A stretch of DNA of 64,000 bases from a virus. Its lineage: Duplodnaviria; Caudoviricetes. The notes beneath the pieces were generated by a model. The model worked only from the letters and a program-made list of their open reading frames with translations. It made no database searches and was not told where the DNA came from. A program made the position numbers and the translations under genes. Below are positions 1 to 64,000 of this stretch, in pieces. The stretch spans positions 1 through 64,000 of IMG/VR virus record IMGVR_UViG_3300032274_000001. One strand, given 5' to 3'. Every line of letters begins with the position of its first letter. Positions within the stretch are counted from its first letter, which is position 1.

Positions 1-25
1 GCCACCGGCCGATTTCGTTGGACCA

Positions 26-3000
26 GTGCAGCCGGGTCAGCAGGGGACGGACCTAGATCTGGGCGGGGCATTGGGGGGCATCGGGGCGGGCATTGCGTCT
101 GGCCGAGCGTTCGAGAAAAAGTTCAATAGCCGGTTTGATAGCGGGGATGGCGTGCGTCGGCTGACGACTACCGACATCAATCGCATTGCGCAGGACTCGC
201 TTCGCGAGGGGCTGAAGATCAAAAGCCAGATCGTTGGTGCGATCGGCGGAGCGGTTACGGGTGCGCTGACAGGAGGGGCCGGTGGGGCTATCGGAGGGTC
301 GATATTTGGGCTGGTGTCTTCGGGGCTATCGTCGGCGCTGCTGTCCCAGATCGACCTAGACACTCTGGAGAAGCGAAAAGTTGACATCAGTTTCGATCCC
401 CTATTGGGCGGGCTGATCAACCTGTTCGGTGGGGCTGGGGTGCTTGGTCTCCCGACTCGGGGGACCGCATTTCGTCGGGCGGCGGAAAAGGGCATCTTTG
501 ATGAATCCCAGTTCTTTGGCGAGGAAGATGGCCTGCAGTCGATTTTCGGGGACATCACCCGAGACAAGGGGGATGCGCTAGGGCTGAAAGTCCGGCGCAA
601 CTACGAGACGGGCTTACTCACGGCGTTTGAACGAGGGCTAGACCCTGAAGTCGGACGCACCATTGCCGGGGCTACTGCGGCGATTGTAGGGGAAGCGTTT
701 TCGGGATCGGAGCCCAAGGACGCCGGGCGTATTGCTGCCGATTCCGGGCAGATCATCGCGGAGTTTTTTTCGCGGGGCATCACAACGGGTCTAGATTCCG
801 GGGAAATTCTGAATGAGGCGCGGACTGCCCTAAAGGGGCTAGTAGGGGAACTCGGCCAGGGGCTCGACTTCTTCGATCTAGTTGGGAGTGCGCAGACGTT
901 TGGCCTGACGAATCTTCCGCAATCGCAAGAGCTGTTCGGGGGCATTGGTGCGCACGCGGAGACGATCTCGCCATTTCGAGCTGCGGCGGAGTCGATCACT
1001 GGGGTGATTCGCCTGTTCGAGGATGACTTTCCTCAAGGAACTCAGGTGGCGCTATCTGCGCTGCAATCGCTGGAAAACGAAGCGGGCGACGGTCCGTTTA
1101 GAACGCTAACGAGTTCCAGTGCGGATTTTCTTGTTGCGGCGAGTAGTGATTTCGAGACGCTGGTAGACCTACTTCAGCAGCAGCTAGGGGCTGGGCTTGA
1201 AATCAATGTGGAGCGCTTTGAGCGGCTTACTGAGGCCGCAAGCCAGTCGGCTCAAATCGTAAGTGGGGCACTGAGCGCGGCGTTGACGTCTGGTGCGCCA
1301 CAGTTGTCGATCGACACCCTGTTCGCCGGCATTGGTGAGCAGGTGAAGTCGCAGTTCAGTGCAGCCATCAAGGGCGCGCTGCTCGACCAGACGGCTATCG
1401 GTCAAGCCCTGACGCCCATCACGAAGGCCCTGCAGTCGCTGCCCAAGATCGACCTGCTCGACGTGGCGCAGCGGGACTTCTTCTCGGCTGCCCTGTCGCA
1501 GGGTATCGCGGAGGGCCGTGCGAACCTGGCCGACTACATCCCGCTGATCAAAGAGATGATCGCAGCGGGCGAGGAGTTCGAGGCACTCATTGACGAGGCG
1601 ACAGAGCCTAGCCGGGCGGAGCGGTTCGGCGCGGCGATCGAAGCCGCCTTGGCGTCGGCGTCGCAGAACTTCTCGGCATCGCTGAGCGAAGCCCTGTTCA
1701 ACGGGCTGCTGAATGGCAACGTGCTCAGCGCGGGTGAGTCGCTGAGCTCGCAGGTCGGCGACCTGGTCAAGACGAACCTCCTGAAGGGGATTGTCGAGGC
1801 GTTCGTAGCCGCGGCTGGCATTGATGCCTTGTTCGAGAAGTACGGGCCGCAGCTTCAGTTCGTGGTGCAGTCGGCGTTGTCCGGGGCTGCCTCGGACGAG
1901 CAGGTGCAGGCGCAGTTCAAGCGCATCGGTGAGGAGATGCAGGGCGACGCCGAGGGCGTCATCGACGTGCTGTTCACGGGGGCGCAGCAGCTCGCCCCGC
2001 TGTTCGACGCGCTGATCCCCGACGAGAAGACGCTGACCCTGAACGTCGAGGTAGAGGGCGACGGGGTGGGCGGAGGTACCCGTCCGCAGGTGGGAAACAT
2101 TCCGACAGACGGAGTGGGCAACGACCCGCGGATTCCCGAGAACTCTCCACTGCGGACGGACAGTCGAGCGCCGCAGAGTCGGACGCGACGAACGAACCCA
2201 TTCGAGGGCTTGGCATCTGTGGCCGGTCTCGGGTCGGCACAGTTCAATGACACTCGGCGGCCCTTGGCGTCGGGGCTACTCGTCCGCCCGGACGTGCTGA
2301 ACGAAGTGCTCCCGCCGAATCCGGTCCGGACGATCACGGACCCGCCACCGGCGACGCCCAGGGTGCCCACGGGGGTCAACGCCAACGACTTCCGCAACCG
2401 GGGTACCGACCCGAGCATTCAGCGCGGTGCGCCTCCTGGTGGGTTCGGGGGTGGCGGGTCTGGGGGGAGCGTCGATCCAGAAGACTTCCTGCTGCGGTTC
2501 TCGTTCGGCGGTGGGATCCTGGATTCCATCTTGGGGGCACTGGGTGAGGACGACTCGCTACAGTCGGTGATTCGTCAGCAGACCGGGCAGGGGATCCTGC
2601 AGGGCATGGTCGATACGTTCCTGTCGGGCCCGTTGGTCGAAGAGATCATGGCCCCGCTCCAGGAGGCGTTCTTCCGGGCCGCCGACGACGGACTGATCTC
2701 GACCGCAGAGGGCGAGGCGCTGACCAAGCTGGGCGAAGAGGCGTCGAGTCAACTCGCTGATGCTGCCCTGTTCATGTCTGGCCCGATGCAGGCCGTCGCT
2801 GAGACGTTCGGCCTGGGCGTCCAGAAAGAGGTCGAGAAGGCCGCTGACGTGCTCTCCGGTGGGTTTGGGTCTGCGCTACGGTCGGTGCTCGTGGATGGCG
2901 GAGAGGCCGACCAGGCGTTCCAGAGGGCCATCTTCGACGCGACCATCGGGGGCATGATCGAAGCCTTCCTTGCTGGCGAATTGATGCAGCCGGCGCTCGA

Positions 3001-3598
3001 CCAGTTCAACAAGCTGATCGCCGAGGGCCACCACAAGGCAGCGGTCACGGGCTTCAAGGCATTCCTTGAGTCGCAGGAATTCCAAGACGGCATGGACGCC
3101 ATCAGCCAGGCCACCGACGACTTGAGGGAGATCCTTCCGCTTGCGGCCAGCGTGGCCCAGGAGACGGCGGCGACGTCCAGGCAGACGGTCGAGGCAGCGA
3201 CGCAACTGGAGGAGGCGCGCCAGGAGCAAGAGGTCGAATTCGTCGAGCACCGCAACGCGCTCGGCGCCGGGGTCGTCACGCCGTTCGGACGGGTCAACCA
3301 GTTCCAGTCTCGGAACTTCGTGCCGCAGCTGGCCACGGGAGGATTCGTCACCAGCGATGGGCTTGCATTCCTGCATGCGGGAGAGACGGTGGTGCCGGGC
3401 GGGGCCGGAGACAGTCGCATTGACGGGCTGGTGGCGGAGAACCGGGAGATGCGTGCGGCAATGGTGGACCTGGCCCAGGCGATTCGTGACCGGCCGATGG
3501 TGCTGGAGGTAGAGCAGCGGGTGCTTGCCGAGGCGACCATCGCGGGCATCGAGGAGCAGGGCTTGGGCGAGCGTCGGCTATTCGTGAGGAGTCGCTAG
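26..3598 (+). CDS. Tail tape measure protein (5'-truncated; frame stays open to the window start)
   Basis: Gly/Ala-rich helical repeats, Gly-zipper hydrophobic segments, C-terminal LATGG..G.AFLHAGETVVP motif typical of tape measures; precedes tail genes. Confidence 0.8.
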   Translation: MQPGQQGTDLDLGGALGGIGAGIASGRAFEKKFNSRFDSGDGVRRLTTTDINRIAQDSLREGLKIKSQIVGAIGGAVTGALTGGAGGAIGGSIFGLVSSGLSSALLSQIDLDTLEKRKVDISFDPLLGGLINLFGGAGVLGLPTRGTAFRRAAEKGIFDESQFFGEEDGLQSIFGDITRDKGDALGLKVRRNYETGLLTAFERGLDPEVGRTIAGATAAIVGEAFSGSEPKDAGRIAADSGQIIAEFFSRGITTGLDSGEILNEARTALKGLVGELGQGLDFFDLVGSAQTFGLTNLPQSQELFGGIGAHAETISPFRAAAESITGVIRLFEDDFPQGTQVALSALQSLENEAGDGPFRTLTSSSADFLVAASSDFETLVDLLQQQLGAGLEINVERFERLTEAASQSAQIVSGALSAALTSGAPQLSIDTLFAGIGEQVKSQFSAAIKGALLDQTAIGQALTPITKALQSLPKIDLLDVAQRDFFSAALSQGIAEGRANLADYIPLIKEMIAAGEEFEALIDEATEPSRAERFGAAIEAALASASQNFSASLSEALFNGLLNGNVLSAGESLSSQVGDLVKTNLLKGIVEAFVAAAGIDALFEKYGPQLQFVVQSALSGAASDEQVQAQFKRIGEEMQGDAEGVIDVLFTGAQQLAPLFDALIPDEKTLTLNVEVEGDGVGGGTRPQVGNIPTDGVGNDPRIPENSPLRTDSRAPQSRTRRTNPFEGLASVAGLGSAQFNDTRRPLASGLLVRPDVLNEVLPPNPVRTITDPPPATPRVPTGVNANDFRNRGTDPSIQRGAPPGGFGGGGSGGSVDPEDFLLRFSFGGGILDSILGALGEDDSLQSVIRQQTGQGILQGMVDTFLSGPLVEEIMAPLQEAFFRAADDGLISTAEGEALTKLGEEASSQLADAALFMSGPMQAVAETFGLGVQKEVEKAADVLSGGFGSALRSVLVDGGEADQAFQRAIFDATIGGMIEAFLAGELMQPALDQFNKLIAEGHHKAAVTGFKAFLESQEFQDGMDAISQATDDLREILPLAASVAQETAATSRQTVEAATQLEEARQEQEVEFVEHRNALGAGVVTPFGRVNQFQSRNFVPQLATGGFVTSDGLAFLHAGETVVPGGAGDSRIDGLVAENREMRAAMVDLAQAIRDRPMVLEVEQRVLAEATIAGIEEQGLGERRLFVRSR

Positions 3599-3599
3599 G

Positions 3600-4454
3600 A
3601 TGTCGGAGACGAACCCCACCCGAGGCATCATCTCGCTGGAGAACTGGGTCACGGACCGTGCCTCGGCCATCCTGTCGGTGACGTCGGCGAAGAATCTGTT
3701 TCCGAAGGGCAACCTGCGCAACGCTCACCGGTCGCAGGTGTGGCGGTCGACGAGTGCCACGGTGGCGCAAGAGATCGACATCCAACTCGACCAGGCCAGG
3801 CTCCCTACGGTGTTCGGGCTGGTCAACTGCAATCTCGACGTCTCACAGTCCGTGACCCTGACGCAGGCTTCGGACTCGGGGTTCACCGGTAGCGTGGCGA
3901 CCTGGACGCTGACGACCCCCACGGTGGCGCAGACGAACCGCCGGACGCTGCGTTGGTACTTGGGTGCGGCTGACACCGGCACGGCAGCGGCGCGCCAGTT
4001 CTGGCGCATCACACTCCCGGCCAACGGGTCGAAGGACAGCGACGGCGACGGCACCGACGACGCATACCTCGAGCTCGGCGTGCCCTACCTGGGGGAGTGG
4101 TCCGAGTTGAGTCTGCAGCCGGGGCTAGATCGGCGGATCATCGACCCGTCGATTGTCGTCGAGGGCGATGGTGGCGCGAAGTTCGCCGACGTCCGGACCA
4201 CCTACCACGAGGTCTCGGCCCAGTCGCGAGCCATGACGGCAGCCAACGCGCTTGCCATGATGGCGGACATGGACCAAGCGGGGATAGTACGGCACTTGAT
4301 GCTGGACATCTGGGCCAAGACCACCGACGACGCAGAGCGCGTGAACGGCACCTACTACGGGACGCTGGGCCGGCGCGGGGACGTGGCGCGGTTCCAGAGG
4401 GCCATCGAGTTGAGGGACAATCTGGCATTCTCGTTCGTAGAGGCGAGGGCGTAG
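3600..4454 (+). CDS. Minor/distal tail protein
   Basis: Directly after TMP; FPKGNLRNAHRSQVWRS / FGLVNCNL pattern resembles phage tail beta-sandwich proteins. Confidence 0.6.
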   Translation: MSETNPTRGIISLENWVTDRASAILSVTSAKNLFPKGNLRNAHRSQVWRSTSATVAQEIDIQLDQARLPTVFGLVNCNLDVSQSVTLTQASDSGFTGSVATWTLTTPTVAQTNRRTLRWYLGAADTGTAAARQFWRITLPANGSKDSDGDGTDDAYLELGVPYLGEWSELSLQPGLDRRIIDPSIVVEGDGGAKFADVRTTYHEVSAQSRAMTAANALAMMADMDQAGIVRHLMLDIWAKTTDDAERVNGTYYGTLGRRGDVARFQRAIELRDNLAFSFVEARA

Positions 4455-4458
4455 GCGG

Positions 4459-7400
4459 GTGGCGGTCGAGGCGTTTGGCGTCTCGCGGTTCAACTTCTTC
4501 TACGCCGCCCGAGACAACGAGGACATCGAGTACACCGCGCTCGGCTCTACGCTGTCGTCGGCGTTCACTGTCCCGGAGAAACGAGGCACGGCGACGCTGG
4601 TGTCCACGGCGGGGCTCCAGACCGGCGACATCATCCGGATCAAGGATGCCACCTACGACACCTACTGGGTGGTGGAGAAGGTCGTCAGCGGTACGCAGGT
4701 GGTCGTCAGGGCATTTCCTGGGCAGACGGTAGGGACGCAGCCGTGGCCGTGGGGCTCGGAGATCGGCACGGCGGGGAGCTCGGCATCGAACAAGGACGTG
4801 ACGCCGCAGCAGCCCATGTGGCTGTACATCGACCTGACGGAAGCCCCCGAGGGGGAGACATACGACTACCTGGTCTACGGGGCTGCGTCGGTGTCGTGCG
4901 ATACGGCCAACGAGGCATTCTACGTCGACTGCCGGGCAGCGGTCCCGGGCCCGGAGTCGTCGCCGTATGCGTCGAGCCTGACGAGCCCGACCCACGTCCG
5001 TCACCGTGCCGAGTACGAGTGCTTCAATGCCGACTTCGAGGACTGGTACCCGTGGAACACGGCATTCACCGTCACGCTCGAGGCGGGCAAGCGCTACGGC
5101 TTTGCTGTTGAGGTTGACCTGGAGGGCATCACCAACGGCACGAAGGTTCGGCTCCGGTCGCCACGGCTGGGTGCGATGCGGATTGACAAGGCTCACTCGC
5201 TATTCGTCGAGGCAGGCAGTGGGGCCTTGGATGCGAACGTGTTCACGACGACGAATACGTCGCTGCAGGATGCGCTGACGGCGAGTGTCCCCGACCCGGG
5301 CTCGGCCACGGATTTCCTACTGGTCGGCTGCGCCTTGATTGGGAACACGGATGGCACGTCTGCGAACCGTGAGGTGCTGATCAAGTTCGACCAGCTGGGC
5401 CACGACTTCGAGGCAATGATTGCCGGGGCGCAGACGAACGCGCACCCCACCTGGGCAAGCATCGGGGTGGTGTCGCTGGCTGCGGCTACGGGCTTCAAGC
5501 TGCAGATCGCTGCCAAGTCGGCAGGCACGGCCCGGACGGAATCGCCGTACTTGGCAGCCATTCCATTCGCGGCCATCTACGGGCACGCCGCCCACCAGAG
5601 CGCCGACGACACGGGAGATGCGACGGCGTCTACGACGGAGTGGGTGAGCATCGATAGCGAATCGCTGACCCCGGACGAGGCTGGCTTGCACACTGCTTTC
5701 GTGGCCGCGGACCTGCGCCACAACGGGACCACGGACCAGACCGCGTATGCAAGGCCCCGGTTCCCCACGGACCCCGTAGCGGTCCACGACGGACGCGCCG
5801 CGCCCCGAGGGCTGGTCGGCTACAACAAGAACAACGCCATCGCGAGCGCGCACCAGCTCTGCTTCTGGTTCCACCGTGCGCACCTGGATGCGGTGGCGCA
5901 GGCGTTCAAGATCGAGGGCCGAAAGCGGGACGGGTCCACGGGTGGCGTGCAGGTAGGCGACAAGTTCTACGCGACGGCGATTCGGGAGCGGGGCCAGTTC
6001 GAGCCACGGCGTGGCGACAAGTCGTCGGTGGTGGTCGAGGTTGAGATAGGCCAGACCTACGACAACTGGGACAACCCGTCGGGGGTCCAGTATTCGCGGA
6101 CCATGGAGGAGGGGACGAAGCTCGTCAACGCGGTATCCACCAACACCAACGGCTACACGAAGGTCGCCACCACCGGGGCCCTGACCACCGATACGTTCCA
6201 CTACGACGTGGCGACTCGGTTGCTGACCATCGAGATGGACTCCGGGGAGAGCCCGGCGAATGCCGATACGCACGTGCTGGTGCGACGGTTGGCGCTGGTG
6301 TCCCGAGATGGGCAGGTGCTCACGGATGGCGACGGCGAGGACTTGCCCTACGACGCTGGCCTCAAGCGGCACCCGCGACTGAGCCGAACCCTGCAGGTCA
6401 GGGATGGGGCGATCGAGGTGGCTAGTTCCTTCGGTACACTGGAGCTCCAGAACGCGGAGGGCACGTGGGACGAGCCGTTCGCGCACGAGATCCTGGAGTC
6501 GATGCGGGTGACGGTCCTGCGGGGGTACCCGGAGCACTCGTCGCTGAGGGCGGATCAAGAGGTGATCAACCACGGCATCGTGTCGGTGCCGGACTGGTCG
6601 CAGACGCTTCTTCGGGGCCGGGTCTACGATGCGTCTCGGCGGCTCAAGTGGCCGGTGGCCAAGACGTTCGTCCAGGTCTACCAGGGCACGACGCAGACGG
6701 GCTCTGCGGGGGGCTCGGACGGGCAGTTGATGCCGGTGATCTACGGGGCTGTGTTTCGGGTGCCCGCGTGGCGGACGACCAACGAGACGGGCGACTCGTC
6801 GGTGAACGACTACCAGTTCGCCGCCCACGCCTGTCACAAGATCGTTGCCGTCTACGAGGACGGGCAGACCCAAGACACCATGACGGTGTCCACGGACAAG
6901 AAATCCACGGGCAAGGTCGAGATCAACAACGACCAATTCGCCAGCCACGCCAGCCCCGACCCGGCCCCGGACGTGATCTACGTCGATGTCGTCGGGTACG
7001 AGGAGACGGTAGAGAGCGCGACGGGCGTCCCCATCGAGACCATCGGGAGGATCTCCCGCCACCTCCTGACCACGTTTGCCGGGTACCTAGAGGGTGCGTT
7101 GGACGACGATGCGCACCGCCGTATAGACCTGATCCGCAGGCGCATCGATAGCCTGCTCGACCCGCTAGAGCGGGCGCCATCGGTGGCGCTGTACGTGAGT
7201 GACTCCCGTAGTGTCGCTGAGTGCCTCTCTCAGCTGTCCGTCTCCGGGTGGGGGTTCTGGTATGAGTCGCGGGCCGGGCGGCTCTCTTGGGGCGCCCTGG
7301 AGCCCGAGGCGCAGGCAATCACGCGCAACGGGGGCCTGGAGTTCGATTCGGCAGAGGCATGGCCCTGGGAGGCAGCCGGGGCGGGCACGCTGGCGCTCAA

Positions 7401-10400
7401 TTCCACGACACGGTTCGAGGGCGTGCGGTCGCTGAAGGTGGACTCGAACGGCTGGGGCTGGGCGCGCCAGGTGGTGGGCTTCCGCCATCCGGGGAAGTGG
7501 GTCGTCACGGGGTTGGTCGCGTTGGAGTCGGGCGGTGCAAACGGCTTCCGGCTGGGGTTCGTCCGGCCCGGCGATGGCTTGACCATCGAGTACAGCGACC
7601 CGTTTGCGGTGAACGACTCGCAGTGGACACGGGCGAACCTACTCACTGACCTGTGCCCAGGAGAGTCTGGCACCGGGCAAGTTGTCGTGGAGCCCTACTA
7701 CCCCGAGGGGCAGAGCCCGCAGTTGCCGCAGGCGTTGCAGGCAGCGCTGCAGATGTGGCTCAGGGCGGACCAGATGGTTGCCAACGGGGATGCCACCTCG
7801 GATGGCGATGCCGTGACGACGTGGACCAACGACGGGCTGGTGTCCGGCCAGGACCCCACGCAGGGCATCACAAACGAGAAGCCCGTCTACAGGGCCGACG
7901 CTTGGAGGGGTCACCCGGGCGTGCTCTTCGATGGCGTCGATGACGTGCTGGCATCCACGTACGACACGTCGAAGCCGTACTCGATATTCGTGGTGTGCCT
8001 GGCCAAGGACGACGCGGCAGAGCGGGACTGGGCGACCACCGACATGGGAGTCGTGGGCCCCTCGGCGTCGGACGACAACGTCGTGCTGGGGGTGCGCTCG
8101 GGGGACTACGGCGCGAGAGCGGAGCCGACGAGTCCGGAGCTCACCGACAGTACGGCAGTCACCTCGGGGCGTCCGGTGTTGCTTCGGCTGAGCGTAAAGA
8201 CCGGGGAGAGCCGCTACCAGCTCAACGACGGCACCGAGCAGACCAACACCAGCGATCCCGACCTGACCAACCTGGCCATCGGGGGCAACGCCACGGCGGG
8301 CTTCTGGAAGGGCTACGTGTTCGAGGTTCTGGTCTACGAAACGGAGCTATCCGGGACGGACGTCGACGACATCCAGAACTACTTGCGTGCCAAGTGGGGC
8401 ATCGACGAAGCGGTGGTGAATGTCGACAACCTGCTGTGTGTGCCCGTGGGTGCGGCGGTGGAGCTCGAGGGCCCGCCGGACGGCACGGCCCCATTCCACG
8501 ACCTGCGCATCGGCAAGGTGGCGGTGAAGCAGGACACGTTCTTCGAGACGCGAGTCCCCTACAACCCGAACCAGCAAGCCGGCGAGCGGACGAGCTCCGA
8601 GGCGGTGACGGACTCGCAGGCGTTCGGGTTGGAATCGACCTACAACCCCGACAGCTCACAGGCGCGGTCGACGATTGCCACGTCGAAGCGGCTGGACCTG
8701 GGCGACCAGGGTGCCCTGATCGGAAACGAGGTGGCGAGCGAGGCAGCCGACTCCGCCAGGGGAGTCGCGGCCAAGGTGTCGCGATGGTTCGGTCGCGTGC
8801 GCAGGGAGTTGCAAGGGACGCTGGTCGACTCCGCCCGGCTGCCCCAGGTGGGTCAGATTCTCTACACCCCACGCGGGAAGCGGTTGCCGCTGTCGTCGAC
8901 GTACTTCCCGTTCTGGGTCATGACGAAGGTGGAGGACGAGCCCAACTCGCAGGAGGTGGAGGTTGCGGCCGAGTACGAGGTCGACCTTCTGGGCGACCGG
9001 CAGGAGGTGAACCCTACCAACTTCCCCTTCGGTGGGATCGGCGTGGCACTCACCGATGCGGCTATCGCGGGCTGGGCGGTGGTCACCGACATGGGCGGCA
9101 AGTACGCCCTGGGGGCGCAGACGGCTGACCTGGAAAGCGAGCTGGGCAGCCCGGTGCACACCCACCAGCACAGCCACAACCACACCCTGGCGGCGCACAC
9201 GCACACCGTGCCGGCGCCCACGATAGGCATCCCGACCGCGACGCAGAAGAGTGCCGACGTCAGTGGCGCTGCGCGAATCACCCGGGCGGCCAACTCGCAT
9301 ACGCATGCAACGCCCGCCGGGACGACGTCAGGGGCGGTGGAGAGCGCGACGGTGGAGTCGCAGGTGCTGGTTACCAGCCCGGGCCCGAACGACCCGCCGA
9401 CCAAGTACGTGAGCTTCCGCAAGCGGGTTCAGGCGTCGGCGACCATCCCGACGAATATCTGTATCGGGTACCCGAGTGCTACGGTGCCCAGCGGTTGGAC
9501 TCGAGAGACGAGTTTGGACGGGTGGTGGATCCGCGGGTCTGTGCCGGGCCGGGATGGGACAGCGACGGCGCCCACCTCCAGCTATGTGCCGAACGACTCC
9601 GGATCGACGCTCAACTTGGTGGACGGGTCGAAGGTGGGTCTGGGTACGCGGCTCGTCATCACAGAGGGCTCGAACACGATCACGGTGGTGGTCACGGCGG
9701 TGATCGATGCGGATTCGTTCACGGTGAAGCCGGTGTGGGTGGTCGGGGACGACGACGCCACTTACACCACCGGGGCTACGGTCACGCCGGCCGCAGAGGA
9801 GGCGGGCGATACGCTGGCGCAGCTCTCCCACGACCACAAGGCAGCGCTTCCCGGGCACACGCACGACCTGGCGCACGCGCATGCCATCTCGGCTGGGGTT
9901 GCCGTAGGGGCCTCGAGCGGGACCGTAGACGTGACGGGCAACTCCGGGTCTCTCAAGGGTGCTGCGGCGGATGCGCATGTGCACGAGTATTACTCGACGC
10001 TGGCCTCGGCGACCCCGACCAGTCCGTCGGCGGCAGGGACGATTGCCGCGTCGGCGACGAACCCTGCGCCGTACTCGGAGATGGTTTTCATCAAGCCGTC
10101 AGGGTCGGAGACGGACGTGCCCAGCGACGGGATGATCTTTTGGCAGGGTGCGGCCGAGGATGTCCCAAGCGAGTGGACTGTGCTCGGGACCGTAGACGGC
10201 TTGCTGGTCAAGGGTGCGGAGACGGGATTGGGGCCTGTGTCGTCCGGGGGTGGGCACTCGCATGTCGCGACGCCGGCCGCGCATGGGGCGGCTGCGCATA
10301 CGCACACTGCGGTGTTCTCCAACGATGCCGTCGCTGGGTTGGACGTCTTGCCCGCAGCGGCAATCGACTACGCGACGGCGGTACCCGAGTCGGGTGTCGG

Positions 10401-10542
10401 CGGTGGGAGCCACCAGCACAATATGGCCAACGGTCCGAGCGACTCTGCGAATGCGACGTTGGACGCGGCATCCGGGACGGCGACGGATGTGTCGGCGGGG
10501 CTACCCCTGCACGGCAAGCTACTCGTCATCCAGCGGAGCTAG
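4459..10542 (+). CDS. Large tail hub/fibre protein (2027 aa) with CBM-like, LamG-like and three collar/HxH modules
   Basis: NGGLE...EGVRSLKVD (CBM-like); WLRAD..W..DG..Q....P.....GVLFDGVDD (LamG-like); repeated P.GW..DG collar-like motifs and many HxH motifs. Confidence 0.8.
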   Translation: MAVEAFGVSRFNFFYAARDNEDIEYTALGSTLSSAFTVPEKRGTATLVSTAGLQTGDIIRIKDATYDTYWVVEKVVSGTQVVVRAFPGQTVGTQPWPWGSEIGTAGSSASNKDVTPQQPMWLYIDLTEAPEGETYDYLVYGAASVSCDTANEAFYVDCRAAVPGPESSPYASSLTSPTHVRHRAEYECFNADFEDWYPWNTAFTVTLEAGKRYGFAVEVDLEGITNGTKVRLRSPRLGAMRIDKAHSLFVEAGSGALDANVFTTTNTSLQDALTASVPDPGSATDFLLVGCALIGNTDGTSANREVLIKFDQLGHDFEAMIAGAQTNAHPTWASIGVVSLAAATGFKLQIAAKSAGTARTESPYLAAIPFAAIYGHAAHQSADDTGDATASTTEWVSIDSESLTPDEAGLHTAFVAADLRHNGTTDQTAYARPRFPTDPVAVHDGRAAPRGLVGYNKNNAIASAHQLCFWFHRAHLDAVAQAFKIEGRKRDGSTGGVQVGDKFYATAIRERGQFEPRRGDKSSVVVEVEIGQTYDNWDNPSGVQYSRTMEEGTKLVNAVSTNTNGYTKVATTGALTTDTFHYDVATRLLTIEMDSGESPANADTHVLVRRLALVSRDGQVLTDGDGEDLPYDAGLKRHPRLSRTLQVRDGAIEVASSFGTLELQNAEGTWDEPFAHEILESMRVTVLRGYPEHSSLRADQEVINHGIVSVPDWSQTLLRGRVYDASRRLKWPVAKTFVQVYQGTTQTGSAGGSDGQLMPVIYGAVFRVPAWRTTNETGDSSVNDYQFAAHACHKIVAVYEDGQTQDTMTVSTDKKSTGKVEINNDQFASHASPDPAPDVIYVDVVGYEETVESATGVPIETIGRISRHLLTTFAGYLEGALDDDAHRRIDLIRRRIDSLLDPLERAPSVALYVSDSRSVAECLSQLSVSGWGFWYESRAGRLSWGALEPEAQAITRNGGLEFDSAEAWPWEAAGAGTLALNSTTRFEGVRSLKVDSNGWGWARQVVGFRHPGKWVVTGLVALESGGANGFRLGFVRPGDGLTIEYSDPFAVNDSQWTRANLLTDLCPGESGTGQVVVEPYYPEGQSPQLPQALQAALQMWLRADQMVANGDATSDGDAVTTWTNDGLVSGQDPTQGITNEKPVYRADAWRGHPGVLFDGVDDVLASTYDTSKPYSIFVVCLAKDDAAERDWATTDMGVVGPSASDDNVVLGVRSGDYGARAEPTSPELTDSTAVTSGRPVLLRLSVKTGESRYQLNDGTEQTNTSDPDLTNLAIGGNATAGFWKGYVFEVLVYETELSGTDVDDIQNYLRAKWGIDEAVVNVDNLLCVPVGAAVELEGPPDGTAPFHDLRIGKVAVKQDTFFETRVPYNPNQQAGERTSSEAVTDSQAFGLESTYNPDSSQARSTIATSKRLDLGDQGALIGNEVASEAADSARGVAAKVSRWFGRVRRELQGTLVDSARLPQVGQILYTPRGKRLPLSSTYFPFWVMTKVEDEPNSQEVEVAAEYEVDLLGDRQEVNPTNFPFGGIGVALTDAAIAGWAVVTDMGGKYALGAQTADLESELGSPVHTHQHSHNHTLAAHTHTVPAPTIGIPTATQKSADVSGAARITRAANSHTHATPAGTTSGAVESATVESQVLVTSPGPNDPPTKYVSFRKRVQASATIPTNICIGYPSATVPSGWTRETSLDGWWIRGSVPGRDGTATAPTSSYVPNDSGSTLNLVDGSKVGLGTRLVITEGSNTITVVVTAVIDADSFTVKPVWVVGDDDATYTTGATVTPAAEEAGDTLAQLSHDHKAALPGHTHDLAHAHAISAGVAVGASSGTVDVTGNSGSLKGAAADAHVHEYYSTLASATPTSPSAAGTIAASATNPAPYSEMVFIKPSGSETDVPSDGMIFWQGAAEDVPSEWTVLGTVDGLLVKGAETGLGPVSSGGGHSHVATPAAHGAAAHTHTAVFSNDAVAGLDVLPAAAIDYATAVPESGVGGGSHQHNMANGPSDSANATLDAASGTATDVSAGLPLHGKLLVIQRS

Positions 10543-10780
10543 GCGTCACTCTCCCGTGAGGCATCTCTTTGAGGCGGATGTTATCGCGCCATGGCCAGAC
10601 CAGATCGGCGACTCGGTCGGCGGACGTTGTGAGTGTTAGTCCTGGCCCGTTCCGGAACAGGACCTGGCACCCGGAAGACCAGCTGTGCGAGGGGCCGACG
10701 CGCACGGGACGAATGCCGACGATGAAATCCCGCTCTACCGTGGTTCCGTCTGGCAGTTCGATCAGGTCGGGTTCGCTCAT
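10526..10780 (-). CDS. Hypothetical protein
   Basis: End of a chain of 4-nt-overlap-coupled minus-strand ORFs. Confidence 0.5.
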   Translation of the reverse strand: MSEPDLIELPDGTTVERDFIVGIRPVRVGPSHSWSSGCQVLFRNGPGLTLTTSADRVADLVWPWRDNIRLKEMPHGRVTPSSAG

Positions 10781-11136
10781 TCCGTCACCTCGTCAAGAAT
10801 GTGCATGATCATTGGTGGCTTGTCGGTGGCCAACTGGACGTGGGGCTTCGATGAGCGAACACTAAACCATCGCCGCTTCGTGTCCGGGTAGCTGTAGGTC
10901 GGCCCTTCTGGGTGCGTGATGTAGAACAGCAGCGCCCGCTCTGGCCTGTCGGCGCAGAGGAGCTTCCACCGTCGATTCATCTCCAGATCCCAAATACGAC
11001 GCGCGAGCTTCTTCCGCAGTCGCTTCCTGCCCTTTAGGGCACTAGGTCCCCACCGTCGAATCTCGTGCTCGATCGCAGGGACACCCCTCCGGGCGCGTTC
11101 GCTGAAGTCGTCTAGCCTGCCCATTCGCCAGTTCAT
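10777..11136 (-). CDS. Hypothetical protein
   Basis: 4-nt overlaps with neighbours on both sides. Confidence 0.55.
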   Translation of the reverse strand: MNWRMGRLDDFSERARRGVPAIEHEIRRWGPSALKGRKRLRKKLARRIWDLEMNRRWKLLCADRPERALLFYITHPEGPTYSYPDTKRRWFSVRSSKPHVQLATDKPPMIMHILDEVTE

Positions 11137-11369
11137 CGCCGTAGCCTTTCCAACAAGGGCCGGAGCTCCGAGGCCATCAAGGCGAGGGCGTGGTCATCGG
11201 CCATACCCGCCTCGTCTTCGCCTAGAATCGCCCCCAGGAGCTTTTCCAGAGTGGGGCCCCACCGTCGCAGTAGGGCCAGGTCTGCGACGCTTAGAGCGCC
11301 ATCCGGGAGCACTAGCGCGGACTTGATGTCTCCGAGGTGCTGGGCGATCTCGTCAAGGGCGTCTTTCAT
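11133..11369 (-). CDS. Hypothetical protein (start MKDALDE)
   Basis: ATG at 11369 overlaps upstream stop; helical composition. Confidence 0.55.
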   Translation of the reverse strand: MKDALDEIAQHLGDIKSALVLPDGALSVADLALLRRWGPTLEKLLGAILGEDEAGMADDHALALMASELRPLLERLRR

Positions 11370-11623
11370 GGGATGTCTCCCTTGACCGTGGAGGTCAGTC
11401 GCGATGCCAGGTCCTCGAAGTCGACCGCTGGTGACGCGGGGGCAAGGACGGTGGTGTCTTGGGCCAGCAGGGCACGGATGGTGCGAAGGCGGCGTGCGTC
11501 TTCGAGTGCCCTCTCGAAGTCGATACGGATCTGGTGGTCTCCGTCGCTGTGTAGTGTGCCGGTCTTGGAGTTCCGGTGGATGGTGCAATGGGTCCACTCC
11601 GGGCCGTAGGTCTCATCGTTCAT
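11366..11623 (-). CDS. Hypothetical protein
   Basis: Coupled ORF with GAGGA RBS. Confidence 0.55.
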   Translation of the reverse strand: MNDETYGPEWTHCTIHRNSKTGTLHSDGDHQIRIDFERALEDARRLRTIRALLAQDTTVLAPASPAVDFEDLASRLTSTVKGDIP

Positions 11624-11783
11624 GTGTCGTCCTCAAGGGTGTCGAGACTTCGACGCAGAAACAGACGCCTTCATCGAGAGCGCATCGTTCCCCCTCTGCG
11701 TTGCGTGCCCATTCGCCCTGCGTCCACGTCTCCGGCGTCGCGGTCTTCTCCCTGATCGCGTCGATCAACTCGACGTAGGTCAC
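11613..11783 (-). CDS. Small DUF6197-like protein (56 aa, not in ORF track)
   Basis: Manual translation MTYVELIDAIREKTATPETWTQGEWARNAEGERCALDEGVCFCV...; WTQG..AR...G....CFC motif. Confidence 0.45.
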   Translation of the reverse strand: MTYVELIDAIREKTATPETWTQGEWARNAEGERCALDEGVCFCVEVSTPLRTTHER

Positions 11784-12103
11784 TGCTCTTCCTCCATTGC
11801 ATCGAGAGCGGACAACAGGTCTCGCGCCTGCCCCTGGATGATCTGCGTTCCGTGGGGGGTTCGCCCCTGAATGCTCTTGAGGTTGTTCCCGACTCGCCGC
11901 GCTACCTCCACCACCGCTCTCAGCTTCTGCGCGTTGTTCGCGAGGAAGACGATGAACTCGGCGTTCGGAGTTGCGCCAATTCTTCCAATTTCCTCGAACG
12001 CGAGTAGGGACACGGCGTTGATCTGCGCGCTACCTCCGTCGATCTTCCACTTCCCCTGCGTCCTCTTGCCATCCAGCTCGGCGAGCTTCTCCAACCAGCT
12101 CAT
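11780..12103 (-). CDS. Ead/Ea22-like phage protein
   Basis: TQGKW...NAEFIVFLANNA motif. Confidence 0.5.
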   Translation of the reverse strand: MSWLEKLAELDGKRTQGKWKIDGGSAQINAVSLLAFEEIGRIGATPNAEFIVFLANNAQKLRAVVEVARRVGNNLKSIQGRTPHGTQIIQGQARDLLSALDAMEEEQ

Positions 12104-12209
12104 CCGTCACATCCTTTCCAGTGTACCCAGCCGAACAGGAACAGCTTCAGCGGGTTCCCCATCTCCGCGCCGCGTCCGCAGTGAACGCAGCACGGCATCA
12201 CGTCGTCCA

Positions 12210-12509
12210 TCACTCGTCGTTCCTGTCTTCCTCGTAGACCACGGCCATTTCGTACGTCCACGTGTCTTCCTCAGACTTGTAGCGCGGGCTGTCGGAGTCG
12301 ATCTCGTTGCGCCGGGTCGTGCGGTAAAGCGGGACATCGGCTCCGTCCAGGCACCACTCGGTCCGGACGTGGAGGCCGACTCCGTGGCCGGTCTCTCCAC
12401 CATACATGCGAGTGTTTGAGGAGTACGGCTTGAGCTTGTCGTCGAACTCCGACACCAAGACGGCGACCATCGTGCGGGAAACAGGAATCCAAGACCAGTC
12501 GCGCATCAA
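12210..12509 (-). CDS. Hypothetical protein
   Basis: Coupled to the thermonuclease gene. Confidence 0.5.
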   Translation of the reverse strand: MMRDWSWIPVSRTMVAVLVSEFDDKLKPYSSNTRMYGGETGHGVGLHVRTEWCLDGADVPLYRTTRRNEIDSDSPRYKSEEDTWTYEMAVVYEEDRNDE

Positions 12510-12835
12510 TTGCCCCCCTTGACAAAACCGGCCTCCGTCATGATCTCCGCGACGTCTCGGCCATCGACAAAGACGCGGGACACGATGCGCGAGAACGACA
12601 TCAGGGCGCCTTCCTTTGCGGGGGCGAGGAGGATTTCTGGGCCATCGAAGGTCAGTAATTGCTCCAGCCCTTTGCTCGCCGCGGGCCCCTTGGGCGAGCG
12701 CCGTTCCGGCGCGTCAAATCCGTCGATCCGCACCTTGCGCCGAATCCAGATCTTGAACCCCAGGTCGATGTCGAACTCTGCGGTGTCGCCGTCGATCACG
12801 CGCACAAGCTCGGCGCGGTAGATGTAGGGCGTCAT
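12506..12835 (-). CDS. Thermonuclease (SNase) family protein
   Basis: Y.A..VRVIDGDT..FDIDLGF...VRIDGFDAPE; catalytic D, R, D, E and the later R are present. Confidence 0.85.
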   Translation of the reverse strand: MTPYIYRAELVRVIDGDTAEFDIDLGFKIWIRRKVRIDGFDAPERRSPKGPAASKGLEQLLTFDGPEILLAPAKEGALMSFSRIVSRVFVDGRDVAEIMTEAGFVKGGN

Positions 12836-13026
12836 CTCGTTGCTCCACACGCAGTCACACACGCGGCGTAGGCTCGTGAGCACTCGATGTCCGCTTCCTT
12901 GTCCATCCATCGACTCTCGCACTTCAGGTACACCCGTTCGCAGGACTCCATGCATGCGAGTTTCTCCCCAGCGCCCGCATGGACCGGGAGCGCCAGAAGG
13001 GCAAAGAGTAGCCATGCCTGTGTCAT
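12832..13026 (-). CDS. Secreted 6-Cys peptide
   Basis: Signal-peptide-like N-terminus (LLALPVHA); CX3CX6C...CX6CX3C. Confidence 0.65.
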   Translation of the reverse strand: MTQAWLLFALLALPVHAGAGEKLACMESCERVYLKCESRWMDKEADIECSRAYAACVTACGATR

Positions 13027-13436
13027 GCGGTCACCGTCCCGCTCGGGTTTGGTTCTCCGCGTGGCTTCTGCGCTGCGCCTTGGTCGGCGGTGTCCACCCC
13101 CGGGCCCTGCAAGTTGATGTCCTGAGTTTTCCGGTCGAAAAAGGGGTGGGAGTCGATGGCTTGGCGCAACGCACGCTCCGCGTCCATCTGCGCCCCCGAG
13201 CGGGACATCTCCTCGCCCGAGAGGACGGACTCTAGCTGAAGTAGGTAGTTGAGGGCAGCGGCCAGGAGAGCCCCGTGGGGGCCCAGTGGCTCAGGCGTCC
13301 CTTCGTGTCCCCCGGGGTGACCCAGGGGCCTGTCGCAGATGCGCCACGGAATAGTCATGGCCTCCTTGCGGTTGAAGTAGGCCCTACAGTCTGGCCGATG
13401 ATCCGCGTCGTTCATCACGTAAATCTGTTCGCTCAT
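13023..13436 (-). CDS. Hypothetical protein (Cys/His motif)
   Basis: Start MSEQIY with GGAGA RBS; C.R..GH.G.H motif. Confidence 0.5.
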   Translation of the reverse strand: MSEQIYVMNDADHRPDCRAYFNRKEAMTIPWRICDRPLGHPGGHEGTPEPLGPHGALLAAALNYLLQLESVLSGEEMSRSGAQMDAERALRQAIDSHPFFDRKTQDINLQGPGVDTADQGAAQKPRGEPNPSGTVTA

Positions 13437-13618
13437 CGTTTCTCCTCGAACTTCCCGCACCACTCGGAGTTGGATACCCACGGGAACTGGCAGGTCTCGC
13501 CGCTCTCCTTAGATTGAGTGATCACGGGGGGATTGAACCGACACTCGCCACCCTTGCTGGCTTTCCCTGCCGATGGCTCCCACGGCCTGAAAAATCGACA
13601 CTTGACACAGGATTGCAT
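13433..13618 (-). CDS. Small Cys-rich phage protein
   Basis: MQSCVKC...ECRFNPP...FPWV...WCGKF. Confidence 0.65.
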   Translation of the reverse strand: MQSCVKCRFFRPWEPSAGKASKGGECRFNPPVITQSKESGETCQFPWVSNSEWCGKFEEKR

Positions 13619-14349
13619 CACCCCACCCCCAAGAAGTAGCGCCGCGTGCAGTTCCCTGCCGGCTGTCTGTCTGTCACTCGAAGGGTGTAGGTTCCCTTCA
13701 GCGCGTCGAACCAACGAAACGTGTAATTGGCCTCCCCGTCCTGGGCGATCTTCTCGATACGGTCGGGGCCGACGGCTGCGAATGTCACGGCGAGACACTG
13801 CGAAGGCCCGGTGCGGTCGGCGAAGTGGACCGTGAGCGTTCGTACTGGTGCGGCGAGCGTGTACGTCCATACGTGCGTTTGGTTTGGCTGCAGCACTCGC
13901 TCTGTGCCGGCCACGTGAGATGGGGCGCACGCACGGCCCAGGCACGGCCTGGGGACCTCGCCGAGGTACTCAATGGACACCGGAGGTGTCGTAGGTGTCG
14001 GACCCGCAGGCGGCTCTGTGGGCCTCGCTGACGGCCTCGGGGTGACGCACACGAATCCGTCTGGGCCGGGGATGAGATCCCCGAGGCACGGGGTATGGGT
14101 CGGCGTCGGGTGCGCGCTTGGCCTTGGCGTCGGAATGTCCTGTGAGGAGAACTTGTAGGACCCCGATCCGTGGCCCCATCGCCAAGCGCCGGCTTGCTCG
14201 CAGCCTAGCCGCTCCTGGTCTTGCGGCGGACACGTAGCCGGATCCGGTGGTGGGTTCCCGACTGCGCCGACGACGATAGCCTCGCAGAGGATCAGAAGGA
14301 CTAGTGGTACCAGCGCCCCCAGTAGTCCCGAGCGGTACAGAGTCTTCAT
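13618..14349 (-). CDS. Exported/membrane protein with Pro-Thr linker and C-terminal beta domain
   Basis: N-terminal hydrophobic helix, PTPRPSAHPTPT linkers, paired Cys. Confidence 0.7.
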   Translation of the reverse strand: MKTLYRSGLLGALVPLVLLILCEAIVVGAVGNPPPDPATCPPQDQERLGCEQAGAWRWGHGSGSYKFSSQDIPTPRPSAHPTPTHTPCLGDLIPGPDGFVCVTPRPSARPTEPPAGPTPTTPPVSIEYLGEVPRPCLGRACAPSHVAGTERVLQPNQTHVWTYTLAAPVRTLTVHFADRTGPSQCLAVTFAAVGPDRIEKIAQDGEANYTFRWFDALKGTYTLRVTDRQPAGNCTRRYFLGVG

Positions 14350-14370
14350 GGGTTCTTCCTTTCCGTTCCC

Positions 14371-14661
14371 TCACCACCCGCATGGTGGGAGTGCACAGTT
14401 GCCGCACATGGCGGCATTGAAGCCGGTGTCCGAGTAGAACCACCACGAGGTGCAGGTGCACTTCCGACCGTCGACCCCGCAGGAGCAGATCTTGCAAAGT
14501 TCCCAATCGCTGAGTGCAGTCGCGGAGAAGAACCACTCGTATATGGCTCCTGTCTCGGCGTGGACCCAGCCGCCAACGGTGACGGTCGTCGGGGGTGTCG
14601 TCACCGTGTGTACGACCACGATAACGAGGATCGCGAGCAGCCCTATCCGGACCCACTGCAT
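14371..14661 (-). CDS. Membrane-anchored Cys-rich protein
   Basis: MQWVRIGLLAILVIVVV TM segment; 8 Cys in the C-terminal 41 aa. Confidence 0.6.
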   Translation of the reverse strand: MQWVRIGLLAILVIVVVHTVTTPPTTVTVGGWVHAETGAIYEWFFSATALSDWELCKICSCGVDGRKCTCTSWWFYSDTGFNAAMCGNCALPPCGW

Positions 14662-14804
14662 CAGTCTGGCTCCTGGACCCGGTAGGTCTCGCACCAGTCG
14701 GGGTACCGCAGGCAATCCGAGCGCCCCTCACCGTAGGCGATCCAGAGAAAGAAGAGGAGCACGACGCCAAGGATCGCGCCCAAGACAACGGACGATTCGT
14801 CCAT
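14661..14804 (-). CDS. 47-aa single-TM peptide (not in ORF track)
   Basis: MDESSVVLGAILGVVLLFFLWIAYGEGRSDCLRYPDWCETYRVQEPD; fills the gap, coupled stop/start. Confidence 0.55.
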   Translation of the reverse strand: MDESSVVLGAILGVVLLFFLWIAYGEGRSDCLRYPDWCETYRVQEPD

Positions 14805-14806
14805 GG

Positions 14807-15001
14807 CTAGTTCTCCTCCTGGTCAGGAAGCACCACCTGGGCAGCCCTGAAGGCTCTCCAGCGGGCCGTAGCGCCCCGTACTAGGTCAGGGCACCCGTAC
14901 CCCCCAATGAGCCTCAGTACGCGCCTGGGGCGGCCCTGGGCATCCTCCGTGGGTACCACCTCCACTTCGATGTGGTCCTCGAGGCAACGGTGGCAGTTCA
15001 T
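14807..15001 (-). CDS. Hypothetical Zn-ribbon-like protein
   Basis: N-terminal CHRC; coupled ORF. Confidence 0.5.
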   Translation of the reverse strand: MNCHRCLEDHIEVEVVPTEDAQGRPRRVLRLIGGYGCPDLVRGATARWRAFRAAQVVLPDQEEN

Positions 15002-15327
15002 TGACCGGTCCTCGGGGCGTCGAAGGGGTCGAGGTCGGCGCTGAACAGCAGCGGCTTCAGGATGCCCCGCATGGCTGCGATGAACTCGGCAGAGTGCCAG
15101 TCGGCCAGGGCCGACTGGCGTTTGAGCCGCACGGCGGCAGTACCTCCGTCGCGGCCCTCCGAGTGCCCTGCGTCGTCACAGATCCGCAAGACTTGCAGCA
15201 GCCGAGGGGCCCACCGCTGGAGCTCGCTGCGCAACAGATCAGTGTCGGATTCTACGGTGAGGTCGACGTCGTACTTGGGCTGAGTAGACGTGGGTGGGTC
15301 GATGGTTCCTCGGATACGGTAGCTCAT
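14998..15327 (-). CDS. Hypothetical protein
   Basis: GAGGAG RBS, coupled ORF. Confidence 0.55.
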   Translation of the reverse strand: MSYRIRGTIDPPTSTQPKYDVDLTVESDTDLLRSELQRWAPRLLQVLRICDDAGHSEGRDGGTAAVRLKRQSALADWHSAEFIAAMRGILKPLLFSADLDPFDAPRTGQ

Positions 15328-15855
15328 CTAGTCCTCCTCTGGCTCGGGGAGTCTCTCCGGCCGGTCCGTTGGTATTGCGTTTTGGTCAGTCTGCCATTCG
15401 CCCATGGCGGCGCGCATGCAGATGGCGCGGTGCCCGAGCTCGGCCTCTAGCGACTCGTGGTAGCGCTCGGCGTAGATCTCCTGAGGGTCGAAGTCGGGGT
15501 CGCCACCTTCGGTCTCGCCCGTGCAGCGAAACACCATCGTCTCGAACTCGTGCGAAAAGGAGATGGTCTCGCGCTTCTCCTGCCCCCGGGGGTGGTAGTC
15601 GCCCACCGTCGAGACCAGCACGCGCCCGATGCGGGTACCCATGTGATAGCTGCAACTGTGCCCGACACAGAGGTGCGTGGCGTAGCCGTAGTGGACCCAC
15701 CGATAGTGGGGGACCTTAAGGACTACCCCTATCGGGGGCGCGCACGAAAAGCAGATGAGAGATACGGCGCCCCTCCACCCACGGATAGCGAAGGTGGTGC
15801 CCTCGTGGTCGGCATTGAGCCGCTGACCGCACTCGTCGCAGTTGACGGTGATCAC
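15328..15855 (-). CDS. Hypothetical protein
   Basis: GTG start overlapping the upstream stop; CxxC pairs and LVSTVG...FETMVF phage motif. Confidence 0.55.
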   Translation of the reverse strand: MITVNCDECGQRLNADHEGTTFAIRGWRGAVSLICFSCAPPIGVVLKVPHYRWVHYGYATHLCVGHSCSYHMGTRIGRVLVSTVGDYHPRGQEKRETISFSHEFETMVFRCTGETEGGDPDFDPQEIYAERYHESLEAELGHRAICMRAAMGEWQTDQNAIPTDRPERLPEPEED

Positions 15856-16043
15856 GAGAACCGCTCCCGTATCTCCGCAGGCAGCCAAGGGAACGGACTA
15901 CCCCACGGGTCTAGTGGCGCCCGGCAGCCGAAGCAGTAGGGCACTGGCGGATCGTCGATGGCCTGCGCATAGGTATCGTAGGTGATGCCGACTTGTTCTG
16001 GGTCCAAGGCGGTGCCGCACTCCTCACAGCGGACGGTAGTCAC
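15852..16043 (-). CDS. Zn-ribbon protein
   Basis: CEEC...CFGC. Confidence 0.5.
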   Translation of the reverse strand: MTTVRCEECGTALDPEQVGITYDTYAQAIDDPPVPYCFGCRAPLDPWGSPFPWLPAEIRERFS

Positions 16044-16351
16044 GAGAGCGTCACCTGATGCAGTTCGAGATGCCCCGCTGAGATCAGGCGCGCGAGTTTC
16101 GCGGCGTTGGTGTGATCGAGAGCGAGCCTTAACCTCCACTCGGGACGTCTGGCGCTTGTGCAAACGACGATGTCGAACCGGGAGAGCTGGTTACTACTCG
16201 GGGCGGTGAAGTAGACCTCCACAGAACTGACATCGTCGTAGGCTGCGATCAGGGCGGTATGCCCCGCCCGGATGTACTTCGGGCCAAGCCAGTGTTCGCC
16301 GAACGCCTCTCGCTCGAAGGGAGAGAACTCCCAATCGAAGGTAGGGCTCAT
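16040..16351 (-). CDS. Hypothetical protein
   Basis: Coupled ORF, start MSPTFDW. Confidence 0.5.
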   Translation of the reverse strand: MSPTFDWEFSPFEREAFGEHWLGPKYIRAGHTALIAAYDDVSSVEVYFTAPSSNQLSRFDIVVCTSARRPEWRLRLALDHTNAAKLARLISAGHLELHQVTLS

Positions 16352-16680
16352 GCCGCACCCCTCTCTCGCAGGAACCCAGCGAAGGCCCGGCGGGCTGCTC
16401 CGGAGTCGTGAGGTAGGCACCCGTCGATGACCCACTGCCGAAGCACGGACATCGCTGTCTCGGCCCCCTGCGCGGCCAGCTCGGCGCTACGGAAGGCAAG
16501 CACGAAGTAGCTGCGCCCTGGGGTGCTCTTGGAAGGCTGCGGCCCGACCTTTGTCTCGCTGACCCCGGCGACCTCGCACCGTACGAGCGCATGCGCGTCT
16601 CGGGTCTGCTCTCGGGTCAGGTTGCCAAACGAACAGGTCAGGGCCAGGCCGTTGGCCGATACTCCCACCGATGGAGTCAT
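16348..16680 (-). CDS. Hypothetical protein
   Basis: Coupled ORF with AGGAGG RBS. Confidence 0.55.
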   Translation of the reverse strand: MTPSVGVSANGLALTCSFGNLTREQTRDAHALVRCEVAGVSETKVGPQPSKSTPGRSYFVLAFRSAELAAQGAETAMSVLRQWVIDGCLPHDSGAARRAFAGFLRERGAA

Positions 16681-17351
16681 GGGGTGGGTTCCTCCTTGAG
16701 CCATCCGCGACTCTTCGCCACGGCTTCGATCAGAGCGATCTTGGCGAGGCATTCCTGCGGATCGCGCCCCTCTTCGGGCTTGGAGTTTTGCCAATGGGTG
16801 ATCGCGGAGGGGACGTCAGTGAACGCTCGGCACCCCGCGAAGATCCATGGCTTGTCCGAGATAGGCCGGACAGCGACGAAGCGGTAACCGCGGACGTCGA
16901 CTCCGGCATCGATCAGGTTGGCGTCTCCGAGGTTGGCGTCTCCGAGGTTGGCGCCTCCGAGGTTGGCGCCTCCGAGGTAGGCGCCTCCGAGGTTGGCGCC
17001 TCTGAGGTAGGCGCCTCCGAGGTTGGCGCCTCTGAGGTTGGCGTCTCCGAGGTTGGCGCCTCCGAGGTAGGCGCCTCCGAGGTTGGCGCCTCTGAGGTAG
17101 GCGCCTCCGAGGTTGGCGCCTCTGAGGTTGGCGTCTCCGAGGTTGGCGCCTCCGAGGTTGGCGCCTCCGAGGTTGGCGCCTCCGAGGTCGGCGTCTCCGA
17201 GGTTGGCGCCTCTGAGGTTGGCGTCTCCGAGGTCGGCGCCTCTGAGGTTGGCGCGCTCGGCTACCGCAGCCGTGAGCGCTTCGCTTAGCGAGGGGTGCTC
17301 GCTGCTCCAGACGACAGCGCCAGTGTCGCGGTGCTTGATTTCGATGGCCAC
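16677..17351 (-). CDS. Pentapeptide repeat protein
   Basis: 23 A(N/D/Y)L(G/R/I)(G/D) units. Confidence 0.95.
   Translation of the reverse strand: MAIEIKHRDTGAVVWSSEHPSLSEALTAAVAERANLRGADLGDANLRGANLGDADLGGANLGGANLGGANLGDANLRGANLGGAYLRGANLGGAYLGGANLGDANLRGANLGGAYLRGANLGGAYLGGANLGGANLGDANLGDANLIDAGVDVRGYRFVAVRPISDKPWIFAGCRAFTDVPSAITHWQNSKPEEGRDPQECLAKIALIEAVAKSRGWLKEEPTP
16908..17252 (-). repeat. 15-nt tandem array (23 units) containing a 90-nt higher-order duplication
   Basis: Units like ccgaggttggcgcct; pentapeptide units 8-13 equal units 14-19. Confidence 0.9.
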
Positions 17352-17352
17352 C

Positions 17353-17664
17353 CTATACCTCCCCTGCGTACATCAGCTCATCGTAGTCGAGAGCCGCGTC
17401 GCACCACTGGCTGAAGTCGTCGTGGAGCCGCTCCATGGCATCCGCGCACAGCACGCCCAGCTCTCCATCGGAGAGCGGCACGATGTGGTCGGTGCCGGGC
17501 TCGTAGGCTTCGAGTTCGTCCAGCTCGACCTCGCCCGTGTAGTGCCGGCGGATGTCGTACCCGACTAGCGTGTAGTGGATCACGGCATCGACAAAGCGAC
17601 TGCCTGACACACAGATTCCATTGGCGACGACCTCCCAGGGGGTCGTGTTCTCGATTCGTTCCAT
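17353..17664 (-). CDS. Hypothetical acidic protein (first gene of the leftward operon)
   Basis: Start MERIEN with GGAG RBS, downstream of the promoter at 17692-17720. Confidence 0.6.
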   Translation of the reverse strand: MERIENTTPWEVVANGICVSGSRFVDAVIHYTLVGYDIRRHYTGEVELDELEAYEPGTDHIVPLSDGELGVLCADAMERLHDDFSQWCDAALDYDELMYAGEV

Positions 17665-17691
17665 TGTCCGTCTCCTCTCCGGTCCGAGGCC

Positions 17692-17720
17692 AATATGCAC
17701 AAGCCTGAACCCCGTGTAAA
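17692..17720 (-). promoter_or_regulatory. Sigma70-like promoter for the leftward operon
   Basis: TTTACA-N17-CATATT on the minus strand in an intergenic divergence point. Confidence 0.55.
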
Positions 17721-17738
17721 CCCCCGATCGCAGTTTAC
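17716..17738. promoter_or_regulatory. Operator-like inverted repeat GTAAAC-N11-GTTTAC (extra TGTAAAC half-site at 17761)
   Basis: Same half-sites recur at 25305 and 29016. Confidence 0.6.
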
Positions 17739-17816
17739 CGAGAATCGACAGAAAGCCCCCTGTAAACAACGGCTCTCTCTCGGGCGGGTACGGTTCTGTG
17801 ATAGGGGCTACCCCTC

Positions 17817-18233
17817 ATGGGTAGGTACAGAAGGTATCGGCGGGTGGACCACGAAGATGAAGACGCGCCGGAGATCGACAAGGCGTTAAAGCGGCTGGGC
17901 TGCTCAGTCTTTCCGCTGGGGCGCCCCCTGGACAGGCTGGTGGGTTTCAGGGGGGTGACGATGCTGGTGGAGTACAAGCAGCCCCCGGGCCCCCAGGGGG
18001 GCACCTCGGCCAAAGGCCAGCATCTGAACGAAACACAGGTGGAATTCATCCAGGAGTGGAAGGGTGCTAAACCCCTCGTGGTCACGATCGAGAACTGTGA
18101 GGCCCGGGTGCTGGCCGAGGTGGAGCGCCAGCTCAAAGGAGAGAGCAAAGATGGACCGACTGAAGAAAGTGCTGAGCGGGCTATGCCTGGTGTCGGCAAT
18201 GGCGTGGCCCTCTACGGCCCAGACGCAGGATGA
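17817..18233 (+). CDS. PD-(D/E)xK endonuclease (VRR-NUC/resolvase-like)
   Basis: ALKRLGCSV...LDRLVGFRG.T.LVEYK...Q..F...WKG. Confidence 0.75.
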   Translation: MGRYRRYRRVDHEDEDAPEIDKALKRLGCSVFPLGRPLDRLVGFRGVTMLVEYKQPPGPQGGTSAKGQHLNETQVEFIQEWKGAKPLVVTIENCEARVLAEVERQLKGESKDGPTEESAERAMPGVGNGVALYGPDAG

Positions 18234-19554
18234 CCCCTGGACGACGATCCTGAACCCATCGACGGCGCAGCATGGGTTCTACAACCTGACCGACGCAGAC
18301 GGCGCGCCTCGCACTCAGTTCCTCAAGATCCACAACCCATACGGGTTGAGCTGGGACGCGGACGGCGGGGCTATCCCGAAGGTCACCGTGCACCTGTCGT
18401 TCTGGAATTCAGACTGCTCGCACCGGGTCAACGTCTCCAGGTGCATCACCCTCAACGACGTCGACATCATCGACCTGACGGCCATCGACAACGGACTGAG
18501 CACCGTCGATCTGTCAGGGTCGTTCGGCATGTGGACGGCGACCGCGTACGAGACCGACGACGCATGCACCGACGTCGTCTCTGCCCGCACCGCTGGCCGG
18601 GACCTCCGGCTCGCGAACCCCGGGCTCTTCGTCACCTACGCCAACTCGAACCTCCGGACGACATCCACGGGCGGCACCAACGCCATCGGGAATTTCGTCG
18701 ATCCGACCGGGGAGTTCATCGACCTGCCTGACTTCGAGCTGGAGGAGATCAACCTCGGAGTCTACCGCCCGGACACGTTGCTCAGCGAAGACCCGGTGAC
18801 GGGAGAGCTACGGGGCGAGGCGTTCTTCATCGGCTGGGTGCTTCAGGAGAATGCCGGCCGGGAGATTGGCGAGCTCGGGCCGCCCCGCAACGGCGTTGCT
18901 CGAGCGGCGGTCGAGGCGTTCGACACGCTGGAGATCCCGACGTCCCTGGCCGACGTGACCACCGAGTGCGTGTTCCTGGGGTCGCTGGACCCGTCGATCG
19001 CGTCTAGCCCCGATCGGGCCAACTCCCTGCGGAACATCGAGTCGGCGTTGACGCTCAAGCTCCGAGACCTGCGCATCACACGAGAGAACGCCGACGGCAC
19101 GGTGACCACGTCTGCGATCGGCTACGACACGTTCACCTACGGGATTGCTATCATGGGCCTCGGCGCGTTCGGCGTGAGCGACTATGCCGTGTATCCCGTG
19201 CCGGGCACTACAGGGAAGGTGACACCAGCCCCGGACCCGTCCCCTACGCCCACAATCGACCTCTCTGACCCGACCCCGGTCGCCCCTGAGCCTACCCCTA
19301 CCCCGGGGCCTAGCGCCTCTCCTGAGCCATCTGAGGCCCCCACGCCGACGCCTACGCCCAACTGTAGCTTCAGCCCTCTCCCGGAGGGGTGCCCGACGCC
19401 GACTCCGGCCATGTGTCGGGTGCTGGATCAGCAGGTCAACGTGCTGTGCTCGGCGTGCGTGTTCGGCTTCGACTGCTCGACCGGGGCTTGCGTATGCAAC
19501 CCGGCGCCGAACCCGACCCCGACAGCGACCCTGACGCCGACCCCGAGCCCATGA
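18151..19554 (+). CDS. Secreted protein with Pro-Thr linkers and Cys-rich C-terminus
   Basis: Signal peptide MDRLKKVLSGLCLVSAMAWPSTA, AAGGAG RBS, PTPTP tracts. Confidence 0.75.
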   Translation: MDRLKKVLSGLCLVSAMAWPSTAQTQDDPWTTILNPSTAQHGFYNLTDADGAPRTQFLKIHNPYGLSWDADGGAIPKVTVHLSFWNSDCSHRVNVSRCITLNDVDIIDLTAIDNGLSTVDLSGSFGMWTATAYETDDACTDVVSARTAGRDLRLANPGLFVTYANSNLRTTSTGGTNAIGNFVDPTGEFIDLPDFELEEINLGVYRPDTLLSEDPVTGELRGEAFFIGWVLQENAGREIGELGPPRNGVARAAVEAFDTLEIPTSLADVTTECVFLGSLDPSIASSPDRANSLRNIESALTLKLRDLRITRENADGTVTTSAIGYDTFTYGIAIMGLGAFGVSDYAVYPVPGTTGKVTPAPDPSPTPTIDLSDPTPVAPEPTPTPGPSASPEPSEAPTPTPTPNCSFSPLPEGCPTPTPAMCRVLDQQVNVLCSACVFGFDCSTGACVCNPAPNPTPTATLTPTPSP

Positions 19555-20039
19555 GTCACCCGCTGGACCGGTGGCACGACCTGATTGTGGAGTCTGCTGA
19601 GGAGTACGGCCTAGACCCGATGCTCCTGGGCGGGCTGGTCATGCAGGAGAGCTCTGGCGACGAGTGGGCCGTCCGGCCCGAGTTGGGGTTTTTCCGCAGG
19701 TACCAGGCGGGGATTATGAGGTTCGTGCGTCGGACGAAAACCAAGACCGACGACCGGTGGACCCGGTACCCGGAGTTTTACTCGGCCAGCTACGGGCTCT
19801 GCCAGGTGCTTCTGCAGGTGGCCATGGAGAACGGCTGGCACATGCGGCGGTTCCCAACCGAACTCCTAGAGCCTCGGGTGAATCTCCGACTCGGGGCCAA
19901 GATCCTGGCCAACCACATCGCCCGCTACCAGGGCGACGAGCGGCGAGGGCTGCTGCGCTTCAACGGAGGGGGCGACCCCCACTATCCAGACAAGATCTAC
20001 AGGCACCGCGATGCCTGGACCAAGGTGATTGGGGTCTAA
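19551..20039 (+). CDS. Endolysin, soluble lytic transglycosylase (SLT) family
   Basis: YGLDP.LL.GLV.QESSG catalytic Glu; YGLCQ; N...GA..L; FNGG...YPDK. Confidence 0.9.
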   Translation: MSHPLDRWHDLIVESAEEYGLDPMLLGGLVMQESSGDEWAVRPELGFFRRYQAGIMRFVRRTKTKTDDRWTRYPEFYSASYGLCQVLLQVAMENGWHMRRFPTELLEPRVNLRLGAKILANHIARYQGDERRGLLRFNGGGDPHYPDKIYRHRDAWTKVIGV

Positions 20040-20128
20040 GCGCATGTTCCAAAAAGGCACACCCGGAATCATTTGCCTGACCCCTAGGCGGCCGTGTACG
20101 CCACTATGGCGGGTGTAGGGGTCGCCCG

Positions 20129-20452
20129 ATGACGGTACGTCAAAAGATTGAGGGTCTGATGCCTAGGAACGAACCTACACTTGAAAGCCTGACGTTTGCC
20201 GTCACGTCCAACCGATGGGTAATCGGGGGTCTCGCTGCAGCCGGCGCGTGGTTCATCTCTAGCATCACGGGGCAGCTCAATGAGGTCGCTCGCACCGTCG
20301 AGCAAATCAACCTGAACGTGGTCGAGGTGCAGAAGGACACGGGAGCGATTCGCTCTGATGTCAGGCGAATCGACCGAGTAGGCACGGAAGCGCTTTCCGG
20401 TCACCTCAGAACCCCCGTGGATGACGCACACCGTCCGCCGCGAGGGTCCTAG
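20129..20452 (+). CDS. Membrane protein with coiled coil (holin/spanin-like)
   Basis: One TM (WVIGGLAAAGAWFI) followed by heptads; follows endolysin. Confidence 0.5.
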   Translation: MTVRQKIEGLMPRNEPTLESLTFAVTSNRWVIGGLAAAGAWFISSITGQLNEVARTVEQINLNVVEVQKDTGAIRSDVRRIDRVGTEALSGHLRTPVDDAHRPPRGS

Positions 20453-20458
20453 AGGCCG

Positions 20459-20761
20459 ATGAAGGTTAGCGAGATCCTCGCCGCTGGGGGCGGGCTGGTG
20501 GTTCTCCTGGGCCTGGTGGAGTGGCAGGTGTCTCGGGCCATGGACGAGCCTGCTGCGGTGGAGGAGCGGGTCACCGCCCACCATGAGGCCGACATGGCCC
20601 GGTCTCGGGAGATGGCCACGGAGCGGGAGCAGCGATCTCGGGAGCGGGCTACGTGGTTCCGGCGAGAGCACGAGCGCAAGGCCGACCAGCTGGACAGGAT
20701 CGAAGAGACACTTCAGCGTATGCTCATGGGCAACGGGGGCCCGAGGAGTCGAGAGCAATGA
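20459..20761 (+). CDS. Membrane-anchored coiled-coil protein (i-spanin-like)
   Basis: N-terminal TM plus charged helical domain. Confidence 0.5.
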   Translation: MKVSEILAAGGGLVVLLGLVEWQVSRAMDEPAAVEERVTAHHEADMARSREMATEREQRSRERATWFRREHERKADQLDRIEETLQRMLMGNGGPRSREQ

Positions 20762-21078
20762 AGCGATCGCACGGAGTCTTGGCTATGGCGTCTGTGGCGT
20801 ACGCTGTGCTGGGCTTACAGGGATGCTCCCGTCACACCGCCTACCGGGCTGCGGTCCTGCAGGAGGCCGCCTCCACGGTGTGCCAGGAGCGCTACTGCGC
20901 CGGCTACGGCGGAGAGGGACAGCCGTTGCTCGTCGAGTGCGAGCACCACGCAGACCTGGTGCCGTTGTGTCAGGAGGAAGAGGTGCGGAGGTTGGAAGCG
21001 GCGGCAGCGGCCAAGGACGGCACCGCCAAGGGTACCCTCGGGTGGTTGCTCGAGACGGCTATCGGGGCGCTGTTCTAG
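20758..21078 (+). CDS. Lipoprotein (o-spanin-like)
   Basis: MKRSH..hydrophobic..LQGC lipobox; extra Cys. Confidence 0.6.
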   Translation: MKRSHGVLAMASVAYAVLGLQGCSRHTAYRAAVLQEAASTVCQERYCAGYGGEGQPLLVECEHHADLVPLCQEEEVRRLEAAAAAKDGTAKGTLGWLLETAIGALF

Positions 21079-21083
21079 GACCC

Positions 21084-21608
21084 ATGCCTCAGCTGCGCTG
21101 GCGGCCCCTCATCGAGCACCTCGGCCCCCGGGCGGTAGTGGTGACGGGGTCCATGCGGGTGTCGATCCACTCCGCCTCTGGGGAGATCCTGGGCGTCGAG
21201 GAGAAGCACCCCGGCGTGCCCTACCGGGTGGATTGGCAGGAGTTCCACGACCGGTGCGAGGAGGCGGGCTACGAGCCGCCCCCGTACATCCGAGAGTTGA
21301 TCCGGGATTACGAGGTGCCGGTCGGGATGGTCTCGGACGGGTCGTCGGTGCCGAGACCGTTCTGGCCTGTCGCGCGGCCGTTCGGCGAGACGCTGATCGC
21401 GGCAATTCTGCACGACCCGTGGTTCAAGCTGGGCGTTGATGGGAGGGGCCGGGTGATTGACCGGTGCACCGCCGACGATGGATACCTCTACACGACCATC
21501 GCGGATGGCGTGTGGGAGCCGAAGTGCCTAGCCATGCGAGGGGGCTTGCGTGTGGGTAGTTGGGTAGCATGGAACAGGTACCGTAGACTCGAAGGGGATC
21601 AGGCATGA
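21084..21608 (+). CDS. DUF1353-like protein
   Basis: VPVGMVSDGSSVPRPFW...PFG....AAILHD. Confidence 0.75.
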   Translation: MPQLRWRPLIEHLGPRAVVVTGSMRVSIHSASGEILGVEEKHPGVPYRVDWQEFHDRCEEAGYEPPPYIRELIRDYEVPVGMVSDGSSVPRPFWPVARPFGETLIAAILHDPWFKLGVDGRGRVIDRCTADDGYLYTTIADGVWEPKCLAMRGGLRVGSWVAWNRYRRLEGDQA

Positions 21609-21805
21609 CTCAGGCGGCAGGCAATCTCACGAAGCGCATCACCGGGGACAAGATCACGTCCATCATCGGCATACTGACGGCGGCGTTGACGCAGATCGTT
21701 CCAGAGGTGCTGCCCGCGGATTGGCAGACGGTAGGGCTGCAACTGGTCGGGGCCGCGTCGGGTGTCGCCCTGATCTTCTCCGGCGACAAGTCGAAGACCG
21801 ACTAG
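21605..21805 (+). CDS. Small 2-TM holin-like protein
   Basis: Two hydrophobic helices, charged C-terminus; end of lysis cassette. Confidence 0.6.
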   Translation: MTQAAGNLTKRITGDKITSIIGILTAALTQIVPEVLPADWQTVGLQLVGAASGVALIFSGDKSKTD

Positions 21806-22071
21806 GGGTGGCGTAGGGCCCTCTCTACGAGGGCTTCTACCGGGCACAGCTGGTCGTGGCGGTGCCCCTCCCCGGCCCGATGGTCCAAGCCGCGACACTC
21901 CCGGTAGACGACTCGGGAGAGTGCCTCGCGGAGGCGGCGTGCGGCCCGTGCTTCCGCCACGAGCGCGTCTCGTTCCTCGGGGTTGAGCAGCACGACCTCG
22001 GAGGCTTCTGGGTGACAGGAAGCGGGGTCCGTGGGGTACGACGCGATGCGGTCGAGGTCCGTGTCGGTCAT
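21802..22071 (-). CDS. Hypothetical protein
   Basis: Its stop shares CTAG with the convergent holin stop. Confidence 0.5.
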   Translation of the reverse strand: MTDTDLDRIASYPTDPASCHPEASEVVLLNPEERDALVAEARAARRLREALSRVVYRECRGLDHRAGEGHRHDQLCPVEALVERALRHP

Positions 22072-22075
22072 TGGC

Positions 22076-22303
22076 CTAGTGCCCCTTCTCTGCCGCTGAC
22101 GTGTGGGTCATCCCTTTTCCGATTGTCGGATTGTGGACGGGGCAATCGTTCGGGCCATCGACCCGACCCCCCTTGTACCAGTAGCAGGTGCAGCCCTTCT
22201 CTCGTGCGGCGTCCTTGGCCTTCGCCAGCAGGCCAACCCAGAGCACCTTCAGGAACCACTTGAGTACGAAGTACAGGCACACCGCCCAGAGTGGGATTGT
22301 CAT
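22076..22303 (-). CDS. Small TM protein with Cys motif
   Basis: N-terminal TM; CTC...CPVH. Confidence 0.5.
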   Translation of the reverse strand: MTIPLWAVCLYFVLKWFLKVLWVGLLAKAKDAAREKGCTCYWYKGGRVDGPNDCPVHNPTIGKGMTHTSAAEKGH

Positions 22304-22318
22304 CTCTTGGGTTTCTCC

Positions 22319-23014
22319 TCAGAGCAGCGGAAGCTGCGGGTCTTGGGGGAGTGCTCCACGCTCGCGGAGTTCCATGCGCTTGAGCACTCCGTACCATCGG
22401 GAAGGCGGGGGCGGTGATCCACCGAGGCTGATCAAGCCGTGATCGTTTCGCAGGATAGCGATAGCCAGGGCCCGCCAAGAGGGCGCCAGGTTGCGCCTCT
22501 CAAGCTCCGGCGGCACCTCTTGGGGCATCCCCTCGGGGTACCCCCGAGACTCCCAAAGGCGAGCGTAGGCCCTCACGCGGGCATGTAGGCCCACGCCACC
22601 GAAGGTCTGGCCGTTCGGGGATGAGGCCTCTCCCGAGCTCAGTGAGAATCCCCGACTGGTGCTCCACTTGTGTAGGGCTCGGGCTGCTTCGGCGTTGGCT
22701 GCCCGCTGTTGATCGGGGCTCAGCAGGTGGAACCCGCCTCGGTACTTGGCGGGCACTCCGGTAGCGATGCACATGGAAGCTTGTCCGAGCCAGGCGATAC
22801 GGTTGGAGCTGGAGTTGGAGAGGAAGTGCTCGCACGAGACGGGCCACTTGGCGAGGACTTGCTGTAGAGCGGACTGAAACCGTGGCAGGTCTTGGAGGAA
22901 GTCGCAGTAGGCTTGCTTGGCCTCGTCGCTCGACATCCCCGCAGGGGGCGCCTCGGCGTACATGCCAGCGGGGACGCACTCCCACGCTGTCCAAGGGTGG
23001 TAGATTCGGGCCAT
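22319..23014 (-). CDS. IbrAB-associated protein with an IbrA C-terminal-like module
   Basis: RIYHPW..WE...GMY N-domain; C-terminal SWRALAIAILRNDH..LG matches IbrA SWKRFAITILKNDH..LG. Confidence 0.75.
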   Translation of the reverse strand: MARIYHPWTAWECVPAGMYAEAPPAGMSSDEAKQAYCDFLQDLPRFQSALQQVLAKWPVSCEHFLSNSSSNRIAWLGQASMCIATGVPAKYRGGFHLLSPDQQRAANAEAARALHKWSTSRGFSLSSGEASSPNGQTFGGVGLHARVRAYARLWESRGYPEGMPQEVPPELERRNLAPSWRALAIAILRNDHGLISLGGSPPPPSRWYGVLKRMELRERGALPQDPQLPLL

Positions 23015-23026
23015 GGTCAGGGCTGC

Positions 23027-23968
23027 CTAGCCGACTTCCTCGAACTGCTCGTCTTCCTCTGCGGCAGAAAGCTCTGCCTCCCAGGAGTCGGAAAAGTCGC
23101 TGTTCTCGAACAGGGCGGCGATGCCGGTGATCTGCTTCATGCGCAGGAGTTCATCTGCGCTCATGCCGATGTGACTGCAGATCCACCGGTCGCCCTTGCC
23201 CATCTCGACGAGCTCGGCAACGATCGCCGACATCAGCTCGATGTTATGAGAGCCCCGGGCCCGGTTGTGACGAATCGTGGACGCCATCCGGTCGCTCAGG
23301 TTCTTGTCGATGACCACGCAGGGCAAGCACCCGTTCTCCCGCTCCCGGATCTCAGCATTCTGCTTGAGGATGAGGAACCGGTGGAAGCCATCGACGACGA
23401 TGTACCGGTCGGACTCCTGGTCGTAGAATGTGACGACTGGTTGCGTGTAGCCGTCTGCTTCGATCGACACGCGCAGTAGCTCCATCTCGGGCGGCGCAAC
23501 GGCATTGGGGTTGTAGTCGTTGGCCTGGATCTTATCGATGGGAACGGGCCGCACGTCGTAGACGGGAGATCGGGTGGGCCGCTCCGGGGCCGGGTAGGAG
23601 CCGTTGTCGTCGTGGACTTCCCTGCCCGTGACGGGAGGGTTGAACACGGAGATAAGCGTCACGTCCGTCAGGGCTTGGAACGTGTGCGGGTCGTTCTCGT
23701 CCAGGACGTAAGTGTCGCCGGGGACGATGGTCCACTCGTCGCCTGTGGCCTCGCTACGCAGGATGCCCTTGCCGGCGATGCAATGGCAGGCCTCCTGGTG
23801 GTGCTTGTAGTGCCACCGCTGTGGAGCCCCCTGGGGAATCTCTGTGCGGTGCATGGAGAAGCCCAGGCCATCGGCGGCAAGCACGGGGCGGAAGCTGGTG
23901 AAGCCGCCCTGTGGGCACTGGACTTCGCGGTCGCTGCCCTCAAGCGAGGAGTGGCGTATCACTTTCAT
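23027..23968 (-). CDS. ibrB: EctC-type cupin fused to IbrB (ParB/Srx domain)
   Basis: aa 1-126: DGLGFSMH..HYKHHQEA..VFNPPVTGREVHD..GSYP; then SPVYDV..ANDYNPN.VAPPEM.LL..SI..DGYTQP..DGFHR. Confidence 0.9.
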   Translation of the reverse strand: MKVIRHSSLEGSDREVQCPQGGFTSFRPVLAADGLGFSMHRTEIPQGAPQRWHYKHHQEACHCIAGKGILRSEATGDEWTIVPGDTYVLDENDPHTFQALTDVTLISVFNPPVTGREVHDDNGSYPAPERPTRSPVYDVRPVPIDKIQANDYNPNAVAPPEMELLRVSIEADGYTQPVVTFYDQESDRYIVVDGFHRFLILKQNAEIRERENGCLPCVVIDKNLSDRMASTIRHNRARGSHNIELMSAIVAELVEMGKGDRWICSHIGMSADELLRMKQITGIAALFENSDFSDSWEAELSAAEEDEQFEEVG

Positions 23969-25292
23969 CGGCGGGCTTCTCCTTCTGCTGAATGGGTAGG
24001 TCTTTGTACTTGGCCATGATGGCCTTCTGTCGTGCCATCTGCTCCTGAGATGGGGCGAGTCCGAGGTACTTGCAGGTGTGGTCGTTCTTCAGAATCGTGA
24101 TGGCAAATCGCTTCCACGACGCCACCATGCCGGGGTTGGTCTTGAGCATGTCGCAATGGTCGGGGAAGCGTTGGATGCGAACGCGCCGCAGGGTCTTGTT
24201 GCCGTGAGAGGTGAGGCCGTTGAGCTTGAACGGGATGCCATGCTGCTCGAGCTGCTCGATGATCTCGTCGGGGAGTCCGCGGCCCAACCTTCCCCAGACC
24301 TTGAACGACTGGATGAACCGCCTACGAAAATTTGCCGCCACCCCCTCGGGGAGCGTGTCGAGTAGGAACTTGACGAACGACTTCCAGGTGTGGCCCTCGG
24401 GGAGTTTGAAGCTGCGGTAGCCGAGCTGCTTGCCGTAGGTGGCGACGAAGTTGGCGCCCTGGACGCGCGCGCAGAGCTTCGCCCACACGGGCGGGTCGAT
24501 CACGCGGTACAGGTTAAGGCTCGACTTCGACTCACTCATGAACGGCGAGGCAACGCGCATCTTCCCCAGCGGAACATTGGCTCGGTAGAAGATGTCGTAG
24601 AGGCGGTTGTACTCCCACTCGAATCGAGCGTTGGCGATCCAGACATCCTCGGTGCGCCAGTCGTAGACCGGGTACACGTTGAACACGTTGGGCCCGTTGC
24701 GCTTGGTCCACATCCGCCCGCCGAGGGTTTCCTTGCGGGGGTTCATGATGGCGCGGAAGCGGTTGAGGCTCTCAGCGGTCCTGATGCCAATGACACAGGC
24801 TGTGCGTTCGCCCTGTGAGTACCACTCGCCGAACTGGTCCCAGAAGTCCTCGTAGGACATGTCCTCCCGGAAGAAATCGAACGGGTGGTTGCCCATGTGG
24901 ACGATGTAGTCCTGCTCAGGAAGAGGACGGATCCAGCGCTCGCGATCAGACTCGCCCCAGCACTGCCACTCGACATCGTAGGCACTGACCGTGCACGGCA
25001 GAGTGATTGGCATGCAGCACCAGTAGACGTCGAGGAGGTCGAGGTTTTTGCCCAAAATGCTGTGCATGAACTGGAGGCTGATCTCGTAGTTCGCCTCGTT
25101 GTCCAGGATCATGACGCCGATCTTCTTGGTGATGCCATGCTTGCGCATGTAGTCGAGGAAGAGATTGAGAACGACGCCAGAGTCCTTGCCGCCGGAGAAC
25201 GAGACGTAAATCCGGGGGAAGTTCTCGAACAGCCAGCCGATGCGCTCCATGGCGGCGTCGTAGACGTTGAGGTCGGGGTTGTAGGCTCTCAT
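23940..25292 (-). CDS. ibrA: IbrA-like PAPS-reductase/PP-loop + DUF3440 protein
   Basis: SFSGGKDS PP-loop; GIRTAESLNRFRAI; YPVYDW..EDVW; MRVASPF. Confidence 0.9.
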   Translation of the reverse strand: MRAYNPDLNVYDAAMERIGWLFENFPRIYVSFSGGKDSGVVLNLFLDYMRKHGITKKIGVMILDNEANYEISLQFMHSILGKNLDLLDVYWCCMPITLPCTVSAYDVEWQCWGESDRERWIRPLPEQDYIVHMGNHPFDFFREDMSYEDFWDQFGEWYSQGERTACVIGIRTAESLNRFRAIMNPRKETLGGRMWTKRNGPNVFNVYPVYDWRTEDVWIANARFEWEYNRLYDIFYRANVPLGKMRVASPFMSESKSSLNLYRVIDPPVWAKLCARVQGANFVATYGKQLGYRSFKLPEGHTWKSFVKFLLDTLPEGVAANFRRRFIQSFKVWGRLGRGLPDEIIEQLEQHGIPFKLNGLTSHGNKTLRRVRIQRFPDHCDMLKTNPGMVASWKRFAITILKNDHTCKYLGLAPSQEQMARQKAIMAKYKDLPIQQKEKPADESDTPLLA

Positions 25293-25303
25293 GCCGGGCC
25301 AGT

Positions 25304-25327
25304 CGTAAACGCTACGAGCGGTTTACG
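25304..25327. promoter_or_regulatory. Operator-like inverted repeat CGTAAAC-N10-GTTTACG, 11 nt upstream of ibrA
   Basis: Perfect 7-bp arms; overlaps a possible TTGCGT-N17-TACGAC minus-strand promoter. Confidence 0.6.
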
Positions 25328-25337
25328 CAAGTCGTGG

Positions 25338-25676
25338 TCATAGTCGATGGTTCGTCTCGATATCTCGCAGTACGAGCATCCCCTGCGAGATCGCCAGAGC
25401 GACCGGGGCCAGCATCTGCGGGTGCACGGTGGAGCCGCCCGAGAGGACGTAGCCGCTCGCTGCAGAGCCGTCTTTGTCATCCTCGCGGGCCTCGACAACT
25501 AGGCGATAGAAGTGCGCCCCGATGGGCTTGCAGTAGACGGTGACGGTCTGGCCTCCGTCAGCACCCGGGTAGTGCGCGATCTGGTTCAGCTCGTGGGGTT
25601 CGTAGTCGCCATCCCCCCAGCACCAGTTACTACCGAAGGCGGCGATTTCCTCGTATGTCGGCGCGTTATCGTTCAT
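25338..25676 (-). CDS. Hypothetical protein
   Basis: Coupled ORF. Confidence 0.55.
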   Translation of the reverse strand: MNDNAPTYEEIAAFGSNWCWGDGDYEPHELNQIAHYPGADGGQTVTVYCKPIGAHFYRLVVEAREDDKDGSAASGYVLSGGSTVHPQMLAPVALAISQGMLVLRDIETNHRL

Positions 25677-25888
25677 CGCTTGGTCCCTTTCGCCGTGGTG
25701 GCTTTCTTTCGTTTGCGGTAGCCGGCCATGTACTCGCGGAGGTACTTCTTGCGGTCCTCGAGTCGAGACTCCTCGGCTCGGACTGCGTCACGGAACCGGG
25801 CTCGGAACTTTCGGGGGACGATCCCCAGGAGGGACTTGAGCTCGGCGAGGCTGAAGGAAAGGCGTTGCACTAGGGGGTCTCCTGCCAT
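25673..25888 (-). CDS. Small basic protein
   Basis: RKKYLREYMAGYRKRKK basic helix. Confidence 0.5.
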   Translation of the reverse strand: MAGDPLVQRLSFSLAELKSLLGIVPRKFRARFRDAVRAEESRLEDRKKYLREYMAGYRKRKKATTAKGTKR

Positions 25889-25922
25889 GCGTGAGACTCG
25901 ATGAGTTGGATGCCATCAGGCT

Positions 25923-26624
25923 TCATCGTGCTCTCGCGGATACGGTCTTGGTCGCGACGGCTTCGCAGCCGGGCCAGTTGAAGTCTTTCTTGGCGGCCTT
26001 GGCGGCCTGATTGATTGCCGTCTGATTCACCTGCAAGGCGTTCATTGGAACCTTGCCCTCGGAGACAGCCGTGACCAGGGCTTTCATGTCGGTGACTCGG
26101 CCCTTCCAGGTCGTACGGGTAGCCACCCCTTGGGGGCCCTTGGGGCGCTCCACAGCGGGCGCTACCGCAGGGGTAGACTCTGCCTCGGCGACCACCTCGG
26201 CGGCGCTCTCAGTGTCCCCTGAGGCTTCCAGGCGGGCTGCCTCGGCCTCTGCGGCTCGGAGTTGTTCCTTGCGGGCAGCCTCGGCGGCTTTGCGTTCCTC
26301 CTCGGCGATGCGGGCTTGCTCGGCTTCCTGCCAAGCGAGCATGGCGGACTTGAGGCCGGCTTCGGCTTGCTCGCCCTGTTCGCGCACCTGGGCCTTGAAG
26401 GCCCGGAGGTTGGCCGTGTGGGCGTTGGCTTCCTTGATGAGGGGGTCGAAGGCGGAGTCTACGCGCTTGAGCCACGGCTTCACGTCCTCGGTGAGGATAC
26501 GGCCGGCGTGCTCGTAGTCGTCGTGGGATTGGATCCCGGTGGCGCCCTCGGCGAGAGCCACCAAGTGGGTGGACTCCAGGGCGACGTCGGCGGGGGTGGA
26601 CTTGGCTTCGTGGGCGACGGTCAT
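25923..26624 (-). CDS. Gam/Gp157-like coiled-coil protein
   Basis: Long coiled coil; GVATRTTWKGRVTD..VP..L.VN..AI..PG C-terminus. Confidence 0.55.
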   Translation of the reverse strand: MTVAHEAKSTPADVALESTHLVALAEGATGIQSHDDYEHAGRILTEDVKPWLKRVDSAFDPLIKEANAHTANLRAFKAQVREQGEQAEAGLKSAMLAWQEAEQARIAEEERKAAEAARKEQLRAAEAEAARLEASGDTESAAEVVAEAESTPAVAPAVERPKGPQGVATRTTWKGRVTDMKALVTAVSEGKVPMNALQVNQTAINQAAKAAKKDFNWPGCEAVATKTVSARAR

Positions 26625-26637
26625 GCGGTTGGTCTCC

Positions 26638-26961
26638 TCAGTTTTTGCGACGACGCTTCTTCGGCTTGGCTGTCGTCGTAGGCGTTGCACTCGGTATCGG
26701 TGACGGCGTCACTTCGATGTACTTGTGCCCGGGGCAGATCCGCTCGCCCTTCACCTCTCGGCACTTCACATGGCTACCCAAGGCGATTATGTCTTGGTGA
26801 TGGGTCACGATGACCCCGTGAGCGTTCAGGATCGCCCGCTCTGCCACGTAGAGCCGGTAGGCTACTCCGCCCAGGGCGAGAGACAGCATGCCCATGCAGA
26901 GCCACACAGGGCCCCTGACGGGCCGACGCTTGGCGCGGTGCGGGTCTAGGAGGTCGGTCAT
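26638..26961 (-). CDS. Membrane protein
   Basis: One TM, PT-rich basic tail. Confidence 0.5.
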   Translation of the reverse strand: MTDLLDPHRAKRRPVRGPVWLCMGMLSLALGGVAYRLYVAERAILNAHGVIVTHHQDIIALGSHVKCREVKGERICPGHKYIEVTPSPIPSATPTTTAKPKKRRRKN

Positions 26962-27119
26962 TGGGGTAGCCCCATCTGCGCTTCGTAAAGGCGGGCCAGG
27001 AGGGCGCTGATCGCCTCCTGGTCGTCGTCGCCAAGAAGCGATTGGAGGCCATCGAGAACCATCATCAGTTCGGGAACACTGAGGTCGATGGTCACCTTGA
27101 TGTCGTCGAGGTCGGTCAC
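26958..27119 (-). CDS. Hypothetical protein
   Basis: GTG start with GAGGAG RBS, overlapping neighbours. Confidence 0.5.
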   Translation of the reverse strand: MTDLDDIKVTIDLSVPELMMVLDGLQSLLGDDDQEAISALLARLYEAQMGLPQ

Positions 27120-27778
27120 TTCAGTTCTCCTCTCCGGGCAGCCTCGTTGAGCAGCCAGAGGCATCCGTTGAAGGCACGCTTGTCTTGGGGGTTGTCGAAC
27201 GGGTGAGGGCGGAACGTGCCGTCTCGGCCGTGGCCGATGGCCGCCCGGGTCTCGACCTTCACCCCGAAGGCGAACTCGATGCCCAACTCGTAGCCGGCGG
27301 TCTGGAGCTCGGCGCCGGAGATCCAAGACGACTTCCAGTCCTGCACTCCGACCTTGCCGTAGGCGATCCCGATGGAGTCGGCCGTCCACCCGAACCCCGA
27401 TGGGTGCCAACCTCGGATCTCCAAGGCCATCTCCTGTGTCCCGTCTGGGTTCTCGATCCACAGCGGCTCGTACCCGACCAGCTCGCGCCACCCACGGTTG
27501 GCCTCAAGCTGGGGCTCGAACTCCGCAAGTACCTCGGGGTCGAGGTTGAGCTCGTCGAGTCTGCCCCGGATGTCGGCTTCGATGATCTCGTGGAGGATGG
27601 TCCCACGGTTGCGGTGCTCCTCGGTGAAGTCGGGCATCTCGTGTCGGCAGACCCGGTGCCAGGTGTTCACCACCGTCGTCGTGGGGAATAGCTTCTGTCC
27701 ATCGACGCGGTACTCGTGGTGGGTCTCGTCGAAAGTGAACGCTCGGGCCAAGAACTCTTCGCTGTACTTGAGGATCAT
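27116..27778 (-). CDS. PD-(D/E)xK exonuclease (RecE/Cas4-like)
   Basis: FDETHHEY..DG..PT.T; RGTILH..IE; GWTAD; QDWKS; LQTAGY. Confidence 0.8.
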   Translation of the reverse strand: MILKYSEEFLARAFTFDETHHEYRVDGQKLFPTTTVVNTWHRVCRHEMPDFTEEHRNRGTILHEIIEADIRGRLDELNLDPEVLAEFEPQLEANRGWRELVGYEPLWIENPDGTQEMALEIRGWHPSGFGWTADSIGIAYGKVGVQDWKSSWISGAELQTAGYELGIEFAFGVKVETRAAIGHGRDGTFRPHPFDNPQDKRAFNGCLWLLNEAARRGELK

Positions 27779-27999
27779 GGCTGGCCCAGTGCCTTGCGGT
27801 TGTTTTCGAGCCGCCGTTCCTCCATGGCCCCGTGCTGCTTGCAGTAGAGCCCATCTGGTCCGTGGCCGCGCTTGCGAGAGCACTGGCGAGAGTGCCACTG
27901 ACCCTCGGGGTAGACTTCCTCAATGCACTTGCGGCGATCCTCGGGGTATCCGTTCGGGTTGCCGCTCCACTCCCCGTACCTGCGACGCTCGGAGGTCAT
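27775..27999 (-). CDS. Small Cys/His protein
   Basis: C...QCSRK.GHG.DGLYCKQH. Confidence 0.6.
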   Translation of the reverse strand: MTSERRRYGEWSGNPNGYPEDRRKCIEEVYPEGQWHSRQCSRKRGHGPDGLYCKQHGAMEERRLENNRKALGQP

Positions 28000-28004
28000 G
28001 GGCC

Positions 28005-28922
28005 CTACCCGTCCGACCCTGGCTCGGGGAATTCCTCGTCCTCGGCACCGCTGACCGGCTCCCCGGCATCGAACACGAGGTCTTGGATCTCGATCAGGTT
28101 GAGGTACTTGCCTTTGCGCTGGAGGACCGCGACCACCTTCGCGTTGTTCTCGTGAGCGGTGCTGATCTGCTCAGGGAAGTTGTCGTCGAACCCCGAGGCC
28201 ATCATCCCGCCCTCGAACGTCACGACGGTGCGCGTGTACCCGGACCCATCGCCGCGCTTGCCCGGCTTGGTTTCGTACTTCTCCACCTTGAGCGTGAGGA
28301 GGCGCTTCTCGTTCTCCTTCCAGTCGGCGGGCGGACCTCCGGTGGAAGAGCTACCCCCACGCTTGCCGGAGCTCTTCGCGGTCTTGCCGCCAGAGGCAGA
28401 CCCCCCACCCTGGACGTGGCCCATCTCCTCGGCCGGGGTGGCGTTGAATCCCGCCAAGACCATGATCCAGGAGAAGCCCAGACGGGCAGCCTTGCCGGTC
28501 GCTCGAGTCGCAGCCATGGACCGCCGAGCGTTGGATGGCTGGTCTGCCCAGCACCGCGAGCCCTGCATGTCGTCTGCGCGCCCACATTCGGCCGATGCGC
28601 GGCCTACGATCTCTCCCGAGGCCATGTGCACCAACTCGACCGTCGCCTCGTAGGAGCCATCCTCGGAGTCCCGGAAGTTGGTCACCTCGCGGGGCATGAT
28701 GCCGATCATGGCCAGAAGGGAAGTCCACCCCTCGGCCTTCACGTGCCGGCCGTCGCCGATGGCCACGTACAGCTCGCGCTCTTCGATGATCGGGGCGAGC
28801 ACGTTGGCGATCTCCGTCGCCTGCCTGACGCGCTCCGCCGGGGCGATGCCGTCTCCGATCAGGGCAACGTCGGTTCCTACTCCATGGGGTGCCTGGGTGG
28901 GCACTACTTCAGTCTCTGCCAT
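28005..28922 (-). CDS. Putative single-strand annealing recombinase
   Basis: EGW..ASAEC..W..SMAATRATGKA.R..TPAEEM; adjacent to exonuclease. Confidence 0.55.
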   Translation of the reverse strand: MAETEVVPTQAPHGVGTDVALIGDGIAPAERVRQATEIANVLAPIIEERELYVAIGDGRHVKAEGWTSLLAMIGIMPREVTNFRDSEDGSYEATVELVHMASGEIVGRASAECGRADDMQGSRCWADQPSNARRSMAATRATGKAARLGFSWIMVLAGFNATPAEEMGHVQGGGSASGGKTAKSSGKRGGSSSTGGPPADWKENEKRLLTLKVEKYETKPGKRGDGSGYTRTVVTFEGGMMASGFDDNFPEQISTAHENNAKVVAVLQRKGKYLNLIEIQDLVFDAGEPVSGAEDEEFPEPGSDG

Positions 28923-28990
28923 TGTCGAGCCTCCTCCTATCGGGGGGTTGGGGCAGACGATACTGCCGTCTCTGTCCGGGCCAGGTTCGG

Positions 28991-29037
28991 GGTATACCAT
29001 GACAAACGAGCCGATGTAAACCCCCGGGCGAGTTTAT
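28991..29037 (-). promoter_or_regulatory. Leftward promoter plus operator GTAAAC-N10-GTTTAT at the second divergence point
   Basis: TTTACA-N18-(TGG)TATACC; TGTAAACCCCCG identical to 17715-17726. Confidence 0.55.
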
Positions 29038-29101
29038 CACCCGGGCTGGACAAGGCTCGGAGGTGGGCGTATTTGTCTGGCCTTGACCGGAGGAGAGACG
29101 A

Positions 29102-29362
29102 ATGATGGTCGGCGGACGAGGAATGCAATGCGATGCCCCGGGGTGCAGGGAAGCCTTCACAGAGCCACCACTTAGCGGGTGGGGGCGCCCTTCGCGCTTG
29201 GGTAGTACTCGGCTCCACGGGGCCGCCAGTCGCGCCGGGTGGGATTGGTTCACCGGCATGCTGGAGCGCACCTATCACTTCTGCCCGAACCACGTGGGCA
29301 AGACAGAGCACGCCCGCATGTTGCGACTGTGCTCCGAGAGCATGAAGGAGATTAGCGAATGA
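29102..29362 (+). CDS. Zn-finger protein
   Basis: CDAPGC...HFCP.H. Confidence 0.6.
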   Translation: MMVGGRGMQCDAPGCREAFTEPPLSGWGRPSRLGSTRLHGAASRAGWDWFTGMLERTYHFCPNHVGKTEHARMLRLCSESMKEISE

Positions 29363-30081
29363 GCGGAATGGCACTCATGCCGGGGCAGCAGATGTCCTAC
29401 AAGCGACTCGCGGACTGGGCGAAGACTGCCCCCGCGGATCAACTACAAACCGTCTACGGGCAAGCCAGGGACCTCCACAAGCGGGCCTGGATCTACATGG
29501 CCATCACGTGCGGCGTCGCCTCGGAACGCACCGAGGGTGCCCTCACGGGTAGCGAGCTCGCGCAGACGTTCGACGTCTCGGCTATGCAGGTCTCGCGGCA
29601 CATCCGGATCTACAGCCAGATCCTTCAGCCCCGGATCGAGCTACAGGGCGAGAACGCCGAGTTCTCCCTGTGGGAGGAGCACTACTTTCACCTGGCCCTG
29701 GACGCTGCCCGGCACGTGGCAGACACGGACGCGAAACTGTCGGCGTTGCAGTTCATCGAGATGGCCGAAGACGGTGGGTTCCCGACTCCCACGTCGTTCA
29801 AGGCTCATCTGATCGCACACCAGATGCTGCCCGGTGACGACGGCTCGACGGACGTCAACTTCAGAGCCGCCGGCCCTGCGGGCAAGGTGCTCAAGGCGGT
29901 CGTCACGCTGTCTTCGGTGGATGACGAGGTGAAGAAGGAAGTCTTGGAAAAGATGGCCGACATGGACCTCGACGTCGGTACTCGTATCGGGGATGCCATC
30001 GAGTTCCTCGGGTACATGCAGAGCGAGCGCGACAGGGCGGTGGCGTCTCACGGCGAGGGGAAGGCCAGGGCGACGGCATGA
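29359..30081 (+). CDS. HTH-containing protein (candidate regulator)
   Basis: GSELAQTFDVSAMQVSRHIRIY helix-turn-helix pattern. Confidence 0.55.
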   Translation: MSGMALMPGQQMSYKRLADWAKTAPADQLQTVYGQARDLHKRAWIYMAITCGVASERTEGALTGSELAQTFDVSAMQVSRHIRIYSQILQPRIELQGENAEFSLWEEHYFHLALDAARHVADTDAKLSALQFIEMAEDGGFPTPTSFKAHLIAHQMLPGDDGSTDVNFRAAGPAGKVLKAVVTLSSVDDEVKKEVLEKMADMDLDVGTRIGDAIEFLGYMQSERDRAVASHGEGKARATA

Positions 30082-30428
30082 GTTGGGACATGCACTGGCA
30101 AGCCGATCTAGGCGGGCCTGAGCCGGTCCAGGTCGGGGACCTAGACGCTAACGTGACGAGCAACCTGAGCCCAATGATGGCCGCGGCCGTCGAAGCGGTG
30201 CACGGTGCGGACGAACCCCGGAAGCACTGGAGCGACTTCAATGGCATGAAGGCGGCCGAACTGGCGGCTCACCTAGAGCCCGTGCTGTCGTACCTGGAGG
30301 CCAACGACCTATCCGCGTTGAACCCGCCGAATGGGTGGGGTTCTCAAGAAGGCCTCACCGAAGTCGTGCGAAAGATCGTAGAGACGGCCCAGGACGTACC
30401 GGAGGCGACGCTATGGGCGTGGGGGTGA
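30078..30428 (+). CDS. Hypothetical phage protein
   Basis: MSWD...N.T.NL..M...LNPPNGWGS motif. Confidence 0.65.
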   Translation: MSWDMHWQADLGGPEPVQVGDLDANVTSNLSPMMAAAVEAVHGADEPRKHWSDFNGMKAAELAAHLEPVLSYLEANDLSALNPPNGWGSQEGLTEVVRKIVETAQDVPEATLWAWG

Positions 30429-30566
30429 GCAAGGAAGAGGTCCTGTTGGTGCGCCGTCCACGGAGGATCGGAGCGCCATGATCGAAGGGATTATCATGCT
30501 CTTAATCGGGATAATCGTGGGCCTCGTTCCGTGGCGCAGTGTGCGGAAAGGAAACAAACGGGAGCC

Positions 30567-30785
30567 ATGACCCAGCCCCTCTCACTCCAAGAAGCCAGGG
30601 GACAAATCACGCGACTCAAGAAAGCCGGTGACCGCTTGGCAAAGATCGTGCAGATCGGCGCAAACCTTGTCGGAGACGTGAGCCTCTCCGCGCCGTGCCA
30701 GCCCGTCATCGACTGGAACAAAGCAAAGAAACGCAAGATCCCACCTGTGAGGCACCTCGTCCCGAAGGTGTGGAGAGAGGAATGA
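30567..30785 (+). CDS. Hypothetical protein
   Basis: Coupled to the MTase start. Confidence 0.45.
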   Translation: MTQPLSLQEARGQITRLKKAGDRLAKIVQIGANLVGDVSLSAPCQPVIDWNKAKKRKIPPVRHLVPKVWREE

Positions 30786-31780
30786 AATTCGGCTCGCTCT
30801 TCTCTGGAATCGGAGGCATCGACCTGGGCCTCGAACGCGCTGGAATGCAATGCGCCTGGCAAGTGGAGCAAGATGAGTTCTGCCAACGAATCCTCGCCAA
30901 ACACTGGCCAGATGTCCCTCGATTCGGAGATGTTCGGGATGTCACCAGCGCCGAGCCCGTCGACCTCCTCGCCGGTGGTTTCCCCTGTCAGCCCTTCAGC
31001 GTCGCAGGCAACCAGCAAGGGACCGACGACGATCGGCACCTGTGGCCCGAGTTCGCACGGCTGGTGCGTACTCTACGACCCCGTTGGGTGCTCGCTGAGA
31101 ACGTCCCTGGCCTCCGAACTATCGCAGCTGACGAAGTGCTCAGCGATTTGGAGGCAGCAGACTACACCGCATGGCCGCTCGTGGTGGGTGCTCGCCATGT
31201 CGGAGCCCCTCACCGGAGAGACCGAGTTTGGATCGTGGCCCACGCCCAAGGCGGTGGACGGGAGAAGCAAAGGGAATGGGGGGGCTCGCAAATCACCCAG
31301 CCTCGACCAGATCGCAAGAGAGGGATCGTGGCCCACGCCAACAGCCACGGAGTACGGGAGCAACCAGTCCCCATCCGAGGGGGCTGCGATTCGTCCGAGC
31401 TTGGCGGGCTTGGTGTCGGCCAGGCCGACACCAACAGCGGCAGATGCGAACAGCAGCGGCTCGGCGGGGTACTCAACGGAAAGCGGGAGATCCGCAGGGG
31501 TGACGCTCACGGACGCGACGGTGAGGGGGTGGGCGACGCCCAACCAAACCAACCGGAAGTCCCCAGACCTCGAGACCACCGTTGGCCAGCCGGACCCGGC
31601 CAACCCCAACACGAATGGGAAGAGCCGCGCACGGTTGAATCACCGGTGGGTGTGTCAGCTCCAGGGCTTCCCCGCAGACTGGCTCGACATCGAAGACAAT
31701 CCCTGAAGGCTCTCGGCAATGCGTGTGTGCCTCAGGTGGTAGAACAGATCGGGAGGGCGATCATGGAACTGGGTGTCTGA
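30782..31780 (+). CDS. C5-cytosine DNA methyltransferase (alpha chain: motifs I-VIII and X)
   Basis: SLFSGIGG, GGFPCQPFS, ENVPG, HRRDRVWI, LKALGNACVPQ. Confidence 0.95.
   Translation: MKFGSLFSGIGGIDLGLERAGMQCAWQVEQDEFCQRILAKHWPDVPRFGDVRDVTSAEPVDLLAGGFPCQPFSVAGNQQGTDDDRHLWPEFARLVRTLRPRWVLAENVPGLRTIAADEVLSDLEAADYTAWPLVVGARHVGAPHRRDRVWIVAHAQGGGREKQREWGGSQITQPRPDRKRGIVAHANSHGVREQPVPIRGGCDSSELGGLGVGQADTNSGRCEQQRLGGVLNGKREIRRGDAHGRDGEGVGDAQPNQPEVPRPRDHRWPAGPGQPQHEWEEPRTVESPVGVSAPGLPRRLARHRRQSLKALGNACVPQVVEQIGRAIMELGV
30873..31706 (+). CDS. Nested +1-frame ORF: putative MTase beta chain (WPTP repeats + motif IX)
   Basis: Four (W)PTP repeats and RLNHRWVCQLQGFPADW; alternative start ATG 31197. Confidence 0.7.
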   Translation: MSSANESSPNTGQMSLDSEMFGMSPAPSPSTSSPVVSPVSPSASQATSKGPTTIGTCGPSSHGWCVLYDPVGCSLRTSLASELSQLTKCSAIWRQQTTPHGRSWWVLAMSEPLTGETEFGSWPTPKAVDGRSKGNGGARKSPSLDQIAREGSWPTPTATEYGSNQSPSEGAAIRPSLAGLVSARPTPTAADANSSGSAGYSTESGRSAGVTLTDATVRGWATPNQTNRKSPDLETTVGQPDPANPNTNGKSRARLNHRWVCQLQGFPADWLDIEDNP

Positions 31781-31998
31781 CGTTGGCGGACATCGCCAAG
31801 ATGACCGACCTTGGCCGCAGGGCCTCTACCCTCAGGACGGGGCTAATCTTTCCGTGCGGGGAGAGGGCGGGCTTGCGTACCGACGTTCCGCTACCGCTGC
31901 TGAGCGACAGCCACCAGGCGAATCTACGGTCTGTGGAGGCTGATCACCTGGCGTCTTGTGGAACTTGCCGAGAGATTGTGAGACAGCACAAACAGCAA

Positions 31999-32024
31999 AG
32001 CCCCGGGGAATGACCCCCGGGGCT
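31999..32024. promoter_or_regulatory. Perfect 10-bp inverted repeat upstream of the replication genes
   Basis: AGCCCCGGGG-aatgac-CCCCGGGGCT. Confidence 0.6.
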
Positions 32025-32124
32025 CACTGTCAACCTTCGACCGCCAAGAAGAAGGGGAGCCAGAAGGGAAGACCAGGAGGCGAGATGGCCAGACCAACCA
32101 CTCAACACAGCCGAGGAACCCTCA

Positions 32125-33846
32125 ATGACTGACCACAGCGGTACCACGACGCAATTCGTCGCGCCAAGCGTTTCGCTAAACTTTCTCCCCGATGGGGCCC
32201 CGGTGTTGGAAGTTCAGGGGGTTCCGTTCCAGGCCAGGGCGGCCGAGCGGTTCATCCGGTACCTGAGGCGGGCTCTGCGGCGGGCATCGGCCTTGCCCCC
32301 GAAGAACCCTTGGCGGATCGGCGTTAAGCCGGCGAGCCTCGATGACTTCGCCTACCTGACCCTGACCCGGCCCGGAATGGCGCGCCTGGAGTACCGGGGC
32401 CGATCCTGGGAGTTCACCGCCCAGGGCAGTGAGGCTCTGCTCGAGGAGTGCATAGAGCGCTACTACCGGGGCATCCTGCCCTGGCTGACCAAGACCAACC
32501 GCCGAGCCAAGCTCAACGATGTCCTCGGCGAGATACAGAAGTCGGTCGATTCCCTCGCGGGGAACGCTCCGCCACCGCCGGCCAAGCCCCCCAGGCCCCA
32601 GAAAGCCCCCGAGAGGCCCCAGGGGACGTTCCCGTGGTTCGAGAAGGCCAGGGGGTGCGATTCTCCCGGAAGCCCCCTGGGGGCGATTCTGGGCGCCGTA
32701 GAGGGGGAGTCTGTGTTGGTCTCGGCGGTCGAATGGCGAGACGCGAGGTTCCTGCACCTGCAACGGTGGTGGCCCGACCTGGACCTTCGGTACCGGCCAG
32801 GGAAGTCGCCGATCACCATCCGGCTCAGGGAGATCAACCGATTCGTCGGGGTGCTCCAGAGAGCCGTGCGCAAGGGGTTTGCCAAGATGTCGGTGGGCAG
32901 GCTCAGGGGGGACGGACTGTGGCTGACCGCAGAGCTCAACCAGAACGGAGGGTTCCTTTCGCTGAAATCCACCCGGGGCGGAGAGCTGGAGCTGCCGTTG
33001 TCGCAGTGCGATGAGCTCCTGCGGTTGGCCGGCCTGTGCGGGCCGACTCTTGCAGGAATGCAATACCAACCGTGGGCCGAGGAGGAGGTTGTCGAGGTCT
33101 TGGCTACCGGCACTCACGGGGGTGGAGAAGTGCCCACTGGGGTTGAGGTTTCCAAGGGTGGCACAGAACCTGCAACGCGGGTGCGCGCACAGCGCCCGTC
33201 CGCGTCTTTTCGGTGTTCGGGAGATCGGGAACATGGGGAACCTAAAAAGCGGTTCCCCAGTAGCGCGCCTGAGGGGCGGCTTGCTGGGCAAGGGGGGCAA
33301 ATCTCTCTGACTCTCGTGGGTGGAGTGAACCCTCAGGCAGAGAAGCCCAAGCCTAAACGCAAGAAAAACCGTGGGCAATTAGTAGTAGGGCGGTACTACG
33401 GGAAGGTACGGGAAAGGCTGGGACCTGCAGCGCCGAACCCGAACTGGGCCAAGGACCTCGGGAGGTGCAAGCGGATGCTCCTGGACCTGGACGCGATGGC
33501 GGAAAAGCAGTTCCCCGGGGCGTCGCAGGAGGAGCTTCGGGCCAGGGTAGACAAGCGCGTCGGGGAGCTCATGGACCAGGCATGGGAGGACAAGTGGTTC
33601 CGGGACCTGACGGCTCCGCACTTCGGGTGCTTCTACTCGATTTGGACGCGGCTCAACTCGGCGATCGTGGTAGGCAGGCAAGCGATGCGTCGGAAGTTCT
33701 ACGAGCAGTACTCAGGCCCGGAGACATCGGTGGATCCGGGGACGATCTACGCTTTCTTCGAGCGCCACGTTGGCCACGAGGGAGCGATCAGGGAGGTGAC
33801 GAGAGTGCACGGAGCGGAGACGGCGAAGGAGTTTGGCAATGGCTGA
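32125..33846 (+). CDS. Putative replication initiator with a PC4/YdbC-like ssDNA-binding domain
   Basis: EWRDARFLHLQRWW.D...YRPGKSPITI is PC4-like; helical C-terminal domain; precedes primase-helicase. Confidence 0.5.
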   Translation: MTDHSGTTTQFVAPSVSLNFLPDGAPVLEVQGVPFQARAAERFIRYLRRALRRASALPPKNPWRIGVKPASLDDFAYLTLTRPGMARLEYRGRSWEFTAQGSEALLEECIERYYRGILPWLTKTNRRAKLNDVLGEIQKSVDSLAGNAPPPPAKPPRPQKAPERPQGTFPWFEKARGCDSPGSPLGAILGAVEGESVLVSAVEWRDARFLHLQRWWPDLDLRYRPGKSPITIRLREINRFVGVLQRAVRKGFAKMSVGRLRGDGLWLTAELNQNGGFLSLKSTRGGELELPLSQCDELLRLAGLCGPTLAGMQYQPWAEEEVVEVLATGTHGGGEVPTGVEVSKGGTEPATRVRAQRPSASFRCSGDREHGEPKKRFPSSAPEGRLAGQGGQISLTLVGGVNPQAEKPKPKRKKNRGQLVVGRYYGKVRERLGPAAPNPNWAKDLGRCKRMLLDLDAMAEKQFPGASQEELRARVDKRVGELMDQAWEDKWFRDLTAPHFGCFYSIWTRLNSAIVVGRQAMRRKFYEQYSGPETSVDPGTIYAFFERHVGHEGAIREVTRVHGAETAKEFGNG

Positions 33847-34213
33847 GGACAAGAAGGTTCACGTGTTTGCGTGCACAGAGCACGACATGGCTCTTGGTGG
33901 TGGTCCTTTGCCCACGCATCCGAAAGCGATTGAGGTTCAGGATCGCATGACGAAGCCCATCAAGGGCGAACTGCGCGCCCTACGTAATGCCTACGAGGCC
34001 CTACGAAAACAGGGCTGGCGAGAGGTCATGTACGCGCCGAAGGATGGGTCAATGCTGGCGCTGATTCTTCCCGATTGTGCAGTGGTCGTAGAGGGGAACC
34101 GAGACAAGCATGGGTTCATGATGTTCGATGGCGACGGTTGGCCGTGTGACCCCGTGCTGTGGCGCCCCCTCGAAGAGGTAGACCCAGAGTACAAGGGGAC
34201 ACCCGGTGAGTGA
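33839..34213 (+). CDS. Hypothetical phage protein
   Basis: APKDG.MLAL motif; coupled ORF. Confidence 0.55.
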   Translation: MAEDKKVHVFACTEHDMALGGGPLPTHPKAIEVQDRMTKPIKGELRALRNAYEALRKQGWREVMYAPKDGSMLALILPDCAVVVEGNRDKHGFMMFDGDGWPCDPVLWRPLEEVDPEYKGTPGE

Positions 34214-35864
34214 CGCACTGACCCAGGCGCTTCATTACCTGGACCTCGGCTACCTGCCCGTCCCCTGCCTGCCCAACGGAAGCACGTGGGTGAACTGGCG
34301 AGAGATGGACAAGCGCCCCCCCACGGAGTCGCGGCTACGGGACTACTTCGAGGACCGCTCGGAGACGATGGTCAAGCTGGCCTTGCTGGGCGGGCTGTGC
34401 GCGATCCGGTGCGCCGGGGATAGGGCCGAGGCGTTGCTGGTCGAGCGAGGGTTGTCGATCCCACCAGGGGCCCCGGCGATCAACCAAGGCAACGTCTCGG
34501 TGTTCCTGCTCCGGGGCTTCGACGGAATCAAGAATCTCACGGAGGGCTCGGCCCTGTTCACGGGCGGCGATGCGAAGTCGCCCGATCTGGTCGAGGTGCA
34601 CGTCGGCAAGCTCGTAGCCGCACCCCCCTCGGAGGGCACGCAATGGTTCGGCGAGTTGCCGCTGTTCCCCGAGCTCCCAGAGGTACCGGCGCCGCTGGCC
34701 GCGCTGATCCAGGATCGCATCAAGGAGGTGGAGGAGAAGAAGCAAGGCGGCGCCCACTGGGCAGCAGTGTCGCTGAGGGGTGTCGATTCTCATGACTCCG
34801 TCGAGGAGGCGCACCGTCTGTGCGGGTACCTGAACGCCAAGGGCCTACCGCTGGACGTGTCTCGAGAGATCATGATGGCGTTCGCGGACAGGTGCCACCC
34901 GTTGCCAATGCTGGTGTCCGACGTGGATGCGATTATGAGGCGCCGCGAGTGGGACGGCAACGACGACGGAGCGGAGCGGCCCGGGGTGGTGTGGCACGAG
35001 GATGAAATCGAGGCCCACGTGGAGATGCGTCTCAAGCCGGTGGCGACATCGTGGGTGGCCCCCACGCCGCTGCCGAGTGTGAACCAAGCCTTGCGGGGTG
35101 GGTTCAAGGGCGGGCGGATCTATCTCGTGGCGGGCGAGCCCGGGGCGGGCAAGACGGCGCTGGTGATTCAGACGCTAGTCAGGGCGGCCAAGGCGGGCAT
35201 CAAGAGCTTCATGGTGTCGGCGGAGATGCCTCGCGACTCGATCTACGACCGGGAGATTGCCGCCGAGGGCCAGCTCGACGTCGGCAAGGTCGAGGACGGA
35301 CTGGCCGACCCCCATGCGATGGCCTACGTGGCGGAGAAGCTGTCGGGGCTGCCGATCGCGTTGGCGAACAACTCGGTACGTTGCGTCCAGGACATCGTAG
35401 ACCAGGTGAAGCTACACGAGCCGAAGCTGGTCGTGGTGGACTACTTGCAGTTGATCGCTCACGACGAGCGGGGCAGGGATACCCGGGAGCGGGTGGAGGC
35501 GGTGTCGAAGGGGCTAAAGGGGTTGGCGAAGCGCGAGGGGTGCGCGGTGGTGTGCGTGTCGTCGCTGACGAAGAAGGACAGCAAGCGAGCCGGGGAGGAG
35601 ATGCCCACCAACGATCGCCTCCGGGAGTCTGGTGCGTTGCACTTCGACGCCGATGGCATTCTGCTCTTGGGCCGAGAGAACGGTCAGACCAAGTGCGCGC
35701 TGTCGAAGAACAAGTACGGGCCCATCGGGACGTTCGACATGGAGTTCAAGGGCTCGACGATGAGCTTCACCGAGAAGGGAGGGGCGGACGTCCCGGACGG
35801 GAGATTCCCCGACGACGACGCCGGCCCGGATGTGTTGGGGGAGGTGGTCGATGAGTTCTTCTAG
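34206..35864 (+). CDS. Prim-pol-like N-domain fused to DnaB-like SF4 helicase
   Basis: GEPGAGKT Walker A, SAEM, VVVDYLQLI, LRESG...DAD; N-terminal LVAAPPS. Confidence 0.85.
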   Translation: MSDALTQALHYLDLGYLPVPCLPNGSTWVNWREMDKRPPTESRLRDYFEDRSETMVKLALLGGLCAIRCAGDRAEALLVERGLSIPPGAPAINQGNVSVFLLRGFDGIKNLTEGSALFTGGDAKSPDLVEVHVGKLVAAPPSEGTQWFGELPLFPELPEVPAPLAALIQDRIKEVEEKKQGGAHWAAVSLRGVDSHDSVEEAHRLCGYLNAKGLPLDVSREIMMAFADRCHPLPMLVSDVDAIMRRREWDGNDDGAERPGVVWHEDEIEAHVEMRLKPVATSWVAPTPLPSVNQALRGGFKGGRIYLVAGEPGAGKTALVIQTLVRAAKAGIKSFMVSAEMPRDSIYDREIAAEGQLDVGKVEDGLADPHAMAYVAEKLSGLPIALANNSVRCVQDIVDQVKLHEPKLVVVDYLQLIAHDERGRDTRERVEAVSKGLKGLAKREGCAVVCVSSLTKKDSKRAGEEMPTNDRLRESGALHFDADGILLLGRENGQTKCALSKNKYGPIGTFDMEFKGSTMSFTEKGGADVPDGRFPDDDAGPDVLGEVVDEFF

Positions 35865-36114
35865 GCCGCGGTACGGGTTCGTGTTGCTGTCCAATGGCAT
35901 GCCGGTGAAGGTGCTGTCGGCGTCGCCTGGCGCGTACCGGCAAGGCCGGGATCCCAACTACGACCACGTGACGGAGGTGACCAACGAGCACGGCCAGCGG
36001 GTGCATCAGGTCTGGCACCACGCCGGGCACGACACCCGGAAGGTCTATTTCGAGGCATGCACGGGCGCCTACGGGTGCACCGCTGGGGAGCCGTTCGATG
36101 ACGTCGAGCACTGA
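35851..36114 (+). CDS. Hypothetical protein
   Basis: Overlaps helicase stop; GGAGG RBS. Confidence 0.5.
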   Translation: MSSSRPRYGFVLLSNGMPVKVLSASPGAYRQGRDPNYDHVTEVTNEHGQRVHQVWHHAGHDTRKVYFEACTGAYGCTAGEPFDDVEH

Positions 36115-36121
36115 CGAAGGG

Positions 36122-36241
36122 ATGAGTCTCCGCGCTTGGCTCGGTTACGGCCTAGCCGTGGTCGTTGGAGTCGAATTGGTTTGGCTGCCCGTGTGGATTT
36201 GGGTTCTACCGTGGCTCAGCGAGGTGCTGAATGCGGGTTGA
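36122..36241 (+). CDS. 39-aa TM peptide (not in ORF track)
   Basis: MSLRAWLGYGLAVVVGVELVWLPVWIWVLPWLSEVLNAG. Confidence 0.45.
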   Translation: MSLRAWLGYGLAVVVGVELVWLPVWIWVLPWLSEVLNAG

Positions 36242-36656
36242 GTACAACGGCACCGTGGTTGAGACCCCCGCATGCCGCATCGACGGCCCCCACGGCCCTG
36301 TGTACGTCGCAGAGACGGACAGCGAGCGGGTTAGGCTATCCTTGCAGAAAGGCCCTGACGGGGCCCTGGGGGCCTCGGGGCGTGCGGTATTCTCTCGGGA
36401 CGAGCTGGGCCCCGTGTTGGGGAAACTCCGGGGGCTAGGTCTCGAACCGCTTGGGCAGTGGTGGTCGGACGTGCTACTGGCGAAAAGGGTTCTTGGCGCT
36501 GTGCGCGTCGAGTCAGTCAGTGAGGGGCCTGGAGCGTGGCGGAGAGACGAAGTGGAAACCGACTGCAGAGGCGACTCTTCGTCGGCAATGTCCCGTGGGA
36601 ACGATGCGAGGACAAGGAAGCAATCCGAGACTTCTTCACCGAAGTCGGTGAGGTGA
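36231..36656 (+). CDS. Hypothetical protein
   Basis: ORF; its 3' end overlaps the RRM gene by 121 nt. Confidence 0.4.
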   Translation: MRVEYNGTVVETPACRIDGPHGPVYVAETDSERVRLSLQKGPDGALGASGRAVFSRDELGPVLGKLRGLGLEPLGQWWSDVLLAKRVLGAVRVESVSEGPGAWRRDEVETDCRGDSSSAMSRGNDARTRKQSETSSPKSVR

Positions 36657-36910
36657 TTCGGGTAGGGACGCCCGTCCACAAAGACGGCGAGTACGAGGGT
36701 AGGCCCAAGGGGTTCATTTTCGTGACTTTGCTGCTCTGGGAGGGCGAGAACGACACGGCGTGGCAGCAGCTGACGGGCAACTTCATCGACGACCGAGCGA
36801 TCAAGGTGCAGTTGGCCGAGGAGACGGACGATGACAGGCGAGGACGAGGGTCAGACGGATCAGGTCCCCCAGGGGGGCGAAGAGGCAACGGAAACTCCTA
36901 CGGGGGTTGA
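36536..36910 (+). CDS. RNA-recognition-motif (RRM) RNA-binding protein
   Basis: RNP2 LFVGNV, RNP1 KGFIFVTL, Gly/Arg-rich tail. Confidence 0.9.
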   Translation: MAERRSGNRLQRRLFVGNVPWERCEDKEAIRDFFTEVGEVIRVGTPVHKDGEYEGRPKGFIFVTLLLWEGENDTAWQQLTGNFIDDRAIKVQLAEETDDDRRGRGSDGSGPPGGRRGNGNSYGG

Positions 36911-37118
36911 GGAGGCCCTTGCCGAGCTGGTAGCCGACGGGTTCCTCGAGGAGCGCGGAGACCACATCGTGCCTACGGACAAGGCTGGTGTGTTCGTGGC
37001 GTTCCTGATGAACAACCTGACGCTTGTCGAAATGGCGCTTCTGGCCAACGGCCACGGAGTCCAGGGCTCGCCCCGCCCGGTCCTGTGCCCGGACCCGAGG
37101 CTCAACCCGGAGCTGTAA
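36831..37118 (+). CDS. Hypothetical protein (winged-helix-like end)
   Basis: ALAELVADGFLEE.G..IVPTDKA. Confidence 0.45.
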   Translation: MTGEDEGQTDQVPQGGEEATETPTGVEEALAELVADGFLEERGDHIVPTDKAGVFVAFLMNNLTLVEMALLANGHGVQGSPRPVLCPDPRLNPEL

Positions 37119-37122
37119 TCGG

Positions 37123-37839
37123 GTGGCGAAGAAACGGAACCTGTCCAGCCCCGGGCTGGTGAAGAAGCGGCGGGCGATTGCCAAGCGCCGGGCCCGTGTC
37201 GAGGAGATGTACCTCGCTGGGGTGCCGAACTACGAGATTGCCGAGCGGCTCGATGTGACGACCTCGGTGGTGTCCCGGGACCTGAAGGTCGTTGAGGACG
37301 ACTACAAAAACCGCCAGATGGTCTCCCGGGCCGGCAAGGTGCAGGCGCAGTTGGGTCGCATCGGTCGTATCGAGCTCGAAGCGTGGAAGAGCTTTCATCG
37401 GTCGGTGGGCATGATCAAGAAGCGTGTCCTCAAGTACGAGGACGTCAAAGACGCGCACGGCAAGGTGGTCCGGGACGAAGACGGCATCCCGATGCGGGTG
37501 CCGCAGCTGGTCGAGGAGCGCGAGGAGTTCAAGGCGGGCGATGCCGCGTTCCTGAATACGCTGGTCAGGTGTGCGCAGGAGCGTGCGCAGATCGAGGGCA
37601 CGTACGCGCCGACCCGTGCGGTGGAGGAGCTCTACTTGGGTGTCGATGAGGTGTTCAGCGACGACACCGTGGCGGAGGAAGAGCGCCGAATGAAGGAGAT
37701 CTTGGCGAAGATCTCGCCGGTCCGGATGGATGCGTTGTCTGGGCCGGAGACCCCCGAGGGCGGTGAGGAAGAGATCGAAGTGGTAGAGGCGGAGTCGCGG
37801 CCCGTGGAGCGGAAGAGCACCAGCACGGGGATCGCATGA
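37123..37839 (+). CDS. Terminase small subunit-like HTH protein
   Basis: RR..V...Y..G...EIA..L.V....V.RD; EAW..F..S; GDAAFL..L..C...R...G..AP. Confidence 0.65.
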   Translation: MAKKRNLSSPGLVKKRRAIAKRRARVEEMYLAGVPNYEIAERLDVTTSVVSRDLKVVEDDYKNRQMVSRAGKVQAQLGRIGRIELEAWKSFHRSVGMIKKRVLKYEDVKDAHGKVVRDEDGIPMRVPQLVEEREEFKAGDAAFLNTLVRCAQERAQIEGTYAPTRAVEELYLGVDEVFSDDTVAEEERRMKEILAKISPVRMDALSGPETPEGGEEEIEVVEAESRPVERKSTSTGIA

Positions 37840-38054
37840 CCCTGGGGGAGCTGACCTACGCGGACCTAGTTGCGCTGCAGGGGTCGATTCCCGAGTCGGT
37901 CGGAGACCAGACCGAATGGGTAATGTCGTGGCCGGCGTATTGGGGAATTAGGAACGCCTTGGCGCGTGCCGACTACCGAGAGAACAGAGATGCAGTACGC
38001 GCGGAGATAGCGGCCCGGCCAATTCCGGACCGGCCGTTGCAGTTCATCGCGTGA
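37836..38054 (+). CDS. Hypothetical protein
   Basis: Coupled ORF. Confidence 0.45.
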   Translation: MTLGELTYADLVALQGSIPESVGDQTEWVMSWPAYWGIRNALARADYRENRDAVRAEIAARPIPDRPLQFIA

Positions 38055-38081
38055 AACCCCGAAGGAAAGGACTGGACGGAG

Positions 38082-38264
38082 ATGGAAGACCGAGAGATCA
38101 CGATCGCGTATAGCCGCTACATGGGGATGCTGGCCGCGGAGTCGCAGTTGCAGGAGCTGTACCACACGCTCGGGCACGCAGACTTCCCGAAGCTGATGTC
38201 GCTGGTGAGGCGCTCGGCGGCCCGCAAGGCCAAGGGCGCGGACGAGGGCAACGGGTCGGCGTGA
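38082..38264 (+). CDS. Hypothetical protein
   Basis: RBS-led ORF. Confidence 0.45.
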   Translation: MEDREITIAYSRYMGMLAAESQLQELYHTLGHADFPKLMSLVRRSAARKAKGADEGNGSA

Positions 38265-38310
38265 CGGAAGCCGCTTGACGCAGTAAGCCCACCTGTCGTA
38301 TTTACGCCCC

Positions 38311-38448
38311 ATGATGTTCGACCCCGACCCCGAGACGCTTTGCCGGTGCGGGGATGAGCTACGGGATCACAAGGAAGACGACGAAGGGGTGGTCAGGTGT
38401 GTGTGCCCTGGCTGCCACTGTGACGGCTTCGAGCCCGAAGACGATTGA
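38311..38448 (+). CDS. 45-aa Cys/His Zn-binding peptide (not in ORF track)
   Basis: MMFDPDPETLCRCGDELRDHKEDDEGVVRCVCPGCHCDGFEPEDD; TTGACG-N18-TATTTA upstream. Confidence 0.55.
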   Translation: MMFDPDPETLCRCGDELRDHKEDDEGVVRCVCPGCHCDGFEPEDD

Positions 38449-38534
38449 GTAGACCCCCCGTTAGAGGGGGTGGCCCGGAAGGAGACGGAGATGGAAAACT
38501 GCATGGTTAGGCTGGCGGCGTGGTTGGTGGCGAG

Positions 38535-38978
38535 ATGACTCGCCGAGGCTACTACGGCATCGGGGTCTACCACCCCAAGCACGAGGTCAACGTAGGCACC
38601 CTCTGGAGGTCCGCACAGGGCCTAGGAGCGACGTTCGTATTCACCGTGGGGCGGCGGTACGGGAAGCGCCAAGCGTCCGATACGCACAAAACCAGAGACC
38701 ACGTGCCGCTGTTCCACTTCGCGGACATGGACGACCTTATCGCGCACCTGCCGCACGGCTGCCCTTTGGTCGGGGTAGAACACGGGGGTCTAGACCTCGC
38801 CCGGTTTAGCCACCCGTGCCGAGCCGCCTATTTGCTGGGCGCGGAGGACCACGGGTTGCCCCGGGCGGCCTTGGACCGCTGCCACGCGAGGGTGCAGATC
38901 GAGTCAGAGTTCTCGTTCAACGTCGCCGTGGCGGGATCTCTGGTGGCCTATGACCGGGTGGCGAAGGAGGCCGCATGA
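38535..38978 (+). CDS. SpoU/TrmH-family (SPOUT) RNA 2'-O-methyltransferase
   Basis: NVGTLWRSA..LG; LLGAEDHGL; SFNVAVAGS..YDR. Confidence 0.9.
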   Translation: MTRRGYYGIGVYHPKHEVNVGTLWRSAQGLGATFVFTVGRRYGKRQASDTHKTRDHVPLFHFADMDDLIAHLPHGCPLVGVEHGGLDLARFSHPCRAAYLLGAEDHGLPRAALDRCHARVQIESEFSFNVAVAGSLVAYDRVAKEAA

Positions 38979-39265
38979 GTAGCGCAGACAGATACCTCCT
39001 ACTTGCAGGAGCGACCTACTACGCCTCGGGTGTAGGCGATGTGCAGGGTCTGTTCCGTTACAGGACCGAAGCCGAGCGCATCGGAGAGGCGCTTCTGGAG
39101 GAGCACGGCGGCCAAGATGACTGGTGGGCGGTGATTCGGATTGCCCCAGCGACAGGCGCGACGCTGGTGTCGAAGGGTGGCCCGGATCCATTCTCGCCAT
39201 TCGGCGGTGCATGGTCTGTCGGCAAGCGCTGGAAGCTCCGCGAGGGGCTGAAGGTGACGACGTGA
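38975..39265 (+). CDS. Hypothetical protein
   Basis: Coupled ORF. Confidence 0.5.
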   Translation: MSSADRYLLLAGATYYASGVGDVQGLFRYRTEAERIGEALLEEHGGQDDWWAVIRIAPATGATLVSKGGPDPFSPFGGAWSVGKRWKLREGLKVTT

Positions 39266-39417
39266 CTGGGTCGGCTTTGATGTCGTTCGGGGTGGCTTGT
39301 CTAGCCGGCGTCGTCCATCTGCGGATCGCGCCCAAAGCGGACTGGCTGTCATACGCAGTATGGTTTGCTCTTGGGTTGGGAGGGGGCTTCCAGGTCTCGG
39401 CTTGGGTGGCGCGGTGA
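39262..39417 (+). CDS. Small 2-TM protein
   Basis: GTG start; two hydrophobic segments. Confidence 0.45.
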   Translation: MTGSALMSFGVACLAGVVHLRIAPKADWLSYAVWFALGLGGGFQVSAWVAR

Positions 39418-39620
39418 CGGACGAGAAGGAGGTCTCCCGCCAACTGCAGTGGCAGCGCCGTAACGAGGCCATGGGCCTATGCGTGATCTGCGGCAAGGAA
39501 CCCATCCACCGCGCCAAGCGCTGCGAGGTGCACTGGGAGAAAAACCGAGAGGCAGCCCGCCTGCGGTACGAGAAGAGGGTCAGTGAAAGGAAGCTGGCCC
39601 AAGAGGAGAATCAACAGTGA
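39414..39620 (+). CDS. Zn-finger protein
   Basis: GLCVICG...RCEVH. Confidence 0.55.
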   Translation: MTDEKEVSRQLQWQRRNEAMGLCVICGKEPIHRAKRCEVHWEKNREAARLRYEKRVSERKLAQEENQQ

Positions 39621-39910
39621 AGGACTTCAAGCCAACCGCCGACCGCATCGTCGTCCAGCGCGACGATCCCGAGACCCAGAGCAAGGGAGGCATCTACCTG
39701 CCCCCCACGGCCCCAGAGAACACCCAAACGGGCATTGTGCTCTCGGTGGGCCCAGGGGCTCGAGACTCGACCGGAGCCCGCACCCCGATGGAGGTAGAGC
39801 CCGGAGACCACATCCTGTTCGGCAAGTACTCCGGGGTGCATGTGAAGCTCTCCGGTGAAGAGATTCTCATGATTCGCGCCGACGACGTGCTGGCGGTGCT
39901 GGACGGATGA
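39617..39910 (+). CDS. groES: Co-chaperonin GroES (Cpn10)
   Basis: FKPTADRIVV, SKGGIYLP mobile loop, VLSVGPG, GDHILFGKYSG, DDVLAV. Confidence 0.97.
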   Translation: MKDFKPTADRIVVQRDDPETQSKGGIYLPPTAPENTQTGIVLSVGPGARDSTGARTPMEVEPGDHILFGKYSGVHVKLSGEEILMIRADDVLAVLDG

Positions 39911-40596
39911 CCAGCGCAGAAGAAGAGCGGAACGCATACGAAAGTCTTGAAGACCTGGCTAAGGGCTGGGACTTGCTGCTCCGAGACTTCGGGCTTGAGG
40001 AGCGTCGCCTACCGTGGCGGGTGCTAGGCACCCCGTACCGGAACGGAAACCGGTTGTTCCACAACGAGCACCACGTGTTGGACTGCCTGCGACGCTCGTC
40101 CGACCTCGGACCGAAAGACCTGAACGACTGGGCTCGCGTGAAGGTGGAGGCGGCCCTGTTCCTGCACGACTGGGTCTACGACCCTCGGTCGCTTCAGAAC
40201 GAAGAGGACAGCGCCGTGGTGGCGCATGTAGTGTTTGATGGAGACCCGTGGATCACTCATGCCATCCGAGCCACCACCCATACGGGCAAGCCCGCCAACG
40301 TGGTGGAAGCCTACGTGATGGACATCGACTTGGGCACCCTGGCCGCTGACACGCTCATAGGGGACACGGGCCAGATCCGGATGGAGTACTCCCACGTACC
40401 GGAAGACGTGTTCTGGCCCCGCAGAGCCGATCTGGTCCGAGGCTGGCTAGAAAAGGCAGAGAAGAACGAGCTGTTCCACACCGATTGGGGCCAACGAAAG
40501 TACCTGGCCCCTGCGGTGCGAAACCTGGAAGAGCACCTGGAGCTGATCCAGAACCGTACCGAAACTGGTAGCTTCCCCCCACCGAAGGACAGGTGA
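39907..40596 (+). CDS. HD-superfamily phosphohydrolase (COG4339-like)
   Basis: FHNEHHV..C; AALFLHDWVYDP...NEEDSA; MDIDL. Confidence 0.85.
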   Translation: MTSAEEERNAYESLEDLAKGWDLLLRDFGLEERRLPWRVLGTPYRNGNRLFHNEHHVLDCLRRSSDLGPKDLNDWARVKVEAALFLHDWVYDPRSLQNEEDSAVVAHVVFDGDPWITHAIRATTHTGKPANVVEAYVMDIDLGTLAADTLIGDTGQIRMEYSHVPEDVFWPRRADLVRGWLEKAEKNELFHTDWGQRKYLAPAVRNLEEHLELIQNRTETGSFPPPKDR

Positions 40597-40599
40597 CCC

Positions 40600-40803
40600 A
40601 TGGTTCATTTCAACTCTAGAGGCGAGATGATCATTACGGACAGCCTCCCCAACGGGCTCGAGGAGAAGGACTTCCTGATCGAGCAAGCGGGCCGGCAAAC
40701 CGGGAAGCTATACGAGCTGACAGAGGTGGTCCCGAACCCCAACGTGTACTTCGAGCACGACGCTACAGCGGTCCGGTTCCGTTTCCGAGAGACAGACGCA
40801 TGA
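40600..40803 (+). CDS. Hypothetical protein
   Basis: Short ORF in operon. Confidence 0.45.
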   Translation: MVHFNSRGEMIITDSLPNGLEEKDFLIEQAGRQTGKLYELTEVVPNPNVYFEHDATAVRFRFRETDA

Positions 40804-40954
40804 CCACCCCCGCAGGAGGCCGACCCTCCCTGGAGCAGTGGCGCGCAGACCGCATAAAGCCCCAGCCCCGAGCCTGTGCCGGCTGTGGCAAGATCATCCG
40901 TTGGAGCCTGGCCCGCTGTGTCGCGTGCGCAGCCAAGCTGAGGGGAGAGGGGGA

Positions 40955-41416
40955 GTGACCTACTGGCACGAGGGCGTCTGCTTCACCTGCAAGGTGTCGT
41001 TCCCCATCTTCATCATCTTCAACGGCAAGGGGTGGTCGAAGTGCATGCTGGGCAACCCTGAGGAGGAGCGCATCGCGCGCTTCGTCGAGGCGCACGCCTG
41101 GTGCCCGGACTTCAGGATCCGCCAGGAGAGCGACGAGGACCCGGCCCGTGAGGGCTTCTTCGATGCCTTCGACTACTTCGAGGAGCCGGAGCGGGCAGAG
41201 TGCGGGCACCCGCTGGTGCGCGAGCCCTCGGTGCACGGCAACGACAAGGCGAGGGGTGACTGCGCCGTGTGTGGGGAGACGCTGTGCATGGGCGACGCCC
41301 AGGAGGCGGCCATGTGCGGCGAGCTGTTCGCCCCAGCGGTGCGTGATGACCCCAGCCCTTGCGAGCGCCCGCCAGGCCACGAGGGGAAGCACCGGAAAGG
41401 GGGTTTCGAATGGTAG
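40955..41416 (+). CDS. Cys/His-rich hypothetical protein
   Basis: Several CxxC and C.R..GH.G.H motifs. Confidence 0.5.
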   Translation: MTYWHEGVCFTCKVSFPIFIIFNGKGWSKCMLGNPEEERIARFVEAHAWCPDFRIRQESDEDPAREGFFDAFDYFEEPERAECGHPLVREPSVHGNDKARGDCAVCGETLCMGDAQEAAMCGELFAPAVRDDPSPCERPPGHEGKHRKGGFEW

Positions 41417-41438
41417 CGCAGCCCGAGACCCGCCGACG

Positions 41439-41768
41439 ATGGACAGCCGGGAGCACTTGAAGGAGGTGCTGCCACGTAGCGGCGCCTGGAAGCTCCACCA
41501 CCGCGACCTCTATCGCATGTTCGACGGCTGGTCGCGGCCAGGTGCCGAGTCGATTCACCGCATCAACCGGGCGCGCTCCCGCGGGCGCAAGCGGCAGCGG
41601 AAGAAGGCAGCGCAGAAGTTCAAGCGCCGCGCGCATCCGTGGCTCGCCTATTGCGACTTCCAGCACAGCTACTTCGGAGACCGGAGGCTTATGACGATCG
41701 AGTTCAGCAAACAACCCGCCCGTGTGGTTTTCGATGAGCAACGTGTTTGGCGGGCTGAAAGGGGGTGA
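41439..41768 (+). CDS. Basic hypothetical protein
   Basis: ORF coupled to nuclease start. Confidence 0.45.
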   Translation: MDSREHLKEVLPRSGAWKLHHRDLYRMFDGWSRPGAESIHRINRARSRGRKRQRKKAAQKFKRRAHPWLAYCDFQHSYFGDRRLMTIEFSKQPARVVFDEQRVWRAERG

Positions 41769-42271
41769 CGACGATGGGTAAGGACACCAACCACGCCACT
41801 ATCGTCCGGGCCTTCGAGTCTCGCGGTGCGACGGTGGTGGAGCTCCACACGATCGGCGGAGGGGTTCCAGACTTGCTGGTCGGGTACCAGGGCTCCACGC
41901 GCCTGGTGGAAGTGAAGCGACCAGCGCGCAAGGCGGGGCGAGGGTTGCGCTCCACGAAGTGCGCAACGTGTCGGACCCAACGCGCGCGTCACGACTTCGG
42001 CGGCGAGCGCCCTGGATGCGCCACGGGCTTCGTCGCCGACTACGGCGAGACCAAGGCCCCTGGTGGCGTAGTCTCCAACCGTCAGAAGAAGTGGCACCGC
42101 TCGTGGCCCGGCTGCCCGATAGTGACGGTGGAGACCGAGGCTGAGGTTGATGCTGCGATCGCGGCCATGGTCAAGGATGATGAGACGGCGGCGCATAGGT
42201 GGCTCGGGAAAGAGCACGATCGGCTCAGGGCTGAAGGGGACCGCGACTCGTGCCCCTGGTGCCTCGGTTGA
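41765..42271 (+). CDS. PD-(D/E)xK endonuclease with Zn-finger insertion
   Basis: D.NH..IV.AF...GATV...GVPDLLVGY.G...LVEVK; CATC..H..C insert; Q..W..SWPG. Confidence 0.8.
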   Translation: MTTMGKDTNHATIVRAFESRGATVVELHTIGGGVPDLLVGYQGSTRLVEVKRPARKAGRGLRSTKCATCRTQRARHDFGGERPGCATGFVADYGETKAPGGVVSNRQKKWHRSWPGCPIVTVETEAEVDAAIAAMVKDDETAAHRWLGKEHDRLRAEGDRDSCPWCLG

Positions 42272-42388
42272 GAGTTATTGCGACGAGCACATCAAAGACG
42301 GTGACAGAATGCTCGTTTATGGCATCGGCTTCGCCGTGGTGGCCGCTGTGTTTGTGTGGGTGGTGCTGCGTTGAGCAAGCGCGGACCG

Positions 42389-42724
42389 ATGAGTGAGACC
42401 TTCCACGGCGGGTACATGGATGGAGAGGTCCTGACCGACCCGGCCCCCTACGCCGACAGCAGTAAGCTTTGGATCCCGATTTGGCACAGGCAGATACCCC
42501 TACCGCTCGGGGTGAATGTCTTGGAGTTGCCCGATGGGATCTATGGCCAGCTCTGCCGAGAGTACAAGGCGCTTCATGGGCATCCGGTGAACAAGATGCT
42601 CTACGTGAGGGGCTCGGACGGTGACTGGTACGTAGATGACCCCAAGCCCGACCGATGTGAAGAGTGCGAGAAACAGTACCCGTATCTCCTAGCCGAGGAT
42701 TCCGCTAAGAATTTCCCCCGGTGA
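42389..42724 (+). CDS. Hypothetical protein
   Basis: F.GG..DG motif; coupled ORF. Confidence 0.5.
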   Translation: MSETFHGGYMDGEVLTDPAPYADSSKLWIPIWHRQIPLPLGVNVLELPDGIYGQLCREYKALHGHPVNKMLYVRGSDGDWYVDDPKPDRCEECEKQYPYLLAEDSAKNFPR

Positions 42725-43353
42725 CCTGGACCCCACTGAGAATCCGCTGGATTCGGCCTCACACCGCTGTCCGGAACCCGTCGTGGCCGGACCCCGACCC
42801 GGATTGTAGGCGTTGCTTGGGGGCGATGTCTTGGGTGGTTCCCGGGGCCCGCCGTACTCGGTGCGTGTGGTGTGCGGCTCGGCTGCCGAAGCGTCGTCGG
42901 CACTGGTGCTCCGACGGCTGCGTAGCGTCGTACAAGCTGGCCAAGAACGATGACTACCGGGCGTACGTCTGGGAGCGCGATCAGGGTAAGTGTGCCACCT
43001 GTGGCACCGACGCAGCGCGCCTAGAGAAGCGAGTGCGCAGAATCCTACGCCGCCTGGGGGGTCGGGCATACTGGGCACGGGCCTCGCGTGGGGAGGTGAA
43101 GCGGCTGGCCTCGGCTCACCGGCTGATGCGGATATTGCAGCGACTGCGGGACCAAGGTTGGCCGGTCACGGCGACATTCCGGGTGCAGAAAAGCTTCTGG
43201 GAGGCGGATCACATCCAGCCAAGGGCCGACGGTGGGGACAACCGGCCCAGCAATTTGCGATGCTTGTGTGTGCCATGCCACAAGCGGGTGACGGCTGAGT
43301 ACGCCGCAGAGCGGGCCCGGCGCCGTCGAGAGGCTGAGTGCGGGAAGAGCTAG
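42721..43353 (+). CDS. HNH endonuclease
   Basis: WEADHIQPRADGGDN..SNLRCLCVPCH; adjacent to terL. Confidence 0.9.
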   Translation: MTWTPLRIRWIRPHTAVRNPSWPDPDPDCRRCLGAMSWVVPGARRTRCVWCAARLPKRRRHWCSDGCVASYKLAKNDDYRAYVWERDQGKCATCGTDAARLEKRVRRILRRLGGRAYWARASRGEVKRLASAHRLMRILQRLRDQGWPVTATFRVQKSFWEADHIQPRADGGDNRPSNLRCLCVPCHKRVTAEYAAERARRRREAECGKS

Positions 43354-44891
43354 AGGATACGGTCAAGCGTCTGGCCGGCGGGGGCTACTACCGCCTGCCC
43401 ATCGCCTTCGCGCGGGACATCCTGCACGCGAATCAGGTAGACGAGTTCCAGAGGGAGATTGCCTGCTCGCTCATGGCCCACAAGCGCGTGGCCGTCGCGG
43501 GCGCCAAGGGCATCGGCAAGGGCTACGTCGCCGCCCTGATCATCTGGTGGTTCATGGTCACCAGGCCGTTTGCCAAGGTGGGTATCACGTCTGCCTCGGC
43601 GACCACCGTCCAGACGAATGTCTGGGGCGAGCTCGCAGCCTTCTACCGCAAGAGCGCTCTCCTGCGGGAGATGTTCGACATGGGCGACCGGATGATCCGT
43701 TCCCGCCGTCACCCGAAGGAGCACTTCGCCATCGCGAGGCAAGCGAGTGTGAAGTACACCCGCGGCGGTGGTGCTCGAGAGCGGCAGGCGGAGGGCCTCT
43801 CGGGGATGTACACCCGGCACGTCCTCTGGGTGCTCGATGAGGCGACGGCCATCGATGACGCCATCTACGACACCATCGCGACGAGTGTGAACGAAGAGGG
43901 CCACCAGCTCCTGATCCTGTTCAACCCGATCCGGACGAGTGGGTTCGCCTGGGAGATCTTCAACATCAAGCGCAAGGGGGAGGGGTTCTGCCTGTTCAAC
44001 GTCCCCTACCACCGCAGCCACATCGCGAACACGCCGGCCGGGGCAGCCCGCCGGGAGCAGTGGATCCGGCAGTGGGGCGAGAACAGCGCTCTGGTGGCCG
44101 CATTCGTCCATGGCAGGCACCCCACGGGAGACGCAGGGGATAGTGCCTATTCGCTACAGGCCCTGTACGACGCATTCTCGCGCGTCAGGGAGCCCGACAT
44201 GGACGAGCCCCTAGACATCGGGATCGACCCGGCCCGGCACGGATCGGACGAGTGCGCGTTCTTGGCCCAGCGGGATTATGTCGGCCACGAGATGCGGACG
44301 TTCGGAAAGATCGATCAGGACGACATTGTCGAGTACGCCGAGCGGTTAGCGGAAAAGTGGATCGGCGAGGAGCTAAAGGGCGAGCGGAAGGACGAGAGGA
44401 CGGGCAAGGCAATACCGGCGCTGTCCGACGATCAGAAGAAGGACGTCAGGTTCCGGATCGATGTCGGTATGGGCGTCGGGCCCATCGACTTCCTGAAGCG
44501 TCGTGGGTACCCGGTGATCGGGGTGGACAACGGTAAGAAGCCCACCAGGCGGGGCCGCAAGGAGAACTACGCCAGCCTGGGTACGGAGCTCTGGATAGAG
44601 ACGGCATCGGTGCTCAGGCAGGAGGAAAAGCCCCTAGCGTTGGGCAACATGATCGTGAACGAGCGGCCGGTGAGTCGCCAGGAGGGGGACGGGGCCATGA
44701 TCCAGCAGCTCTGTCAGCGGCCCATCGTATTCCCCACCAACGACAACGGCCGGCGTCGGGTCATGCCGAAGGAAGCGATGCGTCAGAACATGTCGGGCAG
44801 CCCCGACCGAGGCGATGTCTTCGTGCTTGCCTTCGGTGATATAACCCGCATGGGGCGACCGACGGGGAAGCCGGTCAGCACGATCGCCTAG
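43338..44891 (+). CDS. terL: Terminase large subunit
   Basis: AGAKGIGKG Walker A, WVLDEA Walker B, FNP, GIDPAR.G.DE nuclease, SPDRGD. Confidence 0.92.
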   Translation: MREELEDTVKRLAGGGYYRLPIAFARDILHANQVDEFQREIACSLMAHKRVAVAGAKGIGKGYVAALIIWWFMVTRPFAKVGITSASATTVQTNVWGELAAFYRKSALLREMFDMGDRMIRSRRHPKEHFAIARQASVKYTRGGGARERQAEGLSGMYTRHVLWVLDEATAIDDAIYDTIATSVNEEGHQLLILFNPIRTSGFAWEIFNIKRKGEGFCLFNVPYHRSHIANTPAGAARREQWIRQWGENSALVAAFVHGRHPTGDAGDSAYSLQALYDAFSRVREPDMDEPLDIGIDPARHGSDECAFLAQRDYVGHEMRTFGKIDQDDIVEYAERLAEKWIGEELKGERKDERTGKAIPALSDDQKKDVRFRIDVGMGVGPIDFLKRRGYPVIGVDNGKKPTRRGRKENYASLGTELWIETASVLRQEEKPLALGNMIVNERPVSRQEGDGAMIQQLCQRPIVFPTNDNGRRRVMPKEAMRQNMSGSPDRGDVFVLAFGDITRMGRPTGKPVSTIA

Positions 44892-44906
44892 AGAGGATGG
44901 GGACGG

Positions 44907-45104
44907 ATGAGGAAGCGAGTCAGGAAGAAGCGAGGCCGACCCTCGGCGGTGCTTCTGCGACGCCTACAGCGGAAGGTCATGCCCCCACGGCGGGCTAGAC
45001 GTAGGGTGCCCTTTGTCTTCGGAGGCAAGATGGAGTTCGTTCCGGGTGCGTGGGAGATCAAGCGGCTGCCGTCTGGTTCCCTGCTGAAGTACGTGGGGCG
45101 GTAA
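44907..45104 (+). CDS. Small basic protein
   Basis: Arg/Lys-rich ORF between terL and portal. Confidence 0.35.
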   Translation: MRKRVRKKRGRPSAVLLRRLQRKVMPPRRARRRVPFVFGGKMEFVPGAWEIKRLPSGSLLKYVGR

Positions 45105-45105
45105 G

Positions 45106-45396
45106 ATGGGGTTCAGAGTCGGCCCAGTGCCACTACCGAGGCAGTGCTCTACGTGCATCTGGTACGGCGAAGAGAACCGCTGGAAATACCCTGGGGGAGT
45201 CCCGGTGGGGCAATCGGATTGCGGGACTTCCGAGTGCTACGCGGTCCCTCCGACGCCAGTGAGTCAAAGTCGGGGTTCCTCAGGGGGATACAGCTCTGAG
45301 GACAGAATCCGTGCCGTTCGGCCGGAAGTACACGGCACGGACATCTGCCGATACTACGAACCCCGGCGTCAAGAAGTGAGCGACGGAGATGAGTGA
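45106..45396 (+). CDS. Small Cys-rich phage protein (same pattern as 13433-13618)
   Basis: CSTC...ECYAVPP...RPEV..DICRYY. Confidence 0.55.
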   Translation: MGFRVGPVPLPRQCSTCIWYGEENRWKYPGGVPVGQSDCGTSECYAVPPTPVSQSRGSSGGYSSEDRIRAVRPEVHGTDICRYYEPRRQEVSDGDE

Positions 45397-45725
45397 AGAC
45401 AGAACGACGCTATTCCCGGTCACGATTCAAGGCAAGGATGGGGGTGTTGTAATGCCCCCCGGGACTCCCGAGAGGTTGATCGAGGCTTTGCGGGAGTTGC
45501 TTGCAGTTGAGACATCCCGTCGGAGGAGGGCTGCGGGGGTCGTCGGGGATGGACGAAGCCCCTCGCCCCGCAGCCCCTGTTACGTAGGGCGACTCTCCCT
45601 GAGTCGAAAGGGACCCCCAGGGATGGTTCCGAGGAGAACCACGGTCTCAGTATCACAGAGCCGTTTGCCCTGGCTAGCTTGATTCAGGTACACAGGCGTC
45701 AGGACTTTGGACGCGCGAGGCATGC

Positions 45726-48497
45726 GTGGCCCGGCGTGAGGTGACGGCTAGTCGCGGCAAGCAGCCGTCGCGCGCACGGAACAAGTCCGCCCGGGGTAAG
45801 ACCTCCACCCAAAAGGCAGGCCCCCAGACCGAGCAGCGCGCCGGAGACGTCCAGGGCTTGTCGGCCTTCGACAAGTTCAACCGGGCTCTAGACCTGCTCG
45901 GCCAGGGGCGGATGTCTGACCTTCAGGATCCGTACCTGCAGCTCAGCTCCTGGTACTCAGGAGTCCAGGTCATCAGCATGAGCATGCAGCGGGCACCGTT
46001 CGTGCCTTGGATGACGGGTGAGCGCTCTGGGGAGATCACGTCGGGGCCCCTGTACGACCTGACTAAGCAGCCGAACACGGCGCAAACGTGGGATCAATTC
46101 CTCGGCCAGGCGATCGTGCACATGCACGGGCCCAAGGGCGCGGCCTACATGCACAAGAAGGGCAAGCGGAGCATTGGCTTGCCCGAGGAGATCCGGCTCA
46201 TCGACCCGCAGAGGGTCCATGCTGCAGTGTCCAGCGAGGACACGATGGAGCTCCGCGGTTGGAACATCGACCGGGGCCCCAACGGGGAGCCGCCACAGGA
46301 GATCCGTGGCGACGACAAAGACGACATCATCCCGATCTACCTAGCCGCACACCCTACGGACCCGTACCAGTCGGTAAGCCCGCAGATTCCCGGCCAGCTA
46401 GACCTAGACACCGAGCGCATGGCGGCCCTGTACACGGCGTCTACGCTGGCCTCTGGGGGTAGTCCGGGGTTGCTGTTCTCGTTCCTGGGGGACTCGGATT
46501 GGGACGAGGAGCAGGGCCGGGCCGTCGAAGAGAAGCTGAAACAGAAGTACGGCACCCACGACGGCTACCGGATGGCTGCTGTGTCGGGGGATTGGAAGGT
46601 CCAGAACCTGGGCATGCGGCCCCGGGACATGGAGTTCACGCAGTGGCGGAGTGCGATCATCAACATCATTGCTCGCCTTCTCGGCATCACGCCGTTGCTG
46701 CTGGCCCACTACGAGGGCGCCACGGGCCTCAGTGATGCCGGTTTGCAGGTCCAGGAGCGAGTCAACTACCGGCAGAAGTTCATTCCACTCGGCTCCAAGA
46801 TTGCGAACGCTTGGCAGAAGGGCATCGTCAATCCGTACAACCCAGCCATCGAGGTCTTGTTCGACTTCTCCCAGATCGAAGCCTTGCAGGAGGATTTCGC
46901 GGCGAAGCTGGTAGCCGCGCAGGCGTTGGCTCAGCTTCTGATCCCGCTGGAGCAGATCGACTCGCTACTGGACCTCGGGCTGGACTTGTCGAAGATCCCT
47001 TGGGCGAGTGATGTCCTGGTGCCCTTCGGCCAGGTGCCGGCGAGTCAGATGGGCGTTTCAACGGAGGACGCGGCAGAAGGGGACGCGCTGCCCACCGAGC
47101 CGCTTGCCGAGACCAGCGACAGCGGAGCGGGTGCCCTCAATGGTGCCCAGGCCAAGGAAGCGTTGAACATCATCTCCCAGGTCAGGCTGGGCAGTATCCC
47201 GAAGACGACAGCCGTGGCCCTCCTGGTGGCCATGAATGTTCCCCCGCAATTGGCGAGTCAGATGCTTGCCGATGTAAAGCTCGCGCCACCGGAGCAGATC
47301 GCCGACGAGGCTGCAGCGGCTAAGGGCGAGCGGGCCGTTGAGGGCGACCCGGACGAAGAAGTAGACCCGGCCTCGGTGGTGGAAACGCACTCCGAGGACG
47401 ACGAGAACGCCCCGGACGTGGTGATTGAGGGACGTACCCTCAAGCTCTCCATCAAGCGCCGCAGGAAGGCCGCGAAGGACTACCAGAAGGCCCGAGAGAA
47501 GGCGGTCACGCGGGTCAAGGGCAAGGTCAAGCGCGCCATGATGACGCATCGCTCAGCGGTGCTCCGGGCGTTCAATGAACAGGCAGGCACCAGCCTCCGA
47601 GCCATCATGCGGGCCCAGAATCCCGACATGACGGAGCTGCAGCTACATGAGCTGACCCCGGAAGAGGTGGTGGCGCGTGCACCGACCGAGCTCGAAGAGG
47701 CAGAGATCCAGGCCATTCTGGATGCCGTCGACCGGGGATTGATCGCGGCGACGATCTCACCAGCGGTCGAGCAGGCCATGCGGCAAGCGGTTGCCGCCGG
47801 GGAGCCTACGCTCGAAGCCCTCGGCGTGGCCAAGGCGGACCTCACCGAGTACCGCAAGCGGCTCCCTGCGCTGACGAAGAAGTACGCGGCGCAGACCCTG
47901 CAGAAGGGCCCCGCCACGGCAGCCGAGGAGATGGTCAAGCGGGCCGTCCGCAAGACGATCGTTGACGCCATCGACGAGGGCAAGACGGTAGCCCAGACGG
48001 CCAAGTCGTTGCGGGCGATGTTCAACGAGACGATGAGCGACGGCCGAGCCCGGGTGATTGCCCAGACCGAGACGGGCATCGCTATGAACACGGCCCAGTT
48101 CGAGCACTACAGCGCCAACGGGGTCGAGGAGATCGAGTGGCGGGCCCGTATGATTCGCACCCGCGAGTCCCACGAGGCCATGCACGGGACGCGGGCCAAG
48201 ATCGGCGAGGAGTTCGGCAACGGCCTCAAGTACCCGCAGGAGCCGGGGGCACCGGCCGCCGAGGTGGTGGAGTGTCACTGCGGAGTGGTCCCGGTGGCGC
48301 GGTCGCGGTCGGAGGTGCAGGTCGAGGCGGCAGCGCTCGAGGAGATAGAAGGCCGCGGGGTTCAGGAGCGGGACGGGTCGTTTTACGTCATGACCGACGA
48401 CGGTGTGGCGTTGAGTCGAGCCTTCGAGACTAGAGAGCAGGCACAGCAGCGCTTTGCAGCCATGGAGAGCTTCAGGCGCGAGGGGGTAGGGGCATGA
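45726..48497 (+). CDS. Portal protein fused to Mu gpF-like head morphogenesis domain
   Basis: HK97-type portal (PN..QT...F, G.PG, DMEF...I...G.P.LL); ARVIAQTE, W..R...RESH..HG, GLKYP.EP..PA.EVVECHC. Confidence 0.88.
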   Translation: MARREVTASRGKQPSRARNKSARGKTSTQKAGPQTEQRAGDVQGLSAFDKFNRALDLLGQGRMSDLQDPYLQLSSWYSGVQVISMSMQRAPFVPWMTGERSGEITSGPLYDLTKQPNTAQTWDQFLGQAIVHMHGPKGAAYMHKKGKRSIGLPEEIRLIDPQRVHAAVSSEDTMELRGWNIDRGPNGEPPQEIRGDDKDDIIPIYLAAHPTDPYQSVSPQIPGQLDLDTERMAALYTASTLASGGSPGLLFSFLGDSDWDEEQGRAVEEKLKQKYGTHDGYRMAAVSGDWKVQNLGMRPRDMEFTQWRSAIINIIARLLGITPLLLAHYEGATGLSDAGLQVQERVNYRQKFIPLGSKIANAWQKGIVNPYNPAIEVLFDFSQIEALQEDFAAKLVAAQALAQLLIPLEQIDSLLDLGLDLSKIPWASDVLVPFGQVPASQMGVSTEDAAEGDALPTEPLAETSDSGAGALNGAQAKEALNIISQVRLGSIPKTTAVALLVAMNVPPQLASQMLADVKLAPPEQIADEAAAAKGERAVEGDPDEEVDPASVVETHSEDDENAPDVVIEGRTLKLSIKRRRKAAKDYQKAREKAVTRVKGKVKRAMMTHRSAVLRAFNEQAGTSLRAIMRAQNPDMTELQLHELTPEEVVARAPTELEEAEIQAILDAVDRGLIAATISPAVEQAMRQAVAAGEPTLEALGVAKADLTEYRKRLPALTKKYAAQTLQKGPATAAEEMVKRAVRKTIVDAIDEGKTVAQTAKSLRAMFNETMSDGRARVIAQTETGIAMNTAQFEHYSANGVEEIEWRARMIRTRESHEAMHGTRAKIGEEFGNGLKYPQEPGAPAAEVVECHCGVVPVARSRSEVQVEAAALEEIEGRGVQERDGSFYVMTDDGVALSRAFETREQAQQRFAAMESFRREGVGA

Positions 48498-50557
48498 CCA
48501 TGAGAACGCTACGAAGCGTTGACGACTGGTACGGCGGACAGAACCCGCTCGACGCATTGGAGTTCCAGCGGGCAACCAAAAAGGGCCGCGTCGGTACCAA
48601 CAACGAGATTCTGAAGCGAGGGTCGGCGATCGAGGCAGAGGCCGGCCGGTTCCAGATGAACGAGCGTGTGCTGGTTCGCTCTGGGCTCAACGTCGTCCAG
48701 GCGCGCCAGGCGCCCCAGGACCTATACGGCTCCGACGCCAACGTGGTGCGGTTCTGCGTCGTGTCGGGCGAGGATGCCCGAGACAACAAGGGGCTGGACG
48801 TCCAGGGCGGCAACACGCAGGCGTTCCGGGCGAACCCGGTGGTGCCCTGGTGCCACATCTACAACGAGCCGCCCGTGGGCCGGGGCCGGTACATCGCGAC
48901 CATGAAGCGTGCCGGCGGGCCGTACGAGCTGTGGTCGGACGTCGAATTCATCCCCGAGGACATCTACCCGTTCGGGGCAGTCATCGGCCGCATGTACAAG
49001 GGCGGTTGGCTGAGGGGCATCTCGCTGGGCTGGATCCCGACCAAGGTCAGGGAGGTTCGGAGCCGAGGCGGGAAGCTTCAGAAGGTCGTGTCCGAGCAGT
49101 GGGAGATGGTCGAGGAGTCGGCCTGCGCGATCCCGATTGATCGGTGGGGGCTGGCCGAGATGGCCTCGGCGGGCATCTTCGGCGAGGGGACAAAGCGGTC
49201 CCACTTGGCTGACAACTTCGTCGAGACCTACCGGCGCACCGTTGGCGACAACGGCGACTGGACGGGTTGGAGCGAGGGCGTGGCCTACGAGATCTCGGGC
49301 AAGGATGTCCGTATGGTTCCCGACTGCAGCGAGGGAGCTGCCACCGAGGATGGCCTGAGCGACGAGGCAAGGGCCGTCCTGACCGAGGCCCGCGAGAGCA
49401 TTACCCGGGCCTACGAGCCCGAGGCCCAGCGCGAGCTCGTGGAGGAGCACCACATCGACCCCGAGAGCAACCTCGGCGACCTGAAGGCCCTGTCCGTCGA
49501 GGCGGCTGCGGTCCGGAGTCTAGGTGCGGGAGAGGATGACCCCGTAGAAGAGCCCGAGGCTCGCTCTGAGCCGACCGGGGAGGATCCCGAGGGGGAAGCC
49601 CTGGAGGTGGAGCAGGCGAGCGGAGAGCGGCTCCCAGGGGAGTTGCTACGCGGCGAGGTCTCGGACGAGTTGGACCTGGTCTATGACCGGCTGCGGGGTG
49701 CGGTGGTGGCAGCCATGGACGCCACGGAGCGTCTGTACTGGCTGGGCAACTCGGCGTACTGGCAGGGCAGGAGCCTGGCCGAGACGCTGGGGTTCCCTCC
49801 GGAGCAGCGGGAGCGGGTATTGGCCGAGACCCGGCAGCTGGGCGCCGATGACCCGGAGAGCCCCGACGCATTGCACAACCTGATCGCTCGGCAGACGAAG
49901 CGACTGCGGAGCTCGGCGAATCTGATCCTGGAGGCCACGGTAGCGGCCGAGGATGCCATGGACGTTGGCGATTCGGTGGGCGAGACGGCGTCGGCCGAGG
50001 TTGGCGCCTCGGTGGTCGAAGAGGCGGGCCTTACCGAGGCGTTGTCGATCATGGTCCATCGGATGGCCGATGAGGGTGTCGAGATCCGGGCAGGCAAGAA
50101 GATCTCCAAGAGTCGGCGGGAGAAGATCGGCGGCCTGCTCAAGCAGCTTCAGAGCGTCACCAAGGGCCTGAAGCAGGTACTCGGGGAGGGCGAGAGGGAG
50201 GCGAAGGTTGAGGACGAGCCGAAGGCTGAGACGGCGTCGCTGGGGCCGAAGCTTGCCGAGCTCCGTAGCCTGGCCGGCCTGGGAGACCGGGAAGGTGTCG
50301 TCGCTGCGGATCCGGTCGAGGCGCCAGCTACCCGGTCGCGCGTGCTCGAGATCCTGGACAAGGCCAAGGCCAAGGCCAAGCCCCTCGACGGCACGGACCC
50401 GAAGCCGGAGAGCCGAACCAATGGCGAACTCCCGGGGGTGAGGGTGCCGAAGACAGAGGGCAAGAAGGTCACGGCTGAATTCGCCCGAGACCTGGCTGCG
50501 GGGATCGACAAGCTCCGCGCCAAGGCGGGCCTTGACCAGGGCGCGGGAGCCGAGTAG
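48494..50557 (+). CDS. Prohead protease with long acidic (scaffold-like) C-terminus
   Basis: DARD, F.ANPVVPWCH..PVGR, GWLRGISLGW.P, W...EESAC.IP. Confidence 0.8.
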   Translation: MTMRTLRSVDDWYGGQNPLDALEFQRATKKGRVGTNNEILKRGSAIEAEAGRFQMNERVLVRSGLNVVQARQAPQDLYGSDANVVRFCVVSGEDARDNKGLDVQGGNTQAFRANPVVPWCHIYNEPPVGRGRYIATMKRAGGPYELWSDVEFIPEDIYPFGAVIGRMYKGGWLRGISLGWIPTKVREVRSRGGKLQKVVSEQWEMVEESACAIPIDRWGLAEMASAGIFGEGTKRSHLADNFVETYRRTVGDNGDWTGWSEGVAYEISGKDVRMVPDCSEGAATEDGLSDEARAVLTEARESITRAYEPEAQRELVEEHHIDPESNLGDLKALSVEAAAVRSLGAGEDDPVEEPEARSEPTGEDPEGEALEVEQASGERLPGELLRGEVSDELDLVYDRLRGAVVAAMDATERLYWLGNSAYWQGRSLAETLGFPPEQRERVLAETRQLGADDPESPDALHNLIARQTKRLRSSANLILEATVAAEDAMDVGDSVGETASAEVGASVVEEAGLTEALSIMVHRMADEGVEIRAGKKISKSRREKIGGLLKQLQSVTKGLKQVLGEGEREAKVEDEPKAETASLGPKLAELRSLAGLGDREGVVAADPVEAPATRSRVLEILDKAKAKAKPLDGTDPKPESRTNGELPGVRVPKTEGKKVTAEFARDLAAGIDKLRAKAGLDQGAGAE

Positions 50558-50580
50558 GTCCGGATGCACACTCACACGTA

Positions 50581-50878
50581 ATCGAGGGTGGGTTGTAAGA
50601 CCCCAACTGCGGGGAGAGGGCCAGTCCATAGGGGGCTGGCCTTTTCCTTTGGTGGTTGACCGCTCGCGAGGGGGCGAGTAGTCTTCTCCGCAGTTCGTAC
50701 CAGTACCGAACGCTCGGCACTGCCGGCGTGGCCTCTCATGGGTAGGCGCACGCAAACGGCCAGCGCACACGGGTGAATCGGCTGAGGCGACGTCCTGGTT
50801 GGTCCTTCTTTTGGACTGCCATCGTTGACGGCCCGGCTTAACCCGTAACGCGCACTCAGGGGGATTCCCCTTGGGGCG
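50581..50878 (+). ncRNA. Putative structured RNA / 5' leader of the capsid gene
   Basis: At least six hand-paired helices with many G-U pairs in a 337-nt intergenic gap. Confidence 0.55.
50611..50650 (+). terminator. Intrinsic-terminator-like hairpin within the capsid leader
   Basis: GGCCAGTCC-ATAGG-GGGCTGGCC followed by TTTTCCTTT. Confidence 0.45.
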
Positions 50879-50894
50879 AGAAAGCACACCACCC

Positions 50895-52271
50895 ATGGCG
50901 AACGAAGCCCACATTCGTGAAGTCTCCGAGAAGGAGCTCCACTCGCTGATCGAGGTTGCTGAGCACTCCCTCGACGAGAACAAGAACAGCATCGAGAAGC
51001 TGCAGCGCGCCCTCGATGGGGACCCCGACAAGAAGGACGACGCCGGCAATCCGCTCGAGCCAGGCATGCGTGCCGAGCTTACGGCGATGGCCGAGGAGCT
51101 GGCGGACACGCGCCAGTGCATGACCGACGTCCTCGAGGAGTTCAAAAAGGTAGACGAGCGCACCGACCGGTCCGACAAGGTCTGGCGTGCCTACGAGGAT
51201 GCGGACCCGCGGGGCTTCCACACCAAGACGTACCGGGCCCTTGCCGACGTCTACAACGCCTCCTACGACTCGTGGAAGAAGGACAACTACGCGAGCTCGC
51301 CTGAGGGGCACACCCGTGCGGCGGACCAGTCGTCCACCACGGACACCCAGGGCGGTATCCTGGTCCCGACAGCGACGTGGGAAAACGTCGCGTACATCAT
51401 CGGCCAGAAGTCGTTTCTGCGCGCGTACGGCACGCAGGTGCCACTGCCGACCGACGACCTGAAGGTCCCGTACCTGCCCGAGATCCCGACCATGTACGTG
51501 CAGGGCACCCAGGGGGTCGAGCCCACGCACGGGTCGCTGATCTTCGACGACACCCAGATGCTCTCCGCGAAGACCTACCTGGGCATCAACGTCATCCCGA
51601 ACCAGCTCGTCCAGGATGCCGTCCGGATCTGGGCGACGTTCTGGGCGCGTGTCTTCACCGACGCCATGGCGCTCAAGGAGAACAAGGGCATGTTCTCCGA
51701 GAAGCCCACCGACGCCAACGGCGCATTCTCTGGCGTCATCCAGGAGGTCGAGGGCGCGACCACGAACAAGCATGAGTACTACCTCGGCGGGTCCAGCACG
51801 TCTGGGAGCACCCACTTCTCGACGCTCAGCTACGACGATCTGGTCGAGATCCAGAGCCTTCCCAACGAGAACAGCGCGGACGGCAACCGGTGGTTCATGC
51901 ACCGCAACGTCGGCAAGTACATCCGGAAGCTGAAGACCACCGACGGCTTCCCGCTGATCGGCCCGATGACGCAGGGCATGGCGTCGATGAATCCGAAGCC
52001 GGACACGCAGGGCCCGCGCTCGACTCCGCTGCTGAGCGACCCGATGCACGAGACGTCGGCGATGCCTGGCACGAATGCGGTGTCGAAGTCGGTGATCGTG
52101 TACGGGAATCCCGCCTACACCTTCTGGGGCGAGCGGGCTCCGATGTCGATCGAGTTCTCGAAGGAGAGCCAGTTCAAGGACTACGCGACCGTCATGCGCG
52201 TGGCGGAGCGGATCGCGCAGAAGACCATTGCGGTCGATGCGTATTCGATCGGGAGGGTCGCGGCGAGCTAA
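50895..52271 (+). CDS. Major capsid protein, HK97 fold with N-terminal delta-like coiled coil
   Basis: GGILVP..W...I; IP.QL..DA..spine helix; WFMH....IRKLK..DG.P; IVYGN..Y..G.R; RV.ER. Confidence 0.93.
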   Translation: MANEAHIREVSEKELHSLIEVAEHSLDENKNSIEKLQRALDGDPDKKDDAGNPLEPGMRAELTAMAEELADTRQCMTDVLEEFKKVDERTDRSDKVWRAYEDADPRGFHTKTYRALADVYNASYDSWKKDNYASSPEGHTRAADQSSTTDTQGGILVPTATWENVAYIIGQKSFLRAYGTQVPLPTDDLKVPYLPEIPTMYVQGTQGVEPTHGSLIFDDTQMLSAKTYLGINVIPNQLVQDAVRIWATFWARVFTDAMALKENKGMFSEKPTDANGAFSGVIQEVEGATTNKHEYYLGGSSTSGSTHFSTLSYDDLVEIQSLPNENSADGNRWFMHRNVGKYIRKLKTTDGFPLIGPMTQGMASMNPKPDTQGPRSTPLLSDPMHETSAMPGTNAVSKSVIVYGNPAYTFWGERAPMSIEFSKESQFKDYATVMRVAERIAQKTIAVDAYSIGRVAAS

Positions 52272-52347
52272 CCGAATCCCGCATGAGGAGCGACGATCCG
52301 ACCACCGAAGTCAGCCGGCGGGGTTGGGGAGCTGGGATGGGCTGACC

Positions 52348-52379
52348 AGCGGGGGTCTTGCTACGGCGGGGCCCCCGTT
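52348..52379 (+). terminator. 14-bp hairpin with C(UACG)G tetraloop after the capsid gene
   Basis: agcgggggtcttgc-tacg-gcggggcccccgtt, includes 5 G-U pairs. Confidence 0.65.
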
Positions 52380-52446
52380 GCTATTTGGGACGTGGCCGTG
52401 CGGGGGCTGTGCAGCGGCCCGACATGGGCAGCAGCGACGTCGGACT

Positions 52447-52483
52447 CGGGGGAGTCTCCTTTACTTGGGGGCTCCCCCGTTTT
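52447..52483 (+). terminator. Intrinsic terminator
   Basis: 13-bp stem cgggggagtctcc/gggggctcccccg followed by TTTT. Confidence 0.75.
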
Positions 52484-52501
52484 CGTGGTAGAGGGCCGGG
52501 T

Positions 52502-52789
52502 ATGAAGCGGAGAGGGTTTCTGGGGGCGCTGGCTGGGTTGTTCGCCGCGCCTTTGGTGAAGGTGGCCCATGCGCCGATCGCGACGGCGTCGCCCGTGGTG
52601 CTGGCTGCTGAGCCAATCGCGAAGGAATTGTCCGCCGACGCGGTTCAGTCCCTTGAGGGACTGTTTGCCCAGGTGTTTACGGACGCCATGGAGCTTGCAG
52701 AGAACAGGATGATCTTTGGTCATCACGCAGAGGTCCGGCCGGTTGCGGTCTATGAGCCACCTCCGGGCTACGAGCATCGGTTCGGATAG
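52502..52789 (+). CDS. Twin-arginine (Tat-like) protein containing a capsid-derived segment
   Basis: MKRRGFLG N-terminus; 34-aa gapless match to the MCP (16 identities). Confidence 0.7.
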   Translation: MKRRGFLGALAGLFAAPLVKVAHAPIATASPVVLAAEPIAKELSADAVQSLEGLFAQVFTDAMELAENRMIFGHHAEVRPVAVYEPPPGYEHRFG

Positions 52790-52800
52790 GAGACAGATCG

Positions 52801-53196
52801 ATGGCAACGACAACGGTTGAGTATCTGAGGGACTACGAGGGCCATGCCGTAGGGGACCGGGAGGGCTTGGACGTCCACGACGCCGCCGGGCTGGTCATGG
52901 CTGGGGTGGTCCGAGATGTGAACGGGAAGTGCGCGAAGCGGGGTCTGGTGCCGGCGACGCTGACGGTGGTGGACGAAGCGTCCCCGGTCGATGACAGGGT
53001 GTTCGACACCCTGGAGCAACGCCCCTTGCCGAGCACGTCGGACATCGAGCGCGACGCCGATGGCTTCCCCATCGGGCGGAGGTTCAAGCCCAAGGATCCG
53101 GACTCGGAGGTGGTCGCCGGGGCGTTCGCTGCCACCGATGCGGGGCTGAAGCCCTTGGCCGAGGTTCCGAAGATCGGAGATGACGGCGATGAGTGA
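52801..53196 (+). CDS. Putative head-associated small protein
   Basis: VEYLRDY.G...GD...DA..LV.AGV motif; GGAG RBS. Confidence 0.55.
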   Translation: MATTTVEYLRDYEGHAVGDREGLDVHDAAGLVMAGVVRDVNGKCAKRGLVPATLTVVDEASPVDDRVFDTLEQRPLPSTSDIERDADGFPIGRRFKPKDPDSEVVAGAFAATDAGLKPLAEVPKIGDDGDE

Positions 53197-53626
53197 CGCG
53201 GCTAGAGAGATGCAGTGGTGGGAGCACGTGAACTGGAACGCTCCGCACTGGGTCAAGATCACCGTCCGGGACGTCTCTACCGTGGTGGGGAACGTGGCCA
53301 AGGGCTCGGTGGTGCGGATGCCTGGCACGGAGGCAAGGCGCTTGTGTCAGTGGGCCAACCCTCCGCTTGGGGAGCTCGCAGACGAGCTGGCAGAGCGCTG
53401 GCTGATCCTGACCCCTACGGCGGCCTCGTTTAGCCCCGAGACGGTGCGGGAGATGGAGGCTGGGCCAACCCCTGGCCCGGCCATCGTGCTCCCAGAGGCG
53501 AAGCGAGAGCCCTTGGCGGAGGTGATTGCCCGGTGTGCCGCGTCTGGTGTGGGGCACTCTTTGAAGCAGTCGCGGAGGATCGCGAAGCAGCGAGCCACGC
53601 GGGAAGCGAAGCGACTGGCTCCCTGA
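53189..53626 (+). CDS. Hypothetical protein
   Basis: G.VV.MP..EA.RL motif similar to the previous gene. Confidence 0.5.
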   Translation: MSDAAREMQWWEHVNWNAPHWVKITVRDVSTVVGNVAKGSVVRMPGTEARRLCQWANPPLGELADELAERWLILTPTAASFSPETVREMEAGPTPGPAIVLPEAKREPLAEVIARCAASGVGHSLKQSRRIAKQRATREAKRLAP

Positions 53627-53658
53627 GGGGGACCGGTCTTGGCCTGGAGGGAGACGAG

Positions 53659-53937
53659 ATGAGAAGGCAACGAGATGGGGAGATGGCGAGGCGTACTCCC
53701 GGTCAGCGAGTAGCCCGTTGGGTCCGGGTCGCCGTCGCTACCCTCAGGGGTAAGGTAGACGGGGGGCCCGAGGGCCTGCGTGTCCCGTGGTGGTGCCGAT
53801 TCCCTGCTGGTTGGCACCTGAACGTGGAGCGGAGCGGCTTCGACGGGTGTAGCCACGAGGGCCGTTGTCTGGACTGTGGCCGGCGTGTCTTGCTGGATTC
53901 TCAGGGTAACTGGTTCGAGATGGAGGAGAGATCATGA
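53659..53937 (+). CDS. Hypothetical protein
   Basis: C...GWH...C..CG motif. Confidence 0.45.
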   Translation: MRRQRDGEMARRTPGQRVARWVRVAVATLRGKVDGGPEGLRVPWWCRFPAGWHLNVERSGFDGCSHEGRCLDCGRRVLLDSQGNWFEMEERS

Positions 53938-54296
53938 AGCGACGCTCACTGGTACAGGCTCTAGCGGCTCTCCCTGGGCTCCTGGCGGCATTTCGGTCGG
54001 CGTCCGGGGCAGAGGAGAGGGGAAGCCTGATCGTCTTGGGTGGCCCGTTGCACGCTTCGGTGATGGTGCATGATGGCTTTGAGGGCTGGTACCAGCAGCT
54101 TCCGTGCGGGGATCACTGTTCGCGCATGGTGGAATGGCGGAACCTCGGTGATGGAATGATCAAGGCCCGCAGTCCAGAGGACGTGCCATGCCTGCGCGCG
54201 TGGGTAGGGAAGACCCCGACCATCCTTGGCATCGACCCCGCGTATCCGGGGGCAGAGGAATCGGCTCACTGGACGGGCCAGTGGTCCCCCATGTGA
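53934..54296 (+). CDS. Second twin-arginine-like protein
   Basis: MKRRSLVQALAALPGLLAAFRSASG. Confidence 0.5.
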   Translation: MKRRSLVQALAALPGLLAAFRSASGAEERGSLIVLGGPLHASVMVHDGFEGWYQQLPCGDHCSRMVEWRNLGDGMIKARSPEDVPCLRAWVGKTPTILGIDPAYPGAEESAHWTGQWSPM

Positions 54297-54352
54297 CCCC
54301 GCCGCAAAACCTGACCGAAATGCATACCACGTTGGTAGGGAGGAACCTGGAG

Positions 54353-54544
54353 ATGAGTGACGTAGAGTACCGACTGAAGTTCCGGATTGGCGATGCGGCA
54401 GTTTACAAGGGGGAGATCACTGGCCGCGTAGATGCGATCCGGATCGAAGCCGAGTCCGTGAGGGTCCGGCTGGTGATAGACGAGATCGGGACGCAGCTGT
54501 GGGCTCTAGAGTCGCTGGTCGACTTCGCCCCCGATCCCGCCTGA
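54353..54544 (+). CDS. Small SH3-like protein
   Basis: KFRIGD.A...G.V..I pattern. Confidence 0.5.
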   Translation: MSDVEYRLKFRIGDAAVYKGEITGRVDAIRIEAESVRVRLVIDEIGTQLWALESLVDFAPDPA

Positions 54545-54570
54545 CCCCGGGGGGTGATCGCATCGAAAGC

Positions 54571-55707
54571 GTGAATGGGCATTCTTTCTCCCGGCGACGG
54601 AAGCTCACCTGGGCAGTCAACCGCGAGATCCTCCAAGGCAATGCGTTCGGCTATACAGCGGCCAGCCGAAACCTGATGGATGCGCTCTCGCGACGATCAG
54701 ACGTGGATCTCGCAGACGAAGGCGGAGAGGACGACTGGGTCGTCCACTTCTGTCACCCGAAGAACTTCCACCCGGAGAACTACCCGGGCAGGCGCAACGC
54801 CATCTTCACCATGTACGAGATGCACCCGCCGCCGCCGTACTACAGCCAGAGTTTCAAGAAGGCGGACCTGGTGGTCACGCCCTCGACGTACTGCGCCAAG
54901 CTGTTCAAGCCCCTGGTGGGGAAGGTCCCGCTGGCGGTCTCGCGGCTTGGCTACGACTCGGAGCGGTTCAGCTTCCACGAGGGCAGGCAGCCCCCCGAAG
55001 AGGGAGTAGAGCCGTTCCGGTGGCTGTGGCTGGGCGCAGCGAACGAGCGCAAGGGCTACAAGATTCTGATGGTGGCTTGGGCGTTGGATCCGAAGCCCGA
55101 CCACGGCAAGACCAACGCCGGTCTAGTGGGCGCGGATGGCAAGCCGATGTTCTCGACCCTGGAGCCGCACCCGGACCCGGCATTCAAGGACAGGCGAGAC
55201 GTGTGTCTGCTGATGAAGACGACCCGCTGGCAGGACGGGGGCGACGAGCGGACGTTCAGCGTGGACAACGTCTGCTACGACGAGCGCCGGCTATCCCGGG
55301 ACGACCTGGCGGGTCTCTACGACGGGGCCCATGCGTTCGTGTTTCCCAGCTACGGCGAAGGCTGGGGATTGACGGCACTCGAGGCGCTGGCGACGGGGCT
55401 GCCCGTAGTGACGATCGACTATTCGGGCATGCGGGACTTCCTCGACGAGAAGCACGGGGCTGCGTTCTGCGGGTACTCGGAGGTGGAGTTGGACGTCGAC
55501 CGGGACGAGGACGGGTTTGGCAAGGCGTTTGCGATGCGGCCAGACGTCTGGGATCTTCGGGCGAAGATGAACGACGTGATGCGCAATTACCCTGCGTATC
55601 TGAAGCGAGCGAAACGTGGAGCTCGGCGAGCGGCCGAGCAATTCACCTGGGACCATGCGGCCGAGAGTCTGGTCGATGTGCTGGGCCGGGCTGAAGGGGG
55701 GCGATGA
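54571..55707 (+). CDS. Glycosyltransferase family 4 (GT-B)
   Basis: FTMYE, DLVVTPS, LG.D, RKG, FVFPSYGEGWGLTALEALATGLPVV. Confidence 0.92.
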   Translation: MNGHSFSRRRKLTWAVNREILQGNAFGYTAASRNLMDALSRRSDVDLADEGGEDDWVVHFCHPKNFHPENYPGRRNAIFTMYEMHPPPPYYSQSFKKADLVVTPSTYCAKLFKPLVGKVPLAVSRLGYDSERFSFHEGRQPPEEGVEPFRWLWLGAANERKGYKILMVAWALDPKPDHGKTNAGLVGADGKPMFSTLEPHPDPAFKDRRDVCLLMKTTRWQDGGDERTFSVDNVCYDERRLSRDDLAGLYDGAHAFVFPSYGEGWGLTALEALATGLPVVTIDYSGMRDFLDEKHGAAFCGYSEVELDVDRDEDGFGKAFAMRPDVWDLRAKMNDVMRNYPAYLKRAKRGARRAAEQFTWDHAAESLVDVLGRAEGGR

Positions 55708-56024
55708 AGATGGGCAAGATGGCGGAGTGGGCGACGAAGCGGTTGCTGTTGGATTTGCAGAACCAGGGCATGGTGGTGGAGCGGGAGGCGGGCTCGGATG
55801 CTCTGATCCTGAAGGAGACGGCCGAGAGTGAGGAGACGTACCGGGTGACGCTGGGCGTTGAGCTGATGCAAGCGGAGACGGAGGAAGCGGACGATGCAGG
55901 AAGCGTTGATGCAGGCAGAGCAGATGGGCCGGCTGGAGGCGATGGTGGAGGAGCAGCGGAAGCTTCACCAGCGGCACCGGCAGGGCAAGGCGGGGACCCA
56001 GAAGACGAGACGCCGGCGCCGTAA
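55704..56024 (+). CDS. Hypothetical protein
   Basis: Coupled ORF; 3' half may be the shadow of an overlapping ORF. Confidence 0.4.
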   Translation: MKMGKMAEWATKRLLLDLQNQGMVVEREAGSDALILKETAESEETYRVTLGVELMQAETEEADDAGSVDAGRADGPAGGDGGGAAEASPAAPAGQGGDPEDETPAP

Positions 56025-56063
56025 GGCTGCCCGCGTAGCTCGGAAAGTGTAGGTGGGTTGAAA

Positions 56064-56106
56064 CGGCTGGGGCACTTGCGGCATAGTCGCGGAGGCGCCC
56101 CAGCCG
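56064..56106 (+). promoter_or_regulatory. Long intergenic hairpin
   Basis: CGGCTGGGGC/GCCCCAGCCG perfect 10 bp plus inner stem with ATA loop. Confidence 0.5.
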
Positions 56107-56136
56107 GGCGCCCAATGGCCCGGAAGGAGACGAGAG

Positions 56137-56322
56137 ATGGACGTTACGAGGGATGCTGTTCGTAGGGCGGTTGCCACGCTTTTCGTGAATCGCAGCGGGG
56201 ACACGGCGGAGCGGTTGGTGCTGGTCAACGACACGAAGGGTCAGACTGACCTGGGTGGTTTGAGTATGCCCGCAGTGGTCGGGCGGCTTTGTGAGCAGCT
56301 TGGAATCGGGAGCGAAGATTGA
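56137..56322 (+). CDS. Hypothetical protein
   Basis: GAAGGAG RBS. Confidence 0.5.
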   Translation: MDVTRDAVRRAVATLFVNRSGDTAERLVLVNDTKGQTDLGGLSMPAVVGRLCEQLGIGSED

Positions 56323-57479
56323 CCCCCGGCGGCCTGTCGGCTCCTGACCCGTTCGAGGGGAAGACCCCCCCGCCTGGCCCGCTGACGGTCCACGTCCTGG
56401 GCGCTGGTGGCCCAGCGGGTGTGAACTTCATCCACTGCCTCAAGCACGGGGTACTGAAGGACCGGCCCATCCGCGTTGTGGCCTACGACGACCAGCCACA
56501 CCATCTGGGGCTTGTAGCCGAAGCGGACGAGTATGGGTCGCCCGGCCAGATGGACTTGGAAGTGCAGTCTCTTGGGGGTGGTCGTCATCTGATCGTGGCG
56601 CAGCCTGACGCGCTGGTAGCGAAGCTGGCGAAACGTGGGCCCTGGTACCCGGAGGACATGGTTGCTCTCCCCGGCCCGAACACCATCGCGCTCGCTCAAG
56701 ACAAGGCATCCACGGCTTTGGTCTGGCACGAGCGGCAGGGCAGGAGGTTCTCTGTCGTACCCTGCTCGGAGAGCGCCGTAGAGGCCCGCAGGACTGCGCT
56801 GGAGGAGGTCGGGTACCCGATGTGGCTCCGGGCCCGGACGGGGGCTGGGGCCCGTCTGGCGAGCCTGGCGGAGCACCGTGGCCAAGCCGACCTGTGGTGC
56901 CGGTACGTTGGCATGCGCTTCGGAGAGAGCGACCTGCTTGCCGAGACGTACCTGCCCGGCCGGGACTACGGCGTGACGCTGGTCTACTGGCACGGTCAGC
57001 TGGTGGGTCAGATGGCTCGAGAGCGGTTGGAGTACCTGTACCCGCAGCATGCGGTGTCGGGCCGGACGGGGACGCCCACGGTGGCGCGTCTGATCTGCGA
57101 CCGGGGGATTCTGTGGCGTGCCCAGATGGCTGTGGACCAGCTCTGCTCGGCCGCAGGAGAGGCGCCCCATGGGGTGTTCTGTGTCGACCTCCGGGAGGAC
57201 AAGGAGGGAATAGCGCAGCCCACGGAGATCAATGCCGGGCGGTTCTTCACGACGTCGCACGTTGGCTTGCTGCCCTGGGGGCAGGGGGTGGACCTCGTGG
57301 GCTTGTACGTGGGGCTCGCGTTTGGGCTGAGGGAGCCGCCGAACAATCCGCTAGGGCTGCTGCCCCAGGACGACGGGACGCTAGTGCTGCGGCACATCGA
57401 TGCGGGGACGCATTGGATCCGGCCCCAGGACATGACCGAGGAGATGAGCGAATGGCTGAAGACACTCCCGACGCCGTAG
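56319..57479 (+). CDS. ATP-grasp ligase (CarB/PylC-like)
   Basis: VLGAGGPAG, QDKA, GYPMWLRAR.GAG, ETYLPG..Y, FCVD..E....TEINAGRF. Confidence 0.85.
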   Translation: MTPGGLSAPDPFEGKTPPPGPLTVHVLGAGGPAGVNFIHCLKHGVLKDRPIRVVAYDDQPHHLGLVAEADEYGSPGQMDLEVQSLGGGRHLIVAQPDALVAKLAKRGPWYPEDMVALPGPNTIALAQDKASTALVWHERQGRRFSVVPCSESAVEARRTALEEVGYPMWLRARTGAGARLASLAEHRGQADLWCRYVGMRFGESDLLAETYLPGRDYGVTLVYWHGQLVGQMARERLEYLYPQHAVSGRTGTPTVARLICDRGILWRAQMAVDQLCSAAGEAPHGVFCVDLREDKEGIAQPTEINAGRFFTTSHVGLLPWGQGVDLVGLYVGLAFGLREPPNNPLGLLPQDDGTLVLRHIDAGTHWIRPQDMTEEMSEWLKTLPTP

Positions 57480-57724
57480 GGTTTCCTGTGGACGCCTTGA
57501 GCAAGCACTGCATAGTTCTAGGGCTGAGGGCGCGTGACATGATTACCGGCTTCGAGGGGGTCGCGACGGGCCGACTGGAGAACTACCACGGGCCGCCCGA
57601 GATTCGGATACAGCCGGAGTTCTGCGGCGACGACGGCAAGCCCGCCGAGGCAGTGTGGTTCGATGAGGGACGGGTCGAGTTAGTCCCGGGTGAGGCCAGG
57701 GTAGGGTTTAGGTGGACGCCGTGA
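57452..57724 (+). CDS. Small phage protein
   Basis: LG..ARD.ITGFEG..TGR...DGKP....WFDE.R. Confidence 0.6.
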   Translation: MAEDTPDAVGFPVDALSKHCIVLGLRARDMITGFEGVATGRLENYHGPPEIRIQPEFCGDDGKPAEAVWFDEGRVELVPGEARVGFRWTP

Positions 57725-58395
57725 GCCGCCTGACAGTGGGCTGCGTAGTCACGTCCTGGAACTACGGGATGTTCATCGACGAGGCCCTGACGTCCCTTGC
57801 GGGCCAAACGCGCTCGGCTGACGAGGTGGTCGTTGCGGATGATTGCTCGACGGATAGCAGCGTAAGCCGGCTCAAGGGGTGGGCGCACATGCCGTGGCGC
57901 ATCGCGCAGCGGAGCGAACGGCTGGGATTCGTCGAGAATGCCAACCGGGCGATAGCCGCCCTGGGCACGGATCTCGCGTTCGTTCTCTCCGCCGATGACT
58001 GGCTAGAGCCTGGGTTCATCGAGAAGCACGCGGCGGCCTTGGAGAACGCCGAGGCGGACGTTGCGCTCGCCTACTGCACCATGGCCTACCGTTGCACCGA
58101 GCCCGGCCCTAGGATGGACCTCGACGGCCACGTGATTGGGTTCCAGAGGTGGAGCGACGCCATCATGGGAGGGAACTTCGTGAACGGCTCGGCGATGTTC
58201 CGGCGCGAGGTATTCTTGGGGATCGGGGGATTCCCGGAGCGGGACCGCGAGGAGGACCATGCGTTGTGGGTGGAGATGGCTCGGGCCGGGTACCGCGGCG
58301 TGCAGGTCGGGGGCAGGGAGGTGATGCTCAACTACCGCCAGCACGGGAGAGGGCATCGTAACTACGGTGACGACGAACGGAGGAGGGCTACGTGA
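57721..58395 (+). CDS. Glycosyltransferase family 2
   Basis: V.SWNYG.FI.EAL.S, VVADDCSTD, LSADD DxD-like motif, EEDH.LW. Confidence 0.9.
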   Translation: MSRLTVGCVVTSWNYGMFIDEALTSLAGQTRSADEVVVADDCSTDSSVSRLKGWAHMPWRIAQRSERLGFVENANRAIAALGTDLAFVLSADDWLEPGFIEKHAAALENAEADVALAYCTMAYRCTEPGPRMDLDGHVIGFQRWSDAIMGGNFVNGSAMFRREVFLGIGGFPERDREEDHALWVEMARAGYRGVQVGGREVMLNYRQHGRGHRNYGDDERRRAT

Positions 58396-58562
58396 CGAAT
58401 GAAGCGATTCAGATGCTGCAAGGCGCAGCGGAAGAAGTAGACAAGCACGCAAGTGCATTGCTCAAGTTGGGGCTTCCAGTGGAGCTAGTGCGAGCAATCC
58501 GCGGGTACGCAGAGAAGTTGACGGCAGACATTCCCCCCGATGATTTAGCCGAAGCGGGCTGA
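58392..58562 (+). CDS. 56-aa hypothetical protein (not in ORF track)
   Basis: GTG start overlapping GT2 stop; fills the gap. Confidence 0.45.
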   Translation: MTNEAIQMLQGAAEEVDKHASALLKLGLPVELVRAIRGYAEKLTADIPPDDLAEAG

Positions 58563-58565
58563 CCC

Positions 58566-59366
58566 ATGGCGATCGGCATAGTCATCCCCGTCTACAACAA
58601 CTGGCACCTGACGAAGGCGTGCCTGGAGTCGATCGACGCAGCCGTCGGCTGCCCTAGCGATCGCCCGCTCGTGGTTACGGTGAACAACGGGTCTACGGAT
58701 GCAACGGCGACACAGCTGGCCGCGCGATGTTCGCCATTCGAGATCGGGGTGGAGAACGACACGAACCTGGGGTTCGCGAAGGCGTGCAACGAGGGTGCGA
58801 GGCATGCCCTAGTGAACGGCTGTGAAACCGTCGTCCTCCTGAACAACGACACCGAGGTTTACCCCGGAGCGCTGGAGGCTTTGGCGGGTGCGGCCCAAGA
58901 GTACGGCATTGCGGGGGGCTTCCTCCTGTACCCGGACCGGCGGACGATCCAGCACGCCGGCATGGTGGGGGAGCCGCTGGTGCATCTCTACCGCCACGTC
59001 GATGCTCGGAAGTGCCCACCGAGCTGGAGAGCCAAGCCCTTGCAGTGCGTGACGGGTGCGGCGATGGCCATCAAGGCCGACCTCTGGCGCGATTTGGGCG
59101 GCTTGGATGAGGGCTACGTCAACGGATACGAGGACGTCGATCTGTGTTTCCGGGCCCGTGTCGAGCACGGTGCCGAGGTGTGGTTCGAGCCCGAGGCTGG
59201 GTTCATTCACCACGAGGGTCGGACGGAGGGTCGGTTTGTGAAGGAAGTGCAGAACGCTGGGCGGTTCTACGGACGGTGGGGGCACGTGATCCGAGCGGAT
59301 GCTCGGGAGGTGATCGAGGCCGACAATCAGAATCATCCAGTCGAGGCGCCGGGGTGGCTGCGTTGA
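58566..59366 (+). CDS. Glycosyltransferase family 2
   Basis: IVIPVYN, NNGSTD, NLGFAKACN, LLNND, GLDEGY..YEDVDLCFR. Confidence 0.92.
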   Translation: MAIGIVIPVYNNWHLTKACLESIDAAVGCPSDRPLVVTVNNGSTDATATQLAARCSPFEIGVENDTNLGFAKACNEGARHALVNGCETVVLLNNDTEVYPGALEALAGAAQEYGIAGGFLLYPDRRTIQHAGMVGEPLVHLYRHVDARKCPPSWRAKPLQCVTGAAMAIKADLWRDLGGLDEGYVNGYEDVDLCFRARVEHGAEVWFEPEAGFIHHEGRTEGRFVKEVQNAGRFYGRWGHVIRADAREVIEADNQNHPVEAPGWLR

Positions 59367-59836
59367 CTGAGTCGGAGTGGAGAGAGGCGCGCCCGCCGGG
59401 GCACATCAATCTCGCGTTGCTGGAGTGGCTGAGCGAGCACCTCAAGGTGGGCACGGAGCCGATTGAGCGACGGTGCACGCTGTATGTGCCGCACGTGGCG
59501 AAGTGCTGGGAGCCGCATCCGTTGCCGGGGATGGGGGTGTATCCGGCGATGGGGGTGTATCCGGCGATGTGGCAGAGCCACCACGAGAGGGTCATCCCGG
59601 GGCGGTCGATGGCGCAGCTCCACGCGTGGGCAGTGCATGCGGACTGTGCTCTCTATAAAAAAGGCTGGGGGTTCATTCGGTCGCCACAGGGCTGCGGTCG
59701 TTTTTCCGACCAGCGCCAGTTGGAGCCCTTGGAGCTCAACCACCCTGAGCATACGCGAGGTCAGATTCTCCCCGAGCGCACTCGCCGAAGCGGGCTCTTC
59801 GACATCATAATGTACACCCCGTGGGGGGCTTTTTAG
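59363..59836 (+). CDS. Hypothetical protein containing an 18-nt tandem duplication
   Basis: gatgggggtgtatccggc x2 at 59530-59565 (MGVYPA x2). Confidence 0.45.
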   Translation: MTESEWREARPPGHINLALLEWLSEHLKVGTEPIERRCTLYVPHVAKCWEPHPLPGMGVYPAMGVYPAMWQSHHERVIPGRSMAQLHAWAVHADCALYKKGWGFIRSPQGCGRFSDQRQLEPLELNHPEHTRGQILPERTRRSGLFDIIMYTPWGAF

Positions 59837-59840
59837 TCAG

Positions 59841-60377
59841 ATGAGCGATGACACCAACTACCGCCGCAACGTGACCATGGTTCTGAAGGCTCTCATGGGC
59901 CGCCTGACAGCCGATCCGCCATCGACGGTAGTCGAGGTGGGGGTGATCCCGCATCGCTTCAGAGAGACGTACGGAGCGTCCGTGGGGGGCAGCTGTGCGG
60001 AGCGTATCTGGGCCGAGATGGGCTTCAGTGTGAACAGGTGGGACATGGCGGACAAGGATACCATCGATGATGCGGTGATCGGCTGGGACATCTGCGAGGG
60101 TCCGCCGCCGGGCCGGTACGACCTATGCGTGGTGAGTGAGGTGCTCGAGCACGTGGCCGACCCATTTGCGGCGGTGACCCAGCTCAAGGGGGCTGCTCCG
60201 GTGGTTCTGGTGACGGTGCCGTTCCTGTACCCGGAGCACGAGCCGAAGCCCGACCTGTGGCGGTTCACCCCGGATGGGTTGGCCGAGCTGCTCCGGCAGG
60301 GTGGGTTCTCGGAGGTAGAGACGGAGGTGGCTTACGTGGACGGGCGAATTACCAACGTGGGAGCGGTGGCGCGGTGA
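59841..60377 (+). CDS. Class I SAM-dependent methyltransferase
   Basis: VVEVG, YDL..SEVLEHV.DP, TVPF..P.H..PD.WRFT..GL. Confidence 0.85.
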   Translation: MSDDTNYRRNVTMVLKALMGRLTADPPSTVVEVGVIPHRFRETYGASVGGSCAERIWAEMGFSVNRWDMADKDTIDDAVIGWDICEGPPPGRYDLCVVSEVLEHVADPFAAVTQLKGAAPVVLVTVPFLYPEHEPKPDLWRFTPDGLAELLRQGGFSEVETEVAYVDGRITNVGAVAR

Positions 60378-60763
60378 GTGAAGCTATGACCCCTGAGGAG
60401 CGAGCTCGGAAGATCGACGAGTTCATGGCCGAGGAGCATCCGATTATTCCGGCAACACCGATGATCGCGACGCCCCCCACGGCCCTGACCGACGGCCCGC
60501 ACCCGATTCGTCGGATCTTGGCGGAGATCTACCTAGAGGCGACGGGGGTGATCCCCCACGTGGAGCGGAAGGCCCCCGAGCGGATCAAGCCCGGATGCTG
60601 TGAGGCCGGCGATGCCTACGTCTGGGCATATGCGCTGCCTGACGTCCCCGAGTGGACTCTGAGCATTCCCCCCGATGGGGAGATGGAGATTGACTACTGC
60701 CCGTTCTGCGGGCGGGGCCTGGCCGGATGTGCCGACCCCCAGGATTTCCCCCGATCCGAGTAG
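60374..60763 (+). CDS. Hypothetical protein
   Basis: CC...IDYCPFCG. Confidence 0.5.
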   Translation: MSEAMTPEERARKIDEFMAEEHPIIPATPMIATPPTALTDGPHPIRRILAEIYLEATGVIPHVERKAPERIKPGCCEAGDAYVWAYALPDVPEWTLSIPPDGEMEIDYCPFCGRGLAGCADPQDFPRSE

Positions 60764-60781
60764 CGTGGTACCTATCCCGGC

Positions 60782-60970
60782 ATGAACCGGGATTTCGTAA
60801 TGGGTACGCTGACCCTCCCGCCGGGCTTGGACGTGAAGCCGGCGAGCGACCCGGAAGCTGTGCTGGCTCAGGCTGCCCGTGAGGGCCTTGTCTGCTCCGA
60901 ATGCGGTGAGAGGGCGCAGCTAGCCGACATCGCCGCAGGCCATGTTTGCTACTCCGAGGACGGAGACTGA
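60782..60970 (+). CDS. Small Zn-ribbon protein
   Basis: CSECG...H.C. Confidence 0.4.
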   Translation: MNRDFVMGTLTLPPGLDVKPASDPEAVLAQAAREGLVCSECGERAQLADIAAGHVCYSEDGD

Positions 60971-60974
60971 GGGT

Positions 60975-61550
60975 GTGGCGGACGGGAGAGCCAGCATCTC
61001 GGTCCCCGACGGGGCCCTGGGAGGCCCTGGAGCGGCCCACAGCGCCCGTATCGCGGTACCGGGGGGTAACGGTGCAGCTGGGGTCCTTCTCCCTGAGGGG
61101 GCTTTGGAAGGCCCTGGGGCGGCCCATGCCGCTCGTATCGACGTCACCCGAGCCCTCTACTACATCGTCGAAGCCGTTGCGGCAGGGACAGCAGAGCTGA
61201 TGGATTTCCACTCGGACGACTACGTCAGCGGCGACGTCACGGCCTATCTGGGCGGTGGGCACTGGGACCTCCAGGAGGCCGAAGCCGAGATCGCGGTGGC
61301 GGCAGGCACGGCTTCGATTCTGGTGGTGAGTGCCAGCGTGGCACCCACGCCCGGGACGTTCGTCTATACGCTGCGCCGGGATGGCGCGGACACGGGCTTG
61401 ACGGTGACGCTGACCGGCTCGGAGACGGAAAAGGCCATCACGACCAACGTCAGCTACACTCAGCTGCAGAAGATGAGCCTCAAGTTGGTGCGCTCGGGGA
61501 GTGCGCCGAAGGCGAAACACGGGGCGGCTCTGAAGTTCACCCCGTCATAG
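60975..61550 (+). CDS. Putative structural/fibre-associated beta-sandwich protein with a 28-aa internal repeat
   Basis: PDGALGGPGAAHSARI / PEGALEGPGAAHAARI. Confidence 0.55.
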   Translation: MADGRASISVPDGALGGPGAAHSARIAVPGGNGAAGVLLPEGALEGPGAAHAARIDVTRALYYIVEAVAAGTAELMDFHSDDYVSGDVTAYLGGGHWDLQEAEAEIAVAAGTASILVVSASVAPTPGTFVYTLRRDGADTGLTVTLTGSETEKAITTNVSYTQLQKMSLKLVRSGSAPKAKHGAALKFTPS

Positions 61551-61561
61551 GAGATCGCAGG

Positions 61562-62974
61562 ATGTCGATCATCACCCGGCCCGGCAAGATTATGGCAGTA
61601 GCCTTGGCGGCCTTGGTGGGATCTGCGGGCTCCGCCCTGGCACTCGACCCCGACGACCTGTCGATCGAGAACCCAGACGGCACGGAGAACATCTCGTTCA
61701 AGTACAACGCCGCCTCTGGCGATCTGGGCCTGGCCTCGGACGAGTGTGCTTTCCAGGCCAACGGAATCATCTGCGAGGGGTCGACCGCCGATGCCAATGA
61801 GACGCGGCTGGTGTTCCCCGCCGATCCGGCCGCAGAGCGCACGATCACGTTCCCGGACGCGACCGGCACGGTCCTCCTGAGTGAGCAGCAGGATGCGGGC
61901 ACGGACGTCACCGCCGACCTCGAGGAGGAGGCCCACGCCAGTGAGCACGCCTCGGCGTTCATCGTCGCCTCGGGCGAGACGCTGGTGTTCAAGGACACCG
62001 ACACCCTGGCGGGCAACCCGGCGCTGGGCTCGGAAGAGTGCGTGTTCTCCAACGACGGCACGGGCGGTATCCTGATTTGCGAGGGTGCGACCGCAGACAC
62101 CAGCGAAGGCTTGCTGGCCTGGAACCCGACCAGCGACCAGACCCATACGATCCCCGACGCGAGTTCGGACACGTTCGTGCTGTTGGCAGCGACCCAGACG
62201 CTGACGAACAAGACGCTGACGACGCCCACCATTGGCGACTTCAGCAACTCCACGCACGACCACTCGAACAACGCCGGTGGCGGGCAGGTAGACATCGACG
62301 ACCTGAGCAACCAGGCCACGTGGGCCACGGCGGCGACGAAGATCACGGCCAACCTGACCATTTCGGGCGTAGAGGTGGACTACGAGGGCGGTGCTTCGGA
62401 GGGCTTCCCCCGGCTGGCGCAATCGACTACGCCGCCCAGCGCGGAGTGTGACGAGTCGGGCGAGGCTGGCCGGCTGTACTTCGACACCGATGCGGACACG
62501 GACGGCTCGGTGTTCGTCTGTACGGGCACCGGGGGGTGGAAGGACATCGACGACGACGGGGGCGGCGTGGCAATCAACCCCGACCGGTCTGTCGATTCGG
62601 AGATGCGGGTCAAGCTTGCCGCATTGGGCAAGATCTACATGAGCCTGTCGGGCAAGCTCTGCTCGACGGAGGCGGACTGCAACTCGCCCTTCCGGACGGG
62701 CACACTGAACAACCTGGACTGCTTGTCCACGGTGGCGCAGACGGTTGACGAGGTGAAGGTCACGCTAGGCACGGGGACATGCACCACGGCTAGCTTCACC
62801 TACGACGGGAGCGAGGCGTCGCTGCCCGCGGCGGCCAACACGATGGCCAACGGCTCGGACGCATCCAAGACGGGTGGGGCGAACACATGCGCGCGGATCG
62901 AGATCGAGAACACCGGCGCATCCGGCATGGCGAACAAGGGCTACATCAACTGCTCCATCAAGCAGACGGCGTAA
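61562..62974 (+). CDS. Tail-fibre-like protein with a Sec signal peptide
   Basis: MSIITRPGKIMAVALAALVGSAGSALA; two EG.TAD..E...RTIT.PDA repeats, TQTLTNKTL, 12 Cys. Confidence 0.7.
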   Translation: MSIITRPGKIMAVALAALVGSAGSALALDPDDLSIENPDGTENISFKYNAASGDLGLASDECAFQANGIICEGSTADANETRLVFPADPAAERTITFPDATGTVLLSEQQDAGTDVTADLEEEAHASEHASAFIVASGETLVFKDTDTLAGNPALGSEECVFSNDGTGGILICEGATADTSEGLLAWNPTSDQTHTIPDASSDTFVLLAATQTLTNKTLTTPTIGDFSNSTHDHSNNAGGGQVDIDDLSNQATWATAATKITANLTISGVEVDYEGGASEGFPRLAQSTTPPSAECDESGEAGRLYFDTDADTDGSVFVCTGTGGWKDIDDDGGGVAINPDRSVDSEMRVKLAALGKIYMSLSGKLCSTEADCNSPFRTGTLNNLDCLSTVAQTVDEVKVTLGTGTCTTASFTYDGSEASLPAAANTMANGSDASKTGGANTCARIEIENTGASGMANKGYINCSIKQTA

Positions 62975-64000
62975 TGCGACAGGGAAGGCGCATCTGGGCC
63001 GGGGCGCTGGGGCTGATTGCCTTGGCGGTTGCGGCCCCGGTCTGGGGGGTAGAGACGGGCCAGGCCGGCTACCCAGACTACTACGACCCCCGGGCCTACG
63101 GGGCGGTCTGCGATGGCTCTACGGACGACCGTGCGGCCTTCCAGGCGGCTATCGACGAGGCGACGACCGCAGGCGGGACGGTCTACTGTCCGGACAACCA
63201 CACGTGTGTGATCGGCGGAGTCGGGCTGGTGATGAAGGACAACGTGCGGCTGGTCGGCACGCACTCGTGCACGCTCCAGGCGGCCACGGGGATCTCTGCG
63301 GAGATCCTGAACGGTTCGAGCCTCGCCGACATCACCGTGCAAGGGGTCAGGTTCGACATCAGCGGCGAGGACCAAGGCGCGATGGACCTGGCCGGGACGA
63401 ACATGTGGGTCCTCAACAACTACGTGAGTGGCCTCGACGCCGCTTCGGGGTCTGGCATTGCCAGCGTAGACATTGATTGCACGAGCCAGGCCAGGAAGGC
63501 GTGCATCGTTCGTGGCAACACCATCGTCGGCACGAACACCTCGGCACGGACAGACATCGGGCTGCTCTACGAGGGTGGGGGCACGGTCAACGGCTACGCC
63601 CAAGAGATCTCCGCGAACGAGATCATTCGGACCGGTGGCGACGGGATCCAGGTGCAGGGGATTGGAACTGTCACGTCGTCTCTACGCATCCACAACAACA
63701 CGATCGAAGACGGCCATGGCTACGGAATTGCGCTGACGGGGTTGACCGTCACGGATTCGGTGGCCTCGCAGTCGATCATCTCCGACAACAACATCCACAC
63801 GGTGGGGACAGCCTGCATTCTGACCGAGCACTCCAACGTCACGATCGCGAACAACACGTGCCATCTCGGCCCGACCTGGGGCGTGATTGCACGCAACAGT
63901 GACGACAGCTCCAACCTGGCTGGGGTGCTGGTGCAGGACAACTACCTCGCGGGCCTGTGGACGTGGTTCGATTCGCAGGGGCATTGCTCACCGACGAACT
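62974..64000 (+). CDS. Tailspike/pectate-lyase-3-like beta-helix protein with a Sec signal (3'-truncated, not in ORF track)
   Basis: ATG overlaps the upstream TAA; MRQGRRIWAGALGLIALAVAAPVWG; YGAVCDGSTDDRAAFQAAID...GGTVYCP; N-T-I repeats. Confidence 0.8.
   Translation, partial: MRQGRRIWAGALGLIALAVAAPVWGVETGQAGYPDYYDPRAYGAVCDGSTDDRAAFQAAIDEATTAGGTVYCPDNHTCVIGGVGLVMKDNVRLVGTHSCTLQAATGISAEILNGSSLADITVQGVRFDISGEDQGAMDLAGTNMWVLNNYVSGLDAASGSGIASVDIDCTSQARKACIVRGNTIVGTNTSARTDIGLLYEGGGTVNGYAQEISANEIIRTGGDGIQVQGIGTVTSSLRIHNNTIEDGHGYGIALTGLTVTDSVASQSIISDNNIHTVGTACILTEHSNVTIANNTCHLGPTWGVIARNSDDSSNLAGVLVQDNYLAGLWTWFDSQGHCSPTN

Follow-up and report, generated by a model that had tools for sequence, protein, structure and literature searches.

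Phage cassettes combining IbrA, an EctC-type cupin, IbrB and a conserved third protein: a variant of the IbrAB systems with a tentatively predicted role in DNA modification

Three adjacent genes of an uncultured tailed phage encode a variant of the already known IbrAB systems. They were analyzed in a 64,000-nucleotide stretch (hereafter the window; positions 1 to 64,000 of the 72.9-kb IMG/VR contig IMGVR_UViG_3300032274_000001). As a cassette, they fall within a widespread subfamily of phage IbrAB systems that invariably combine IbrA and IbrB with the N-terminal domain of the third protein (ORF3N), and the window shows the cupin-bearing layout of this subfamily (IbrA - EctC - IbrB - ORF3N - C) at its most fused. 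On the strength of conserved linkage, domain fusions, conserved residues and links to DNA through IbrB and the neighboring genes, we tentatively favor, with a probability of about 0.45, a reading in which the cassette would be a DNA-bound, ATP-dependent machine that modifies phage DNA or a nucleotide precursor and protects it against host restriction or defense.

Gene organization

The three minus-strand ORFs (Table 1) are closely packed, as the first-pass annotation of this DNA had stated: ibrA and the EctC::IbrB gene overlap by 29 nt, 12 nt separate IbrB from ORF3, and GC3 values of 0.75-0.85 back all three reading frames. Four further minus-strand genes of the same operon lie directly upstream of ibrA, and two exonuclease-like genes are found upstream of the cassette, which does adjoin recombination genes, as had been claimed, and sits inside a long leftward early operon amid replication and recombination genes.

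Table 1. Coordinates of the cassette genes, their domains and the upstream repeat (positions in the window)
Feature	Coordinates	Strand	Description
ibrA	23940..25292	-	450 aa; PP-loop ATP-pyrophosphatase fold (PAPS_reduct) + DUF3440
EctC::IbrB fusion gene	23027..23968	-	313 aa
EctC-type iron cupin domain	23588..23968	-	fusion-protein residues 1-127; Ectoine_synth
IbrB part of the fusion	23027..23578	-	residues 131-313 + stop codon; PHROG 2159
ORF3 gene	22319..23014	-	231 aa
ORF3N (N-domain of ORF3)	22640..23014	-	residues 1-125; all-alpha
ORF3C (C-domain of ORF3)	22319..22594	-	residues 141-231 + stop codon; duplicated IbrA C-terminal domain
Inverted repeat CGTAAAC-N10-GTTTACG	25304..25327	none	in the 45-nt gap upstream of ibrA

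An operator private to the cassette had also been proposed. The exact 7+7 inverted repeat is indeed present, but its role as an operator is unsupported given that the cassette is internal to a longer operon. Perfect inverted repeats of 8-9 nt are common in the 7.7 kb that hold it, its stability as an RNA hairpin is not above that of shuffled sequences (z -0.29), and it is not conserved in the related loci examined; where ibrA overlaps the upstream gene, as it does in other loci, no intergenic region is left. A search for sigma-70-like promoters across 21.5-30 kb found none, and no repeated binding site was detected around the cassette.

Domain composition of the encoded proteins

The domain assignments of the first-pass annotation hold for IbrA, the cupin and IbrB by Pfam, NCBIfam and PHROG matches, and the motifs that it listed are all in place. 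IbrA matches DUF3440 (PF11922, E 2.9e-57; residues 240-419, nt 24036-24575), PAPS_reduct (PF01507, E 9e-9) and PHROG 2302 (E 8e-105). The PP-loop SGGKDS (residues 33-38, nt 25179-25196) is at least 95% conserved across 77 IbrA homologs, among which C93 is the sole conserved cysteine; the canonical form of this loop points to ATP pyrophosphatase chemistry. Fold searches with the C-terminal half of IbrA gave no sign of a DNA-handling fold.

The N-terminal domain of the fusion protein is a clear member of the ectoine synthase family, with 132.8 bits (E 1e-38) against a cut-off of 27 for Ectoine_synth (PF06339), 135.1 bits against a cut-off of 128 for NCBIfam NF009806, and PDB matches to 5bxx (E 2e-28) and 5onn (E 6e-22). 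It is 41-47% identical to EctC proteins of true ectABC(D) clusters. The predicted iron ligands E59, Y87 and H95 are the counterparts of E57, Y85 and H93 in 5bxx (E57, Y84 and H92 in the P. lautus numbering) and show at least 95% conservation across 14 phage cupins, as do the substrate ligands R27, T42 and Y54 together with S25 and H57. Comparison with the EctC structures (5bxx, 5onn-5ono) indicates that the substrate and product ligands R25, T40, Y52, S23 and F106 are retained, whereas W21 is replaced by phenylalanine (F23) and N38 by histidine (H40); in the same HMMER alignment, histidine occupies the latter position also in S. alaskensis EctC (5bxx). The context of the phage domain differs from that of its cellular relatives. 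It is fused or adjacent to IbrB, and neither EctA nor EctB is encoded in the 72.9-kb phage record; the 11 nearest cellular EctC genes all show the ectABC(D) ORF layout (confirmed by NCBIfam models for 4 of the 11), and the phage cupins split from the EctC of ectABC clusters with 100/100 support. Because the EctC active site is conserved, the earlier suggestion that the cupin adds a small-molecule-type step appears reasonable. Judging from its ligands, the pocket is that for a free small amino-acid derivative, which suits a soluble metabolite no less than a group carried on DNA and so counts against DNA modification.

The remainder of the fusion protein is IbrB, with PHROG 2159 ("ParB-like") spanning fusion residues 81-309 (E 1e-79). 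A ParB/Srx-type N-domain with the motifs DGFHR (193-197) and RHNRARG (233-239), both invariant within a total of 47 invariant columns across 45 sequences, is followed by an HTH-like segment (about 255-280); in a PDB profile search, profile positions 121-149 match HTH repeats. The same search aligns DGFHR both with the GERR box of Helicobacter pylori ParB (4umk) and with DGVHR of SbnI (5uje), a protein named O-phospho-L-serine synthase in NCBIfam. The similarity to SbnI (E 0.002 with the single sequence, 0.03 with the profile) is as weak as that to ParB and Noc, and ParB_N reaches 20.8 bits against a cut-off of 26.3, with DGFHR at the GERR position as in SbnI. The DG-x-HR signature of the NTP site, common to IbrB and SbnI, was counted against DNA modification. 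No ParA-like protein is found among the ten annotated neighbor families.

ORF3 matches no Pfam family. It had been described as a protein that shares the C-terminal module of IbrA, and this module is indeed shared: residues 146-218 match PHROG 15645, which also matches IbrA residues 206-349, and a BLASTP alignment of ORF3 176-201 with IbrA 389-414 shows 46% identity (E 4e-5). What this description misses is ORF3N, which a large subfamily of IbrAB systems conserves as its third component. A phmmer search with ORF3C yields 77 matches to the C-termini of IbrA proteins from loci without the cupin (median 38.5 bits; see below) and none with E < 1e-5 to IbrA of the cupin layout, that of the window included; by sequence, then, ORF3C is nearer to the IbrA C-terminus of the cupin-less layout than to the IbrA encoded beside it. 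The AF2 model of ORF3N (pLDDT 91.8) finds no match among PDB structures (Foldseek best E 0.16; VIA best Z 4.4), and fold searches with ORF3 gave no sign of a DNA-handling fold. In the model of the whole protein, the two domains are packed together (pTM 0.83).

A widespread phage cassette

Relatives of ORF3N are encoded by 564 IMG/VR contigs and, in a separate count, by 770 clusters at 50% identity. Among 93 surveyed loci that carry ORF3N, 88 are not cut by a contig end, and in all 88 IbrA, IbrB and ORF3N are encoded on one strand. ORF3N lies directly 3' of IbrB in 90 of the 93; two of the others are cut by contig ends and one has IbrB on the opposite strand. Two layouts account for the complete loci: IbrB-ORF3N-IbrA without a cupin (72 of 88) and IbrA-EctC-IbrB-ORF3N(-C), always with the cupin (16 of 88, including the window, Mycobacterium phage Gaia and Pseudoalteromonas phage XCL1123). 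The first-pass annotation had made its proposal depend on conserved linkage in other genomes, and all parts are linked in every complete locus examined.

Natural domain fusions tie the components to one another. EctC::IbrB is fused in all of the best 120 clusters, ORF3N::C in at least 35 clusters, and IbrB::ORF3N in several natural fusions (P0087, P0100, P0101, P0105, P0111, P0116, P0248 and P0257); among the 16 sampled loci of the cupin layout, EctC::IbrB and ORF3N::C fusions occur together in the window only. Annotation of the ten commonest neighbor clusters identified helicases, exonucleases, an annealing protein, SSB and a resolvase, besides one functionally unassigned family: DNA helicase is found in 21 loci, a RecE-like exonuclease in 18, SSB in 14 and the Sak4 annealing protein in 12, with Cas4-type exonuclease (7 loci), Holliday-junction resolvase (6) and DnaB (6) being less common. 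The carriers include cultured phages of Actinomycetota, Gammaproteobacteria and Cyanobacteria; in Microcystis phage Mwe-JY13, for example, the cassette abuts YqaJ and RecT.

The cassette is not, however, the new object that it had been taken for. The pair was annotated in Gaia already in 2014, as "PAPS reductase" and "ectoine synthase/ParB multidomain protein", and metagenomes contain the fusion very often. Gaia (gp103-gp107), Nebkiss and XCL1123 share five domains with the window in identical order. In Gaia, gp103 is an IbrA with 68% identity to that of the window, gp104 is an EctC::ParB fusion as in the window, and gp106 and gp107 correspond to ORF3N (E 4e-14) and ORF3C (E 7e-13), respectively. 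Gaia and Nebkiss encode ORF3N and ORF3C separately, whereas these are fused in the window, and have an unrelated gene, gp105, between IbrB and ORF3N (annotated in Nebkiss as a GIY-YIG-like endonuclease); in XCL1123, the cupin and IbrB are separate genes, with ORF3N directly after.

The cupin-less loci, such as that of Mwe-JY13, encode the same IbrA, IbrB and ORF3N families, also beside recombination genes, but with a permuted gene order and with neither the cupin nor a free C-domain. IbrB of the window is 46-53% identical to that of the cupin-less layout versus 54-77% within the cupin layout, and for the C-terminal half of IbrA the respective values are 30-37% and 60-77%. The cupin layout probably derives from an IbrB-ORF3N-IbrA cassette in which IbrA was trimmed to its C-terminal domain once a second IbrA and the EctC-type cupin had been added upstream.

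IbrA and IbrB of E. coli and Streptococcus phages belong to the same families. The IbrA profile built from the surveyed loci matches IbrA of E. coli phage PhiR5_2 (E 1e-126) and Streptococcus phage CHPC1062 (E 4.5e-119), with the same architecture of PP-loop and DUF3440 with an ORF3C-like C-terminal domain, and the window-clade IbrB profile matches IbrB of both phages (E 2e-74 and 3e-73, respectively). The two genes are adjacent and co-oriented in the classical pairs as in the window. Unlike the window, the classical pairs (the ECOR-9 island, PhiR5_2, CHPC1062 and the K-12 paralogs YbdN/YbdM) consist of two genes, ordered IbrA-IbrB, without ORF3N, the cupin or the extra C-domain.

Functional prediction

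We tentatively infer a role of the cassette in DNA modification or anti-restriction. Under the preferred reading, all cassette proteins would join in one DNA-bound enzyme complex, in which IbrB, with its ParB/Srx NTP-binding domain and HTH, would carry the complex to DNA and ORF3N would bridge IbrB to the IbrA-type C-terminal domain. IbrA would spend ATP on adenylating a carbonyl or carboxyl group in the target, in the manner of PP-loop enzymes, and so allow a nucleophile to be attached to replicating phage DNA or a nucleotide precursor; the cupin would then make or tailor an amino-acid-like group by cyclo-condensation, with the reverse, hydrolytic reaction being equally possible. The likely gain would be the shielding of phage DNA from host restriction or defense. 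ParB-like proteins work with nucleic-acid-modifying enzymes in the DndB/DndC pair, the PP-loop fold being common to DndC and IbrA, and a second example is DpdB/DpdA, where DpdB is described as a ParB-like ATPase driving dPreQ0 insertion into DNA (PMC12839542). The phage early-region neighborhood is weak evidence because anti-defense and regulatory genes also reside there.

A regulatory function is a possible but unlikely alternative. IbrB could be a ParB-type, NTP-gated DNA clamp or anti-silencer that turns on phage or host genes, with IbrA, ORF3 and the cupin acting as cofactors or ligand sensors. The only experimental phenotype of IbrAB that we could trace, activation of the eib genes of prophages in E. 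coli ECOR-9 (Sandt et al. 2002, cited in PMC8065619), points, so far as that citation describes it, to regulation rather than modification. Compatible with this are the GenBank label "co-activator of prophage gene expression" on phage homologs, the combination of a ParB N-domain with an HTH-like segment in IbrB, and the tight repression by YbdO of ybdNM, a resident chromosomal operon of E. coli (PMC9068703). A regulator, however, needs neither a strictly conserved PP-loop nor a conserved EctC catalytic center; the surroundings of the cassette lack a repeated binding site, and the cassette resides in replication and recombination modules rather than at regulatory junctions.

Comparably unlikely is a pathway that leaves DNA untouched and instead produces or breaks down a soluble compound, either a metabolite or a nucleotide derivative, such as one that inhibits a host defense signal or serves as its decoy. 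IbrB would then be a kinase-like enzyme of the ParB/Srx type and IbrA an adenylating ligase, and the cupin would work as a cyclase or hydrolase. The cupin pocket retains the ligands for free N-gamma-acetyl-diaminobutyrate or ectoine, DG-x-HR of IbrB aligns with DGVHR of SbnI, and the absence of the cupin from most complete loci makes it look like a tailoring step. Yet the HTH-like segment is kept in IbrB, its similarity to SbnI is no stronger than that to ParB/Noc, the cassette has no linked transporter or other metabolic genes, and the neighbors are DNA enzymes throughout.

The first-pass annotation likened the pair to DndC and DndB of phosphorothioation systems, in which a ParB-like DndB is paired with a PP-loop DndC, as IbrB is with IbrA. 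This resemblance survives at the level of the fold (PADLOC DndC, 31.9 bits, E 1.7e-8, residues 162-261) and not beyond: IbrA reaches 25.7 bits with the TIGR03183 DndC model (cut-off 290.4), a DndB match is lacking for IbrB, PADLOC finds no match for IbrB or ORF3, and the single conserved cysteine of IbrA implies that the DndC-type cysteine or iron-sulfur site is absent, there being no conserved cysteine cluster. The annotated neighbor families include no linked DndA, DndD, DndE or DpdA. It is therefore very unlikely that IbrA puts sulfur into the DNA backbone like DndC or mimics phosphorothioation to escape PT-dependent restriction. A Vibrio phage PAPS-domain protein has been implicated in Dnd escape, but its architecture differs: the PAPS domain is joined to a Dam methylase, and there is neither DUF3440 nor a ParB partner (bioRxiv 10.1101/2021.05.05.442762).

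Finally, the notion that these are auxiliary metabolic genes, with IbrA serving sulfate assimilation as a viral PAPS reductase and the cupin making ectoine to protect the infected cell osmotically, is suggested by automatic annotation ("ectoine synthase [Thiolinea sp.]", "phosphoadenosine phosphosulfate reductase") and by the above-cut-off NCBIfam score of the cupin, but is extremely improbable given the canonical SGGKDS loop, the lack of EctA and EctB, the fusion of the cupin to a ParB-like protein in a clade apart from ectABC EctC, and the scores of the CysH models (21.6 bits against 254.2 for TIGR02057; 20.5 against 165.1 for TIGR00434). CysH has a C-terminal catalytic cysteine motif of the ECG or EC-x-x-H type, and neither occurs anywhere in IbrA. 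The Dnd, CysH and osmolyte-pathway identities were rejected on these sub-cut-off scores and the missing EctA/EctB.

Within the favored reading of DNA-directed modification, a more specific scheme can be envisaged, which we regard as a long shot. PP-loop adenylation is exemplified by TilS, which acts on a tRNA cytidine; by IbrA adenylation, an amino-acid-derived group might similarly be put on a base of replicating phage DNA, and in the cupin-bearing layout the EctC-type domain would then convert this group to a cyclic amidine by ring closure. If true, this would amount to a previously unseen hypermodified DNA base and would provide a function for the long-unexplained "solitary EctC-type" proteins.

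Conserved linkage and two layouts of the cassette

A scan of IMG/VR with the alignment of the N-domain of ORF3 (residues 1-125, ORF3N) yields 564 contigs. Profiles of IbrA, EctC, IbrB, ORF3N and the ORF3 C-domain (residues 141-231, ORF3C) were compared with the six-frame ORFs of 93 loci that carry ORF3N. Wherever a locus is not truncated by a contig end, IbrA, IbrB and ORF3N are encoded on one strand, so that the synteny implied by the proposal of a gene module holds in other genomes. Two layouts are found. In 72 loci, the order is IbrB-ORF3N-IbrA, without the cupin; the other layout, found in 16 loci, is IbrA-EctC-IbrB-ORF3N and then ORF3C, either as its own gene or fused, and the cupin is present in 16 of 16. 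Members of the cupin layout include the window, metagenome loci with four or five separate genes, Mycobacterium phage Gaia, Nebkiss, and Pseudoalteromonas phage XCL1123.

In Gaia, gp103 is an IbrA protein 68% identical to that of the window, gp104 is annotated “ectoine synthase/ParB multidomain protein”, and gp106 and gp107 are homologs of ORF3N (E 4e-14) and ORF3C (E 7e-13), respectively; XCL1123 likewise encodes an ORF3N homolog (E 1e-15). Unlike in the window, an unrelated gene separates IbrB from the ORF3N homolog in Gaia (gp105, 3625-3999 of the surveyed locus L002) and Nebkiss (gene 105, a GIY-YIG-like endonuclease by annotation); this may be a homing endonuclease that has invaded the cassette. 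Microcystis phage Mwe-JY13 has the cupin-less layout, directly followed by YqaJ recombinase and RecT. The ORF3N homolog of this phage (2049-2474 of locus L107) is named “ParB/sulfiredoxin” in GenBank, yet contains no ParB domain, and the EctC::IbrB fusion is named “ectoine synthase” in one NCBI MAG record; these labels show how annotation errors can spread.

IbrAB was named in 2002. Such pairs abound in phages, in prophages and on chromosomes, and 216 cultured-phage records match IbrA. ORF3N is absent from classical IbrAB pairs that are clearly homologous (for example, in Escherichia phage PhiR5_2 and Streptococcus phage CHPC1062) and thus marks a large IbrAB subfamily rather than the whole family.

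Genomic context and the putative operator

The viral record is 72.9 kb long, with an estimated completeness of 84%; the window, its first 64 kb (G+C about 65%), encodes terminase, portal protein and a DnaB-like helicase. The cassette comprises three consecutive genes within a leftward operon, a minus-strand run with high GC3 that extends from approximately 29000 down to approximately 21800. The genes for IbrA and EctC::IbrB overlap by 29 nt, and 12 nt separate the latter from ORF3. Pfam, NCBIfam, PHROG and PDB matches, together with the gene spacing, agree with the description of the proteins and motifs in the first-pass annotation.

Genes of the cassette in the window
Gene	Coordinates	Strand	Length (aa)	Matches
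IbrA	23940-25292	-	450	DUF3440, E 2.9e-57; PAPS_reduct, E 9e-9; PHROG 2302, E 8e-105
EctC::IbrB	23027-23968	-	313	cupin, residues 1-127; PHROG 2159 “ParB-like”, residues 81-309, E 1e-79
ORF3	22319-23014	-	231	PHROG 15645, residues 146-218

At a divergent junction (29000-29359), the cassette operon is set against a rightward operon leading to the DnaB-like helicase (34206-35864); this junction is likely to be the early regulatory region of the phage. Elsewhere on the plus strand, the window contains two very large ORFs, 26-3598 (1190 aa) and 4459-10542 (2027 aa), with no PHROG match at E 1e-5, and, among the late genes, a glycosyltransferase-like protein (54499-55707; PHROG 2170, E 1e-20).

The 45-nt gap that precedes ibrA contains an exact inverted repeat, CGTAAAC-N10-GTTTACG, which had been taken for an operator of the cassette's own. 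This interpretation is rejected because the minus-strand genes, two of them exonuclease-like (PHROGs 10477 and 298), continue unbroken upstream of the repeat; no promoter-like site was found across 21.5-30 kb of the window; the predicted hairpin is not more stable than those of shuffled sequences (z -0.29); several perfect inverted repeats of 8-9 nt lie within the neighboring coding sequence; and in related loci ibrA overlaps its upstream gene. Among inverted repeats in the region, the longest (25355-25398, 16-nt arms, 81% complementary) lies inside a 112-aa gene just upstream of ibrA.

The location beside recombination genes is confirmed in the window and proves to be general. Same-strand neighbors lying up to 3.5 kb from the cassette were clustered over the loci; the commonest clusters, once annotated, comprise a DNA helicase (21 loci), a RecE-like exonuclease (18), a Sak4-like annealing protein (12), SSB (two clusters, 8 and 6), a Cas4-type exonuclease (7), a Holliday-junction resolvase (6), a DnaB-like helicase (6) and another exonuclease (5).

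Domains and predicted active sites

In IbrA, the canonical PP-loop motif SGGKDS occupies residues 33-38, and positions F32-S38 are at least 95% conserved among 77 IbrA sequences, in which C93 is the only conserved cysteine. The window IbrA has no CysH-type C-terminal motif, and its scores with the CysH and DndC models fall far short of the respective cut-offs. In IbrB, the motifs D193-G-F-H-R197 and R233-H-N-R-A-R-G239 are invariant; in a PDB profile search, DGFHR falls on the GERR box of Helicobacter pylori ParB and on DGVHR of SbnI, and positions 121-149 resemble a helix-turn-helix.

The cupin domain matches the Pfam ectoine synthase family (E 1e-38), the corresponding NCBIfam model (135 bits, cut-off 128) and PDB entry 5bxx (E 2e-28). 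The iron ligands of EctC from P. lautus, E57, Y84 and H92, correspond to E59, Y87 and H95; the EctC ligand-contacting residues R27, T42, Y54, S25 and F108 are retained, whereas W21 and N38 are replaced by F and H, respectively. Most of these residues, all except F108, reach a conservation of 95% or more in a set of 14 phage cupins. The phage record encodes neither EctA nor EctB. All 11 nearest cellular EctC proteins (41-47% identical) come from an ectABC(D) ORF layout, confirmed with NCBIfam models for 4 of the 11, and a single scan of genome contigs with the cupin query found only true ectABC(D) clusters. The phage cupins are split from these nearest cellular EctC proteins with a support of 100/100.

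ORF3 has no Pfam or NCBIfam family. PHROG 15645 matches both this protein and IbrA (residues 206-349), and BLASTP aligns ORF3 residues 176-201 with IbrA residues 389-414 (46% identity, E 4e-5). Full-length relatives (about 210-240 aa, 41-59% identical) comprise two domains split by a variable linker; relatives consisting of the N-domain only (about 140 aa, 50-66% identity) are far more numerous. A profile search of 1.84 billion representatives with ORF3N retrieves 770 clusters, 569 of them at E 1e-10 or better, mostly stand-alone proteins of 110-170 aa. Among 48 ORF3N sequences, 24 positions are invariant, including W11-E12-C13, W57, S60, E62, N71-R72, W75, G77-Q78 and C82.

The AlphaFold2 model of ORF3 (38 sequences) is all-alpha, with pLDDT 91.8 and pTM 0.83, and only the linker is disordered. 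Foldseek detects no related solved structure in the PDB (best E 0.16), and VIA-align against 48,161 chains finds nothing related (best Z 4.4, rmsd 2.9 over 60 residues). The BFVD matches of the model belong only to the same two families, the Gaia and XCL1123 proteins among them, and the ESM Atlas returns no named neighbors (scores of 0.88 or lower). The model of the C-terminal half of IbrA (pLDDT 69.8) gives nothing usable, with a best Z of 4.2 and MarR-type regulators as top Foldseek hits (E 0.3-1).

Fusions and the origin of ORF3C

EctC and IbrB are fused in all of the best 120 clusters, with proteins of about 300 aa of the window protein's kind at 61-69% identity; IbrB::ORF3N fusions occur in at least 8 clusters and ORF3N::ORF3C fusions in at least 35, and IbrA natively contains an ORF3C-like domain. 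Among the 16 sampled loci of the cupin layout, only the window combines EctC::IbrB with ORF3N::ORF3C. These fusions, the invariant gene order, the often overlapping start and stop codons and the close packing of the two domains in the ORF3 model argue for a single multi-subunit assembly. A complex prediction for IbrB residues 131-313 (alignment A3) with ORF3 (alignment A1) scored 0.00 and was counted neither way.

Two metagenome proteins have unusual architectures. P0257 (637 aa) is an IbrB::ORF3N fusion in which the IbrB part is split by about 256 residues (profile positions of about 46 and 41), just past an invariant DGYTQP motif; with no Pfam match for the insert, an intein is possible but is not claimed. 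In P0259 (316 aa), called as a single protein, a small-terminase (Terminase_2) N-terminal part precedes a fragment of IbrB and then ORF3N; the gene is probably rearranged or mis-called.

A phmmer search with the window ORF3C retrieves 77 IbrA proteins of the cupin-less layout through their C-termini, at a median of 38.5 bits across about 69 residues, and 17 copies that are free or fused to ORF3N, at a median of 64 bits; no IbrA of the cupin layout, the window's own included, passes this threshold. In four loci of the cupin layout, the ORF that follows ORF3N retains a match to the final part of the IbrA profile. Both IbrB and the C-terminal half of IbrA form two identity classes that are split by layout. 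The simplest reading is that the cupin layout derives from IbrB-ORF3N-IbrA: a second IbrA and the cupin would have been added upstream, and the old IbrA then trimmed to its C-terminal domain, which may have been retained because ORF3N needs it.

Functional prediction

The cassette is a conserved, multi-part gene set, catalytically intact as judged by its residues, that is embedded in phage DNA-metabolism modules. We favor the inference that it encodes an ATP-dependent, DNA-directed modification machine, with a probability slightly below one half (about 0.45). IbrB would provide DNA binding and an NTP-gated step, ORF3N would bridge IbrB to the IbrA-type C-domain, IbrA would adenylate the target, and the cupin, where present, could catalyze EctC-type ring closure or opening of an amino-acid-like group.

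Among rival readings, a role as a transcriptional co-activator is in line with the sole reported IbrAB phenotype that was traced. A pathway acting on a soluble metabolite is favored by the cupin, with its small-molecule pocket, and by IbrB, with its SbnI-like signature. A role in a Dnd-like or anti-Dnd system fares worse: the defining features of Dnd that were tested are lacking, and the published case of Dnd evasion by a phage involves a different protein, a PAPS::Dam fusion. The “phage PAPS reductase that evades Dnd” is cited in PMC13551039; its identification with IbrA was rejected, the protein being a fusion of a PAPS domain with Dam methylase, as was JSS1_004, a protein kinase, as the relevant anti-Dnd protein. 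Rakesh et al. (2024), on the Dnd machinery, mention neither IbrAB nor cupins nor DUF3440. Sulfur or osmolyte auxiliary metabolism is contradicted by the data.

The IbrAB kind is already known, and GenBank has carried annotations of the EctC::ParB fusion from phage Gaia onward. In the literature searched, no paper was found on DUF3440 function or the EctC-ParB fusion, and the five-part cassette, ORF3N as a constant partner and the two layouts are undescribed.

For viral genes labeled “PAPS reductase” or “ectoine synthase”, these observations call for caution with sulfur or osmolyte auxiliary-metabolic readings, which are present in the literature. For the question of solitary EctC-type proteins (PMC5924519), the cassette offers a concrete genomic context. 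Tractable test systems are available in Mycobacterium phage Gaia, with M. smegmatis as host, and in Pseudoalteromonas phage XCL1123. Should the product prove to be a DNA modification, the chemistry would be new, with possible use in anti-restriction and DNA labeling. In the ORF3N subfamily, the IbrAB pair proves to be a three- to five-part machine with a strictly linked partner and, in one branch, an intact EctC-type enzyme.

Follow-up and report, generated by a model that had tools for sequence, protein, structure and literature searches.

In ectoine synthase (EctC), a metal assists an alpha-amino group in attacking an amide carbonyl, which closes a cyclic amidine (PMC6344544). Structures of the enzyme from S. 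alaskensis (5bxx/5by5) and P. lautus (5onm-5ono) show a cupin fold with a Glu/Tyr/His iron site. EctC-type cupins without ectAB are also known, such as the solitary EctC of P. syringae and groups 1-3 of Czech et al. 2018, and 145 orphan EctC-type proteins have been described in which the pocket Trp is retained, sometimes shifted by two residues (PMC5924519, PMC6344544). The second family that bears on the present locus is the IbrA/IbrB gene pair of E. coli ECOR-9, which has counterparts in YbdN/YbdM of strain K-12 and in the phage IbrAB pairs (PHROG 2302 plus PHROG 2159), for example that of Streptococcus phage CHPC877. All that is described for the K-12 YbdN/YbdM pair is that YbdO represses the operon (PMC9068703), and the literature searched yielded neither biochemical nor genetic data on IbrAB systems, and nothing on DUF3440 biochemistry. 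A ParB/Srx protein is likewise paired with a PP-loop enzyme of the PAPS-reductase family in DndB/DndC (also BrxP of type-4 BREX); the ParB/Srx roles of DndB and DpdB, and the roles of DndB/DndC, are summarised in PMC12839542.

The closest relatives on record are the gp104 proteins of Mycobacterium phages Gaia and Nebkiss, which were the only full-length fusions of EctC and IbrB recovered when 50,697 phage records were searched by tblastn. Both have the same two-domain architecture as the protein studied here, with 62% identity over residues 1-299. Gaia gp104 has carried the product name 'ectoine synthase/ParB multidomain protein' in GenBank since its 2014 record and follows gp103, a PAPS reductase. 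The two phages have the same IbrA upstream, overlapping gp104, and genes similar to two further modules, here termed P4 and P5, downstream (L042). Gaia encodes P4 and P5 in two small genes of their own, past an extra gene, whereas in our locus they form one 231-aa ORF, and the hosts of Gaia and Nebkiss are unrelated to the host of the virus examined here. The fusion is less novel than the initial annotation implied, as it is already annotated in databases and is not new as an object. The literature searched contained no experimental study of Gaia or Nebkiss gp104, no paper discussing an EctC::IbrB fusion and no paper on a form of IbrAB bearing EctC, P4 and P5.

The stretch of DNA analysed (the window) comprises 64,000 nucleotides of a 72,938-bp virus record (Duplodnaviria; Caudoviricetes) that is 84% complete and that also encodes a portal, a terminase, a DnaB-type helicase, an exonuclease and a transglycosylase. 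The ORF at 23027..23968 on the minus strand encodes 313 aa in a single uninterrupted reading frame, in which an EctC-type cupin precedes IbrB. The cupin occupies residues 1-130 (23579..23968, minus strand), as delimited by profile matches, alignment to 5bxx/5onn, AlphaFold2 (AF2) modelling and Foldseek. Pfam Ectoine_synth (PF06339) matched residues 1-127 over positions 1-125 of its 127 (E 1.1e-38, 132.8 bits against a cut-off of 27), and the NCBIfam 'ectoine synthase' profile PRK13290 was also exceeded, at 135.1 bits against a cut-off of 128. Using phmmer, residues 9-136 were aligned on residues 9-134 of S. alaskensis EctC (5bxx) with a two-residue offset; the two proteins are 39-41% identical and superimpose with 1.0-1.5 A rmsd. 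The AF2 model, computed with an alignment of 31 homologues as input, had a pLDDT of about 90 or more throughout the cupin part, and Foldseek placed this part on 5bxx_B with a TMt of 0.97 and an rmsd of 1.0 A.

The inter-domain linker (residues ~131-137; 23558..23578, minus strand) was recognised by low pLDDT and conserved columns and runs into an SPVY motif that opens the IbrB part. Of this motif, S134, P135 and Y137 were invariant in 31 fused homologues. Residues 131-136 were modelled with a pLDDT below 50 and the fusion as a whole with a pTM of 0.45, with no defined interface and without placing the two domains relative to each other, so nothing is concluded on channelling between the two active sites. 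The remainder of the protein (residues ~138-313; 23030..23557, minus strand) appears to consist of an IbrB-type ParB/Srx N-domain and a helical, HTH-like C-terminal part, as judged from phrog_2159, Foldseek and invariant columns. It matched phrog_2159, 'ParB-like', with an E of 1.2e-79. Of the two profiles suggested with the initial annotation, Ectoine_synth was matched clearly, and Pfam ParB_N reached 20.8 bits, below its cut-off of 26.3. The sole sequence relative in the PDB was SbnI (5uje), a weak match (E 0.002) of only ~60 residues, and NCBIfam staphy_B_SbnI was also matched; the structural neighbours found by Foldseek were KorB (8qa9) and Noc (7nfu). In the 31 fused homologues the IbrB part has the invariant motifs NDYNPN-VAPPEM, DGYTQP, DGFHR and STIRHNRARG-H. 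The third of these, D193-G194-F195-H196-R197, is a putative nucleotide-binding motif of the DGxxR type. This signature of the ParB/Srx superfamily appears as GxxR in ParB, GCHR in Srx and DGQHR in DndB.

The cupin active site was compared with that of EctC residue by residue. The iron ligands E57/Y85/H93 of 5bxx correspond to E59/Y87/H95, and 'gWaSaR' of 5bxx aligns with 'gFtSfR', placing Phe (FTSFR) where EctC has the pocket Trp. By the P. lautus EctC numbering of the pocket (PMC6344544), the fusion cupin has F23 (=Trp-21), S25, R27, H40 (=Asn-38), T42, Y54 and F109, so that Ser-23, Arg-25, Thr-40, Tyr-52 and Phe-106 of EctC are kept along with the C-terminal lid motif, whereas Trp-21 is replaced by Phe and Val-59 by Cys (C61), and C18 is an additional cysteine. 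The His at the Asn-38 position is shared with S. alaskensis EctC, and the position of P. lautus Cys-104 is occupied by Ser. Neither ectA (TIGR02406) nor a class-III aminotransferase (PF00202) was matched anywhere in the virus record. These results bear out the initial annotation on the fusion of the two domains, the spacing of the ligands, the Phe and the lack of ectA and ectB, and its description of the sequence was correct in every detail that could be checked. Two features of a bona fide ectoine synthase of the ectABC pathway are missing here, namely Trp-21, which positions substrate and product, and the neighbouring ectA and ectB.

Conservation of these positions was tallied in 240 sequences, made up of 120 fused and 120 stand-alone relatives. 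E59, Y87, H95, S25, R27, T42, Y54 and F109 were invariant (240/240), as were the lid residues P111, E117 and H119 of the motif FNPP..G.E.H. Phe was found at the Trp-21 position (F23) in 235 of the 240. Cysteines were present at positions 61 and 63 in all 240 and at position 18 in 215, while the same columns in 57 other EctC representatives mostly had Trp at 23 and Val at 61; Cys at position 61 is common to some orphan-type sequences in the set analysed. C61 and C63 lie at i+2 and i+4 from E59 on one strand, and by inference their side chains should point into the barrel interior. Since all iron ligands and nearly all substrate contacts are kept, together with the change of Trp to Phe and the invariant cysteines, the cupin appears to be under selection as an enzyme.

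The fusion gene lies at the end of a leftward strand block, between two genes with which it is tightly packed. Upstream and overlapping it by 29 nt is IbrA (23940..25292, minus strand), a PAPS_reduct plus DUF3440 protein (PF01507 E 9e-9, PF11922 E 2.9e-57, phrog_2302 E 7.6e-105) with an intact PP-loop of the ATP-pyrophosphatase type (SFSGGKDS, residues 31-38). The locus thus has the IbrAB pairing, a ParB-like gene adjoining a PAPS_reduct+DUF3440 gene, as do nearly all related loci. When 70 IbrA homologues were compared, the SGGKDS motif was conserved, and C92, C100, C111 and C274 were conserved only in the EctC-linked subfamily. In this block, the stretch 25923-29000 holds exonuclease and recombination genes: two are of the exonuclease type (25923-26690 and 27116-27898), and another is a phrog_19042 gene (28005-29000). 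IbrA matched the DndC profile TIGR03183 at 25.7 bits, far below the cut-off of 290.4. PADLOC gave only weak partial DndC/BrxP matches for IbrA and no model match for the fusion protein or for the third gene, ORF3. DndA, DndD and DndE partners were not seen among the ORFs examined, the cassette having the cupin, P4 and P5 instead. With this low DndC score and no dnd partners among the ORFs examined, the locus does not qualify as a Dnd phosphorothioation system.

ORF3 (22319..23014, minus strand) begins 12 nt past the stop of the fusion gene and encodes 231 aa. It had no Pfam match, and was recognised as a P4::P5 fusion from its tblastn coverage profile and from the arrangements in related loci. 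P4 (residues 1 to ~125) was modelled by AF2 as a six-helix domain with a pLDDT of 95.2 and a pTM of 0.88. Foldseek did no better than an E of 1.5 for it in the PDB, and the highest Z that VIA-align reached among 48,161 chains was 4.4, which lies in the chance range for helical proteins. P4 is thus assigned to no family, although this is not proof of a new fold; the ESM Atlas returned nothing usable for ORF3 (scores no higher than 0.88, TM no higher than 0.34). P5 (residues ~140-200) repeats the C-terminal motif of the IbrA DUF3440 region (SW..AI.IL.NDH), with a BLASTP E of 4e-5 against IbrA, and a PF11922 match is on record for one fused P4::P5 homologue.

The fusion proved to be one of several arrangements of the same modules. 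In the phage search, the EctC and IbrB parts were found as two adjacent ORFs in Pseudoalteromonas phage XCL1123, and about 220 other phage records with an IbrB homologue were matched only from residue ~133 on. A collection of 5.8 billion proteins held more than 120 clusters with the fusion, and the best 120 of these were 61-69% identical and about 300 aa long, all with Ectoine_synth and most with a recorded ParB_N match. The identical 313-aa protein was recorded on three contigs. Five stand-alone EctC-type proteins of 50-65% identity (P0123, P0210, P0197, P0241 and P0245) were all encoded between IbrA and IbrB genes. IMG/VR was then scanned with an alignment of the fused proteins, giving 587 relatives, of which the best 80 loci were examined. 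The EctC module was present in 71 of these 80, fused in frame in 37, adjacent as a separate gene in 28 and separated or reordered in 6, which supplies the comparison of fused with adjacent cases that had been proposed; the other nine had IbrAB only. The EctC-IbrAB association thus persists whether fused, split or reordered, which supports its being functional and not accidental. When one genome per GTDB species was searched, only three of the best 80 IbrB loci had an EctC part, all in MAGs (Bacteroidota, Gallionella and Planctomycetota).

P4 and P5 followed the cupin closely. Both accompanied EctC in every IMG/VR locus with enough flanking sequence except L052 and L064, and they were absent from eight of the nine EctC-less IbrAB loci. 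In most loci they were two successive small genes. The module orders seen included IbrA-EctC(::)IbrB-P4-P5, P4-P5-IbrA-EctC-IbrB, EctC::IbrB-P4-P5-IbrA, IbrA-EctC-P4-P5-IbrB and IbrB-P4-P5-IbrA-EctC. In one cassette (L009) a 1-Cys peroxiredoxin gene was located between EctC and IbrB. Identity to the window's IbrA was 62-75% in EctC-positive loci, compared with 27-44% in EctC-less loci, whose IbrA also lacks the four EctC-linked cysteines. IbrB identity ranged from 56 to 78% across loci, with or without EctC, and was 56-70% even to IbrAB pairs that lack EctC, P4 and P5. Further fusions join the remaining modules. P4::P5 fusions were found in about 35 additional clusters and in locus L174, and an IbrB::P4 fusion was found in P0488, where IbrB spans residues 39-214 and P4 residues 233-352.

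A maximum likelihood tree of EctC (118 rows, 141 columns, quick search) placed all IbrAB-linked sequences on one side of a branch with an SH-aLRT of 99. Judged from this tree, the IbrAB-linked EctCs are a clade distinct from the ectABC-linked synthases, from which the fusion cupin also differs in its lack of ectAB and its attachment to IbrB. The fused state requires at least five changes within the clade, two of them forced by well-supported branches, and the window's EctC is not part of the main fused subclade but clusters with P0002, P0121 and P0241. This suggests that fusion or fission happened repeatedly, in a tree built from few columns and with many open forks. The initial annotation had offered the fusion as a context for solitary EctC proteins in general, and that claim stands for the Phe-type, IbrAB-linked clade only. 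One classical bacterial orphan with the shifted Trp, P0313, was checked; it lies on a 292-kb bacterial contig amid LysR, D-amino-acid-oxidase, proline-racemase and ABC-transporter genes, a setting of amino-acid catabolism with no IbrAB around it, and the tree places it outside the IbrAB-linked clade. M. abscessus, which has the 'group 1' EctC-like proteins of Czech et al. 2018, contributed none of the best 80 GTDB IbrB loci. On the basis of the clade separation and this one orphan, the fusion contextualises the phage-borne Phe-type EctC clade and not the classical bacterial orphans.

EctC::IbrB is best explained as two joined subunits of a phage early-gene cassette that has five modules, IbrA, EctC, IbrB, P4 and P5. 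The known module fusions are EctC::IbrB, IbrB::P4 and P4::P5, and the window carries two of the three, so that its five modules are encoded by three overlapping or abutting genes. As the five modules stay associated however they are fused, split or reordered, they most likely act as one physical complex, and the strongest evidence for a single complex is the chain of fusions EctC::IbrB, IbrB::P4 and P4::P5, to which the P5-like tail of IbrA is added.

The most economical reading of such a complex, to which we give about even odds, is that it modifies DNA or nucleotides and that the cupin acts on an amino-acid-like moiety. PP-loop enzymes such as DndC, TilS and QueC adenylate a carbonyl, carboxylate or phosphate before attack by an S or N nucleophile, and ParB/Srx domains, which bind NTPs, clamp DNA or transfer a phosphate. 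IbrA would accordingly be the PP-loop enzyme that activates a carbonyl or phosphate by adenylation, and IbrB, with its ParB/Srx NTP-binding domain and HTH-like helices, may bring the complex to DNA or carry out a phosphotransfer step. The cupin could perform an EctC-like metal-assisted cyclocondensation, or amidine hydrolysis as the reverse reaction, on a small amino-acid-like moiety other than the N-gamma-acetyl-DABA made by EctAB. The end result would be modified phage or host DNA, or a modified nucleotide, produced early in infection along with the recombination genes that share this leftward operon. Counting against this reading are the missing interface between the two domains in the AF2 model, the DndC score of IbrA and the lack of any PADLOC model for IbrB or ORF3. 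A more specific version, which we advance tentatively and think rather improbable as a whole, is that the cassette is a phage DNA or nucleotide hypermodification machine that works in steps. Adenylation of a base carbonyl or backbone phosphate by the PP-loop enzyme would come first, followed by attachment of an amino-acid-like amine, on which the EctC-type cupin would finally form or open the ring of a cyclic amidine.

An alternative that we consider unlikely is that the cupin is no enzyme and serves as a ligand-sensing or dimerising module that controls DNA binding by IbrB and hence phage or prophage transcription. In its favour are the HTH-like helices that end the IbrB part and its resemblance to KorB and Noc in Foldseek, and cupin-HTH regulators exist, one of which (1y9q) appeared in the same Foldseek list. 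IbrAB takes its name from gene activation: in 2002 Sandt et al. (cited in PMC10434257) reportedly found that it activates the prophage eib genes of E. coli ECOR-9, and no other phenotype appears to be known for IbrAB. Such activation would fit a regulator too and counts against a modification function. The solved EctCs, moreover, are constitutive head-to-tail dimers (PMC5924519). However, a sensor would not need so much of the active site to be invariant in 240 sequences (all three metal ligands, five contacts to substrate or product, and the lid motif), the cupin is a separate protein in about 40% of the cassettes, and the intact PP-loop of IbrA points to chemistry.

It is also possible, at similarly low odds, that the cassette does not modify DNA and that its target is a free small molecule, for instance a nucleotide- or amino-acid-derived signal, which it would synthesise or break down, perhaps to counter a host defence; IbrB would then be a kinase of the SbnI/Srx type and no DNA binder. 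SbnI, the only sequence relative of IbrB in the PDB (E 0.002), is a free-serine kinase with a ParB/Srx fold, and the 1-Cys peroxiredoxin of L009 recalls the sulfiredoxin-peroxiredoxin pair. The EctC pocket suits a substrate of this kind, its active site being a deep, lidded tunnel for a small free molecule (PMC6344544); the same feature counts against a DNA-tethered substrate. On the other side, the SbnI matches were weak and covered about 60 residues, the HTH-like helices and the likeness to KorB and Noc suggest DNA binding, and there was no PADLOC match or known anti-defence family.

We think it highly unlikely that the cupin is a genuine ectoine synthase borne as an auxiliary metabolic gene, completing or boosting host ectoine synthesis or salvaging N-acetyl-DABA so that the infected cell stays osmotically fit, with the attachment to IbrB incidental. 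This would agree with the NCBIfam score above the ectoine-synthase cut-off (135.1 vs 128 bits), with the 39-41% identity to S. alaskensis EctC and the retention of the iron ligands and most pocket residues, and with the finding that the solitary EctC of P. syringae yielded ectoine in a heterologous host (PMC5924519). Yet ectA and ectB are absent from the record, and Phe replaces Trp-21 in 235 of 240 clade members, whereas all 437 EctCs encoded in clusters have the Trp, and mutating it to Ala leaves only 9.7% of activity (PMC6344544). The members of this separate clade are, in addition, always embedded among IbrA, IbrB, P4 and P5, and some of the phages that carry them infect non-halophiles, Mycobacterium phage Gaia being one. 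Finally, although EctC and IbrB are adjacent and often overlapping genes in 28 of the 71 related loci, where a single base error could merge them, an assembly or sequencing artefact that removed a stop or shifted the frame is scarcely credible, given the same 313-aa protein on three contigs and an in-frame fusion with a conserved linker in 37 IMG/VR loci, more than 120 clusters and the isolate phages Gaia and Nebkiss.

What is newly found here is a single supported IbrAB-linked EctC clade with Phe-23 and C61/C63, the alternation of its fused, split and reordered forms, and a five-part module to which it belongs. Viral 'ectoine synthase' genes are easily taken as auxiliary metabolic genes for an osmolyte; by the present data, those of this clade instead encode a fixed subunit of IbrAB, a very widespread gene pair of phages and prophages. 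The question of solitary EctCs is narrowed accordingly, since the IbrAB context covers the Phe-type EctCs and the classical orphan that was checked falls outside it. For the IbrAB system, the conserved and slightly altered EctC pocket offers a chemical handle, as it points to amidine chemistry on a substrate that resembles an amino acid; the chain of fusions provides a map of its subunits, and phage Gaia on M. smegmatis provides a cultivable model of IbrAB with EctC. If the hypermodification proposal were true, the cassette would make a new kind of modified nucleoside, and this would be the first function outside osmolyte synthesis for an EctC clade.

In the IbrA protein encoded in the window (bp 23940 to 25292, minus strand), the cysteines of interest lie within residues 92 to 111 and at residue 274. 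C92, C100, C111 and C274 were each at least 95% conserved in the IbrA proteins of EctC-bearing cassettes, but not in those of IbrAB loci without an EctC module, whereas C93 and C407 were conserved whether or not the cassette included EctC. Judged from this conservation pattern, C92, C100, C111 and C274 could bind a metal or an Fe-S cluster, or relay sulfur, as a feature peculiar to the EctC-linked subfamily.

The P4 module makes up residues 1 to 130 of ORF3, the P4::P5 fusion (bp 22319 to 23014, minus strand). AlphaFold2 modelling of these residues gave a very confident prediction of six helices (pLDDT 95.2, pTM 0.88). A comparison of this model with the PDB returned no convincing match (best Foldseek E-value 1.5, best VIA-align Z-score 4.4), and no Pfam family was found for P4. 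Its relatives keep the motif W-E...W-x-S-C-E...N-R-x-A-W-x-G-x-A. Directly past the early block, the leftward gene block that holds the cassette, a 361-amino acid ORF (bp 30695 to 31780) is located on the opposite, plus strand. A second DNA-modifying activity in this phage, should the ORF encode one, would bear on what the cassette does.

In a single split cassette, that of locus L009 (ENA contig_42284), a gene for a 227-amino acid 1-Cys peroxiredoxin with AhpC-TSA and 1-cysPrx_C domains (bp 4459 to 5142) separates the EctC-type gene from that for IbrB. Its position is suggestive because sulfiredoxin, an enzyme of the ParB/Srx fold, repairs peroxiredoxins.

Further EctC architectures were observed among protein representatives P0300, P0284 and P0243/P0247, including a 425-amino acid fusion of EctC to a PhyH-type (EctD-like) dioxygenase, a 381-amino acid protein combining EctC with a formyltransferase domain, and double-EctC tandem proteins of 250 to 280 amino acids.

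Prophages of M. abscessus are reported to carry the gene for a cupin protein, described as "cysteine dioxygenase-like", close to that for a PAPS-reductase-like protein (PMC8092301), and the most basal EctC group of a 2018 phylogeny ("group 1") consists of M. abscessus proteins only (PMC5924519). Both may be prophage copies of the IbrA/EctC/IbrB/P4/P5 cassette.

The gene for P0313, a classical bacterial orphan EctC with a shifted Trp (locus L172; GCA_033977145.1, JAVIJF010000007.1), adjoins a divergent LysR regulator gene, and other genes in its vicinity code for a DHDPS-like protein, a D-amino-acid oxidase, a proline racemase and a branched-chain-type ABC transporter. The neighbourhood resembles one for hydroxyproline or cyclic-amino-acid catabolism, and the context of P0313 is a separate lead on the orphan EctC question.

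Follow-up and report, generated by a model that had tools for sequence, protein, structure and literature searches.

A small singleton ORF behind the capsid gene of an uncultured phage pairs a twin-arginine-type leader with a diverged capsid helix motif

Known accessory genes, export signals, and capsid sensors

Morons are extra genes located between the conserved late genes of HK97- and lambda-like phages, and many of their products carry an export signal. The term is used here in the sense of PMC6469090. Signals of the twin-arginine (Tat) pathway follow the consensus S-R-R-x-F-L-K (PMC5539426), and a protein can leave the cell by Tat together with its partner as a heterodimer (PMC10924467). 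Capsid proteins are sensed by several host systems, among them CapRel (PMC9712102), a TIR system (10.1101/2024.07.29.605636), and STAND sensors (10.64898/2026.01.04.697583). A short internal segment of a capsid protein can act as an immune trigger, as described for the Gol region of T4 with Lit (PMC8829019, PMC9712102), and a phage protein, DSAD1, competes with the structural-protein trigger of DSR2 (PMC11087589).

The small ORF discussed here (52502-52789, 95 aa) lies in a window of 64 kb, the first part of a linear IMG/VR virus record of 72.9 kb with an estimated completeness of 84%. It belongs to a phage lineage that is largely uncharted, and its head module and the locus behind it run on the plus strand. 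The ORF resembles morons in separating, as a small addition, two genes that are direct neighbors in all relatives, in its deviating base composition (GC at third codon positions, GC3, of.73 versus.81-.91 in the neighboring genes), and in the export-type signal of its product. In contrast to morons, it translationally abuts the next late gene, and its content appears to come partly from the phage's own capsid gene. Measured against the moron criteria of insertion between genes adjacent in relatives and possession of an own promoter and terminator, the insertion is present, whereas the search for an own promoter and an own terminator gave none.

The comparison with HK97-type capsid proteins (PF05065, TIGR01554) is similarly mixed. 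The small ORF harbors a helix motif specific to one clade of these proteins, with 16 of 34 residues identical to each of four members, yet it spans only ~8% of their length, lacks the A-domain, E-loop, and N-arm, and could not itself build a capsid. Its leader shares with Tat signals (PMC5539426) the R-R-x-F-L sequence, a moderately hydrophobic core of 15 residues, a basic residue ahead of a candidate A-x-A site, and a total length of 24-29 residues. It departs from them in that the putative passenger is tiny and cofactor-free, no signal profile matches, and a proline follows the best cleavage site.

The Gol/Lit and DSAD1/DSR2 pairs are comparable insofar as they illustrate that a short capsid segment, or a competitor of a sensor, can matter biologically. 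Unlike the small ORF, Gol lies inside the capsid gene rather than in a separate gene and has no export leader; DSAD1, for its part, does not duplicate the tail tube protein and has no export leader either. For the small ORF, any sensor would be hypothetical. It would best be classed with the small lineage-specific accessory genes of phage late operons.

The locus behind the capsid gene

The head module includes a portal gene fused to a MuF-like domain (45726-48497) and the gene for the HK97-type major capsid protein (50895-52271, 458 aa; PF05065 E 2.3e-23, phrog_10, TIGR01554 E 1.1e-27). Between them lies a gene for a 687-aa protein (48494-50557) without a Pfam or PHROG family match, which has counterparts of similar size (687-723 aa) at the corresponding position in all relatives; its product is presumably the scaffold or protease in unrecognizable form. 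Five related capsid proteins were found, with identities of 48-69%, and scans of metagenomes and genomes returned no further lineage of the capsid clade. The first ~130 residues of the capsid protein (50895-51290) are predicted, in a low-confidence model, to form three long helices resembling the HK97 delta (scaffolding) domain. When the large ORFs of the window (26-3598, 4459-10542, and others, up to 2027 aa) were scanned against Pfam, 9 of 10 had no match at E≤1e-4, and a DnaB-type helicase (34206-35864) was alone in being recognized.

Two strong hairpins separate the capsid gene from the small ORF, bearing out an earlier reading of this DNA, made from its sequence only, that had placed the ORF just past the capsid terminators. 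Hairpin 1 (52347-52380) has a 15-bp stem and a weak U tail (-30.4 kcal/mol, z -3.3). Hairpin 2 (52447-52479) and its T run constitute an intrinsic terminator (52447-52483; terminator scan; -32.1 kcal/mol, z -4.2), which is kept in relative L004 such that the tails of both can be aligned by eye. A Shine-Dalgarno-like AGAGGG (52490-52495), read from the sequence, is located ten bases 3′ of the T run of hairpin 2 and 6 nt 5′ of the ATG of the small ORF. At the other end, the TAG stop overlaps AGGAGA (52788-52793), the Shine-Dalgarno site read for the next gene (52801-53196, 131 aa), a homologue of which lies directly past the capsid terminator in all relatives.

No sigma-70-like promoter was found in 50500-54400, where the host may use another promoter type, and the terminator scan returned no terminator 3′ of the small ORF. 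An upstream extension of the reading frame, to TTG 52358 or ATG 52421, was rejected because it would traverse both hairpins. Direct repeats on either side, as a mobile insertion would leave them, were searched for, and just short, chance-level ones were returned, and no further capsid remnants occur in any frame of 52272-52800.

In the four relatives whose DNA was read (L004, L005, L006/L012, and L014), the homologue of the 52801 gene is the first gene past the capsid terminator, and the two flanking genes are 170-225 nt apart; a fifth relative contig, assessed by gene lengths only, has the same lengths. The corresponding interval in the window measures 529 nt. The small ORF therefore resides in a lineage-specific insertion of ~300 nt, and the alignment of the L004 terminator tail with hairpin 2 places this insertion right behind the ancestral terminator. 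The ORF is absent from all five related lineages, the DNA having been read in four. This absence says little about the age of the ORF because even the nearest relative is at synonymous saturation, with a third-position identity of.58 over the capsid gene.

The search for homologues beyond these relatives was extensive. An exhaustive phmmer search of 1.84 billion representatives returned only the small ORF itself and P0009, a 2012-aa Ig-like repeat protein that was judged spurious as its score is the sum of 13 weak stretches. A word-based search of 5.8 billion clustered proteins, at near and longer lengths, yielded no homologue; back-translated peptide patterns in IMG/VR retrieved the small ORF only, and PHROGs, PADLOC, and Pfam held no match. 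The sole tblastn match among 50,697 phage records, in Pseudomonas phage Noxifer (E 0.04), is antisense to an annotated gene and was dismissed as spurious. The ESM Atlas provided generic single-helix look-alikes only. The ORF is a singleton, found so far in one virus. A search for genes combining RRxFL with a capsid fragment next to the capsid gene had been suggested; the combination is present in the window itself, but it has no homologue and is absent from every relative. The sequence-only reading had named a one-off recombination remnant without homologues, expression, or selection as what would refute its proposal, and part of this applies, as the ORF is a one-off without homologue.

By its ATG, Shine-Dalgarno sequence, and codon usage, the small ORF looks like a gene. 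Its GC content by codon position (.70/.45/.73) has the coding pattern, with the third position below that of its neighbors. On a codon log-odds table derived from 19 confident genes versus their wrong frames, it scores 0.32 bit/codon, compared with.09-.69 for real small genes and a maximum of 0.285 for spurious ORFs of 80-160 aa (n=117), all of which fall below it; its antisense and +1 frames score negative. A public assembly of the same virus, with 100% identical DNA, carries an independent gene call (P0003) that begins at TTG codon 13 (52538), giving a protein of 83 aa in which the twin arginines are lost. The choice between ATG and TTG therefore decides whether the product would be exported. 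The ATG is preferred here, given its ribosome-binding site and spacing.

Codons 1-29 (52502-52588) encode a leader of the twin-arginine type, comprising K-R-R-G-F-L, 15 uncharged residues, a lysine, and either A-H-A or A-T-A/S. The Tat-like character initially ascribed to MKRRGFLG holds, as K-R-R-G-F-L-G at residues 2-8 conforms to the twin-arginine consensus, and the residue read-out has R-R-x-F-L followed by the uncharged stretch of 15 and then K-V-A-H-A. A-H-A has a proline at +1, and the other possible site, A-T-A/S, lies at residues 27-30. Proline at +1 disfavors signal cleavage. The signal profiles PF10518 and TIGR01409 do not match the leader (Pfam E≤1, NCBIfam E≤10); short signal models often overlook genuine signals. 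The leader is followed by the capsid-derived segment and then by a Pro-rich C-terminal tail of 23 aa (52718-52786), for which similarity to nothing was found. The predicted mature product of ~66 residues contains 10 D+E, 4 K+R, and no Cys, with a net charge of ~-6.

A leader pattern that requires a start codon, then R-R-x-(hydrophobic)2, and then no fewer than 11 uncharged residues matches three times in the six frames of the 64 kb, namely, in the small ORF, in a second ORF (53934-54296, 120 aa, 4 Cys), and in a spurious antisense frame. The small ORF and the 53934 ORF both begin with ATG and M-K-R-R, the latter also with a hydrophobic leader, and both are intergenic ORFs of the same operon. 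The leader of the 53934 ORF has a relative in L004 (7959-8039, 14/27 identical) within a 44-codon ORF (7959-8090), and a short stretch close to its C-terminus is found again (11/13) where the 282-aa L004 homologue of the 53180 gene ends. Between the window and L004 (7858-8090), modules have been shuffled among the 53934 ORF, the homologue of the 53180 gene, and the L004 leader ORF.

Homology and divergence of the capsid-derived segment

The coordinates and translations of the two similar segments are as the sequence-only reading gave them, and a recount confirms that codons 52616-52717 and 51594-51695 encode 16 identical residues out of 34 in a gap-free alignment. The capsid segment (51594-51695) is the most conserved stretch of the clade capsid proteins, with 25 of ~36 columns invariant (alignment A1). 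In the small ORF, the resemblance extends over residues 34-72 (52601-52717), a predicted helix, and was recovered by BLASTP, hhalign, profile search, shuffles, and motif scan. BLASTP against the capsid protein gives 17/39 identical residues at 32.7 bits (pairwise E 7e-7). When 768 six-frame ORFs were compared all against all by BLASTP, the two formed the best non-overlapping pair, only 2.7 bits above the next; since chance pairs in the same search score as high as 30.0 and 29.6 bits, this pairwise score is marginal when taken alone.

Profile methods separate the segment from noise more clearly. A profile built from the capsid proteins of the five relatives, with the window's own capsid excluded, finds the small ORF among the same 768 ORFs at E 3.1e-5 and 18.3 bits, the runner-up having 7.0 bits. 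In 5000 shuffles of small-ORF residues 30-95, the maximum is 5.4 bits versus 20.1 for the real sequence, and hhalign gives E 1.3e-6. Across the 18,950 models of NCBIfam, the HK97 major capsid model TIGR01554 is the sole one to touch the small ORF, with residues 38-72 aligned to profile positions 191-225 (E 0.12, 11.4 bits, cut-off 27.5); Pfam has no match at E≤1. The ORF thus falls under the PF05065 and TIGR01554 family cut-offs, yet its helix segment is homologous to the clade capsid proteins. A degenerate DNA pattern for the 11 residues V-F-T-D-A-M-x-L-x-E-N occurs in one other IMG/VR contig, where it lies in a clade capsid gene, and in 596 Gb of prokaryote genomes it has one match, an unrelated enzyme in a KSB1 MAG. 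On the strength of the profile search, the shuffles, the rarity of the motif, and the TIGR01554 match, the segment derives from a clade capsid gene, and as judged by these searches, it is a genuine copy of the capsid motif of this clade, not a chance likeness. Read by eye, the fragment is nearer to the clade than to the next distant capsid gene, L007.

The designation of this stretch as a spine helix is putative and follows from its position in the HK97 profile and from a helix predicted at capsid residues 238-263 (AlphaFold2, 6-row alignment, pLDDT 33; low confidence). At pLDDT 33, the capsid model is too poor to serve as a fold-search query. A PDB profile search gave only a weak capsid match, which ends where the helix begins. 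For the small ORF itself, AlphaFold2 predicts a helix at residues 45-75 with pLDDT 82-90. Of note, TIGR01554 weakly matches the small-ORF helix (52613-52717) yet misses a 47-residue excerpt of the window's own capsid protein (51576-51716). By this measure, the copy resembles the general HK97 consensus slightly more than the presumed source does.

The two segments have diverged substantially. The synonymous differences that had been listed for them (gat/gac, gtc/gtg, ttc/ttt, acc/acg) are present, and the identity of the small ORF to its own capsid segment by first, second, and third codon position is 23/21/13 of 34. The four clade capsid proteins share at least 28 of 34 residues among themselves in this segment, versus the 16 that the small ORF shares with each of them. 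Its third-position identity to every clade capsid gene (11-13/34) equals the composition expectation of.35, compared with 0.68-0.82 among the capsid orthologues, whereas its first and second positions are 62-68% identical to theirs. Nei-Gojobori estimates for the segment are pS 0.73 and pN 0.36, with pN falling to 0.11 in the 11-codon core and rising to.48 in the flanks. Of the 25 clade-invariant capsid positions, 13 are changed in the copy.

These values qualify the protein-level constraint that had been proposed from the synonymous differences. Saturation of the third positions but not of the first and second supports constraint, on condition that the copied gene was a capsid gene of the clade type and had the codon bias of the clade. 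In a young neutral copy, the three codon positions would be similar to roughly the same degree, and the observed saturation argues against a young neutral scar; under such a copy of a clade capsid gene, the pattern has a probability of about 0.004 in a rough normal approximation. The copy has thus probably been kept as a protein for a long time and, given the 13 of 25 clade-invariant positions changed, probably under rules other than those of the capsid protein. The donor may instead have been a capsid gene outside the sampled clade with differing codon usage. No donor-like capsid protein was found in the 1.84 billion representatives, in which the sampling of viruses is thin.

Explanations for the chimeric ORF

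The leading explanation, to which about half of the probability is assigned, is a lineage-specific chimeric late gene with an envelope-bound product, in which the capsid helix is recycled material. We infer translation from the ATG, late expression, export, and function as follows. The ORF would have been built from two pieces, a twin-arginine-type leader and a strongly diverged capsid helix motif of 34-39 residues, inserted directly behind the conserved capsid terminator. It would act as the first cistron of the downstream operon, its stop overlapping the ribosome-binding site of the next gene. Read-through of the terminator would allow late expression at a reduced level, along with the downstream neck and glycosyltransferase genes. 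Removal of the leader would leave an acidic product of ~66 residues with one long helix and a Pro-rich tail, which would be sent to the membrane or periplasm and thereby kept apart from assembling capsids and cytoplasmic capsid sensors. The helix is read as recycled material because an exported product cannot meet assembling capsids. Purely as conjecture, the product may have an accessory role in the envelope, e.g., in blocking later-arriving phages or affecting lysis.

It is less likely, albeit a possibility to be taken seriously, that the ORF is a scrambled, functionless fragment of a related capsid gene deposited behind the terminator by illegitimate recombination, the frame and the leader being fortuitous or translated without a selected function. 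Such a remnant would be expected to be a one-off without homologue and missing from all relatives, as is the case here; it would also suit the GC3 below that of the neighbors and the recombinationally active region, with pieces of the 53934 ORF recurring elsewhere in L004, and a distant donor with other codon usage would produce saturated third positions without selection. Against this origin, the codon log-odds exceed those of all spurious ORFs, and the ORF combines an ATG and a ribosome-binding site with a canonical R-R-x-F-L leader. Moreover, 52272-52800 contains no second capsid-like remnant in any frame, the motif is clade-specific with the fragment nearer to the clade than to L007, and the exhaustive search yielded no donor-like capsid protein. 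Even less room is left for a chance or convergent likeness of an unrelated helix. A BLASTP score just 2.7 bits over the best chance pair in the window and the lack of a Pfam match would be compatible with it, but the profile search (E 3.1e-5) leaves an 11-bit gap above noise, none of the 5000 shuffles exceeds 5.4 bits, the motif pattern has one match in IMG/VR and one chance match in 596 Gb, and TIGR01554 is the only family match. With the profile, shuffles, and motif scan combined, this reading appears close to refuted and is considered very improbable.

The sequence-only reading had favored a membrane-tethered capsid mimic, acting as an assembly anchor, a dominant-negative factor for competing phage, or a decoy for capsid-sensing defenses. 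If the leader is functional, these roles fit poorly, since export would carry the product away from both capsids and cytoplasmic sensors. A working mimic of the capsid helix that binds a partner of the capsid helix region (the scaffold/protease, a host sensor of capsids, or the capsid protein itself) is considered improbable, and marginally more so in the narrower form in which it engages the head scaffold/protease or a host sensor and titrates it, holds it at the membrane, or drags it out by Tat co-export. Routes to a mimic would be a cytoplasmic 83-aa protein started at TTG codon 13, a protein held in the membrane by its uncleaved leader, or removal of the partner by Tat co-export, the first two of which may be topologically easier. 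In its favor, the retained part is the most conserved capsid motif, with a core pN of.11, and the product is small and acidic. Capsid-sensing host systems (CapRel, TIR, and STAND) are known as well, as are a phage competitor of a structural-protein trigger (DSAD1 versus DSR2) and the Tat export of partners as heterodimers. In HK97-fold proteins, this helix packs on the protein's own sheet, such that a free copy would be a poor surface mimic. The retained residues form one contiguous block and not one helix face, resembling inheritance rather than a binding face, and 13 of 25 clade-invariant positions are altered. Furthermore, an exported product would miss cytoplasmic partners, and the ORF has no relatives. 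A complex prediction of the capsid protein (alignment A1) with small-ORF residues 30-95 scored 0.00 in a run without controls and weighs on neither side of the binding question.

With the envelope-bound chimeric product as the favored reading, the locus offers a clean and, in principle, datable case of a small phage gene made from a piece of an essential structural gene and an export leader, and its position is a usual one for accessory genes. As a single sequence without relatives, it carries limited weight. Should the helix copy still bind partners of the capsid helix, phage-encoded capsid mimics would become directly testable with a 66-residue peptide, and a true mimic would represent a new principle of anti-defense or assembly control derived from a piece of the phage's own capsid gene.

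Two further genes were noted in the relatives. In L004, an HNH endonuclease gene (9647-10093) is located just 5′ of the glycosyltransferase gene, and L005 harbors a sigma-54-activator-type AAA+ gene (10630-11401).
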